A stretch of DNA of 64,000 nt from Chrysomallon squamiferum (taxonomy: Eukaryota; Animalia; Mollusca), in NCBI GenBank assembly GCA_012295275.1, contig CM022672.1, forward strand, positions 16,678,001 through 16,742,000. Direction: 5' to 3'. The notes under the pieces were generated by a model. That model saw nothing but the letters and a program-made list of their open reading frames with translations. It had not been told where the DNA came from and made no database searches. The translations under genes and the position numbers were made by a program. Positions within the stretch are counted from its first letter, which is position 1. Every line of letters starts with the position of its first letter. This document shows positions 1-64,000 of this stretch, in pieces.

Positions 1-172
1 GGAAGCAGTTTCCATCGAGTTTATTCATCGATGCGAGGAGAGAGCAATATTACACAACTAGTTTCTGCTATCGATTCGCCATTATGGAAACAAAAAGGCG
101 CTTGTATTCGTTTTGTATTTTAGTTGTTTTATTTTAACTGACGGAACTTTATATTGTAATTGTATTTTTCAG

Positions 173-649
173 ACGATGAACAAAGCGTATGGCTGGCAGA
201 CGACATGGACGCTGGCTCGTGCACGATGGATGACGAACTCAAAGTGGTGACAGTGGGGAGGGGTAAAGCACGGACACTCAGTTTTCAGGTGTTTGTCACT
301 AAGGTTAAGGGGTTTTTCAAATCAGCGTATAAAATATGTTCTTCTTTTATTGGTTTGTTACTTCTGCTGATCATCTATTCTTTCATTGGTGCGTTTATAA
401 TTCAGGCCGTTGAATTACCCCACGAACAAGCCGAACACGTGTTGATGCTTGAAAAAAGAAACGTTATTGTCTCGTCTTTTGGAAATTTATCAACACAGCA
501 TGTGAATGGTAAAATCAACCAGACCGTACTGGAAGGGAAAATGACAGAACTGTTGATTCGTTACGAGGAAGATCTCGGCATTAATTCTCAGAGTAAATGG
601 ACTTTTTGGGGATCGCTTTTCTACTGTGGAACAGTTTATACAACAATAG
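173..649 (+). CDS. K2P channel exon A (TM1, extracellular cap, pore helix 1)
   Basis: ORF 160-696 contains LLLLIIYSFIGAFIIQAVE...WTFWGSLFYCGTVYTTIG and is bounded by canonical AG/GT. Confidence 0.9.
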
Positions 650-759
650 GTATTTCTGTTTTGTTTTTCACTCTCTCTCTTCTCCCCAGATATTAAATGG
701 AATAATTATGTTAATATAAATACATAACCGGTTTAAAAATATCCACCACCACCACCAGC

Positions 760-798
<39 letters not shown>

Positions 799-1368
799 AA
801 TAATAATCAATTATTAAGTAACTAAGTAAATATTAATAACTATTTGGCGTCAGTCTTACATTTTCTTTTGTAAATTATAAACGATTATGTGAGGCTGACA
901 ACATTGCCAGGGCAGTATGGACTATATGTCATAGATAAATTATAAAGGGCCGTTTATAAGCAATATTCCCCAAACGGGAAAATTTATGCCACGATCCTTA
1001 TTATTTTGGTCATGAAGCACTAGCTGGATCAAGAAACAGCCCCGTGAACTCATACATACGTGACATTCCAAACCCTGTCACAAATCAGGTACACGATTTT
1101 AATTTGAGCTTCAACTCGCCCAGCTATTAAGAATGTTCTCGTTGGCTAAAATCAAATTTTCTTCTTTTAATGAGTTTTCTGCTACCAATTCTTTTTGTTT
1201 ACTGAAAATGAAGCCCTGTTATAAGATAATTTCGATTCTGGAATTTGAGAAGCCGTTGTTTTTAAACATTTACAAACAGAAACCAGACCTTTTCAATTAA
1301 ACAGGAGACACTGTCAAGAAAATGAAAGAATGTTACATCGAGATTAGAAATAATACGTGAAATAATAA

Positions 1369-1439
<71 letters not shown>

Positions 1440-2815
1440 TTCCTTATCTTAATCTGTTTATATAATGATTGTTTTAAATTTCAGAATTTAAATTAACAAG
1501 TTCTGTATAGCTTAATTATACAAGGTTGTATAATTAAATAAAATATATTATTTATAAATAACGAGATAAAGTGATACCAGTATTGATTCATTACTTTTAT
1601 ACGCTATATTATAACCTCGAAATTAATATCATGTATACAAAACTAGATCTATGAACAATTTCTATACTTTTTAATATATATATATATACAGACACACACA
1701 CACACATACATATATACAACACACACACATACATACATACATACACACATACATACATAAATACATACATACATACCTACCAACAAACAGATACATACGT
1801 ATGTATGTATGCGTAACATAACAATCGCTTTTTGAAAAATAGCTTTTATTATTAACCCCATATAATCATCCTAAATGAACTATTTTCTGTAAAGAAAAAT
1901 GAAAATGCTTAGAAGGATTTTGGAATTATTCGTTTTAGATAATACATATGAATAACTAATGTAATACCATTTCTAACGTACAAAAGAAAGACGTAGATAG
2001 TCTACAAATAAAAGTGCTACCTATATAGTTTTACACATATCTACATATTTGTGTTCATATTTGCAGGTTACGGTCACACTGTCCCAGCTACGACAGCCGG
2101 TCGTGTCGTAACGATGGTGTACGCGACTTTTGGAATTCCTCTGGCATTAATCGTTTTGGCGGATATGGGGAAAAAAATGATGGTTGGAATAAAATTCTTA
2201 TGGTCACTTCTGCGACGTTTCACAAAGAAAAAGCGCACCAAACCAAGGAAACAACTTGCCAGAAGTGAAAATGATTCTGTCGAAAAGAACAATGTCAGAC
2301 CGGTGATAAGCGATAATGTTGAAAACTTAAATGAAGTTCCACCAAATGCTGATGCTTATGAAGGCGAGGACGAACACGTTGACGAAGAATTCAGTTTACC
2401 TTTCATTGTGGCCATAATCATCGTCGTCATATACATTATCCTCGGCAGTTTCATGTACTTACTCTGGGAAACCAAATGGAATTTCTTCTCTTCTTTTTAT
2501 TTCATCTTCATTTCAATCAGCACCATTGGATTTGGTGACGTTATTCCAGAACATCCGAAATACTTTCTGCTTTCATCGATTTATATTTTCATTGGACTTT
2601 CCCTCGTGTCAATGTGTATCAATGTTGCAATAGAGGTTTTCACTAAAACTATAAGCAAGGCCAAAGAGAAAATAGAAGGTGTTGGTAAAACCTTAGACAG
2701 AGCCAAAGACTCTGGGTTAGAAAAAATGCAAAGCGCGAGTGATAAGCTGAATAGGGTAAAGATGAAAATGACCCTGTTCTCCAGAAATGGCAATACCGAT
2801 TCTGTGGAAAGTTAG
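173..2815 (+). CDS. Two-pore-domain potassium channel (K2P; TWK-18/KCNK18-like), copy 1; two visible coding exons 173-649 and 2067-2815
   Basis: Exon A (acceptor tttttcag at 171-172, donor G|gtattt at 650) encodes TM1, the cap and WTFWGSLFYCGTVYTTIG. The phase-1 splice to ttgcag|GTTACGGT (2067) rebuilds the P1 filter TIGYG. Exon B encodes TM2 (GRVVTMVYATFGIPL), TM3, P2 (STIGFGD), TM4 and a TAG at 2813-2815. The start codon is uncertain: either an ATG at ~205 or an upstream exon. Confidence 0.93.
943..1050 (-). mobile_element. Degenerate MetaSINE-like fragment (duplicated at ~51525-51620; others at ~38290-38385 and ~45445-45535)
   Basis: aaagggccgtttataagc...atgccacgatcctt...gcactagctggatcaagaaacagccc is the reverse-complement pattern of the 29461 fragment. 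Confidence 0.4.
2067..2815 (+). CDS. K2P channel exon B (GYG, TM2, TM3, P2, TM4, C-tail)
   Basis: ORF 2051-2815 has GYGH, STIGFGD and the expected hydrophobic helices; acceptor ttgcag at 2061-2066. Confidence 0.93.
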
Positions 2816-4978
2816 TACAGACAACTCTGATTGCTTATATTTAGCAAAATTGTCCGAATTAATTCCCTTTCCGAGGAAAAGGACGTGCCTGAACAATAAA
2901 GCGCCTTTAATAGTGATTTCGTTAACGTAAAAACAATTGCTCTTATTATTATTATTTTTCTATCCCGCCCAAATTTTTAAAGTAATTTGCAGCTTAGGTC
3001 TACGCCTTGTTAATAGACACTTAATGTCAGCAAAGTACTGAATAAATATTTTGTTGTGATTTGTTGTGGTGCTGCTACTGAAAATATTAAAACCTGATCT
3101 TTATATGTATGAACTCACTGTCGTTTTAAATCAACCAGTTTTTCAGTGTCATCGATATGTAGCTGTCCACTTTTTATTTCTTTCTACAGTGTGTGCGAAA
3201 GTGAAATCCTGTCCTCACTTTTAAATGGCGTCTAATTTTTATTGGCGCTTTAATTTTAGAATTTTGTATTGTTGTTGTTTATTATTATTATTATTGTCTC
3301 TAATTTATGTTTTGATTATCGATAGAGTTCTGTCGTTTTGGTATCTGTTTCAGTGTTTTTCAGAAATAAAAAAAAAAAAAAATAAAGTGAACTTTGTCAA
3401 TTTTAATGACCATTTTATATTTTAACTAGTATCAGTAAAAATAATAATAATAATAATAATAATAAATATATAAATAACTAAATAAATAAATCGTAGGAAA
3501 ATATTGAATAAAACCTCTGCTGACAAGGCGTAAACCGCAAGTTTAACACATTTTCATTACATAAAATCTTTCAAATAAAACGTGTTTGTGCGAACATTTT
3601 ATTTCTCTAGTTATATATCTTATTGTAAACCGATACTGAGTGTGTATGTACATAAAAGTTATATATAAAATAAAATAAAATTCCGTTCAGTCCACGTGTG
3701 AGGTTGAATAATTCTAACATTACCAATGAGGACACGTGTACAAACTGGTAAACAAACAAGGAAAGAATTTTTGTTTTCAGAATGCTCATAAATTTGACAT
3801 TATCTTTGTTCAAGACTTATAAGTAAAAATGTTTTGTATTCTTGAAGTCATTTGTATTCTGTCCCCGACTGTTCTCTTCATCTTTTATATATTTCGTTTT
3901 GTTTTTTTCTTTTTCTGTTTTATGACTCTTGCATTAATCAACTATAAATGTCACTGGACTATAAATTAAATTAAATTAAATTAAATTGAAAATGAAGATA
4001 TTAATATAATTATGTCTGGGTCATTCAATAGGTGGATTACGCGTGTATGGGTGCATGTGTGTGTTAGTGTGTGTGTGTGTGTGACCAGTTTTCCCTAATG
4101 AAGGGATTGTTTTAATATTATAAATAAAATAAATTTTAATTAAGGAAGTAAAACTTTTGACAAATATATATGACGCACAGAGAGACACATATAGGAATAT
4201 CTCCAATTATGATTACTTCGATCAAATTTATGATTATTAACATTTAGGAAATTAAATTTTCAACATTGGCCACAACATTTAGGAGGTATTTTGTCATGGA
4301 ATTTTTTTTTTTTTTTTTTTTTTAATGAACTATCAAAACCCAAAAAAAAATATTATTTACAAATATAGGTTATGACACGAAATATACTACATATCAAGAC
4401 AACATTTAAGCAAAAAAAAATATTTATTGGAAAGGAAAAAAAATGGAATTGTTAAATTGACTGAATAAAATAAACGTTAAATGAAACAAGTCCTACAATA
4501 GTCCATGTTGGTTTTAGAAATAAATACAACAGACTCCAGTTTATATATATATATATAATAAAACCCCAAAACCAACAAAAAAAGAAACAACACAAAACAC
4601 TGGCATGAAATAATTTTAATGTAATAATCATTTTACTCTCAACGTGCATCTTTAACAATATATTAATTTGGGTTATAAGTCAAGCAAAACAACAAACAAA
4701 AATACATTTAATCTATAAATTTCTTAGCTTTTTATGTGTAGGTATAATATACCTATAATCATGCTAAAGGAAATAAAAATCAATCTAATTTATATACAAT
4801 GAAAATGATAATTTTTTAATTAATAATAAAAAGACTGGAGATTTAACTCCTATCAGTACTATTTACACTGTTACTGCTGCATCTGTAATGATTAATAATT
4901 ATCATCGTCGTCATCATCATCATTTCATTTTCATCAGAAATAGCTTCTCTTGTCATTGCTGTGTTATGAACATGAATT

Positions 4979-5189
4979 TTAATTCAGATGGGTCTCTGAG
5001 TGGACGTTTGGAAGGCTAACTTTATCTTCATAGTGTAGTGTTTTTGTTTCAAAATTCTCCCAAGCAGTTTTGCGGTGTTGTAACTTTCTAAAGTTTCCGT
5101 CGACTTCTGGTTTCGCTGGGTAGGATATGGCAGGTAGTTCATTCAGTTCATTTGCTGGAGTATTTGGTCGCGTGACTGCTTTTCGACGA
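4979..5189 (-). CDS. Gene B last exon, cytoplasmic tail
   Basis: Acceptor ttttag at 5191-5190 and phase-2 join to the TM exon; RRKAVTRPNTP...ETHLN-stop. Confidence 0.75.
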
Positions 5190-5626
5190 CTAAAAGTGAA
5201 AAGAAAAATAAATAAGGCGAATATAACTATGTTAAAACAAGTAAATATTATTAGGTCTATGAACAAACGGTGGCATGAAAATAATTGTAATTATGAATAT
5301 ACAGTTACAGGCAAATACTAGTATTATTAAAAATATAGCTTGAAGCAAATATAATAATAAGCTTAGTTTGGCTATGGTTCTTGTATTTAGCTGTGTTTTC
5401 AAGCAGAGGCATATTACGACAGTTAATAAAACCAGTCTGTAATCTTAATTACCTGAACACTGAAACACATCGAATTTATTAAACGCATTGGAAAAATAAA
5501 ATTTATTCCTCATTTTGGCTTTATTATATGATTTATCTTATACTAATATCAAAAGACACCAAACGATAATGAAAAATAATACTGAATAGATTCAAATCAT
5601 AAATGTGATTTGTTAATCATACTCAC

Positions 5627-5717
5627 GTGAAATTTCTGACCAAGAGAAAGGTTAAAATCACTATACTTATTAAGAGGAATGTCACCGAAACAGATACTGC
5701 GATGACAGTGATGTTCG
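5627..5717 (-). CDS. Gene B transmembrane exon (absent in this frame from the ORF track)
   Basis: atttcag|...|gtgagt encodes SNITVIAVSVSVTFLLISIVILTFLLVRNFT; conserved in the duplicate at 56511-56601. Confidence 0.8.
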
Positions 5718-5968
5718 CTGAAATCAACGAATAAGGGGGTAACAAATATTATATAGGTTCGATCAAATGAAAATACTAAATAAAATTTTATAGTATTCAT
5801 TATAATACTCTTCAGCTTTCCAATTTTTTTTTTTATTGTTAAAGTTGGAGTGTTGGAGCTGTCATGAATGAAAATTGAAATGTAATTGTGAATTTAACAT
5901 TAAATTTTAAATACATCGAAATGAAAAATATCAGGTTTTAAAAAGAAAAACTTTGCAGTCTGATATTA

Positions 5969-6011
<43 letters not shown>

Positions 6012-6692
6012 AAAGAAATAATTTAGACATTACTTACAGGATGCTGGATTCGAAAGCTGTTTGACTGAAAAATAAAAATAAAAATAGAACTCATGAGATT
6101 TCTACTTATTTTTCACTATTGACTAAATTATACCTATGAAAAAAATACAAAGGATTCTAGCAAACACTTTTCAAAATAATCGACTTCTGTCTCTGAAGTT
6201 GATTATAGTGTAATTGTTATTAGTAAATTAAATTAGGGGTATTTAAAGACAAATATAAATTCCACAATAAGTGAATAGACAGTTTTTAATTTTAGGATAA
6301 GATTAAAAGTAAAATATGCTTAAGATTAAGATCAGCACGAGATGAAATTAAAATATTTTAAATTATTAAAATATTTAGCCTTCATTTGAAGAAATTAAAC
6401 TATTCATATTCTAATTACAATCTGACCTTATTACACCATTGTTGAAATTTCAAAAATTTGGATATATCTGTCATCGATCAACACATATTTAACATTTTAT
6501 TTTGTTTTGTTTTGAAGTCTAATTAAATATAAGAAATTAAATTATATTAAATAAACTTTTGTAATTATTTTTAGAATTTAGAAAACAACAGAGCAAGGGT
6601 TTATAAATTGCTGAAATTTAAATTGTCTTAAAACTATTTTGTGGTCTTAAAACTTCACTTTGTTGTTGTTGTTTGTTTCATTATTATTGTTG

Positions 6693-6744
<52 letters not shown>

Positions 6745-7744
6745 GCTCATCACTGTTTTTCTTTTTGTTGTTTTTATTACTTTTATCATTGTTGTTTTGT
6801 TCTTTCTGTTATTATGATATTATTATTATTATCATTATCATTTTTTTATAAATTCCTTTTATTAAATAAAATATATATGCCATGCATACCATAGCAATCA
6901 GAGATATCTCTCGATCCTGTGCTGTCTGTTGTCCATCCGTCTGGACACTGTTCACACTGAGTCTGTCCTGTCTTGTTTTGATAAGATCCACGACCACAGA
7001 GCACACAAGCATTTAATGAGAAAAATGAACCTTGGCCACAGGGGACTGAAAACAAACAAATGAAAGTACAAAAACCAGAACATTTCAATGCTATAGATAT
7101 ATACGTATATACACACAGAGATACTACATATATACATCCATATGTACATACATACATCCATATATACACACGTACGTACATCTGTATGTACGCACATTGA
7201 TTATATACATACATATATGAATACAAATGAGAAATACAAAATGCATTTACACACATACCCACACACAAAAATATATTTATACCACAACAAAAACAAAAAA
7301 ACAACAACAACATAGACACATAGGTGTTTAGATAATCTTGATGTTGTGTAAATAAAATATTTAGCAGCATGTATAAAACAATCAGGCAACTGGTTATACT
7401 AACTACAGAAATAACTGTAGCTGATCATTCCCTCTGAACAAGAAACATCTCCAACTACATCAGACTGGTTGACTTCAACATAGTATGAGATTCCACCAAT
7501 GTCTATTGTAAAACGACCAACTTCTGCATTCTCCTGTAGACGTTGCATGGCTGATTCCAGCAAAGCAGCACTTTCTGGACGTACAACTGAAAACAGAATA
7601 TATATACATTTGTTTTATAAAAGACATCTTTACTTAATCAGCAGAATACATAAATAAATTAGTTTTTCTTCTCACAAATACGTAGTTAATAATGTGAAAT
7701 GAACTATTTTTCTGATCAGTTTTGTGTGCTCTCTAACAACAATA

Positions 7745-7900
7745 AATTACTATTATTACCACTGCTGCTGCTACTACTGCTACTCCCTCTACTGCTAATA
7801 CTACTACTACTACTATTACTACTACTACTACTACCAATACTACTACTACTACTACTACTACTATTACTACTACTACTACTAATAATAATAATCATAATAA
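7745..7900. repeat. (CTA/CTG)n compound microsatellite (copy at 58660-58840)
   Basis: Direct reading; source of the spurious poly-Leu/poly-Ser ORFs. Confidence 0.9.
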
Positions 7901-8626
7901 TATATTTTTCAAACTAAATATTTCGATAAGATATAAACAAAGCTCTGCTCAGGAAAAATTGAATATTTATTTAATAATAATAGTTTTTCAACTGATATTT
8001 ATTTATTCATTCATTCATTTATTCATTGTTTTATTATAACATATATTCTATTATAAAACATAATACTTCTTAGATCCGAAAATTATAATTGTTAATATCA
8101 CATAATTACTAACACGATGAATGGATTAATACCTTTGTTTTTTAGAGTCACTGTAAAGCCCATGTTATTTTCTGATACATCTCGTTTTTGTCGTTCAGTC
8201 TCGGAACATCCGACATTAATGTCATCCACAGAACATTTAGCATCCTTTACGCATTCTATATCTGACTGGACAACAGTTTTTACAAGTTGAGACACTATAG
8301 ACCTCGCTGCTTCATTTTCACCACAGTGAAGATCTTTGTATTTTACATGGTAGGTGGCTGAGATCTCATTAGCTGTATGGATCTCTGAATAAAATAAAAT
8401 TTCCATATTTAGCACTAAGCATTTCAGTAAGCTACTCTAAAAAATCTAGATAACCAGTATTAAAGTATTCTGGTTTTAATCAGTTATCTTTAATTAATAT
8501 ACCTGATGGATAAAATTCGAATAGTTTCAATATACATCAACAAAACAACTAATCTAATATTTTTTGTTAAACATGTGGATTATTATCTACTTAGTAATTA
8601 TCAGAAATATGGAGTTCTCAACTTAC

Positions 8627-9803
8627 TGGAACAAAATGGAAGTCTTCTGTGAGGATTTTCTTTGGTCTCGAAGTTCCAAACGTAAGCCGTTTCCTTGCCA
8701 CAGTAGTAAGAACTCAGAGCTGGTATGTCCGGCATGAATCCGTCGTCACAACCAAAAGTGCAGTTAAACAACTCAGTGGAGTTCTCACACGTGAGGAAAC
8801 CGTTACTCGGTGCAGCTATTTCCTTGCAAACTGTTAAATAACAAACGTCTGTTACACACTGGAAATGTAAAGTCATTTATACCTCTACCGAATCTGTTTC
8901 AAAACATGAGAAAATCACTTATGAATTTGCGACGTTCATCATTTAAAAGAAAGTTTGGTAAGCTGAACAGTATTTTTATATTGCCTCACTACATATATGT
9001 TAATAAAATCAGGTTTTCGCACTCACATGGACAAGCAGTCTCATTGCAGATGTCTTGTTCTGTGTCTGAACCATCGCATTCCCTTCCTCCGTTGTCTGGA
9101 CTAGGGTCAGTGCAAGATCGTTTCCTTGTTCTGATGCCAACTCCACAGGACACGCTGCATGTTGACCAGTCTTCCCATTCAGCCCATGATCCATGAACTA
9201 CAGAGAAGCAACAACAAGAATAAATGAACCATAGAAATGATGACAACAAAATACATTATATTAATAAAAAAAATACTTGTATATAAAAAATAAAAAAATA
9301 ATAAAATCTGTGAACTGTAAGAACAATAATAAAAATTCATCATATAGTTTAAAATGTTTATGAAATAAACTTATGCGTTATTTAGATAGAGCCATTACTA
9401 TTAGGTAAATTCCTTTTCATAAAATAACATAATAAATGAAAAACGTTTCTTGAAAAAATGAATTATTGATAATAAAAAAATAGAGAAGACTTAAAACTGC
9501 CTAATTAATTTTGTCATTGATTACATCTGAAATAAACACACACACACACACATAAAATAAACGAATACGCACTGACGGCTATCTCACAAAGTTCCCCAGT
9601 GAAAACATCAGAGCATGCACATTTAAAACCACCAACTTGATCAATGCACGTCCCGTTATTTTCACACATGTTCTCCAGACAGTTGTCGATATCAGTTTCA
9701 CACTGGTCCCCTTCATAACCAGGATCACACTGGCAGTTGTAAGAGTTGAGATCGTCAGTGCAGTTGCCGTGGTAGCAGGGACTGCTTAAACAATTGTTAA
9801 AAT
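8627..9803 (-). CDS. Gene B exons: two EGF-like domains (9803-9573), TSP1 (9197-9027), sushi (8830-8627)
   Basis: DFNNCLSSPCYHGNCTDDLNSYNCQCDPGYEGDQC; HGSWAEWEDWSTCSVSCGVGIRTRKRSC; CKEIAAPSNGFLTC. All are phase-1 symmetric exons. Confidence 0.9.
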
Positions 9804-11509
9804 CTACAAAACCACGAATAATCTCTAATTAAATCAAACACATAGCTTCAGATAATAATAATAATAATAAGAAGAAGAATAAAAGTAATAATACTGTTAC
9901 TATTACTATGATTACTACTACTACTATTACTACTACTACTACTACTTAAAAAAAAAAAAAATAATAATAATAAAGGTTATTTTGAAATTTAAATAAAAAT
10001 CAGAATACTGAAAAATCTAAATTCACTAACCATCACATTCACTGGGATAGCTCACTGCAGATTCTGTCAAATTGGCAGTCACAAATTTCCTCCAAGGAAG
10101 TTTATCTCCAGTTTTATCACTTCTGCATGTTGGTGAAGATGGCAGCAGTGACATGTCTGACCAGATGTTGAACTGAGAAACCGATCCAGAGAATGAATTT
10201 CCTGAAAAACAAATACACAGACAAATGTTCTTCGTTTTCCCACGTAAGATACCATTTTGAGTATAATCAGACAACTGCATAATGTTAAACCATAACATTA
10301 TAATAATGTTCAATAACAATAACATACTCAGCAGCTGCTGAACTATATTAAATAATAATAATAATCATAATAATAATAATAATAATAATAATAATATGTT
10401 TATTTATTTTTATTATACTTAATTCATTTATATTATTTGTACTACTTCAATCTTATATTGTTAGAACTCAGATTATGATATTAAGAATCTGCGACAAAAC
10501 TTTTAAACGACAAAAACAGAAACAAAATCCCCATCTTTGCAGTCGTTTTGTTGGATTACCCGATGTTAAATACACTGAAGAAAACAACATATTAAAAACA
10601 ATTGTCTCACCTCCTATTACTACTCGTGATACATTTTTATTTTCTTTCATCCACGTCAGTTCTTTTCTAATTCCTACTTCACCATCCACAGACACGAGGC
10701 AACTTGTACGGTTGATGTCAATTTTAAGAAAATGCCAGAACTCGTCTGTGATGTTAACCCTTGTGTTATATTCTTCGCTATAAAAAACATATTAAGCGAT
10801 TCTTCATAACATTCAAACATTTATTTTGGATATTATCAAATAAATATAAAATACCTGTTTTTGCTGTTTGGCTCATATTAATCCTTTTTAAAAACAATTT
10901 TAGAATATAATTATTTTTTCATTACGGATATGACCTCACTGGAGGACCCTGAGAAATAAATTTATGGATTCTAAGTTTTAATCTTGAGTTTGTCTGTCAG
11001 TTACCTGTTGACAGTAATGTAAGAAGAATTCTTGACACTAATCACCAGCCACTCGCCCTGATTGTCATCCAGGAAAGTTGTTATCTTCTTTTTTTCTGAA
11101 TAATTTGTGCGTATCCACCAACTGATGACAAATCTGTTTTCAAGATGAAGATCAACTGTTTCTAATGAGACTTGTGAATCTGAGGTGTTAGATGGTTCAA
11201 AATCAAGATCAAACTCTACAAAATATTTCATATATCAGTTATTAGAAATTAATAATGCACACTAATCTGTTCTTTAATTAATATAATATTTTTTGTTAAG
11301 AGACATACCGGTACATCCGGACACTGTAGCAGTACCCTGGGATGTAGTCGTCATGCTGCCTGGACATGCAATGCACGTGCTTTGTCCCTGTTCTGGCTGG
11401 TAGGTACTCAGTTCACAGGGTGAACATGGAACAACGCCAGTTCTAGACATGTAACCAGCTTGACAGGCCACTATAAAATAAGTAAAGAAATTCTGTATGA
11501 AATATGACA

Positions 11510-11960
11510 GCTCTGTAACAGTAAATTAAAACCTGGGTACTACAACTGACTAAATTCAGCAAACTAAGAAATAACTGAGATCAGTAGTCTAAACAAAAGT
11601 TAATTAAAATTAGTAAACTAAACTGTAACTAACAGACATAGGTAAATTAAATTATAACTAACAGCAATACAAAATATACAGAAATAAGTATTTTACATAA
11701 TAGTTTTACAACTCACTACTATAACTAAAATAAAGATCAGAAAAAGTAAATAATAACTGCCAGTAATAAGTAAATTTCAACAGTAGCTAACAGTTAATAC
11801 CAAATTATATTATAACAGAAATCAGTACGATAAATAACGAATTTTGAAAATCACGGAATTAAATAATAAATACCAGAAACCAGTGAACCAACTAACATCA
11901 GAGATGAACAAATTTAACATTAACCAACCAAGTAACACAAACGAATAACACAAACAAAAT
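11510..11960. repeat. Degenerate A-rich minisatellite (aactaacagaaatcagta-like), duplicated at ~62530-62990
   Basis: Recurrent ~25-30-bp aac..agaaatcagt motifs. Confidence 0.55.
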
Positions 11961-13196
11961 AAATAGACACTGACTACACACACATTTTAAAATTGATGAC
12001 TACTTACTTTGACATGATGCTAAATCTGTACTTCCCTTGCTAACAGTAGTTTTACCAGATGGACACCGTTGACACGCAGTTTTTCCTTCACTGTTCTGAA
12101 ACTTTCCTTTTGCACACAGTACACACATGTTGCTTGACAGATTATGAAATGATCCTTTATCACATGGATCTGAAATAGAATATTACAACTGTTGTTGAAA
12201 ATTGCCAGTTTTATTATATTCTCGTATCATAAACAAACATTTCGGAATTCTGTTGATGAATTTAATTCTACTAACCAGTCCATTTATTCTTAGTTTTATT
12301 GGTTTTACATACTTTTTCTTTAATTTGTATTTGATTGTTGTTCTTGCTGTATGTTTATGAGTTTTATTAAAATTATTATTATTATTATTATTATTATTTT
12401 ATTGTTCTAAGAAACTAATGGTTCTTGTGATTTAAAATTTCTGTATGTTCACTGAAAATAATACATAAATTGATACTATTGCCAGTCTTTAAAACAAACT
12501 CACCACATTTGAAAGTTCTGTAATTTGGAAGGTGACCAGACGGGCACGAGATGGTCAAATTACCATTTTCCATGGATACAAATGTCAGATTACGTCCTTG
12601 CTCAGTACTGTTAACTGCTTTCTTTACACCATTCATTACATCAGCAACCCAAGCGTTGATCTCAGAGTTATCATCAACATTCTTTATGTCAAAGGAAAAT
12701 GTCACTTCGATGCTCAGTTCTCTGGAGCCTGCATCAGTGGCTCGTTTTCGACGCGTGCTTGCACCGCAGACAACCTGTTAATATAACAATCGTTTAAAAC
12801 ATTCAATGAACATTTCTGTAGAATGTATTTAAGCTATTTATTACAGGTATCAGGAATATACTTTGCATTAAGTGTGAAAAAAACTCATTAATGTTTAGAA
12901 ATAATCAATAAATTATTCATTCCATGACCAAACAAATAAATAAATAAATAAAAATAAAAATACTTTAACATTTTCCATAGTGCATTTCTTGTATAGAGAA
13001 CAGTCGATTTGGCCTGTGGTGCCTAATTCTGATAAAAATTTCTTCTTGATTTCTTCTAAGGTTTCTTTGCTTTGACAGTCTCCATTAAAATAATAATTCA
13101 GCATCATCCTGTATTTCACTTTTTGTGCTCGTCTCGGTTCTGTGAAATATATATCATAGTCATCATCATTTTATCATTATCATCATCTTCATCATG

Positions 13197-13244
<48 letters not shown>

Positions 13245-13269
13245 TTAATTAGTACTGGTTTTTACTTAC

Positions 13270-15958
13270 TGATACAGTTTGGTATTTTATCAGCCAAATC
13301 GTAATCCTTGATGTTCCAGATACCAGAAGTGCCACACTGAAAGAGTTGCCAGTTAGGGAAACTTCTTGGAACATCTGTTCCGTTTCAGCACATTAGTTGA
13401 CAAAATTGGCCACCAAACCACGTATCACACACCATTGCTCCATTGTCAGGAGCTCGAAGAACTGGACACTGCTTCGCCACTGAAAATATTTCATTGTTTT
13501 CCTTGTAGATTCTGTCGTATGTGGACGTATTGAATTGAAATAGAAAAGCTAATTAAAGATTTGAACAAATGAAAACTATATTTTTGGTTTACTCATTCCA
13601 AAAGATAGAATTGTCAAAATTAGAAATTATGAAGAGTAACGTCCAGAGATTGCAAAAATAACCAATATCTTGCTATTAGAACTTTTTTTTATAAAACTAA
13701 GATTAAATATTAGCAATACAACAATATTTTACTAGCCATGTACCTGTACAAGTAGGCTGTGTGTTTCCAAAGGTCCATGCACCATAAGGAGGATTTCCCA
13801 TTTTTTCGCAAGTTACGTTGGCGGTACCCACAAGCACGAAATCCTGGTCACAGAAGAAATAGCACGGAGATCCATATCTATAGCCCTGTTCACACAGGAT
13901 GCTCTGATAGGGAGTACGATACAGTGTATGACAAACTAACTCTGAAAAACAATTACACATTAAAGGAAACTCTTCTACTTTATCAGCTGATTAACCAAAG
14001 AGATAACTGTATGCGCATTATATTGACTGACGAAGTGAAGTTTTTTTACCTTTAACAACGATCTTGATCTTTAGAGGTTTTGCCTCGTTACCGGAAGAAT
14101 CAGCTGCATGAAATTCAATCAGATGAACGCCCACACTGAATGATGAACCCGACGTGTGACCTTTGACCTGCTTGGGGATGACTGTCTTTGGAGAGTTGTC
14201 GACCACCTCTGGTTTAATGAAGGTAACGCGAGTGGAGTTCGAACCGCGGTCAGCAAAAGCAGTTATTACACGTGGATATGGCACAAACTTTGGCCTCTCC
14301 ATGTCTGAAATGAAAAATAAACATGTTTATTTTCTCTTCTAAAATTAATAATAAAGATATCAATAAATCATAAGTAAAACAGTCATTTCTCATTTGTACT
14401 GTTCTCTCTCTCTCTTTCTCTTTTTTCATTGCATCTCTCTCTCTCACCTTTGCATCTGACACGTTGTCCACTCCAGCGTTTGTTTGCCTGACAAACATGG
14501 GATCGTCTCTTTCCTGGCGGGATGTCATAACCAGGTTGAGTACAACTAAACGAACAGATACTGCGAAACTTCCAATTATCTGAACACTGCAGCTCCATCC
14601 CAAACGGTGCTCTCTAATGGAGGACATTCCTTTTCTGAAATTCATTAATATTTAATTTATTTGTAAAATAAAACTCAGTATTAATACAAGTTAAATACTG
14701 ACATTTAGAGAGGTGGGACAAAATGTGATATTATTGTCTTACTTTTACAGAAGGGAAAAGGTGCTGACCACTCTCCAGTTTTAAGACATTTGATGATGTT
14801 TGTTGAACTTCCTATTAATTCGTGACCCTCATAACATCCGTACCAGCAGACACTACCAAGACGATAATCTGTGCTAAGATGACAAATTCTGTAACCGTCT
14901 GACACTTTTGGAGGAGCTGGTGCACAACGTATTACTGAAATATGATTATAAGAGAGGTGTTTAGTTTTTAATGTTTTTGTTAATTTTTAGCACTGTCCAT
15001 ATGTTTTTCGTTTTTTTTGTTGTTGCTGTTTTACTATTTTAAACATACATATATACAAACTAACAGAAATAACAACCAGTTTCATTATATAATAAAACAT
15101 CTACTTATTTTTGCAATGAGAGTATTCTGTCAGAAAAAAACAACAAAAAAACATCCAAAGCTGCGTAACAAACATGTATATTTATGTTGATAAATGACAT
15201 TATATGCTGAAAATGTTGTATTGGTAATTTTATTGTAGTTTTAGTTTTGATCATAAAAATACTTTAAGCTTTTACCATGTACATTTATTTTGAATGAGCA
15301 GGTGGCCATGTTGCCAGCACGGTCTTGTGCTGTATATCGCATAATGGTGAAAGGTTCTGAAAACAGTCTTCCTGGTGCCAGGCCATGTCGTACTGGACTA
15401 AAATACAATACTAAAATAACACGTGTCCACACAACACTCTCAATTAAACATGCTCCGATTTTTATGTGACTGAACAAAATATGATAATAATGAGACAACA
15501 TTTGAACTACTGAAAGAAATCCACTGATGGAATTTAGATATTTAAATATTTGACAGAGAATCTTCCACCGTATTATACAATCAAACAAAATACATCAAAT
15601 AAATCAGTCATAATATTAATAAAATAAAATAAAATCCAGACCCAAAAACCCTCAACATAAACATTTATAATGCAGTATTATTATATAATACCTATGCAAT
15701 CTAATGTAAGTATGAATTAAAAGTACCTAAATTACTTAAATATAAACTAGAAAAAGCAAATGAATTGTAAAAGCAATTGCATATAACTGTAAAGAGAACT
15801 TCAGTTTAATGAATGATCTTCTCTTGTATTTTCTTACATTTGTTCCTGTTTTAGAAACTATATGTTTAAAAGTGTTCTTCAAATAATATATCTCTTATTA
15901 AATTAATTTTATATATAAAATTAATTTAACAAGAGATATATTATATATATATAATTAA

Positions 15959-16010
<52 letters not shown>

Positions 16011-16349
16011 TCAATAGATTGTTTTAACGTGTATTTTAACACTTTCCTTTTAATGTTTTCCGATTCCATGAATTGTTTGGTAGAGTTACATATAACAAGT
16101 AAATTATTAAAATATCTACGTCTAAATAAATCATATGGTTGTAATATTTAAATATGTGATTTGATAATGACACTTGTGTATGAACAAAAATATATTATTT
16201 TAATTTTGTGTCTATCACTCACGTAATTCTGCCATCTCTGTTGTCATAAGCTGTTGGTTCTTTCCAACTGACTTTGGTATGAGTTTGAATGGGATCTGCA
16301 GTGACGTGAATATCAGACGGACAACCAGTGATCTGGGGTCTCTGTCGAT
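13270..16349 (-). CDS. Gene B HYR-sushi-sushi-HYR-sushi-sushi block (7 exons; contains both lesions)
   Basis: DRQRPQITGCPSDI...WKEPTAYDNRDG...YTAQDRAGNMATCSF is a HYR signature; the sushi exons carry C..P..G..C..C..G..C..W..P.C. Confidence 0.85.
15883..15944. repeat. 62-bp AT-rich palindrome with one mismatch
   Basis: ataatatatctcttattaaattaattttata|tataaaattaatttaacaagagatatattat; only pair 15897/15930 mismatches. Confidence 0.85.
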
Positions 16350-17066
16350 CTGTAAGTGATTGTGATATAACAGATATGTTATTCTTGATGCAAACTCAGT
16401 TTCTCAGCTTTTATTATAGTGTATCTAAGACAGATTAGCAACAGGTAAATTATCATACAGCTTCTAATTCTTTGAGACTCCAGTGCTGACAGGATGGTCT
16501 AGATTTAACAATAAAGACTGAAATACAAATGATATTTATTGTTTTGAAGAGAAAAAAAAACTCTGAAAAATGTGGATGTGAAATATATCATGTTAATATC
16601 GTTTTGCTTTTTGTTTTTTCAAGTTTTCTATATAATAGAAAAATAAAAACTGTAAGTGAACATTAAATCTCTTTCCCAAAATATTTGCCGTTTTCTTTTC
16701 TTTTTTTCATTTTGTGACCATTTTTATAGTTCATGGAATTCCATAAGAAACAAACCATCCAACAAACAAATAAAATAAATAAATTAGAATAAATTTATAG
16801 CAGAATGTAAAAATATAATTAGATAATGAATGTAAATCATAAAACTGATGCTAATATATGTAATTATGTCTCGACAAATACTTGGACAGTTCTCAATTGA
16901 AGCATGCTAAAACTTCTTACATCAGTGTAACGTTTAGAATGTGTTCAGTACTGTCTGTGTGCAAGTGTTGTAATCCAACTAGATTTAAAATTAGTAAAGA
17001 TCTTTCAAGATGTACTAACATGTGATTTGTACAACATTATAAAACAGCAGGAATAAAATTAATTAC

Positions 17067-17138
17067 CTGCAGGGACTCCGCATCCAAATATCCAGCAGAT
17101 TAAATCCTTACCCCATCCACGTTTACGACGACGGTGTT
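17067..17138 (-). CDS. Gene B 72-nt exon: furin site plus Trp/Cys-rich hydrophobic peptide
   Basis: tttatag|...|gtaatt, phase 1-1, encodes EHRRRKRGWGKDLICWIFGCGVPA and links the cap exon to HYR1. Confidence 0.8.
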
Positions 17139-18999
17139 CTATAAATTTGGGTTTTTTTTTTCTTCTTAGTAACTTTATGGCTGCAAGCTTGTCAGAAGCT
17201 TCAATAAATAAGAATTATATTACAGAAAATTGTAATATTGTAAATTACCACTATTGTGGCATTAAAAATACTAATAAAATACTGACTTCCAAACTGATAA
17301 ATTTATATAAAGAAATACATTTTTGCATGTGTCATATTTGTTTTGTTACCCTTAGTTATGTTTGTTTGTTCATATATATTTATTTATTCTTTTCTTTCTT
17401 TCATTTTTTTTTTTCTTTTCTCTTTATATATGTGGGTTTTTTTAAAACAAAAGTGTACTGATGGAAAAGAATCGAAAAACATTATATATATAACTGTGTG
17501 TATAGGCTATGTGTATATGTACATATACATATAGGCACGCACGTACACATACATACATAGTTACACGTATACATGCTACCATATGCTGAAAAACACATAC
17601 ACATAGACCTGTACATAAAAGAAAGTTAAGTTCTCACCCTCACAGTTTGTGTTACCGCCCTGCCACTGGCCAGAATGACATTGTTTCCACGAAGTCACTA
17701 AACTCGTCTCACACAGAAACTTACAGCTTCCTCCTTCGCTGATTTCATCAGACTCGGTAGGTTTGTTGTCAACGCGACAGTCCAGTGAGCCAGGTTCTGC
17801 TGGCAGATCTCGTGTAGAACACACGGAAGAGCACTGAAATATATAAATATTAAAATTATAAGAAGAATATAATAGAATATATTTGTTAAATAAACACATT
17901 CATGATGAAAATAAATTAAATAAAATAAACAACGAAATAAGGTTAAATCCTGAATAGAAGTAGTTTTAGAAATAATGGTAACATTTTGTATCAACCCTTC
18001 CACGTTCTGGATGGATAAAGATCTGCGGCGTCAGTTAAAAACATTCCGCGATAATTTTTCTTCATTTTGTTTTTTACCTTAAAAAAAAAAAAAAAAAAAA
18101 AAACTAGTGCCAATTTAAAAAGTCGTTAATTAAATTACAACCAATATCATACAGTATCAAATACACAACCATAACAACAATAACAATAATAATAATAAAG
18201 GTAATAACAATAATAACAGCAGTAGCAACAACAGCAATAACAACAACAATAATAATTTCAAGATTTAAAACTTTCATAGTAAAAGTGAATAACATCTTTC
18301 CATTTTTTTTTTTTTTGACTCCAAGTTTTATGTAAATGTGACAACCTGATTGGAAATAAAAAACAGATTTGTCAATAAAGTTCATTTCAGTTTCAGTTTC
18401 CAAACAATTTATTTCATTTCAAAATGGCTACGAACAAAAACTAACGCACGCTCCCGGTGACGTCATATACTTTTCTCCCTTATTCCGGTTCCCCTAAACA
18501 TCGTAAACTGTAACTATGTTAACGATAACACCATTTAGATACAACAATTTTATCCATCAGTCTGTCTAGCTGTCGCAGTTTGTTTTTTTGTTTTTATTTC
18601 TATCTACATATCTGTTTATCTACGATCTATTTAAGGTCATGGTAAGATTGTCTGATAAAAAACTATCATCCAAACTTCTCTATCATAATATCTGTATAAA
18701 ACATTTAAAAAAAAAAAAGAATTAAAAAAAAAATTCTTCTAATAGTTTTTGTTATTTTGAAACATTAAATCTCCCCATCAAAAATTTAATGTAGTCAATA
18801 ATATAAAAATAACAATACTGCATAACTGTGTATTGTGCAAAAAAGAAAAGAAAAGAAAAATCACCAAAACGTAATCTGGTCCTAATTCTCTGACATCACT
18901 AATTTTGAAAACAAATATCTAACATATAGTTCTTCGAGAAACATGAATAAAAATAATACGAGCAATATAAAATTATGACTCAACGATTACATATTCTTT

Positions 19000-19232
19000 T
19001 TACCATAAATTCGTTCGTTAATATTTAACAACTTACCGAACAAACAAATGGGTCTGTAATTCAGCATATTGTTCGTTATTCTCTAAGACAGCTGGGCAAA
19101 CTCTGAGGTATTTTTGGGGCCAGTACATGTAATAATTCATAATCTCAGAAAATTCATTATGCCAACCAATTCATTATAAGTTCAAAATCAGAGGAACACC
19201 AGTGTCGGCGTTATAAAGAGGTTTGACTACAT
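19000..19232. mobile_element. Possible Tc1/pogo-type MITE end
   Basis: Repeated (tt)cgttat/cattata motifs end in cgttataaagaggtttgactac, the reverse complement of a CAGTCAAACCTC..TATAACG-like TIR. No partner TIR was found. Confidence 0.35.
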
Positions 19233-20116
19233 ATACCTGTCTGTCTGTATTAGAAAAAACACTGACATATTTTTAGATTTAGCGGATAGGCTTTTGCAAA
19301 TTGTTATCGGATCTGATGTCGTTCAGACACATTTGAGATGGACCTATTTATTCGCCAAAAACCTAATCAAGTTGAAAATATTTGCTTCAATCGATAAACA
19401 CTCGGTAGCCGACGCAGAACAATTCATTGTCATACGGTCCATTAGAGAGATTTCAGACAGGTAAGAACGTAGCCAAAGAAGACAATAAAAATCTTATTTT
19501 GTATATTTTGACAGGCAAATATTAGTTTAACCATAATTTTACAAAATGAATATATTAGCCCAAACCGCTACTGATACTTTCAGTTAACATCAGTTTACAT
19601 TTATTTTCAATATTGTATATAAAAAGACCATACAGATCAAAATAAAGCAATGCTTAATGGGGGTTGGTCGGTTTAGAAGATATATACCTTTTTACCAAAA
19701 AGAACTTGTCATGTCAAGCAGCTTGAGTGTTTATTGCAGTATCGTTTCTTAAATTACTTACATTATTTACATTATTGTAACGGACAAATACAAACTTCTT
19801 GCCAACCACGTTTACATGCAACACTACACGTATTCAGTAGCCTACAGTGTTCTTCTTGAAAAGATGAATTATATCAAAAATAATCTACGTCCGGGTCTAC
19901 AACTTCTCAGAAACAAGACTGTACAGGTTTCGGGTTAAAACCACACCCAAACGCATACTCATTTATGAAGCAAAATGTCAGGTGAGATGACTAATATCAA
20001 GATGTGATTGTGTAAAAGATGTGATATTTAAAGTTTTTTCAAGAAAATCAACGATGCGCACGATTTTTTTTGTGTTGTTCTTGTTTTTTATATGGATTCT
20101 TTTTTATTTTGTTGTT

Positions 20117-20152
<36 letters not shown>

Positions 20153-21377
20153 GCAAAGTTAAAAATAAGTTAAATGGCTTTGTTCATTTTCTGTGGTGTA
20201 TTTTATTTATATTATCTTCTTCATTCAATATGAATAGCAAATACTCTCAAATAAGCACAAAATATGTGATTTATTTTACTATATTGGAAAGCAAATGAAA
20301 AACATTTAAATGAAAACTTAGAACACAAAAACGTATAATGAAAACAAACAAAAATGTTTATTGTCATCCGATAATTTGGTACAAACGCACATGTGTATAT
20401 TTATGTGCATATGTTTTTTCCATATAAAATGGCTCTGTTGTTCTGAAAACAGTTTTATTATTATAAAAAGTGCAACATATCCCATGAAAATAAATGTAAA
20501 CCATAATGGTCCTATCAATGTTGTATCAGTTTGAGACAATGTATTATAGAAGATATAGTCAAATAAGTACAAAATCCGAATGTACAAGCATAATCAGAGC
20601 TGCAGCCAGTAATCGGACAAACGTTAAAGATTTCCATCACGTTTTTGGCTCATATTTTCTAATTTTGTTCAGCCAATTTTCTTAGCATCTTAAAATCCAA
20701 TAGGATTAGCATTTTAGTTTGAACTCTTCTTTCCTGACTAGCTATTGCAAGCTCATTCAAATCTAATCCTGTTTCTAAGTGTTTTCAGAATTCTATATCA
20801 CAACTATTATCTTTGAAAGTAAATATAACCTTTAGCTATCTGTAAGAAACTGAATGTTGCAAAAACAATATTTTCAAAACCAAATCAGAGAGCATCTCTT
20901 GGACACCTTGAAAGCTTGCGCACGTAAAGTAGCATTATGACGTCAGCTGTATGTCTAGTTAATCAAAAACAATAAATGGATGAAAAACGGAAAGAAAATA
21001 ACCTGCTCAACTTATGCCCGGCCATGAGATTTATTTCCTACGATATTTTTTATATTCGCGCATGGGCATTTATTCCTTCCCAAATCATAAATATTGTAAT
21101 TAACCAGTGCATTGGTTTAAAGACGGACGAAAAGTTCATCATTGATAGCTCTTTTTCTTCGAAGGAAAACCCATCGACTGAAATTATTTTAGCGATTGAT
21201 AACAAAACAATTCAAGGATCTAATGTCAAATGACATAGTTCTGCATGCTTATATTCAGTATAAAGATGGGTTTCGATATAATCCCGAAAATTACAGCTAT
21301 AAGCACCAGTAGCAACCTTGAATCGCCCAATATATGTATTTTTCAACAATCTGTTCTTGTTCTAACTGGTTCTTCCA

Positions 21378-21381
<4 letters not shown>

Positions 21382-21456
<75 letters not shown>

Positions 21457-21500
21457 TACACATACACACACGCACACACACACGCACGCACAGACACACA
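21382..21500. repeat. (CT)n(CA)n microsatellite; similar tracts at 5972, 24204, 26539, 30491, 33517, 35421 and 56848, and (AAT)n tracts at 1362, 10352, 51935 and 61351
   Basis: Direct reading. Confidence 0.95.
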
Positions 21501-21525
21501 CCTTTGGAATGGTTAGATGATAGGA

Positions 21526-21833
21526 GATACAGTACGCCGCCGGTACTATGTTAGCGGCGGTCACAATCGAGGAACTATTAATAAGCCCAGAGTAAAAAAT
21601 ACGTCTTTATCGCCGTGGTTAATTTGCAAAAAAAAAACGTGCGAGACCACTGAACGTAACGCAGAAGCATACGATATCGAGTATGATGCAGTCGCAAATC
21701 AGTGATGACTGACAATCAGTGACGAAACTATGACTCGGAAACTCGATTACCGGCCTGGCTCGTTTTAATGCCGGAGGTAAAATTCCCCGAATTTAATAAG
21801 CGCCCCGGTGGTATTTCGACCCAGCACGGTATT
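21526..21833. mobile_element. CpG-rich island, possible DNA-transposon remnant
   Basis: GC/CpG-rich patch ending in aataagcgccccgg...cacggta, similar to TACCGT..GCGCTTATT pogo-like termini. Confidence 0.3.
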
Positions 21834-24200
21834 TGTATTTAGTCTATGTGACAACTCATAACTCAGTTAATTTTCACATCGTCATATGAAAATTAACGTA
21901 AATTTATCGTCAGTTAGATTTTACTAACAGGACAGACCTTGTTATAAAACAAACATGTCTAATTTATCAGGAAATAATTTGGTTTATTGTGTAAAGGTGA
22001 CCGCCTCTTTATTCACTCAAGATGAATATTTTATAATGAATTAACAGAGAGAATGAAAATTTGACCTCTCTACCAAGAAATACATTTAAAATGTCTGTTT
22101 AAACAAAATTTTGATAAATTTCATTTATGAAGATACTGTACCTGTCAGTAAAATAACATGAAGCTATCAGTAAAATAAAACATCGTTTCAGAATAAACCA
22201 GGGATAAATTAATTACCTTTTGTTAGTAATGTTCAATTAGTATTAAACATATTTTCTAGAAGATTCTTTAATCTGAAACTAATAAAAAGTTGAATATTAC
22301 GTTATTCTGTAGCAATAAATAATATATATTAAGTAATATTTTAAACTGAAAAATTAATTTTCTTTGTTCTTAAAATGTGATTTTATCAATATTTAAAAAC
22401 AGTTAGCAATGATTTTTAGCCATTTTGTGAAATACCTAGAATTTTCAGTCATTTCGTATATGATTACAAGTACTTTGCAAAATGACTGATTTGTTCAGCA
22501 ATTACTCATAATGACTGGTTTCACAGAAGGTTATATAATTATATGAAAACTAACTTTACAGTGTCGGCATGAATCTGCCGACACTTTACTCAAATAAAAA
22601 CACAAATAACAATTTATTCTTGCATTACCAAAATTTATCCTGAATTTGGAAGGGTACTTACTTCCTTCTGCCAGTCCTGCATTTTTTTCTCATATAAATG
22701 ATTACGATCTGAATAATCTGATTAATTCGTGAACTTTGGTACTTGAAATGGGATGTAAGTACAGCATATTTTGTTACAATCTACATTTAAGTTTTAGGCA
22801 ATGAATTCTGATTATATCTTGTGCTATTGAACAAAAAGAACGCTTAGGTTATTATTTTATTTTCTACATTATCGTCTTAAAGAATCTACGAAAAATCTCA
22901 TTTAAAAAAAGAAAAATAATAATAAATAACGAGTTTAAGCAGCAATGACACTTAAGTTTTATAAACTAATTATTACGAATAACAAAATTCATTCAACTGT
23001 CTTTAGGAAATTCGCGAAAACTACAAGACACACTAAAAAAAACTGCCATAGAATTGGGCTAAAGGTTTAAACACCTCCCTTTTATAATTACTGTAGCAGG
23101 AGATAAATATGTAACGCCTCCGAAAGAAATGCTAACACTATAATTATTATTTACTGAAGTCATTAGTATATAAGTAAAGGACAAATTAGATTTTTTTTTT
23201 TAAATATACTCGATGCGATAGTTAATCACCTAAAACTACAGTTTCTAAATGAACTGAAAGTTTGTAGCCGATATGTTAATGAATACGGACAAATAATTTG
23301 AGTTGTTATAATTAACTGTAAATGTTATACACTTAAAACAGTATTACTTTAAATTATACATTAGAAAACAAACATGTGCGTATAAATAATAACTCGAATG
23401 TTTAACAGAAAAATATAATGATGACGATGATGATGATATTAACGATGATGTTGATGATGATAATAATAATAATAATAACAATAATAATAATAATAATACA
23501 GTTTCTTTGGTCCAAGATTTGAAAGCATAATTGTGCTTTGTTAATTGTAACTTAAAGAGTTATTTGTCAGTTTTCAGTCAGTGATATCTGTATCAATGCC
23601 GTAGAGTAATTATTACAGCTATGTTGGTAATAGATCAAATATACATAAACAATCCCAAGATAAGTTAAATAGTAAATATTAGAGTGAAAGCATCCTTAAA
23701 TTTGTACTTTTGCTAATAATTTATTGAGCAAAAATGAATAAATAAACTAATCGAATGAATAAATGAAATTTACTACTACTACTACTACTATTACTAATAC
23801 AACAATTATTATTATTATTGTTGTTGTTGATGTTGTTGTTGTTGTTCTTCTTCTTCGTCTTGTTTAAATCAAAATAACATCTTACCTGTGCTATTCTTGT
23901 TAACTGTAGTGTGACTGTTAGAACTAAAACGGCAGTCAGCAGCCACATTGTATAACAGAGGTAAGAGTAATGTACAAACGGAGTACGATTATGAGCGCCT
24001 CAATGCAAGCATCTTCTGTATACCCTATCTAACCAGGAAGAAGGTAATTTGCCAGTAATATTATGCGAAGAGAAGGAGTCTTCCTACTGAGAGCGAAATA
24101 ACCAATTATTTTTGACATCCGGGTATATCAGTATATATTTAAATACATCAGAATAAGTTAGTTTGCATGAATCAAGAATAGAGTATCAGGGTATGTAGAC

Positions 24201-24285
<85 letters not shown>

Positions 24286-24922
24286 TCTATTTCATTATTT
24301 ACATTTACTCGTTTAAATAGACTTTATTTATTTATTTATTTTTTATTGACGATGTTACTAATTATTAGATAACTGTTGATCTGACAGTAAGTGATGGATT
24401 TATTTTTGTTCTTGTTCTTTTCAGTTATTACTTTGATCAGTTTTATTGTCATATTAATTTTATTATGTACAAACACACAAAAATGAAACATTATAAACTT
24501 AGTTTTTCTCTAGATGTTGTAGTAGTTAATATCCTACTGAAATGTTTTAAATTACTTCATAGTACTGAAAATGTTTTTAATATCTTAAGAAAATAAATAA
24601 TTCAGTAAATAATATTTGAAAATTATAATTTTTGTTTAATTTATAAAACGTCTGAATCGGTTTGTAGCCTGATTGAATAGTTATTAAATACACATCTTAC
24701 TATTATTATCTTCCGAGTTCCGGCAGGAATTAAACATTTTTATTATTCCCCGAGATTACACGTTAAAGTTCAGTTAATTTAGCGGGGTATTTTTATATCT
24801 TTATTTACTTAAATAAAAAATAAAAAATACTAATAAATAAATTAATTAATTAAACAAATAAAACAGTAAATAAGATAAAAATATATATATATATATATAT
24901 ACACATATGTACACAGCTCTCC

Positions 24923-24966
<44 letters not shown>

Positions 24967-26536
24967 ACTTCCCCAAATACATTCCGCCTTTTCGCGGCGT
25001 CTGATTACTTTGTATTGTTCAACATTTGTTTTTTGATTATAATTACTCCTGCACAGTAAGTTGGCCAAGTCAGTTGATTAAATTAATAATTAATGCGTGT
25101 ATATATGTAGAATTCTGCGTAAAACCGACATTTTTTGTTTTTACATGTCTTTCAATTAATGGTAATTATTCATTTTGCTATAATATATATGCGCATAACT
25201 GTGTAGTATATCTTTGTAGTAAAACAACGATACATACATACATTATTGATTTTACTGATACATACATACACATGCTATTATTTTATACGATATAGGCCAG
25301 AGAGGCTTAGGTGCAAATACCTTGTTTATGGGGGTTCTTAACTTTTCCCTTTTTAGATTAGTTTTTCATAATTTTGAGAGATTAGAAATAAAATTGCTAA
25401 TATTTCGACTTTTAAATATTAATAAGTTAATATTAGTTCATTATTTGATAATTTAATAAAGAAGTTGCCTCCCCCACTCTATTCTCCTTGGGCATAATTA
25501 AAATTATATTTTTTTCAGTGTACTTTCCCATTCTATCCTGCCGGTCACATCGACTTTTTCATTTTCTTTTTTTCCCCATCCAGGAAGGAAAAATGACGCT
25601 ATCCCACTGGTTTCTGTAAATAAACATATTTCTTTGTACTTTCTTTCCGCGATTATTACATACAAGATGACCTGGCACGTTGTCAAAATATATAAAGGTA
25701 ACCGCCACAGGCGATACATATAAAATTTAAAAATAAAACAGCCAAAGTGCAAAGCAACTAAAATAAAGGGACTTATACCCGGTCACACCTGCGCAGATAT
25801 CTGCCCTTTTGTTTGAAAAATGTTTTATGAAAACAAATATAAGAACAAACAATGATAATTATATAAGGGTGTTAGGTGAGTGAGAAGTTGTTTAAAAATA
25901 AAATAAAAATATTAAATTAATGTCTAGTACATGTATATTATAAAAATGGGTTTAATGTGAAAAGAATTTTAATAACATTTATCTATAGCATTAACTGGAA
26001 AAACAATATGACAAGAACATTACTGAGAAAAAGAAAAAAATATTGTATTAATTAAGTGTATTAATGCAGAAAGGATTTGTTGTTTATGCAAATCACAATG
26101 TTGTTTTGTGTGTGTCTATAATACTGAAGCAATTAGTTCGTTGTTATTATTATTATTATTAGAATGTATCTGTTACAAATTACGTTCATTTTTTATTGTC
26201 AGAACGTTCTTGTAAAATTACCCTCACAAAATATTACAGATCATATTCATTTTTACTGGCTCATTTTGACAATAATTTCATAACACTATTTTTATTAGCC
26301 ATTGAAACATATTCTAGGGATCTTTAACCTTTTCCTTTGTGTACAAATTATGTTTTAATTGTTGAATAAAGCTGGTAATTCATTATAAGACTAAAATTAT
26401 TTCACTCTAGGAAGAAAAACTAAGCTATCCCATTGACTTTTCAAAATCAAATAAGTATATTTTAATGCTTATGTTTTCACTGAAGGAATTGTTACGTTGC
26501 CAATGAAGATAATAAACAAGAACTTCGACATAAATC

Positions 26537-26593
<57 letters not shown>

Positions 26594-28489
26594 TATATCA
26601 TATCTTATCACATCCGTGATAAATTCATAGTAAATTCGTGATACATTTTAAGTTCACACAGTAATCTCATATAATCATGTATCATAAAGAGAAACGCGTT
26701 TTCTTCTTCTTTAATTTTTTTGTCCCTTTTAATCATGTAATTTTACTTTGGTAGTTGAGTCATAAGGGGACGGATGCTACACCCTATTACAACAACCATT
26801 ATACGCCATTGCTTTTAACATGTTTTCTTGTTACCTTACTGCTTAACTAGAAAGAGCAGCCATCAAAATAATGCGTCTCAAATAATACTAGTCAAGCCTG
26901 TGCGTGTTAATAAATTATTTGATCTTTTCACCTGAAAGAGCAGTCAGTATTTAACCAATGGATACAAGGAAGTAATAACAGATTGTCATATTTCATTCCA
27001 AACAAAAAGTATCAAATCTATAATAATATTTTATCAAGTTTAAAATGTACCTGCCATGATACAAATAAAACAAATCAGTATGTTGCCTCTACAGTCTCCA
27101 CTTGATCATTTTACATGTTTTTCTTTTGCCAGTCCAGGAAGAAAAAATTACGCTTTTCCCATTGGCTTCTCTTGACTCTTTGTTAGTTCAAATCAAAGGA
27201 TAACACTGTTTCTTTGTACCTATTTTCGAAGCTTACCGTCATTATAATAAGCAGCTATGTGATAGCTGTGCTTGAAAGAGAAAACAATAATTTGACTATG
27301 GCTACGAGGAACTAATATCAGGTTTTTATATTTACAGCCCGCTTGAACGAAACAAAATTTTAGAATACATATTAATATTAATATTACCATCTTTAGAATG
27401 TACCTATGATGGTAGAAACAAATTATATATTTTTCTCTACCTTCAGCGAGCGTGTTATTTAAATTGCTAATCATAAAATATAACTAAAGAGTGACAAACG
27501 TATACAGATACCTGTTGGCTGGGATTTTTCTGTATTATAGCGACTTCATATACCCTTTGCTTTCAGCTTTTGATACGCTGAAAAAGTGTGTAAAATAGAC
27601 AAATAAACAAACAAGTAAATAGATAGATAAATAAAGAAACTAATTAATTATACTGTTTCGACTATTTTCATGACTTGTACATTTGATTTATTATCAAGCG
27701 GAATGCTGTCTGAATAACAACTACATGAATAGAAAATTATCAGTCTTATATTTGTTTTTAATTTTAATCGAAAGTCCTTTGGGGTAGCGGACTTCTCGTT
27801 ATGTTTATCCGAATGTGATTCGCGAACATCATTTACATACTGCTTTTATTACTCAAGGCGCTAGCGCTACGAACTTGCTTTATTAAAAACAGCCTCTATG
27901 AAACATCTAAGTTTAATTTAACTGTCCAGAATAAAATGTTTTGCCATATGAACTCTTGAAGACAATCTTTGGTGTAGTCTCTTGACTATTTTCGGCCAAC
28001 AGAACCCTTTCAACAATCATAATTGGAAAGAGAATTATTTCTTCTTTAAAAGAATAGTAGAATTGTAGCTTAAAGCAACTGCACGACTACCCACCCGCCC
28101 TACATAAAAGAGATCATGTTCTATGCCGAACGACCCGTTAATTCATGGCTATTGAACCGGTTTTAGCCGATTCTCAGCAACCAGAACCTCCTGTCTTCTC
28201 TTTAAATATGGGCAAAATGATCATTCGTTTCATAAGATGACGACTGAACCTCATATAATTACTATTTAAGTGATTCAATCTCAGTTGAAATAATATTCGA
28301 GTCGGTTATATTTACAATTTCTGACTGTGTCTCCACCTTGGTTAATAAATTATTTAAGCACATTACTTCTCGGCATAATTTTAGTTACAGACTATGTATT
28401 GGAGACATTCAGCACAAAACCTCTAAAGGCTTTGAGCAGTTTATTTATTTCTGATCTCCGAAAAACCGAGGGAAAAAAAAAAATGTACG

Positions 28490-28506
28490 GTCACGTGACT
28501 TCAGTT
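28490..28506 (+). promoter_or_regulatory. Candidate gene C promoter element: perfect GTCACGTGAC (CLEAR/USF E-box) followed by an Inr-like TCAGTT
   Basis: Motif match only. The gene C ATG directly follows an acceptor (tttcag|ATG), so a non-coding first exon should lie upstream. Confidence 0.35.
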
Positions 28507-29056
28507 TTTTCAACTGTTGTTGTGATGTAAAAATTGCCTTCTCATCTGTGATTGCTTATTCTGTATTATTTACCCTGTTACTTAATAAATATTGGACATA
28601 ATGATGGAATAAAGGTGTTTAGTTAGTGTTAGTGGCGAAAATTAAGAATGTTATTTTTAAAATCTGGTTCAAACATACTACATACATATTTCCTTATTCG
28701 GTCTCATAATATCCACGCCTACATTCAAACAGGTTCTAAGAAACATGTATTGAAAAGTCACTTCTTAAATCTTATCTAAGATTCTTGTATTTTATCTTGT
28801 AGATCTTTTCACTCTGATTAACTTAATATAAAAACTGTGTTTGTTGTACAAGTAAAAGTGACGTTACGAATTTTAATTATTTGGTTTTTTTATCTAGTGC
28901 AAATGAATGATATCACCAACTTTGACTTCACATGTCAACGTTATTAATAAAAAATAAAATAATAAAAAATGAATATTTGGAGTACATAGTATAACATGAA
29001 ATAAGCTTTGAGGATCTAATATATTAATTTAATTTAATTTATTTATGTATTTATTA

Positions 29057-29110
<54 letters not shown>

Positions 29111-29281
29111 TTTTTTTTTTTTTCAGTGGTGGCTTCTTCGGCGAAAAGTAGTTATCCTCCCTAACTCGTTAATTATTATTTTATTTTGTTACTGGCAAAG
29201 TCTGGTATATTTATTAAATTTTATTTTTATTTTTATGTCAGTGTTTGTTCTTTATAGTTTTAAAACCTTTTTGTATTTCAG

Positions 29282-29855
29282 ATGTATTGGTTAACGATTC
29301 TTGGTTTTGCTTACATACTGACGGTACGGCTGTGTTCAAGTGATGATGTTTTTTCCATTATCAAATACTCACCTGTAAGTAGTTTTATAGAAAGAGATTT
29401 GAATTTTTCTTCTTTTTACTTTATTCTTCTCTTTGTTAAAGTTTCAGCTTGAGGTATTACTAGTCGCAGGATCGACCCTTTTTAGGCTATTTTCCGTTAA
29501 TATCTGTGACACACAACTGCTTTATTTAACATCTGTGGTATGTGCTTACTCCTATATTCGTATAAAATAACTCTTGCTGCTGGTGGAAAAACAGTAGCCT
29601 CTCCATTTGCGTTTTTCTTTTCTTTCATTATCTGCATGAACCTTTATGATATGTGTAAAATATTTCTTCCTTCTCCATTTATGTTTTTCCCTTTCTTTTG
29701 CATGAACCTTTATGATTATAAAATCATTTTATTTTTTTTTTGAAAAACTCGTTCTACGCGTTTTTAAATTAATTTGTAAATCATGTAGTATTTTAAAACA
29801 AATACCTTATATATATATATATATATATCCATTCAATATAGATAGACAGATAGAT

Positions 29856-29905
<50 letters not shown>

Positions 29906-30270
29906 ACACACATACATAATAAAAATGCAATTAGGGAATTATTTATTACATTTGCAATCTGCTGATATAATTATTAATTCTTTAATAATTTTACTAAATC
30001 TTTTTAACTTGAAATTTACCGAGTTTAATATCATTACATTTTTTCAAAATTATGTTAAAAGGTGGAAAAGAACTGCGCCGCTCTTGTTGGGACTATACAT
30101 TGTAAGACGCCTACAAACTCAGAAAAGCTGGTAGTTCAAAATTCTAGAGAATCAGTGGCTCCTAATACAGAGTGTGTTACTGTAGATGGCTGTTTTCTGT
30201 GCAAAGAAGGATCTTGGGTGACATCTTCTTGCCAAGGTATATTTGTCCTATACAAAAACCAGTAGAGAAT

Positions 30271-30319
<49 letters not shown>

Positions 30320-30485
30320 TTCAAGAGAAAATAAGGAAACACTAAATATTTTAGAAGATGTTACTTAATCTTTTTGAATTATGTATTTTCTCTCTCTCTC
30401 TGCCAATAATTGTCATTCTTTTGCCCAACATATGGCAGGAGTGGTAGAAACAAAAGCAGAGACACAGAGTTGGGACACACACACT

Positions 30486-30579
<94 letters not shown>

Positions 30580-32848
30580 TATTAAGCTCTTCATTTCAGA
30601 CTGATTGTCATTATATTGCTGTTATTATTAAAAAAAAAATTCTTTCCTTCTTTAGACAATATGCACCATCGTGAAAAACGTTTCCTTGGATGGATACCTG
30701 TTGTGCTTTTTGTTGCTTGCGTTATCTTTTGCACATCTGGCGAAAGTAAGAAATATTAGAGGGTTTTTTTTTTGTTTTTGTTTTTGGGGTGTTTTGTTTT
30801 TCATTTAATGAGTAATAAAAAAAGATCATAAAATTATAAAGTAATTTTAATTTATTCAGTTTAAATAATAATAATTGATGATGATGATGATAATGTATCT
30901 ATTCAAACTTATTTTTATTTAAGGCTTACCTGATCATTATTCATTATATCAATTAATACTTCAGCAGAGGCTTCAATAATATTTAGAAAGTAATTTCTAT
31001 TTTTAGAACAGAAATTAACATGCTTTACAAACAGTTCATATAATTATGCATTTAATATGTAATTCGTCTCATTTAAAAATTAATTTCTGTATCCGTTTTA
31101 GATTAGAAATTAGAACGTTTTATACATAATAATCCTATAAACATTTTCAAATTATCTTTACGTTAAATTTAATATAGAATACAAATTCATTACATTTTAC
31201 AAATAATAATACATAAAATTTACAAATCACTTTTTTTTATCATAAATCACTTTTCCGTAGATGGTCGAGAAGAATACGATCCACCACGTTTTACAAAATG
31301 TGAGTCTCCAGGGGCTTTATTCTACGCACCCAAGGGTGAAAGTGCGGCTGTTGTAAAGTGGCAAGAACCAGAGTATAAAGCTGGCACCGATCAAAATCCT
31401 ACGTAAGAAATATTTGAAATAAAAATTCTAATATAATGTAATGAAAAGTGTAACGCTGAATACCACAATAAATCAACACAATACACTACAATACAATACA
31501 ACACAATGTAAAATAATATATCATATGATATGATATATGGTATGATATAACGTAACGCAACATAATGTAATATAATATAAATTAAAATAATAATACAATG
31601 TAAAGTTATAATAGTGCAATGGAAAATAGAACAATATACTATTATATTATATAATGTTATATAATATGGTATAATGTAATGCAATGTTATATATAAAAGA
31701 TTGGTACTGTCTCGTATAATGTATTACAATGTATGTTTGATGTCATATGATACGATATGATGTGGTATAGTGAGATAATATGAATATGTTTCGAAAAATG
31801 AAACAACATGACAACATAATATGTTGATATATATATAAAACATAATATGATATAATATAACTTATAACATGACATACTATGTCATGATTTGGTATATGAT
31901 ATGATAGTAATAATAATGCATAGCAATTATACTAGCTTAAAACAATTAATATATTTTAATTTCCCAATAAAATATTTTTCAAATATCACTGGATTCTTAT
32001 TTTACTGTTTTGCCCAGGCTGACGCTTGTTTCAAATACAGGGAAATCTGGAAGTCACTTTGAAGCGGGTTATTACACAATAACCTACCATCTTACAGACA
32101 ACCGAGGATTTACAAATTCCTGCTCTTTTTCATTTCAAGTGAAAGGTGAATAAACAAGAATAGATATAAAATTATTTACTAATATAAATTAGACAAAAGA
32201 AACACACACATTCACATTAACGTAATCTATTTCATTCTTTCTTTATCTTTTTTACCTATTTTTTGTTGTTTTGTTTATCTGGTTATATATACACACATAC
32301 ATACATACGTGCGTGTGTCTAGATATGTCCATATATATATTTACATTTGTAACTGTGTATGAATTTATATCAAACAAGTACTACAACAGACAATATTTTC
32401 TGAATGTAGCGAATTTTATATTATTTTAGTACGAACATGTGCTTGGCCAGGCTGGCTCGAGAACGGAGAAATAAAATGCGGTGAAGGGTATATAAAATAT
32501 GGAGATAAGTGTAGCATTCACTGTAATAAAGGATACATGCTCAAAGGACATTCAGAAATAACTTGTCAAGCCAATGAAACGTTTGACCATGATTTACCTC
32601 AGTGTCTACGTAAGTATACTTTTTCATCTCCTATTAATGATGAGCATTCTGTACAATACTTGTAGGTTACTTTAATAAAAATAAAAATAAAATAAAATAA
32701 AATAAAATAAAATAAAATAAAATAAAATAAATAAATAAATAAATAAATAATCTACAAAAGACAACAACAACAGTATTATCCAAAAATATTAGCTTTTTCT
32801 TCACCTAGCTTTGTTAATGTTTTAGCAAACTATTTAGTTTGAAAAATA

Positions 32849-32894
<46 letters not shown>

Positions 32895-33513
32895 GTGCTG
32901 TTATTACTGATATTATTATATTTTCTAACTGTTGTATTAGTTCTTGTGAAAGGCATAGCTTTTTAAAAATAAATACCACTAATTTACAAATTGATTTTTC
33001 CTATAGCAAAATCGTGTCCTGCTTTGGAAAATCCGAATTATTCAAATGGTTTCACATGTACTGATCGATACAAGTTTAACAGTATCTGCACACTGGAATG
33101 TAAATCGGATTTAGGATTTACTTCATCTCCAGCAAGGACAACATGCCAGGCCTCACAAAAATGGCTTATACCATATCCACGATGTTTAGGTATATTTATA
33201 TAACTGGTTATAAATAGATGACTATAAAATTTTAAAAAGGATAAATAAATAAATAAATAAATAAATAATCTTTTTAATAATTGTTAATAATTGTATATTT
33301 TCGTCAAAGTCTAGGATTTTACATTCTTTTTGAATAAATACATTTTCAGGAATTATGTGGACATTAAGATAACACACATACACACACACATTTTAATCTT
33401 AAATCTATACTATATACAATATTAATATAAGAAAATAGAAATATATGTTACCTTAATATTCAGGGGTGGAAAAAACGTATGTACGTATGTGTGTATGTTT
33501 ATTTATTTATTGC

Positions 33514-33567
<54 letters not shown>

Positions 33568-35428
33568 TATGGTCATCTCACACACAGACACAGACACACA
33601 CACACATATATAACTGTATGAATGTAAGTTTGCGATTCGTATTTTAATTTCAGACACGGTAAGTCCTTTGTTCACAAACTGTCCATCAAAAGCAGTTGAA
33701 GCTTATGCTGAAAAAGGAAAAACAACAACTGTTGTTACATGGCATCCTCCAAAGGCGACTGACAACTCTGGAAATGTGACAGTGTCACAGACTGATGGAC
33801 TACAGCCTGGACAGATATTCAGTGAAGGCAGCAACATGATAAAGTATACAGCCACCGATCCAACAGGAAACAAAGCTTTCTGCACTTACGCAATTATCGT
33901 GAATAGTAAGTATTGTTTGTGACGATTTTTATTTGGAAATGCTTTATACGTAAACTATTGCTGGGAATGAGTTAGATAATGTTGTTCAGTGAAAATATAT
34001 TTTACATAATAATAATTATTATTATCATATGGTGTCATAATTATACATTTATCCTTTCCAATATTGTAGCACTGACATGTAAACTGCCTAAGTTTGACGA
34101 TGATGATCTGGTATTTGACTGTGCTCAAGGATACCGGTATGGGTCTCAGTGTTCTGTTTCCTGTAAGAATGGTCTTCCTCTGAATGGAACTAACACGATC
34201 GTCTGCGAAAAAGATGATTCGCTTTCGCCAGTCACCTACTGGGATCTAGGAGGTCGAAATAAACCATACTGCATTAGTAAGATGTTACGAGAAATAATAC
34301 TGGTATCAGACCACATATCCAACTTCAAGAAAAGAAAAGAAATTAACAAACAACCGGCTTTAGAAGTACACGAAGTTCTAATAACTTTAGCAATAATAGT
34401 AAAATGTGCTCACTAAATAAAAATAAACTACTAATAATTACTAATGTAAAAAATTATTACTTTTGTTGTTGTTGTTTTGTTGATAAATTCTAATTATTGT
34501 GTTTATTTAGAACGACCATGCAAAGCACTGACAGCTCCAAAACATGGAGCTTTAGCTTGTGACACAAACATGGGAGGAACGTTTTGCACTATGTCCTGTG
34601 AGAAGAGCTGGGACATTCCTCGCACTGCTACAGCTGTTAGCATGTACACGTGTGGCTGGTCCGTTGGCATGTGGAAGCCAACGTCCATTGTTCCCGACTG
34701 CACAGGTAAGTCTATTTTTTTAAATAAACAAAATTATTTTAAAAAAGAAAGAGGGGCAAAAAATGTCTGATTCCCAAATGTATAGTTTGTTTTGACCATT
34801 TGATTTTTTTGTTTGTTTGTTTTGTTTATTAATTAATTTTGTTGTTAGTGTATTTATTTGTTTATTTATTTATTTATTTATTTGTCTTTTGTTTTAATTT
34901 CCTTTCCATGCAACCTTAGTCCCTTTTTTTCTGAATATTACGTTTTATAATTCAGTGTTTGTTTTTATTTTTCATTCACATTACATATCTTACCATATTT
35001 TCTCTGTATTTCTTTTTTATTTGGTTTTATTTTAAATTAAATTAAATTTTTTTCCTTTGAAATAATGAAATGAGCGTATATATTTTTTTAAAACTCCATC
35101 ACAACAATGTTAGCAACGATATCTTAATATAAATATTTTGCACAATATTTTTTGCTCACCAGAAACTGATCTTTTTATATATATCTTTCCACCTCTTATT
35201 GACAGTCTAGTCACAGGGCAGTGGACTGGAATGGAAAAAAATAATTGTGTATTGATTAAGATCATATCGTTTTTCTACACTATTACCTCATATTATAGTC
35301 TACTCATTCAAACACAACAAATAAATAAATAATAAAAGTTTAGTGTTTACCAGTTCTAGAGCAGTGTTTTCCAAGGCACCATCCCTGTGATTGATGAACT
35401 GCAAAAATGTTTGTCTGGCAGTGTGTGT

Positions 35429-35514
<86 letters not shown>

Positions 35515-38500
35515 GTGAATATATTAATCGGTGCTTGAACTATTATTGTCAAAATATGAAACAAGTTTCAAGGATACAAGCATCAACAAGAAATATTTTG
35601 TTGACAACCATGTTTTACTGAAACAATTTATTTTAAAACAAATTAGACAATACAGCTAAAATATGGAGCAGCTCAATCACTATAATAATAACATTCATGT
35701 ACTTACAATTCTTTCAGCAAAGCATGTAGCAAGTCGATTGCGCTTGAAGTCTCAACTCTACTACTATTCTGGAGATTGCTCCTCTCCAGATACACTGGCA
35801 GAAATCAAGCAGAAGTTTGTAGGAGTTATGAATGAGTCTGGCATCTGGACAGATGGTTGTCCATGCACTGTGGAAGATGTCAGTGTCATCTGTGGTGAAG
35901 CCAAAAAGAGAAGAAAAAGAAGTGCTGACACATACGAAGATTCACAGGTATCTTATACTAGCTACTTTTATTTAATGTCATTTGCTATTTAATTAATTAT
36001 CCAATGTTATTGGCTGTTATAATTATGTAATGTCATTAACAACTTGGACCATCTAACATTATTATTAGCCATTTAAATTGTCTAATGTCAGAAACACACA
36101 CAAATGCAAACACATAACAATAGTCAGATAAATGATATATTTGTTTTTAAATATACATGATGAGTCTACATTTATTATTTTCTTCCAACACAGATTAAAA
36201 AGAGATCTGTACCAGCAGCCATAATAACGTGGTACTGGACTGTCCCAATTGAGAATGGAAACATCTCATCAGCAGATGAACATCTCTTGGCACGAGCAGA
36301 CAAAATGTTTGACCTAGTGAAAAATAATCAGCTCAATATTAGTGTGGAAGGTTTTGAAATCAGACCAGACTCCTTTGGATATGATGAATCAAATCCTGAC
36401 TGTCCTCCTGGATACCTAGGTGTCTTCAAAACAGGAACATGTTGTAAGTGATAATTGATAAAGTAGCTACAAAACTAAATAAATATTCTAAACATTGTAA
36501 TAAATAAGTCTAATACTAATGTAGCTTCTAAATATTCTAATAAATAATGTTACAATTAATAATAAAGTGGTACCTTGGCGTACAAGTTTAATTCGTTCAG
36601 TGACCGAGCTTGTAATTCAATTTGCTCATATATCAAATCAGTTTTCCCAACTGAAATTAACTGAAAATCATTAATCCATTCCATCACCCAAAAAACCACC
36701 CCATTGTTTGTAACATGTTTTTAAATAAGAAAAATGTATTTTTAACTGACAAATATTGTATAAAAAATTAAATAAAAGAGAATGTAAAAAAATAAATAGG
36801 TTTTGTAAAGTGTATTTATCTTGGAGATCAGACAAATTATTTTAATACTGGTGTTACAGCCTTTATCAACTCCTCCTGCTTCAGAATGCTACATACCGTA
36901 AAAGTAGTACACTTCTACTGTGTAACCAAGTTGACTACATGCTCACCTCCCTCAAGTTTCTCTATGATTTCATGCTTTATTTCAATGGATATCATCCACT
37001 TCTTCTTCTCAGCACTATCCTTTGCTCTCACTTTCTTATGATCCATAGTCAGAAAAAAGAAATTTTTCCTAAATACTGCACAAAACACAAGCACAACACA
37101 ATAGAGAGGTAATCACGTGAAGTAAACAAGTGAGATGCGGGATGCTGGGTGGATGTTGTGTTGTTCGTTGCGCCAACTAGCAGTAGTGTGTCTGAAGCTC
37201 ACTTGTAACTCAGATTTTGGCTCACAACTAAAATCAAAAAATTTACCAAGTGATTGCTAGTAATTCAGAAAACTTGTAAGCTGGGGCACTCGTAAGTCAA
37301 AGTACCACTGTTTAATCTAGAAGTGAACACTGTAATAAAAAATGTAATAAATAATAATATAGCTTCAAAACAGAACATTTTATTATATTGTAATATTTAA
37401 TAATGTAGCTGAATATTCTAATTAATAAATGTAATAATTAATAAAATAGCTACTAAAACTGAATATTCTAATAAGTAAATGTAATAATTAATACTGTATC
37501 TACCTAAACTGAATTTTCAATATATGTGATTATAATTAATAATGTAGCTACTAAAACTGAACTTTGTAAAATGTGAATGTAATAATTAATAATATAGCTA
37601 AAACTGAACATTGTAATAAATAAATGTAACAACTGTTCGTGTAGATTTAACTGAATATCCTAATAAATAAGTGTAATAATTAATAATTAACTGATTGTTC
37701 TAATAGATACATGTAATAACTGGTTTTCTATTTAATAATAAATATAATACAAAACCTTTTCAAGAATTTTGAATTATTCTGATTTAAACAGCTCCATGTC
37801 CTACTGGTACAATGTATAATGCCTCAATTGATGACTGTGCTGCCTGTACTCCTGGGACATATCAAGACACTGAAGGTCAGTTTCAGTGTAAATCCTGCCC
37901 AGCTGGTACAAAAACAATAAGTGAAGGGGCTAGACTGAAGGACAGATGTATTGGTAAGTTTATAAATAATTGCTATGTTATTAATCAGCAATTATTTTAT
38001 TTATCAGGCTGGTTATTTGGCATCATTATTTGTTTTCTTGCATAATCATAGCATAAGTTTCAATACTGATGATATGGGAATTTGGATAATGGTGGTATGG
38101 AAATTTGGATAATGATAATTTTATAGATTGGTTATGAAAGTCTGGATAATGGTATAAAAAGGTTTTGATAATATAGTAAAAGATGGTGTAAAGGTTTGAA
38201 TAATGATCTGAGAGTCTATGTAATGATTATATGAAATAACAAATAGATGATGATATATTTTACTGGATAATGGTCATTCAAGAGTGGAAATCATTTACCA
38301 CAACTTCAGGGTCTAATCTTACCAATTAGCAATAAAGGATTGTTTACATGACCTTTTCACATACAGGAAAAATACCTTCACTGGTTGTTTTATATATATA
38401 CATATACACAAGTATCAGATTATTTATCTTGCAAACTTATTAATATACTTCTGAAGCTGGATTTCCTACATGGATCTAAATATAATATTGTTAAGGATTA

Positions 38501-38737
38501 GTCTTTAAAACATTTATAACTATTATCATTTAAAATGTATAAATTATCAGAAATAAACATAAAATCACACTTATAATAATTTTTATATTATGAATATTTA
38601 ATCTGATATTATATAATTATAAATGTGTCAGATTAACATTTTATCACTTTAATATTACTATTTTATTCTTCTTCTTCTTCTTCTTCTTCTTATTATTATC
38701 TCTTTTTTGGAAGTTTTCTTTGTTTTGTCTTTTATTA

Positions 38738-38781
<44 letters not shown>

Positions 38782-40280
38782 CTTGTTTTTAACATAATTA
38801 TTCTTTTATGATTAAAAACAATAAAACCATTTTTAACGAAAGAATTTTGAAATCACTGTTAGAAAGATTTTTACATTAATCACATACATACATACGTACA
38901 TACATACATACATATACACACAAACATACAACTATTCACACGTATTTTTTTATATATTTTTTTTATTTAAAGAATTATGTCCAGCTGGGTATTTTTCCGA
39001 GAGTGGTGCTGTGCCCTGTGATGCTTGTCCTGTTGGGAAATTTCAACCAGTCACTGGATCAACAACGTGTTTGTCGTGTGAACCAGGCACTACAACATCA
39101 GGCACTAACAAAACTACTGCAAGTGCTTGTCAAGGTATGAATTATTTTGTTTCTAAGTTTATCTGGTTCAAAATATTATAATTTGCATAAAATACAAGGT
39201 TTATAATGGAAATACTTTCCAAAATATTAATATAGTATAAATATTATGACTTATAGATTATATTTTGTAACCAGTTACTAATATGATCTTGTTTCTGTTT
39301 TCTTTTAATATTAAGCAATACACATTAACTTCATCTGAATTTAAAAAATAAAAAATTAAATGTTTTCTGTAGCAGAAAACTAAAATTCTTTGTAATTACA
39401 TTAAAGAAGTTAGATTTTTTTAATAAGTCATTATCAATTTTATATTACACATTGTTTGCATTTGGTTAATTTTTAAAATGTTATCTGTACCTGTCTGATG
39501 TATTATGTAAAAGAAGAAATATCTGGCATTCAAGGATTAATATCTCGGTGAAATGTCTTTTGATTCTTTTCATTTTGTTTTCAGTATGAACAGGTGAATA
39601 TCTAGCTAACAGGCAAAACAAAATGTTATGAAAATTAAATACATTTAAACTAATAAAAAGCAAAATACATTATTTTTTTAATTGAACTGTTTAAGAGCAT
39701 AAAACCGTGTTGTCATCCTGGTTCAAACAGAAGAACACATCAAAGAACTGAAAACTGAATTATTAACTATCTCTATTACTGATGGCAATTTTCTCTTTGA
39801 AGATTAGAGGTTTATCAGATATGTTGTTGGTGATGTGATGAACAGTAGTAATCTGCTAAAACAACAACCACTAAACAAACCATGTGCTCTTCTAGAAACA
39901 GAAATTTATTATTGTGGATATATTTTCTGAAAATGTGAAACAAAAATTTATTGTTACACTCTTATACTTACATTGAGATTTATTTATGCATTTCTGTGAT
40001 TATTAACTTTTTTCCTTCAAGCATTTGATGTGATCATCAAAGGCCCAACACTGGTATCATCAAAACGTGTTTTGAATCAGAACATCAGTGATTTGACTCT
40101 GTCGATGTGGCTGGCAACTGGATCTGCTAATGGAAGTTTTGGAATCAAGCAACCAGATGGAACCATTCCACTTCAACTGACATTTGGGTCAACATTGACA
40201 CTCAGTCTGCTAGGGTAAGCAGATACAGAAATGTGTTAAAGTAACATTAATGGATTTTCTGTGTCAAACAAAGTGCTTAC

Positions 40281-40313
<33 letters not shown>

Positions 40314-40388
40314 CATACATACATCTGTACTAGTCACAACAACTATCCTCCTTTTTATTTTTTATTTTATTTCTTTGTTCACTTTCTT

Positions 40389-40419
<31 letters not shown>

Positions 40420-43400
40420 TTATTATTATTCTTTTCTTCTAGGAAATCCATAGCAAATTTGGCACTTTCAACATCAGAGTGGCTCTACATAGCCATTGTT
40501 TATAACACTGGAGACAGGACAGTAGTTGTGTATAAAAATGGCATAAAAGAAAATTCCTGGTCTATTCCATCTGATGTATCACCTGGTTTCATTTCTGGTT
40601 CAAAGCTTGAAGTGGAATTAGTCACAACAAATGGTATAAAACTAATTAACAACTGGTGTAGAAGAAATACAAAATAAAATGAAGCTGGTATTATAAAAAA
40701 ATAATAATAATAATAATTAAAATAAAATGAAAAAAATAAGTGAAAAGGGAAATTGAAAGTGACGTGAAATAAAAAATTAAAATAAGATAATAACAACAAT
40801 AATGAAGTTTACAAAAGCATAAAACTAATTACAATAGAAATATGCACAATTAAATAAATAATTTTTTCCTTCATTTTACAGCTATCACTGTGAGATCTGT
40901 GTTTGTAACCCCAACTGCACTATCTGCTGGTGAAGCTGAGACTCTGTCCAAATCATGTGCAAGCAAACCAAGTAACAGTATTATTTCAGTCAGCGACCTG
41001 ACAACTGCAGATTCACAACAAAGAGTTCATCTCACAATGCCAACAACATGTGACGGTAAGCCAACAAAATTAATATCAGTTATTAGCTGTAGATCTCTGA
41101 ATAGGGAAGATTTCTTACTGTGACTCCATTTCCTAAGTTAATATTGTTTATTGCTGATAAACTATTATACAAATACAGCTGTTTCATTGTTCACTCTGAC
41201 TGACTCTATATTCAACAAATGGCAGAAGTTTTCATTTAATAAGGATGGTCCATTTCATACTTTCTATATATCCATCTGAAATCTAACATTACTGTTTAGA
41301 TAAGAGATGTTAAGATCTTTACTGGAGAAGGGACTTGTTATAAATATAATCTGCATATGAAACAGTAAAAAATATGAAAAATTTAATTATTACCTAAAGA
41401 AGGCATGAATTTTTATTGAATAACATTACCAAAAAAATAATTATATGCATATTTCCATGAATGTACATGTTAATTTTATTAATTATAAAACTGATAAAAA
41501 AAGATGAAAATTTATATAATATTAGATTTTGCTTAATGTCATAATTTTGAACAGTAAAGTGATATGTTGATTATAAAAAATAGAATTTACCAATATTTAC
41601 AAATAATAGGTTTCAGAATATAATTATGAGATATCACCCATAATAGAAAATGTAAAAAAAAAAAAAAAAAAAAAAAAGAACGAAAGAAGAAATTCTGGTT
41701 TTTTATTTTATTTTATATTATTTTTAAAATGGCAAAGTAAAACACAAAACCAAAGCATGTTAAAAACTATTGTATTCATTATTAACTTTTTTAACAGCTG
41801 TGAATGAATGTCTACAAAACTCGTTATGCAATGGGCACACCTGTATAAATTTGCCAGGTAGCTACATGTGTCAATGTCAAAATGGATATTCTGGTTCAAA
41901 CTGCACCATACCTCCTGATTACTGTTTGAATCATCAATGCATGAATGGTGTTTGCAACAATGGACAGAACAATTATACTTGTCTCTGTTTTGATGGATAC
42001 AAAGGTCACTTCTGTGATGAAGTAATAGGTAAATAATGTTTCTTCCATTTCACAGTTAATAAGTATTTGTTTCCAAAAGTGATTATCTTACAATAAATGA
42101 TAAATGTTATAACATGTAAATACTGAATATTGTATTGAAATGTGTTATTGTAAACTGTAAATGCTCAAGTATTACACTACATGGTGAAAGTTATTATTAA
42201 TATATTAAAGTAAATAGTATTATTATTAATGTGTTACAGTAAATGGTGAAAGTTATTGTTAATGTGTTACAGTAAATGGTGAAAGTTATTGTTAATGTGT
42301 TACAGTAAATGGTGAAAGTTTTTATCAACTGTGTTACAGTACATGGTGAAAGTTGTTATTAATATGTTACAGCAAATGGTGAAAGTTTTTAATGTGTTAC
42401 AGTAAACTGCGAAAGTTATTATTAATGTTTTATAGTAAATGGTGAAGGTTATTATTAATGTGTTACAGTAAATGGTGGATGGTCAAACTGGACTGGCTGG
42501 GACCAGTGTTCTCAGACTTGCGGAGGAGGAATTCAGAAAAGAACCAGACGCTGTGATAATCCTGCTCCAACACAACCAGAAGGAAAAAACTGCACTGGGT
42601 CAGCTTCTGAGATGAGAGCCTGCAACACAGAAAAATGTCCTGGTATGTAAACGTAATACACTGTATTTTCAGTAATACTTAGATTTGTATAGTCAAACAT
42701 TTGTATCACATAATATTGTTTGTAGATTTGTATTATCAAATGCTAATGTTTGTATTCACATGTGATATTACAAATTTTACTGAATGTTTTTCTAACAAAC
42801 CCTATAAGTTATTTATAAATTTTGGCTGCAGGATTGTTGAACTCTGTGGCAATCATTGTTTGTTATTTTGACCTGTAATATTTTTTTCTTGTTTCAGTCT
42901 GCCTTGCTAGTGATGTGAGAAGAGGTATAGGGTCTTATGTCAGCTGTAATGGGACAGATGTGGCTCTAGACTGTGTTCCACAGTGCAAAGACAAAAGCCA
43001 AGTGGTAGATGGTGGTATGAGAGATAATATTCTTGTCTCTTGTCGAAATGGTGTTTGGGATTCAAAGAGACCAAAAGTGGCATCATGCACAAGTAAAACT
43101 GTTTTTTAAAATGTTTATTGATATTTTCAAATCAAATGTAGAAATTTAAAATAGTGATATTATTTTAATGCTAGCTGATGATTTTGTTTTAGATGCCAAT
43201 AAACTGCATAATTTAATTGTATCTTGTCAAAATGCTGTTTATAATTAGAATAGATCAAAACTGGCATCATTCATAACTTTTAAAACATTTATAGATGTTT
43301 TCAGATTTTAGGGAAATTACATGTAGAAATACTACAATAACTGATCTCATTCTTATAGTAGCTGATAATTTGGCTTTTGTTAATTTTAAATATTAACATG

Positions 43401-44158
43401 TCTGACTGGGATGAAAAGTCAATTGTTTATAAATAAAAAGAAATTCTAATGTAGTGTGTAAGTCTATAAATATTTTTTAAAATATATTTTTAACTATGTT
43501 ATACAGTTTATTACTTTTAAACATTAATCACGTTAAGATAAATTGCTTCACAAGTATATAAAATAGTATAAATTATTATAATTTGATATCATATATTTTG
43601 AATGTTTGTTTGTTGTTGTTTTGTTGTTGTTTTTACAAAGATACACCTTTCATTTTCATGTATAAGTACTTTTTTTATTTACATCTTTAATTTTATTCAG
43701 TGTGATTGGACTAAGACAGACATTATAATTACTCAGTACTGAGATTACATTTATTCAAAAAATGACATGTATTATCAGTTTTCAGATATTCAGAATCAGT
43801 ATTCAATTTAATTATTATTTATTAATATTTCAGAAGCAGTGTCTCCTTCCAGACTAACAATATCCACTGTAGCAACATTAAATACAAATGAAGAGTTATC
43901 CTCCCCTATTATAAATGATGTGGAATCATCCATTGATAACAATCTTAGTACAGTGAAGTGCAGGAGTGACACATCATGTCAAATAAATGTTAAAGTTGTA
44001 ACTGACAGCACTAGTCAGAACAGAAAGAGGAAAAGATCAGTTGGCACTGCAGTTACAATCACCATGACATCAGCAATTTCAGATGGTGATCTTCAGCTTG
44101 CAGAACTGATGACTTCAAATACTGGTAAAAATATTTAGTTTAGTTTTTCATCTGCATT

Positions 44159-44202
<44 letters not shown>

Positions 44203-47200
44203 ACAGGGTCCAGCACATAAGAGGTGTTAGCTTTCATGTGCTAACAACCATATTAAATTTCTTTTCTAGGGTTTGTGCCTCTGGTGGACCTGCTGATTGT
44301 GTAATTAAGAAACTGTGACGGTTGATTATAACAGATACATATATTTGCTTACACTACAGATATAAACTACATATAATATCAAGTATCCACTATGAACACC
44401 AAAACAGATAACAATATTTATATTACGAAGATAATTATTTATTTTACACATGTATTCTTATTATTTAGTGGTTGAGGACATGCGAATTGGCATTAAATGA
44501 AATATTGTAATTCTTAATCCTTTTAATTTTCCCTAACAGGTTATGTTAGAAATATATTTAACTCAAAACTCTCTAAAGAGCATATTGAGGTTTCATCAAA
44601 TTGATCAACAAATCAAACAGAGCATACAGAAACGGGATAACCATTTGTCTCTGCTTCTGACTTAAACAAAGATAATGCAAAATATAATTAACTATATAAT
44701 TGGCTAATAATGGCTGCCAACTCCTCGGTCCCACCCATGTTGTTCTCCTCTTTGTTCTGTTTCATCACTGTCTCATTTTTCTTTTGTCTTTTACTTAAAT
44801 AAATATGTCACAGACTTCCCTGAAGGTGACAAAAATTCCTTTTGTCTCTCGCTAATGATTGTTAATTGTTTGGTGATTTCAGTAACTGGATTACTGTTAA
44901 CTAACAGTAGATGTTTAATTAATACATACTGTTAGGAATATTTTTAGAAATGAATTGTTATTATATTTACTTACTTTAATGATGCATACAGGTTAATTAC
45001 GAGATTTTAAACTGTATAATAAGTAACCTATTTAGGTAAATAGTAAATAAGTTACCATCATTTTCAAAAAATTTACCTTAATAGTATTATAATATAAAAT
45101 ATTATAAGTAGGTATAACCTAAATTGCAAACTGTTGTATAATAAATAAGTTATGACCAATCTGCTAAGTTAAAGAAACACAGAAAATAGTACATCTAAAT
45201 ATCGCTGAGAAAACTTTCCACAGCTTGAACGAGGCCCTATTAGGGTATGGTTAAGGGCCCTACTACATAAGATAAAAACACGGTTTACTGTCATAATATA
45301 TTATGTATAATATGTTTATGTATAATCTTTTCATGATACAAACAAAAATGATCTGAATACTTTTGATTGAAAGTCATTCAGAGAAATGTTACAAAAAACT
45401 CTGAAAAAAAGAGAATATTAACTTATTTGCATCATTATCAGTTTATTCTCCTCACAAAACGCACATGCCACAGCTTTTGATAAATATAATCAGCAGATTG
45501 ATCAAGAATAAACCTAATTAGGGGGATTAATTAATCCTTTGACTTATTATTAAGCACATAAGTTGATTTTTTTGTTGTTAATTGCATTTTTCTTTTCTTC
45601 CTTTTTTTATTACTATTTTTATTTTTATGTTTTTATAGATGATATTTTAAGCGATTATAATAAAATAATTATTGCTGTTGATGTCGTTACTGTTGTTATT
45701 ATTATTATTTTTATTATTATTATTATTATTATTACTGCATGTTCCAGTGAGTCCACAGCTACAGCAACTGATTGATCAAATTAATGTACTTGAACAGTCA
45801 GTACAGCAGATACAAAATGACACTTCTGTGTTTGATGTTACTGTTGATGGTGTGCAGTATTCCATTCTGAGAGAAAGCATACAAGTAACACCTGATGTGC
45901 AATGTCCATCTGGAGCTGTGGTCAGAAACTTCCTGTGTGGTAAACCATTTCTTTCTGAATACATACTTCTGTACTTTTGTGAAAATATCAACAAAAAAAA
46001 GAAATTAAACAGATACATATGAAGAAGATAAACACACACATACACACACACACGCTTATTGTTTACTCATTGTTTAAATTAGATACCATTTTATATAATA
46101 TTAACTTTAGATTTTGTTTTCTATTTTAAAACTAATATTAAAGTATTATTTTAGTTTATAAATAACATTATTGTTTACTGAAAGCTTATTACCAAAATTA
46201 AAAAGTTTCTACAGATTTTGAAAAAAAAAAAAAGTATTACTTTAATAGAGAAGTATTATTAAAGATTTCTCCAACACAAAATTTTAAAATTATTTAATAT
46301 TATTTCAGAAACTGTTTTTATCTTTGATTCTTTAAAAGGGACATTTAAGGAAAAAGTACATAATAACCAAAAACTGGGATATTTTATCTTCTAGTGTACT
46401 GTGCCCCAGGCACATATTATGAAAATGGGAAATGCACATTATGTGAAATGGGAAAATATCAGGATGAATCAGGAAAAACAGAGTGTAAGTTGTGTCCAAC
46501 TGGTACAACAACAGAATTCATTGGATCAACAGAGGTGGAAGACTGTTCAGGTACGAATGAAAAAATCGCCACAACCCAACACATTTTAATATCAAAATAT
46601 ATTGGATTCTTACGACTGGAGTTTTGTATAATAATGACATGAAAGAAGACATCAATGTTCACTTATATGAATAACTGAATAAAATTCATATATTGGATAT
46701 AAAACACAACTACAAACATGTTAGTCCACTGAATTTTGATTATCAGTATAAGAGAATTCTAGGAATCAAAAAAATAATTGGTATATTATTTACCACTGCT
46801 TATAATAAATATACTAATTACAGTACCTATCATATTTTCTTTTCCAGAGCCTGTAAAAACCACTACACCTGATGATGATGAAAATCACAATCATGAAAAA
46901 GGTTTGTTTCAGCTGTGTTTTATATTAAGCTAAAATATTATTTTTGGAAACAATGCTTTAAATGAGTTAAAACAATTGAATAATACTTACAATTTATAAT
47001 GTTATTAATAATATATTTTATAATACAGTATTTGAATAGTGTAGTTTCAAAAACATTAGTGTTACTAAATATTATATTTATTTCTGGTTTTGGAAGTATT
47101 TATTTCTTCTCTTTTCTTTTTCATTAAAGAATATTTTTCTTTTTGGAAAGAGATTTCTATCATTCAGCTTTAATGATTAAAATCTATGTTTCATTGTTTA

Positions 47201-48413
47201 AAATTTGGTGAATTTTTTTGTTTGTTTTTTGTGGGGATTTTAACTTTGAAGGTAAAATAATCACTATAATATTAAATGAAAATATTTTTATTATTCTGTT
47301 TCAGTTAATAAGTACCCTATTGGATTTGTGATTGGTGTAACAGTTGCAATAGCAGTCATAATCATATTGGTCATTTTAATATTTATTATCTATCACAAAT
47401 GTTACAGGTAACTTCTAGATATTTCTTTCTTTCATTTTTTTCTCTTTTCTTCTTCTTCTTTCTATTATTATTATTTCCACTACCATTACTATTATCATTA
47501 TTGTAATTTATATTTATTATTATTATTATTTGTTATTGTTGTTCAGTATTCAATTCAAGTCATAGATAATGGAATCATTTCTTTTAATGATGTTGTATCT
47601 TGGATTATCCACACCATTTGCAGAAAAGAATCTTTAGGGCCAACTTTTCTGAATTAGATAAAAGGAGTTAATAGGAGAAATATTTGAATAGTGCAGTGAA
47701 TCTGTGTGTGGAAAGCTGCTTCATAAATACAACATTTCATCAGAATATTGACAAGTTTTGTGGCATTTTGTTTTTGTTTTGTTTTTTTGTGTTTTGTTTT
47801 GTGCTAATAAGAACCTGCTAATAAAACAATATATCATATGAAATAATGTATGAATTAATAATATAGTGGAATATACTTTCAGATCAGGTCACCGACATCA
47901 GACCTCCTATGGGTAAGTTTTTGCTGGAGCAAATATAAATCTTAATTGTTAATCTTTATAAATTCCTTTAATTTGAAATACACAGGATATAGAACACTTG
48001 ATGTACACTTTATTTAGTCTTTATGTAATTTTTATTGGCAAAAAACAAAATGAAACAAATAAAAAATAGGACTCCATTTAGATCTTAGAATTTCTTGGTT
48101 TTAATTTTATAAATGATTTTATTTAAAAAAATGCAATCCATTATTTAACTTTTTAACTGAACTTTTCAACATTTATATAACAGTATTTCCATTTACAACA
48201 GTCAGTATAAACATCATTATATCTATCTCTGTTTATAACAGAACTCAAGATTTACGGCCTGCAAGTCGAGCAAGCCTCAACAAAATTGTCCCAAGTTTTG
48301 AGAACACAGAGTATTTCAAATCAGAAAAGCCAAATTACCATAGATGGGGTGATTCATCACAAGATTTACCACCACCATATGAAATGATCCAGCACAGAAA
48401 AGGTCTACCATGA
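29282..48413 (+). CDS. Gene C: intact SVEP1-like sushi/HYR/GCC/LamG/EGF/TSP1 type-I transmembrane protein, 27 coding exons, 4605 nt, 1534 aa
   Basis: Exons: 29282-29374 (signal peptide MYWLTILGFAYILTVRLCSS), 30062-30236, 30656-30745, 31261-31402, 32018-32145, 32430-32609, 33007-33189, 33654-33905, 34070-34276, 34511-34705, 35718-35947, 36194-36443, 37792-37953, 38973-39134, 40022-40214, 40443-40633, 40882-41055, 41798-42028, 42469-42642, 42898-43092, 43834-44124, 45748-45939, 46395-46550, 46848-46901, 47305-47407 (TM), 47883-47912, 48242-48413 (TGA). All are GT-AG, phases chain without a stop, and the length is divisible by 3. The exon-2 acceptor (aaaag) is weak. Confidence 0.9.
29461..29602 (+). 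mobile_element. Degenerate MetaSINE-like fragment
   Basis: gtcgcaggatcga...ggctatttt...tggtatgtgct...tataaaataactcttgctgct...aaaacagtagcc matches, from memory, the order of motifs in the molluscan MetaSINE core. Confidence 0.5.
30656..30745 (+). CDS. Gene C 90-nt exon: furin site plus hydrophobic fusion-peptide-like segment
   Basis: ctttag|...|gtaaga, phase 1-1, encodes DNMHHREKRFLGWIPVVLFVACVIFCTSGE. Confidence 0.82.
31261..34705 (+). CDS. Gene C HYR-sushi-sushi-HYR-sushi-sushi block (7 exons)
   Basis: YDPPRFTKC...WQEPEY; DTVSPLFTNCP...WHPPKATDNSG...YTATDPTGNKAFC; sushi exons CAWPGWLENG, CPALENP, CKLPKF, CKALTAPKHG. Confidence 0.9.
31425..31925. repeat. Degenerate pentanucleotide satellite (ATATA/ATACA/ATATG)n
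   Basis: Visible 5-bp periodicity over ~500 bp of gene C intron 4. Confidence 0.75.
36455..37740. repeat. Degenerate ~50-bp intronic minisatellite interrupted by the Tigger element
   Basis: The motif aatgtagctactaaaactgaatattctaataaataaatgtaataatt recurs on both sides of 36565-37310. Confidence 0.7.
36565..37310 (-). mobile_element. Non-autonomous Tigger/pogo (Tc1-mariner superfamily) element, internally deleted
   Basis: Imperfect TIRs: (ta)aagtggtaccttggcgtacaagt ... actcgtaagtcaaagtaccactg. The minus strand from 37046 reads MDHKKVRAKDSAEKKKWMISIEIKHEIIEKLEGGEHVVNLVTQ*KCTTFTVCSILKQEELIKAVTP, a CENP-B-type HTH transposase N-terminus. Confidence 0.85.
41798..43092 (+). CDS. Gene C exons: two EGF (41798-42028), TSP1 (42469-42642), sushi-like (42898-43092)
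   Basis: VNECLQNSLCNGHTCINLPGSYMCQC; VNGGWSNWTGWDQCSQTCGGGIQKRTRRCDNPAP. Confidence 0.9.
42170..42477 (+). repeat. 33-bp minisatellite that includes the TSP1-exon splice acceptor
   Basis: Unit ~ttattaatgtgttacagtaaatggtgaaagtta, with AGs at 42238, 42271, 42304, 42338, 42371, 42401, 42434 and 42467. Confidence 0.9.
47305..48413 (+). CDS. Gene C TM exon, 30-nt exon and tail exon (missed by the ORF track)
   Basis: YPIGFVIGVTVAIAVIIILVILIFIIYHKCYR / SGHRHQTSYG / TQDLRPASRASLNKIVPSFENTEYFKSEKPNYHRWGDSSQDLPPPYEMIQHRKGLP*; phase-2 junctions are consistent. Confidence 0.82.
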
Positions 48414-49724
48414 GATCATACACATCATCATATATGAAATCAGTTTCAGTTCAACAACTGGAAATCTATGACATTTATTATCTTTATTAAAACAGTTATT
48501 ACATATAATAATAATACTGCTATTATCATTATTATTATTACTATTATAATTTAATCTGCTTGTTTACATTACTGAATTTGTAAAATAAAAAACAACTGTT
48601 GAATAAAGATTAAAATAAATAATACAAAAATTAGCTGGAGAATTTAAAGTGAAATATTTAAAGAATGTACTATATTTACTGTTAATAAAAAAAATCAAGT
48701 CAACTCATAGTGATATGATACAAATACTTTAAAATCCATATGGATGATGCATTTTACAAAAGTATTGCACTATAAAAGGCAATCTGTTTACTTTTAATAT
48801 CCTTTTTGATGCATTTACATTTCTGTGGCTTATAACAGAATCTATAGTAGACATTTCATGATTATTAAAATCTAGTGGCATTAACTTAAAGTATGTTATA
48901 CATCCCTGAAAAAATAGAAATTCTTTGTATTAAAGGTATCCTAAATCATTACTTTTTTTTAAGAGGATAAAAGATAGTATTCCAGACATAAAAACAAAAT
49001 TGATAATTCATAATAATATGTTTTGTTCAAAAAAAAAAAAAAAAAATGTACAGACTTTTTTAAAATCTAAGCTGGTTAAATTGTGCATGTGTAATCTTCC
49101 AGTTTATGTTGATTCTTACCCATCTTTTGAGGCCAATATTTGCTTTCTCAAACATCTGTATTTTCCCAGTAAACATCTGTTGTCTTTTAATCAAACAAAC
49201 CATCATATTACAAGCAGAGAATGTTTTAAATAACAGAACCTTGTTTACATGGAACAGCAGCATTAGAAGAATAACTGTAATAACTGTACAATTGTTGAAT
49301 AAAAATAATGTAAATAAACAACAAGAAAAAAAGCAATTTAATTGTTTTGATACGGAAAATCTGTGGTTATCAATATGTGGTATAACAAAATGATTATGCC
49401 TAAGCATCACATAGATAAAGACATGGGCAACTTCCTTTATGCCAAGCAGTGAACTATTATTTTCAAACAGATTTTGGTTATTTGTTATGAATATTTATCT
49501 ATTTTCCATAAGAATGACAAAAACATTCAACATTTATTAATTATACAATAATACATTTACTAAGAGATTTAGCTAAAGAAGTAAACAAAAGTAATGTTAA
49601 TGTAACTATGAACACGGAAGGTACGTGAGATAAAAATAAAAACTGATGGGCTGCAAAAACATAATTATTATTTTTTTTTTTTTTTTTTTTTTTTTTAAAT
49701 AAATAATAAACTAAAAAGTAAAAT

Positions 49725-49997
49725 GTTGTTGATCCTCGATTTCACGGACCATTGGAATGGCGGAACATCGGTCCAGAAAATGCAGAAACTTTCTGAGATC
49801 GCGAAAGTAAATATTAATCTTAATTTTTACCGAAACATTAAACTTTAGTATACATAGTTGCTATACAATCAATAATGCAAGAACAATATACGGAAGCGAC
49901 TGTTTCAAGAAGTTCTATCACTTCTAACTTCTGACCGACAGTAACTTGCAGTTTTTTCTTTTCTGACTTCTTCTTAAGTCATAGAAGCCATTGATTG

Positions 49998-50035
<38 letters not shown>

Positions 50036-50262
50036 ATTATAATAAAGAAAAAAATGGAGGAAACAAAATGCTGCCGTTTCACTTACAAATATTTGTAACG
50101 CGTCAACTGCGATTTACCGGACGCTTCACGAGTTATCGTCCGTATATGGGAAATGGCGGTATATTCAAATTTTGTGAATTTGTTGTGATTTGTTCAATAT
50201 TTCCCGAAATCAGAAACACCGAGACCCGTAAAATCAAATGCTCGGTAAACCGGGTTTTTGTA
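49725..50262. mobile_element. Degenerate pogo/Tigger-like MITE
   Basis: Left end gttgatcctcgatttcacggacc and right end cccgtaaaatcaaatgctcggtaaaccgggtttt resemble eroded CAGT..CCTCGATTT..CGGA-type termini. The region is locally richer in CpG. Confidence 0.45.
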
Positions 50263-50680
50263 GGTCATAGAGACTTTTCGACCTTTAAGAAACTCATTGA
50301 GGAGAAGGGATACAAGCCAGAGCAGGTCTTCAAAATGACTTTACGGTACAGTAATACAGTATGGGTAACTATGCTATGCGGTGTTACTGTCCTCCTGTAC
50401 TTACGTTTCTTTCTGATTAAAATATTGTTTCAGTACAAAATTAAAATGTGTTTACATTATCATTACTGCATTAGTGAAATACATAACTGCATGCAATATT
50501 ACTACATTATTACTGTATTAATGAGTAAGAGTGTCTTTAGAAAGTGTTTGGGAAGCATTTAGTACCGTATATAATCTCATAATAGATGTTTTAAAACTGC
50601 ATCCAATATTCGCGGTTTTTCGCTATTCGCGGGGGGGGGGGGTAGAACTTAACCCCCGCGAATAGCGAGGGAATACTGTA
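50263..50680 (+). mobile_element. Tigger/pogo 3' remnant with transposase fragment and terminal inverted repeat
   Basis: FKKLIEEKGYKPEQVFKM resembles the Tigger motif preceding FNxDETG. The end ...cccccgcgaatagcgagggaatactg|TA is a CAGT-type TIR plus TA target, with a subterminal hairpin cgctattcgcggggg...cccccgcgaatagcg at 50621-50667. Confidence 0.78.
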
Positions 50681-50744
50681 CTTTCGTTTCTGTTACACTG
50701 TTATTAATTACATGCAACAACAAAAATCATATACATGAAAATAA

Positions 50745-50959
50745 AACTAGCCGAACAAGAGTTGATGCAAGAAAAAAGAAACATAATTGTCTTATCTCTT
50801 GGAAATTTGTCTGCATAGCATGTGAGTGGTAAAATCAAGCAGATCACACTGGAATCGACAGTGCGATTCGTTTCGAGTAAGATTTGGGCGTTGCTTCTCA
50901 GACGAAATGGACGTTTTGGGTATCGCTTTTATATTGTGGGACAGTTTATACAACAATTG
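50745..50959 (+). pseudogene. Decayed, 5'-truncated remnant of K2P exon A (copy 2)
   Basis: Aligns to ~425-649 at roughly 75-80% identity by eye. It has CAG>TAG at 50816, a ~10-nt deletion, and GAA>TAA at 50878. It still reads KWTFWVSLLYCGTVYTTIG|gt. The TM1-coding part is absent. Confidence 0.85.
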
Positions 50960-51071
50960 GTATTTCTGTTTTGTTTCTTACTCTTTCTCTTCTCTCCATA
51001 TATTAAATGGGATAATTAAGTTAATATAAAGGAATAGTCGGTTCAAAAATTACAACCACCACCACCACCAC

Positions 51072-51114
<43 letters not shown>

Positions 51115-51933
51115 TTGAATGATAATATATTTAAATACCAATAATAACAACAATAAAACAACAACAAAAATGTTTCACTGTGTGGAAAAGAAACAATCTT
51201 TAACTTCTTCTTCTTCTTCTTATTATTATTATTACTGAGAATTTAGTGGGTTTTCTCCTACTTGTTACACACCAACATATTGCCAGTTGCTGTACCGTAA
51301 TTAAAACACTTGCTTTACTGGAAAGGTCCTCCCGTTTTCTGAGATACGGAGAAAGTTTATTAAATAAAATATTACAAATTAAATAAAAATTAATGACAGA
51401 TTGTATATTTCTCCGTTAAAAAAAAAAAAAAAAAAAAAACAACAAAACAAAAAACAAACAAACAGACAGATAAATAAGTAAATAAATAAATAAATGAGAA
51501 AAAAGAGGGATAAATTATGAATGTCATTTATATGCACTATTCCCCAAACGGGAAGATTTATATCACGATCGTTATTTATTGGTCACGAAGCACTAGCTGG
51601 ATCAAGAAACAGCCCCGTGAACTCATAGATACGAGACATTCCAAACGAGACAAATCAGGTACACGATTTTAATTTGAACTTCAACTCGCCCAGTTATTAA
51701 GGAATGTTCTCGTTGGCTAAAATCAAATTTTCTTCTTTTAACGAGTTTTCTGCTACCAGTTTCTTTTTTGTTTACTGAAAATGAAGCCATGTTATAAGAT
51801 AATTTCGATTCTGGAATTTGAGAAGCCGTTGTTTTTAAACATTTACAAACTGAAACCAGACATTTTCAATTAATCAGGAGACACTGTCAAGGAAATGAAA
51901 GAATGTTACATCGAGATTACCAATAATACGTGA

Positions 51934-52017
<84 letters not shown>

Positions 52018-52870
52018 AATAAGAAAAATATTTTTCTATTTTTTTCAAATTATCATGACCCTATGAAGCAAATTTAATAACCCTTAAAAATAATGACATT
52101 ATTTATATCTGTTCGGATTCACGCCAGCAGAATCGAAAAGGATTTTGTGGGTGTTTCTATTTTTTTGAGCATAAAATATCAGCTTTCTCGAATTAACATC
52201 ACATTTTGTTTACTGTTGTTCGTACCCGAAATAAGCAATATTACTCTTTCTGTGATCTCCCGTTACACTATAAAGCAAAAAGCATTTTGTTCCTTATCTT
52301 AATCTGTTTATATAATGATTGTGTTAAATTTCAGAATTTAAATTAACAAGTTCTGTACAAGGTTGTATAATTAAATAAAATATATTATTTATAAATAACG
52401 AGATAAAGTGATACCAATAGTGATTCATTACTGTCATACGCTGTACTATAACCTCGAAATTAATATCACATGTATACAAAACTAGATCTATGAACAATTT
52501 CTATACTTTTTAATATATATATATATATATATATACATACACACCCACCCACACACATACATACAAAAATACATACATACATACCTACAAACAGATACAT
52601 ACGTATGTATGTATGCGTAACATAACAATCGCTTTTTGAAAAATAGCTTACATTATTAACCCCATACAATCATCATAAATGAACTATTTTCTGTAAAGAA
52701 AAATGAAAATGCTTAGAAGGATTTTGGAATTATTCGTTTTAGATAATACATATTAATAACTAATGTAATACCATTTCTAACGTACAAAAGAAAGACGTAG
52801 ACGGTCTACAAATAAAAGTGCTACCTATATAGTTTTACACATTTCTACATATTTGTGTTCATATTTGCAG

Positions 52871-53619
52871 GTTACGGTCACACTGTCCCAGCTACGACAG
52901 CCGGTCGTGTCGTAACGATGGTGTACGCGACTTTTGGAATTCCTTTGGCATTAATCGTTTTGGCGGATATGGGGAAAAAAATGATGGTTGGAATAAAATT
53001 CTTATGGTCACTTCTGCGACGTTTCACAAAGAAAAGGCGCACCAAACCAAGGAAACAACTTGCCAGAAGTGAAAATGATTCTGTCGAAAAGAACAATGTC
53101 AGAACGGTGATAAGCGATAATGTTGAAAACTTAAATGAAGTTCCACCAAATGCTGATGCTTATGAAGGCGAGGACGAACACGTTGACGAAGAATTCAGTT
53201 TACCTTTCATTGTGGCCATAATCATCGTCGTCATATACATTATCCTCGGCAGTTTCATGTACTTACTCTGGGAAACCAAATGGAATTTCTTCTCTTCTTT
53301 TTATTTCATCTTCATTTCAATCAGCACCATTGGATTTGGTGACGTTATTCCAGAACATCCGAAATACTTTCTGCTTTCATCGATTTATATTTTCATTGGA
53401 CTTTCCCTCGTGTCAATGTGTATCAATGTTGCAATAGAGGTTTTCACTAAAACTATAAGCAAGGCCAAAGAGAAAATAGAAGGTGTTGGTAAAACCTTAG
53501 ACAGAGCCAAAGACTCTGGGTTAGAAAAAATGCAAAGCGCGAGTGATAAGCTGAATAGGGTAAAGATGAAAATGACCCTGTTCTCCAGAAATGGCAATAC
53601 CGATTCTGTGGAAAGTTAG
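52871..53619 (+). CDS. K2P channel exon B, copy 2 (open frame, near-identical to 2067-2815; its own upstream exon is dead, so probably part of a pseudogene)
   Basis: I could find only 3 substitutions versus copy 1 (CTG>TTG silent, K>R, P>T). The acceptor is intact. Confidence 0.85.
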
Positions 53620-54923
53620 TACAGACAACTCTGATTGCTTATATTTAGCAAAATTGTCCGAATTAATTCCCTTTCCGAGGAAAAGGAAGTGCCTGAACAA
53701 TAAAGCGCCTTTAATAGTAATTTCGTTAACGTAAAAACAATTGCTCTTATTATTATTATTTTCTATCCCGCCCAAATTTTTATAGTAATTTGCAGCTTAG
53801 GTCTACGCCTTGTTAATAGACACTTAATGTCAGCAAAGTACTGAATAAATATTTTGTTGTGATTTGTTGTGGTGCTGCTACTGAAAATATTAAAACCTGA
53901 TCTTTATACGTATGAGCTCATCGTCGTTTTAAATCACCAGTTTTTGAATGTCATCGATATGTAGCTGTCCACTTTTTATTTCTTTGTACAATGTAAGCGA
54001 AAGTGAAATCCTGTCCTCACTTTTAAATGGAGTCTAATTTTAGATGGCGCTTTAATTTTAGAATTTTGTATTATTATTATTATTGTTATTATTATTATTA
54101 TTATTGTCTCTAATTTATGTTTTGATTATTAATAGAGTTCTGTCGTTTTGGTATCTATTTCAGTGTTTTTCAGAAATTAAAAAAAAAAGGCAAAGTGAAC
54201 TTTGTCAATTTTATATGACCGTTTTATATTTTAACTAGTATCAGTAAAAAATACAAACACACACACACGCACACACAAATGCAATAATAAATATATGAAT
54301 AACTAAATAAATAAATCGTAGGAAAATACTGAATAAAACCTCTGCTGACAAAGCGTAAGCCACAAGGTTAACACATTTTCATTACATAAAATCTTTTAAA
54401 TAAAACGTGTTTGGTTTGACGGAAATTTTATTCCTCTAGTTATATATCTTATTGTAAACCGATACTGAGTGTGTATGTGCATAAAAGTTATATATAAAAT
54501 AAAATAAAATTCCGTTCAGTCCACGTGTGAGGTTGAATAATTCTAACATTACCAATGAGGACACATGTACAAACTGGTAAACAAACAAGGAAAGAACTTT
54601 TGTTTTCAGAATGCTCATAAATATGACATTATCTTTATTCAAGACTTACGAATAAAAATGTTTTGTATTCTTGAAGTCGTTTGTATTCTGACCCCGATTG
54701 TTTTCTTCATCCTATCTTTTTTTTTTTTTTTTTTGCATTTTTATATATTTCTTTTTTTCTCTGTTTTATATGGCTTGCAATAATCAACTATAAATATCAC
54801 TGGATTATAAATTAAATTAAATTAAATTAAATTGCTTAATGAAGAAAATAATATATAATATGCATTATGCTTTGGTCATTCAATAGGTGGATTCCGCATG
54901 TATGTGTGCATGTATGTTTGTAA

Positions 54924-54977
<54 letters not shown>

Positions 54978-55847
54978 CCAGTATTCCCTAATGAAGTGGA
55001 CTGTTATTAGTATTATAAATAAATTAAATTTTAATTAAGGAAGTAAAACTTTTGACAAATATATAAGACGCACACAGAGACATATAGGAATATCTCTAAT
55101 TATGATTACTTTGAACAAATTTAACATATTAACATTTAGGAGAATTCATGTATGTTTCGGTGATTGGTCAGGGTATTTGAATGGTATTTTGTCATGGAAT
55201 TGTTTTTATAATTGTTTTTTTAATTAACTATCAAAAACTCATACTTGATTCTTCTAACGAAAAATATTATTTACAAATGCAGGTTATGACACGAAATACT
55301 ACATACCAAGACAGCATTTAAGTAAAAAAGATATTTATTGGAGACAAGGACACACTAGAAATGGAATTATTAAGTTGACGAAATAAATTATAAACGTTAA
55401 ATGAATAGTAACAATAGTAACACCAAAGTAAATCAATCCCAAAATATAAACCATGTTAGTTTTAGAAATAAATACAACAGACCCAGTTTATATAATAATA
55501 ATAATAATAATAACCCACCGGCATCAGCTAATTTTAATATGATAATCATTTTACTCTCAATGTGCATCTTGAACGACATATTAATTTGGGTTAGAAGTCA
55601 AGCGAAACGACAAACAAAAATACATTTAATCAATACATTTCTTAGCTTTTTATGTGTATATATAATGAAAATAATAATTTTTTAATTAATAATAAAATGA
55701 CTGGAGATTTTACTCCTATTAGTATTATTTACACTGTTACTGCTGCATCTGTAATTATTACTAATTATCATCATCGTCGTCATCATCATTATTTCATTTC
55801 CATCAGAAATAACTTCTCTTGTCATTGCTGTGTTACAAAAATGAATT

Positions 55848-56845
55848 TTAATTCAGACGGGTCTCTGATGGGACTCCTGGAAGACTAATTTGATCTTCAA
55901 AATTCTCCCAGGCAGTTTTGCGGTGTTCTAACTTTCTAAAGTTTTCGTCGATTTCTGGTTTCGCTGGGTAGGATATGGCAGGTATTTCATTCAGTTCATC
56001 TGCTGGAGTATTTGGTCGCGTGACTGCTTTTCGACGACTAAAAGTGAAAAGAAAAATAAAGAAGGCGAATATAACTATGTTAAAACAAATATGAAGTAAA
56101 TATTATTAAGTCTATGAACAAACGATGGCATGAAAATAATTATAATTATGAATATACAGTGACAGGCAAGTACTAATATTATTAAAAATATAGCTTCAAG
56201 CAAATATAATAATAAGTTTAGTTTGGTTATGGTTCTTTTATTTAGCTGTGTTGTCAAGCACATGCATATTACGACAGTTAATAAAACTTAATTTTGCAGC
56301 TTTAAAAAAAAAAAATAACGATTAGGAGAAATTTTAGAAAAGAACTAATCTGTTATCTTAATTATTAAACGCATTGGAAATAAAATTTATACCTTGTTTT
56401 GGTTTTATTATATTATTTTTCTTATACTAATATCAGAAGATACCAAACTATAATGAAAAATAATATTGAATAGATTCTATTCATAAATGTGATTTGTTAA
56501 TCATACTCACGTGAAATTTCTGATCAAGAGAAAGGTAAAAATCACTATAATTATTAAGAGGAATGTCACCGAAACAGATACTGCGATGACACCGATGTTC
56601 GCTGAAATGAACGAATAAGGGGGAAACAAATATAAAAGTTCGATCAAATGAAAATACTAAATAAAATTTTAAAGTATTCATTATAACACTCTTCAGCTTT
56701 CCAAAAATTATTATTATTATTAAAGAAGTGTTGGAGCTGTCATCAATGAACAATGAAATGTCATTGTGAAGTCAACATTTAGGTTTTAAATAAATGCAAA
56801 TTAAGAATATCAGGTTTTAAAAAGAAAAACTTTGCAGTCTAATAT

Positions 56846-56928
<83 letters not shown>

Positions 56929-58705
56929 ACAGAAATAATTTAGACATTACTTACTGGATGCTGGATTCGAAAGCTTTTTGACTGAAAAATAAAAATAAAA
57001 ATAGAACTGATGAAATTTCTACTTACTTTTCATTATAGATTAAATTATACCTATGAAAGAAATACAAAGGATTCTACCAAACACTTTTCAAAATAACCGA
57101 GTTCTGTCTCTTAAGAAAGTTGATTATGGAATAACTGTTATTAGTAAACGAAATTACGGGTATTTAATGACAAATATAAATTCCACAATAAGTGAATAGT
57201 AAGCTTTTAATTTTAGAGTATAAGATTAAGAGTAAAATATGCTTACAGATTAAGATCAGCACGAGATGAAATTAAAATATTTAGCTTTCATTACAGAAAT
57301 TAAACCACTCATATTCTAATTACAATCTGACTTTATTACACCATTGTTGAAATTTCAAAATCATTTGGAGACATCTGTCATAGATCAACACATACCTAAC
57401 ATTTATTTTTGTTTAATTTTATTTTGTTTTGAAGTCTAATTAAATATAAGAAATTAAATCATATTAAATAAACTTTCGTAATTATTTTTAGAATATAGAC
57501 AACAACCGATCAAGTTTACTAAATCTTACATGGGATTATAAATTGATGAAATTTAACTTAGTCTTAAAACTATTTTGTGGTAATTGTTTGTTTCCTTATT
57601 ATTGTTGTTGTTGTTATTATTTGTATTATTATTATTATTATTACTATTATTATTATGCTCATCACTGTTTTTCTTTTTGTTGTTTTTTATTACTTTTATC
57701 TTTGTTGTTTTGTTGTTTCTATCATTATGATGCTATTATTATTATCATTATCATTTTTTATAACTTCCTTTTATTAAATAAAATATATATGCCATGCATA
57801 CCATAGCAATCAGAGATATCTCTCGATCCTGTGCTGTCTGTTGTCCATCCGTCTGGACACTGTTCACACTGAGTCTGTCCTGTCCTGTTTTGATAAGATC
57901 CTCGACCACAGAGAACACAAGCATTTAATGAGGAAAATGAACCTTGGCCACAGGGGACTGAAAACAAACAAATGAAAGTAAAAAACCAGAACATTTCAAT
58001 ACTATAGATATATACATCCATACACACATAGATACTACATATATACATCCATATATACACACATACATACATCTGTATGTACGCACATTGATTATATACA
58101 TACATATATGAATACAATTAAATATACAACGAGAAATACAAAATGCATTTACACACATAGACACACACACACACACAAAAATACATTCGTACCACAACAA
58201 AAAAAAAACCAAACCCACCAACGTAGACACATATGTGTTTAGTTAATCTTGATGTTGTGTAAATAAAATATTTAGCAGCATGTATAAAACAGTCAGGCAA
58301 CTGGTTATACTAACTACAGAAATAACTGTAGCTGATCATTCCCTCTGAACAAGAAACATCTCCAGCTACATCAGACTGGTTGACTTCAACATAGTATGAG
58401 ATTCCACCAATGTCTATTGTAAAACTACCAACTTCTGCGTTCTCCTGTAGACGTCGCATGGCTGATTCCAGCAAAGCAGCACTTTCTGCACGTACAACTG
58501 AAAACAGAATATATATACATTTGTTTTATAAAAGACATCTTTACTTTATCAGCAGAATATATAAATAAATTAGGTTTTCTCCTCACAAATACGTAGTTAA
58601 TATTGTGAAATGAACTATTTTTCTGATCAGTTCTGTGTGCTCTCTAACAACAATAAATTGCTATTATTACCACTGCTGCTGCTACTACTGCTACTCCCTC
58701 TACTG

Positions 58706-58745
<40 letters not shown>

Positions 58746-61350
58746 AACTACTACTACTGCTGCTACCAATACTACTACTGCTACTACTACTACTACTAAT
58801 ACTACTACTACTACTAATAATAATAATAATCATAATAATATATTTTTCAAACTAAATATTTCGATAAGAAATAAACAAAGCAAGCTCAGGAAAAATTGAA
58901 TATTTATTTAATAATAATAGTTTTTCAACTGATATTTATTTATTCATTCATTCATGTATTCATTGTTTTATTATAACATATATTCTATTATAAAACATAA
59001 TACTTCTTAGATCCGAAAATTATAGTTGTTAATATCACATAATTACTAACACGATGTATGGATTAATACCTTTGTTTTTGAGAGTCACTGTAAAGCCCAT
59101 GTTATTTTCTGATACATCTCGTTTTTGTCGTTCAGTCTCGGAACATCCGACATTAATGTCATCCACAGAACATTTAGCATCCTTTACGCATTCTATATCT
59201 GACTGGACAACAGTTTTTACAAGTTGAGACACTATAGACCTCGCTGCTTCATTTTCACCACAGTGAAGATCTTTGTATTTTATATGGTAGGTGGCTGAGA
59301 TCTCATTAGCTGTATGGATCTCTGAATAAAATAAAATTTACATATTTAGCACTAAGCATTTCAGTAAGCTACTCTAAAAAATCTAGATAACCAGTATTAA
59401 AGTATTCTGTTTTTAATCAGTTATCTTTAATTAATATACCTGATGGATAAAAAATTCGAATAGTTTCAATATACATCCTAAAAACAACTAATTTTATATT
59501 TTGTGTTAAACATGTGGATTATTATCTACTTAGTAAATATCAGAAATACGGAGTTCTCAACTTACTGGAACAAAATGGAAGTCTTCTGTGAGGATTTTCT
59601 TTGGTCTCGAAGTTCCAAATGTAAGCCGTTTCCTCGCCACAGTAGTAAGAACTCAGGGCTGGTATGTCCGGCATGAATCCGTCATCACAACCAAAAGTGC
59701 AGTTAAACAACTCAGTGGAGTTCTCACACGTGAGGAAACCGTTACTCGGTGCAGCTATTTCCTTGCAAACTGTTAAATAACAAACGTCTGTTACACACTG
59801 GAAATGTAAAGTGATTTATACCTCTACCGAATCTGTTTCAAAACATGAGCAAATCACGTATGAATTTGCGACGTTCATCATTTAAAAGAAAGTTTGGTAA
59901 GCTGAACAGTATTTTTATATTGCCTCACTACATATATGTTAATAAAATCAGGTTTTCGCACTCACATGGACAAGCAGTATCATTGCAGACGTCTTGTTCT
60001 GTGTCTGAACCATCGCATTCCCTTCCTCCGTTGTCCGGACTAGGGTCAGTGCAAGATCGTTTCCTTGTTCTGATGCCAACTCCACAGGACACGCTGCATG
60101 TTGACCAGTCTTCCCATTCAGCCCATGATCCATGAACTACAGAGAAACAAGAAGCATAAATGAACCATAGAAATGATGACAACAAAATACATTAGATTAA
60201 TAAAAAAAAAAAATACTTGTATATAAAAAATAAAAAAATAATAACATCTGTGAACTGTAAGAACAACAATAAAAATTCATCATATAGTTTAAAATTTTTA
60301 TGAAACTAGAGGAATAGCAACAAAGACTATATAATATATAGTAATACACTTATACGTTATTTAGATAGAACTATTACTATTAGGTAAATTCCTTTTCATA
60401 AAATATCATAATAAATGAAAAATGTTTCTTGAAAAAACTAATTTTTGATAACAAAAAAAAATAGACAAGACTTAAAACCTCCTAATTATTTTTGTCATTG
60501 ATTAAATCTGAAATAAACACACACACACATACACACACACACACACACACATAAAATAAACGAATACGCACTGACGGCTATCTCACAAAGCTCCCCAGTG
60601 AAAACATCAGAGCATGCACATTTAAAACCACCAACTTGATCAATGCACGTCCCGTTATTTTCACACACGTTCTCCAGACAGTCGTCGATATCAGTTTCAC
60701 ACTGGTCCCCTTCATAACCAGGATCACACTGGCAGTTGTAAGAGTTGAGATCGTCAGTGCAGTTGCCGTGGTAGCAGGGACTGCTTAAACAATTGTCAAA
60801 ATCTACAAAACCACGAATAATCTCTAATTAAATCAAACACATAGCTTCAGATAATAATAATAATAATAAAAGTAATAATACTGTTACTATTAGTACGATT
60901 ACTACTACTACTATTACTACTACTACTACTACTACTACTAAAAATAACAATAATAATAATAATAATAATAATAATAAAGGTTATTTTGAAATTTAAATAA
61001 AATCAGAATAATGAAATATCTAAATTCACTAACCGTCGCATTCACTGGGATAGCTCACTGCAGATTCTGTCAAATTGGCAGTCAAAAATTTCCTCCAAGA
61101 AAGTTTATCTCCAGTTTTATCACTTCTGCATGTTGGTGAAGATGGCAGCAATGACGTGTCTGACCAGATGTTGAACTGAGAAACCGATCCAGAGAATGAA
61201 CTTCCTGAAAAACAAATGCACAGACAAATGTTCATCGTTTTCCCACGTAAGATACCATTTTGAGTATAATCAGACAACTGCATAATGTTAAACCATAACA
61301 TAATAATGTTCAATAACAATGACATACTCAGCAACTGCTGAAATATATTA

Positions 61351-61412
<62 letters not shown>

Positions 61413-64000
61413 ACAGTAATAAAATAAATGTATTTATTTATTTTTATTATATTTAATTCATTTATATTATTTGTACTACTTCAATCTTATATTGTTAGAA
61501 CTCAGATTATGACATTAAGAACCTGCGACAAAACTCTTAAACGACAAAAACAGAAACAAAATCCCCATCTTTGCAGTGGTTTTGTCGGATTACCCGATGT
61601 TAAATATATTGAATAAAACAACATATTAATAACAATTGTCTCACCTCCTATTACTACTCGCGATACATTTTTATTTTCTTTCATCCACGTCAGTTCTTTT
61701 CTAATTCCTACTTCACCATCTACAGACACGAGGCAACTTGTACGATTGAAGTCAATTTTGAGAAAATGCCAGAACTCATCTGTGATGTTAACCCTTGTGT
61801 TGTACTCTTCGCTATATAAAACATATTTGATATATTTGATTTACACAACATAAATACATAAATACATATCTTCGTAACATTCAAACATTTATTTTGGATA
61901 TTATCAGATAAATATAAAATACCTGTTTTTGCTTTCTGGCTCATATTAATCCTTTTTAAAAATAATTTTAGAATATTACCTTACTGAAGGACTCTGAGAA
62001 ATAAATGTATTGATTCTAAGTTTTAATCTTGTTTTTCTGTCAATTACCTGTTGACAGTAATGTAAGAAGAATTCTCGACACTAATCACGAGCCACTCGCC
62101 CTGATTGTCATCCAGGAAAGTTGTTATCTTCTTTTTTTCAGAATAATTTGTGCGCATCCACCAACTGATGATAAATCTGTTTTCAAGATGAAGATCAACT
62201 GTTTCTAACGAGACTTGTGAATCTGATGTGTTAGATGGTTCAACATCAAGATCGAACTCTACAAAATGTTTCACAAATCAATTATTAGAAATTAATAATG
62301 CACACTGATCTGTTCTTTAATCAGTGTAATATTTTTTGTTAAGAGACATACCGGTACATCCGGACTCTGTAGCAGTACCCTGGGATGTAGTCGTCATGCT
62401 GCCTGGACACGCAATGCACGTGCTTCGTCCCTGTTCTGGCTGGTATGTACTAAGTTCACAGGGTGAACATGGAACAACGCCGGTTCTAGACACGTAACCA
62501 GCTTGACAGGCCGCTATGAAATAAGTAAAGAAATTCTGTAACAGTAAATTAAAACCTGGGTACTACAACTGACTAAATTCAGCAAACTAAGAAATAACTG
62601 AGATCAGTGGTCTAAACAGTACCAGAAATCAGAATGCTAAACAAAAGTTAATTAAAATTAGTAAACTAAACTGTAACTAACAGACATAGGTAAATTAAAT
62701 TATAACTAACAGCAATATAAATTATACAGAAATAAGTATTTTATATAATAGTTTTAAAATCACTGTACTATAACTAAAATAGAGATCAGAAGAAGTAAAT
62801 AATGACTGCCAGAAATAAGTGAATTTCAACAGTAGCTAACAGTTAATACCAAATTATATTATAACAGAAATCAGTATGATAAATAACAATTTTTTAAAAT
62901 CATGAAATTAAATGATAAATACCAGAAACCAGTAAACCAACTAACATCAGAGATGAACAAATTTAACATTAACTAACTAAATAACACAAACAAAATAAAA
63001 AGACACTGACTAAAAACACATTTAAAAATTGATGACTACTTACTTTGACATGACGCTAAATCTTTACTTCCCTTGCTAACAGTAGTTTTACCAGATGGAC
63101 ACTGTTGACACGTAGTTTTTCCTTCACTGTTCTGAAACTTTCCTTTGGCACACAGATCACACGTGTTGCTTGACAGATTATGATACGATCCTTTATCACA
63201 TGGATCTGAAATAGAATATTCCAGCTACTGCTAAAAATTGTTAGTTTTATTATATTCTCGTATCATAAACAAACATTTCGGAATTCTGTTGATGAATTTA
63301 ATTTTTCTAACCAGTCCATTTATTCTTAGTTTTCTTGGTTTTAGTTTCTTTTTCTTTAATTTATTTGCTTGTTTTTTGTAGTATTTTTTTTTTTTTTTTT
63401 TTTTTAGTTCTAAGAAACTAATGGTTCTTGTGATTTTAAGTTTCTATATTTTCATTGAGAATAATATATAAATTAATACCATTGCCAGTCTTTAAAATAA
63501 ACTCACCACATTTGAAAGTTCTGTAATTTGGAAGGTGACCAGACGGGCACGAGACGGTCAAATTACCATTTTCCATGGATACAAATGTCAGATTACGTCC
63601 TTGCTCAGTACTGTTAGCTGTTTCCTTTACACCATTCATTAGATCAGCAACCCAAGCGTTAATCTCAGAGTTATCATCAACATTCTTTAAGTCAAAGGAA
63701 AATGTCACTTCGATGCTCAGTTCTCTGGAGCCTGCATCAGTGGCTCGTTTTCGACGCGTGCTTGCACCGCAGACAACCTGTCAATATAACAATCATTTAA
63801 AACATTCAATGAACATTTCTGTAGAATGTAGTTAAGCTATTTATTACAGGTATCAGGAATATACATTGCATTAAGTGTGAAAAAAACTCATTAATGTTTA
63901 GAAATAATCAATAAATTATTCATTCCATGACCAAATAAATAAATAAATAAATAAATAAAAATTAAAATACTTTAACATTTTCCATAGTGCATTTCTTGTA
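55848..64000 (-). CDS. Gene B' (duplicate of gene B), 3' half; continues beyond the window
   Basis: Exons (minus): >64000-63971, 63777-63507, 63205-63044, 62513-62352, 62258-62048, 61811-61645, 61204-61034, 60802-60572, 60136-59966, 59769-59566, 59321-59070, 58497-58315, 57957-57802, 56981-56955, 56601-56511, 56037-55848. Exon lengths match gene B except for a 21-nt shorter tail. No stop was seen in the visible part. Confidence 0.88.

Follow-up and report, generated by a model that had tools for sequence, protein, structure and literature searches.

A predicted furin site and a fast-diverging apolar tip encoded by a single, probably internal exon in SVEP1-like proteins of molluscs

A stretch of 64,000 nucleotides from Chrysomallon squamiferum (here the window; AT-rich, ~30% GC) contains a gene, gene C, in which one small exon encodes a furin-type site followed by a short apolar segment, referred to below as the tip. 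The exon is read here as an internal module whose predicted furin cut would expose a fast-diverging apolar tip that likely grips membranes or microbes, a reading that is favoured tentatively, at a little short of an even chance. The module of furin site and tip is a real and apparently undescribed feature and a variant of the convertase-armed membrane-active peptides. No description of a module with a furin-exposed tip was found in the open-access literature, where six locus or accession names also returned nothing.

The gene C model comprises 27 exons between 29282 and 48413 on the plus strand and encodes 1534 aa with no internal stop. A signal peptide is present at the N-terminus and a clear transmembrane domain (TM) near the C-terminus. 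Pfam searches of single exons identified HYR, Sushi, Ephrin_rec_like, EGF and TSP_1 modules, with Laminin_G_3 matched weakly. Together with the uninterrupted model, these matches bear out the proposal of the initial annotation that a 1534-aa protein with a signal peptide, a HYR/sushi stalk and a C-terminal TM is encoded here. The features of gene C are as follows:

29282..29374, plus strand: first coding exon, predicted signal peptide, phase 0 donor, with the same place and phase as the signal exon of gene B
30062..30236, plus strand: Cys-rich pro-domain exon, 6 Cys, degenerate sushi/CCP-like, weak acceptor, aligned with the pro-domains of homologues
30656..30745, plus strand: tip exon, predicted furin site REKR at 30670-30681 and 17-residue apolar tip at 30682-30732, the end being C-x3-C
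31261..36443, plus strand: stalk part 1, consisting of HYR (2 exons), sushi, sushi, HYR, sushi, sushi-like, and a module with a second basic site (residue 613)
37792..48413, plus strand: stalk part 2, consisting of three Ephrin_rec_like modules, LamG-like, EGF, TSP1, a third basic cluster, the TM (47305-47407) and a short cytoplasmic tail

Two internal modules of the stalk, at 35718-36443 and 43834-45939, carry basic clusters in loops (residues 613 and about 1266-1270) and gave no Pfam match. A SEA-like fold is a guess for both, and a cut at these clusters could shed the tip-bearing half of the protein.

The tip exon is a candidate exon of 90 nt, preceded by a pyrimidine tract and AG, followed by GTAAG and of phase 1-1. 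Its frame is open from 30658 and reads NMHHREKR then FLGWIPVVLFVACVIFC. The splice signals, phases and open frame confirm the symmetric 90-nt exon with HHREKR and a 17-residue apolar run that had been called from the letters of the window. The mean Kyte-Doolittle value of the 17-mer is 2.69, and the best other window in the ectodomain reaches 1.35. A near copy of the exon was found in a DNA run, X3. At 30686-30702 this copy contains an in-frame 3-nt insertion, adding one residue within the apolar run, which is indirect support for a coding exon. It also carries a Leu to Pro change at tip residue 2, indicating that the Phe-Leu-Gly start is not fixed, and most relatives likewise start otherwise.

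Splicing was followed in three RNA runs from a single study which, like X3, were available as contigs only. One RNA contig joins 31402 to 32018 and 32145 to 32430 and continues into the exon at 33007, indicating that gene C, or a near copy, is spliced as modelled downstream. The tip exon of gene C and its two junctions were covered in none of the three RNA runs, cover starting at 31351, and a gap between contigs proves nothing.

The order of the N-terminal exons was seen in RNA for a paralogue, gene B, which occupies 4979-23948 (minus strand) and faces gene C (29282-48413, plus strand) head to head. The two genes have the same module order and share exon phases across their first four exons. 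In the family tree they belong to two separate branches, gene B grouping with relative P0148 and gene C with P0066. The N-terminal exons of gene B are as follows:

23886..23948, minus strand: signal-peptide exon, matched by RNA loose ends at 17842 (runs X1 and X2)
17638..17833, minus strand: Cys-rich pro-domain exon, CCP-like predicted fold
17067..17198, minus strand: tip exon, symmetric, 132 nt, RRRKR, Gly/Trp-led tip, C-x4-C, no Met

All three RNA runs contained the GT-AG joint 17638>17198 on the minus strand, from the pro-domain exon to the tip exon. The joint from the tip exon to the HYR exon was present in contigs of X1, with a loose end in X2, and the step from signal exon to pro-domain exon was represented by loose ends in X1 and X2. 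These joints and loose ends show in RNA, for gene B, the order signal peptide, pro-domain, furin site with tip, HYR. The gene B contigs are 90-99% alike to the window and come from that single study; at this likeness they derive from an allele, a tandem copy or a sister species, and not from the window's own allele.

Part of this locus is duplicated. Window positions 934-12993 and about 51500-64000 are 82-93% alike at an offset of about 50.6 kb, forming a tandem segmental duplication, and the duplicated unit contains gene B and a two-pore potassium-channel-like gene (2012-2815 and 52816-53619; labelled by eye). A further copy of gene C may be present outside the window.

Relatives were collected using the downstream sushi-like exon 34513-34704 as the query, a sequence incapable of selecting for the tip motif. 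The search returned 173 proteins at E<=0.001, of which the best 150 of 173 were used, with exon-sized fragments and N-terminally truncated models left out. The resulting set of 25 N-termini that reach a signal peptide consisted of the two window genes, 21 cluster representatives and two full-length cluster members that replaced truncated representatives. Named relatives come from sources including Haliotis, Littorina, Mizuhopecten, Dreissena, Patella, Mytilus and Mya, and are labelled 'SVEP1-like' in databases. A basic site was defined as [RK]-x-[KR]-R and was counted if it lay no more than 60 residues before the first HYR domain (HYR1). Among the matches listed, such a site was present in 18 of the 25 N-termini and absent from 7/25. 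The distance from the site up to HYR1 ranged from 11 to 56 residues in the family set. The layout of site and tip is common to gene B and to relatives from abalone, periwinkle, scallop and zebra mussel, and the pattern of a basic site with an apolar segment, internal and exon-encoded, is supported as a family-wide feature.

The residues after these sites differ from those after basic sites elsewhere in the proteins. Among the matches listed, Phe or Trp occurred within three residues of the site in 13/18 N-terminal cases compared with 1/42 internal sites (Fisher p = 2e-8), 12/18 tips compared with 7/42 internal sites were apolar at a mean hydropathy of at least 0.5, and median hydropathy after the site was 0.96 for N-terminal and -0.26 for internal sites (Mann-Whitney p = 2e-4), although these p-values overstate independence because the rows are related. 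An early Phe or Trp was missing from 5/18 of the tips listed, and 6/18 were not apolar. The tips of P0049, P0209 and P0148 are polar or short, and other types include cationic amphipathic (P0011, P0013) and Gly-rich (P0143, P0020) tips. A Cys pair was present at the end of 11/18 tips among the matches listed, the remaining 7/18 being without one. Frog brevinins are likewise convertase-matured hypervariable peptides with a C-terminal Cys pair.

Mapped on a quick tree, presence of the tip required 10 changes and showed no clustering (173 of 500 shuffles were as low), a pattern to which truncated models labelled as tip-less contribute. A profile search from the family alignment filled up with repeat proteins, its 35 matches including four additional Haliotis sequences, and the first HYR half-exon of gene C used as a query found no homologue. 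Several individual relatives were also examined. P0020 and P0052, apparently one Dreissena gene, are models that differ by exactly the 50-residue segment of furin site and tip, a difference due to exon skipping or to an annotation miss. P0045, P0110 and the amphioxus protein P0076 have a tip-like amphipathic segment before HYR1 without a canonical basic site, two of them with a Cys pair. A further amphioxus protein, P0087 (uncharacterised, MACPF-like by eye), has a signal peptide, a basic site and an apolar helix at its start and sushi/HYR at its end, and with this layout the tip idea may extend beyond molluscs.

The tip varies far more than its surroundings. Fifteen pairs of close relatives were compared: in 13 of them the tips were 33-88% identical and the HYR and sushi modules that follow 76-98%, and in the other 2/15 the tips did not differ; 9 of the 15 pairs were drawn from six abalone sequences, and the pairs are related and hence not independent. 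When one gene B RNA contig was compared with the window, 13/118 nt differed in the tip exon and 3/205 in the adjacent pro-domain exon (p = 2e-4), and 7/7 codon changes in the tip exon were replacements among the changes listed. X1 and X3 also differ from each other in this exon. In X3, among the changes listed, replacements made up 8/9 codon changes in the first sushi exon of gene C and 2/2 in the gene B pro-domain exon, indicating that replacement excess is not special to the tip. In the sequences compared, a hypervariable tip lies between flanks that are conserved.

The Cys-rich cap proposed in the initial annotation proved to be a real domain of the family. An alignment of 16 sequences (14 homologues and genes B and C) showed three invariant Cys, a fourth near-invariant Cys and the motif G-x-W, and the fold predicted for the gene B copy (pLDDT 85) had CCP/sushi-type structures as its top structural matches, the best of these being moderate (Z 6.9, rmsd 2.8, 62 aligned). 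Pfam and PDB sequence searches returned no named domain for it and no Pfam Sushi match, Foldseek gave nothing at E<=0.001, and the ESM Atlas contained no usable match for the pro-domain or for the pro-domain and tip region of abalone. With a CCP-like predicted fold and no Pfam Sushi match, the cap can be classed as a degenerate sushi module. The tip exon would then be a phase-1 cassette set between sushi and HYR exons.

An AlphaFold model of the N-terminal 270 residues of an abalone relative (21 sequences) placed HYR and sushi at pLDDT 81-93. Scores under 50 were obtained for the furin loop, for the Gly linker and for most of the tip, and the Cys pair lay in a short helix at residues 111-118. 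Values below 50 place the tip outside any confident fold, on an alignment that is shallow, and agree with the expectation that it is not buried in a globular domain. A two-copy complex prediction for tip and HYR, with the alignment not used, scored 0.01, a value too low to be read for or against pairing.

The stalk itself resembles known proteins. SVEP1/Polydom and Drosophila Uninflatable (Uif) share HYR, CCP/sushi, Ephrin_rec_like and EGF modules with gene C, according to the parts of PMC13722417 and PMC3340373 that were available, and the array of HYR, sushi, Ephrin_rec_like and EGF was found by Pfam on window exons and in five relatives. The available text of PMC13722417 describes SVEP1 as a secreted protein of about 3500 aa with a vWA domain at the N-terminus, a long C-terminal CCP array and a furin site, and that of PMC3340373 describes Uif as a TM protein; in neither text is a furin-exposed N-terminal apolar tip described. 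Pfam found no match to vWA, CUB or lectin families in the scanned exons of gene C or in the five relatives. Gene C was rejected as an SVEP1 orthologue, being 1534 aa long, with a TM and with no vWA among the scanned exons.

In the favoured reading, gene C mRNA would include the tip exon, and a furin-type protease in the secretory pathway would cut after REKR and allow release of the sushi-like pro-domain, whose 6 Cys are an even number, so that no link to the tip is needed. The apolar or amphipathic tip would be exposed on a flexible Gly/Pro-rich linker at the distal end of the HYR/sushi stalk, from where it could partition into a target membrane or hydrophobic surface, and tips may cluster through the C-x3-C pair. 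Bulk properties of the tip are kept while sequence and length are free, which suggests that the target is physical, for example a lipid bilayer or the surface of a microbe, and its fast change points to an arms race, conceivably with microbes or non-self cells. Displayed at the cell surface, the protein would act in capture or recognition, as a tethered counterpart to the convertase-matured antimicrobial peptides, and shedding at the second basic site is possible. A more specific proposal is that these proteins form an undescribed molluscan family of cell-surface harpoons, in which an exon-shuffled, convertase-armed tip resembling an antimicrobial peptide, under diversifying selection, is mounted on a long SVEP1-like stalk and, by insertion into their membranes, tethers microbes or foreign cells to the surface of the host; this is possible but doubtful.

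Big defensins are, by analogy of layout, the closest working comparison. As described in the available part of PMC7203481, they possess a pro-domain, a dibasic site and a hydrophobic N-terminal region; Cg-BigDef1 and Tt-BigDef resemble gene C in having a signal peptide, pro-domain, convertase site and hydrophobic N-terminus, and are molluscan and diversified. The N-terminal region of Tt-BigDef inserts in membranes and Cg-BigDef1 forms nanonets, according to the portions of PMC7203481 and PMC6805989 that could be consulted. Unlike gene C, in which HYR and sushi follow the tip in a 1534-aa TM protein, big defensins are small and soluble and have a six-Cys beta-defensin domain. The 11-56-residue tip, the 1400-residue HYR/sushi stalk and the sushi-like pro-domain also set gene C apart, and no sequence relation between the two was found. 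Myticalins and MgCRP-I, in the part of their literature that was available, likewise combine a conserved pre-pro region and basic site with a hypervariable mature peptide as in the gene C family, but their peptides are released free, whereas the gene C tip has no second cut and stays on its stalk.

The freed tips could alternatively self-assemble, tip helices and the C-x3-C motif linking molecules into dimers or nets and tip variation setting which paralogues or alleles assemble together. The Cys pair that ends 11/18 of the tips listed is consistent with this while the gene C pro-domain has an even 6 Cys, as is the helix in which AlphaFold sets the pair in the abalone relative (residues 111-118), and the available part of PMC6805989 reports that N-terminal domains of big defensins assemble without permeabilising membranes. 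The pair is missing from the other 7/18, however, and strongly cationic tips such as that of P0011 are better suited to membrane binding. Self-assembly is accordingly considered unlikely as the primary role; nets of this kind are possible in cis, in trans or after shedding, and would be compatible with the gripping of membranes or microbes.

Another explanation is that the cut exposes a variable protein ligand or an identity tag, such as a tethered agonist or an epitope for gamete recognition or allorecognition, which a receptor would read and which would act outside lipid. Hypervariability between conserved flanks and the position of the genes in a tandem-duplicated block would suit such a ligand, and Uif and SVEP1 work via protein partners in the available parts of PMC3340373 and PMC13722417. 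The family nevertheless keeps an aromatic start and an apolar or amphipathic character across lengths of 11 to 56 residues up to HYR1, a combination easier to reconcile with a physical target than with a pocket, and a receptor-read tag is considered distinctly unlikely.

The gene C exon contains an in-frame ATG at 30661, which was overlooked in the initial annotation. Taken alone the exon resembles a signal peptide because it combines this ATG with a basic stretch, an apolar run of 17 residues and an end of small residues (TSG), a layout of start Met with n, h and c regions that was judged by eye. The exon could then be, only or also, an alternative first coding exon of a shorter isoform without the pro-domain, with REKR serving as the n-region. 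The gene C tip is among the two most hydrophobic of the family tips (2.5), it scores -1.4 on a rough insertion scale compared with +2.0 for the upstream signal peptide and -6.4 for the TM, and the upstream acceptor at 30062 is weak. However, the homologous exon of gene B is Met-free and spliced internally, and the upstream signal and pro-domain exons of gene C are intact and in frame. The abalone group has HHREKR as in gene C, with Gln or Arg in place of Met and a signal peptide of its own, and P0205, a full-length member of a cluster in the gene C branch (support 94, quick tree), has REKR, an apolar helix and C-x3-C. Since Met is absent from gene B and from the relatives with HHREKR or REKR that have their own signal peptide, the Met of gene C is probably incidental. 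Use as an alternative first exon is improbable, though besides an incidental Met the exon could conceivably serve both as tip and as signal peptide.

A likeness to class I viral fusogens had been drawn from the basic site directly before an apolar, Phe-Leu-Gly-led peptide and from the C-terminal TM. The likeness stood for the basic site and the apolar first residues and failed for what follows. Gene C shares with class I proteins such as influenza HA and coronavirus S a protease site, an apolar N-terminal peptide and a C-terminal TM, on the gene C side from sequence motif alone. In class I proteins the fusion peptide is conserved, and heptad repeats assemble into a six-helix bundle with a helical core, according to the available part of PMC3397359, features that were not recovered here. 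In place of a heptad repeat, a beta-sandwich HYR follows the tip in the AlphaFold model of the abalone relative, and a rough heptad scan of 440 residues past the gene C tip gave an unconvincing best score of 0.45. About 1300 residues of disulfide-rich modules separate the tip from the TM, and the model of P0205, a close relative, ends without a TM. With no convincing heptad repeat after a tip that is hypervariable, class I membership fails, and a cell-cell fusogen of this type is very improbable.

It is equally hard to credit that the tip is a neutrally drifting linker left after removal of the pro-domain: its low pLDDT, variable length and loss from some members would suit a linker, but its strong Phe/Trp and apolar bias relative to internal basic sites, and a divergence in the tip exon well above that of the neighbouring exon with 7/7 replacements among the changes listed, argue against one.

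Large 'SVEP1-like' genes are common in mollusc annotations, without assigned function, and the tip exon is likely their working end. It is small, its N-terminus is predicted to be freed by a cut, and it changes at a much higher rate than the remaining gene; synthetic 20-mers and a single site mutant allow its role to be probed directly. If tips bind microbes, they would represent convertase-matured antimicrobial peptides in a membrane-anchored form. They would also offer new membrane-active sequences and mark a candidate locus of variable recognition in the immunity of shellfish. Should the doubtful proposal of cell-surface harpoons prove true, it would constitute an innate recognition system with its specificity in one swappable exon.
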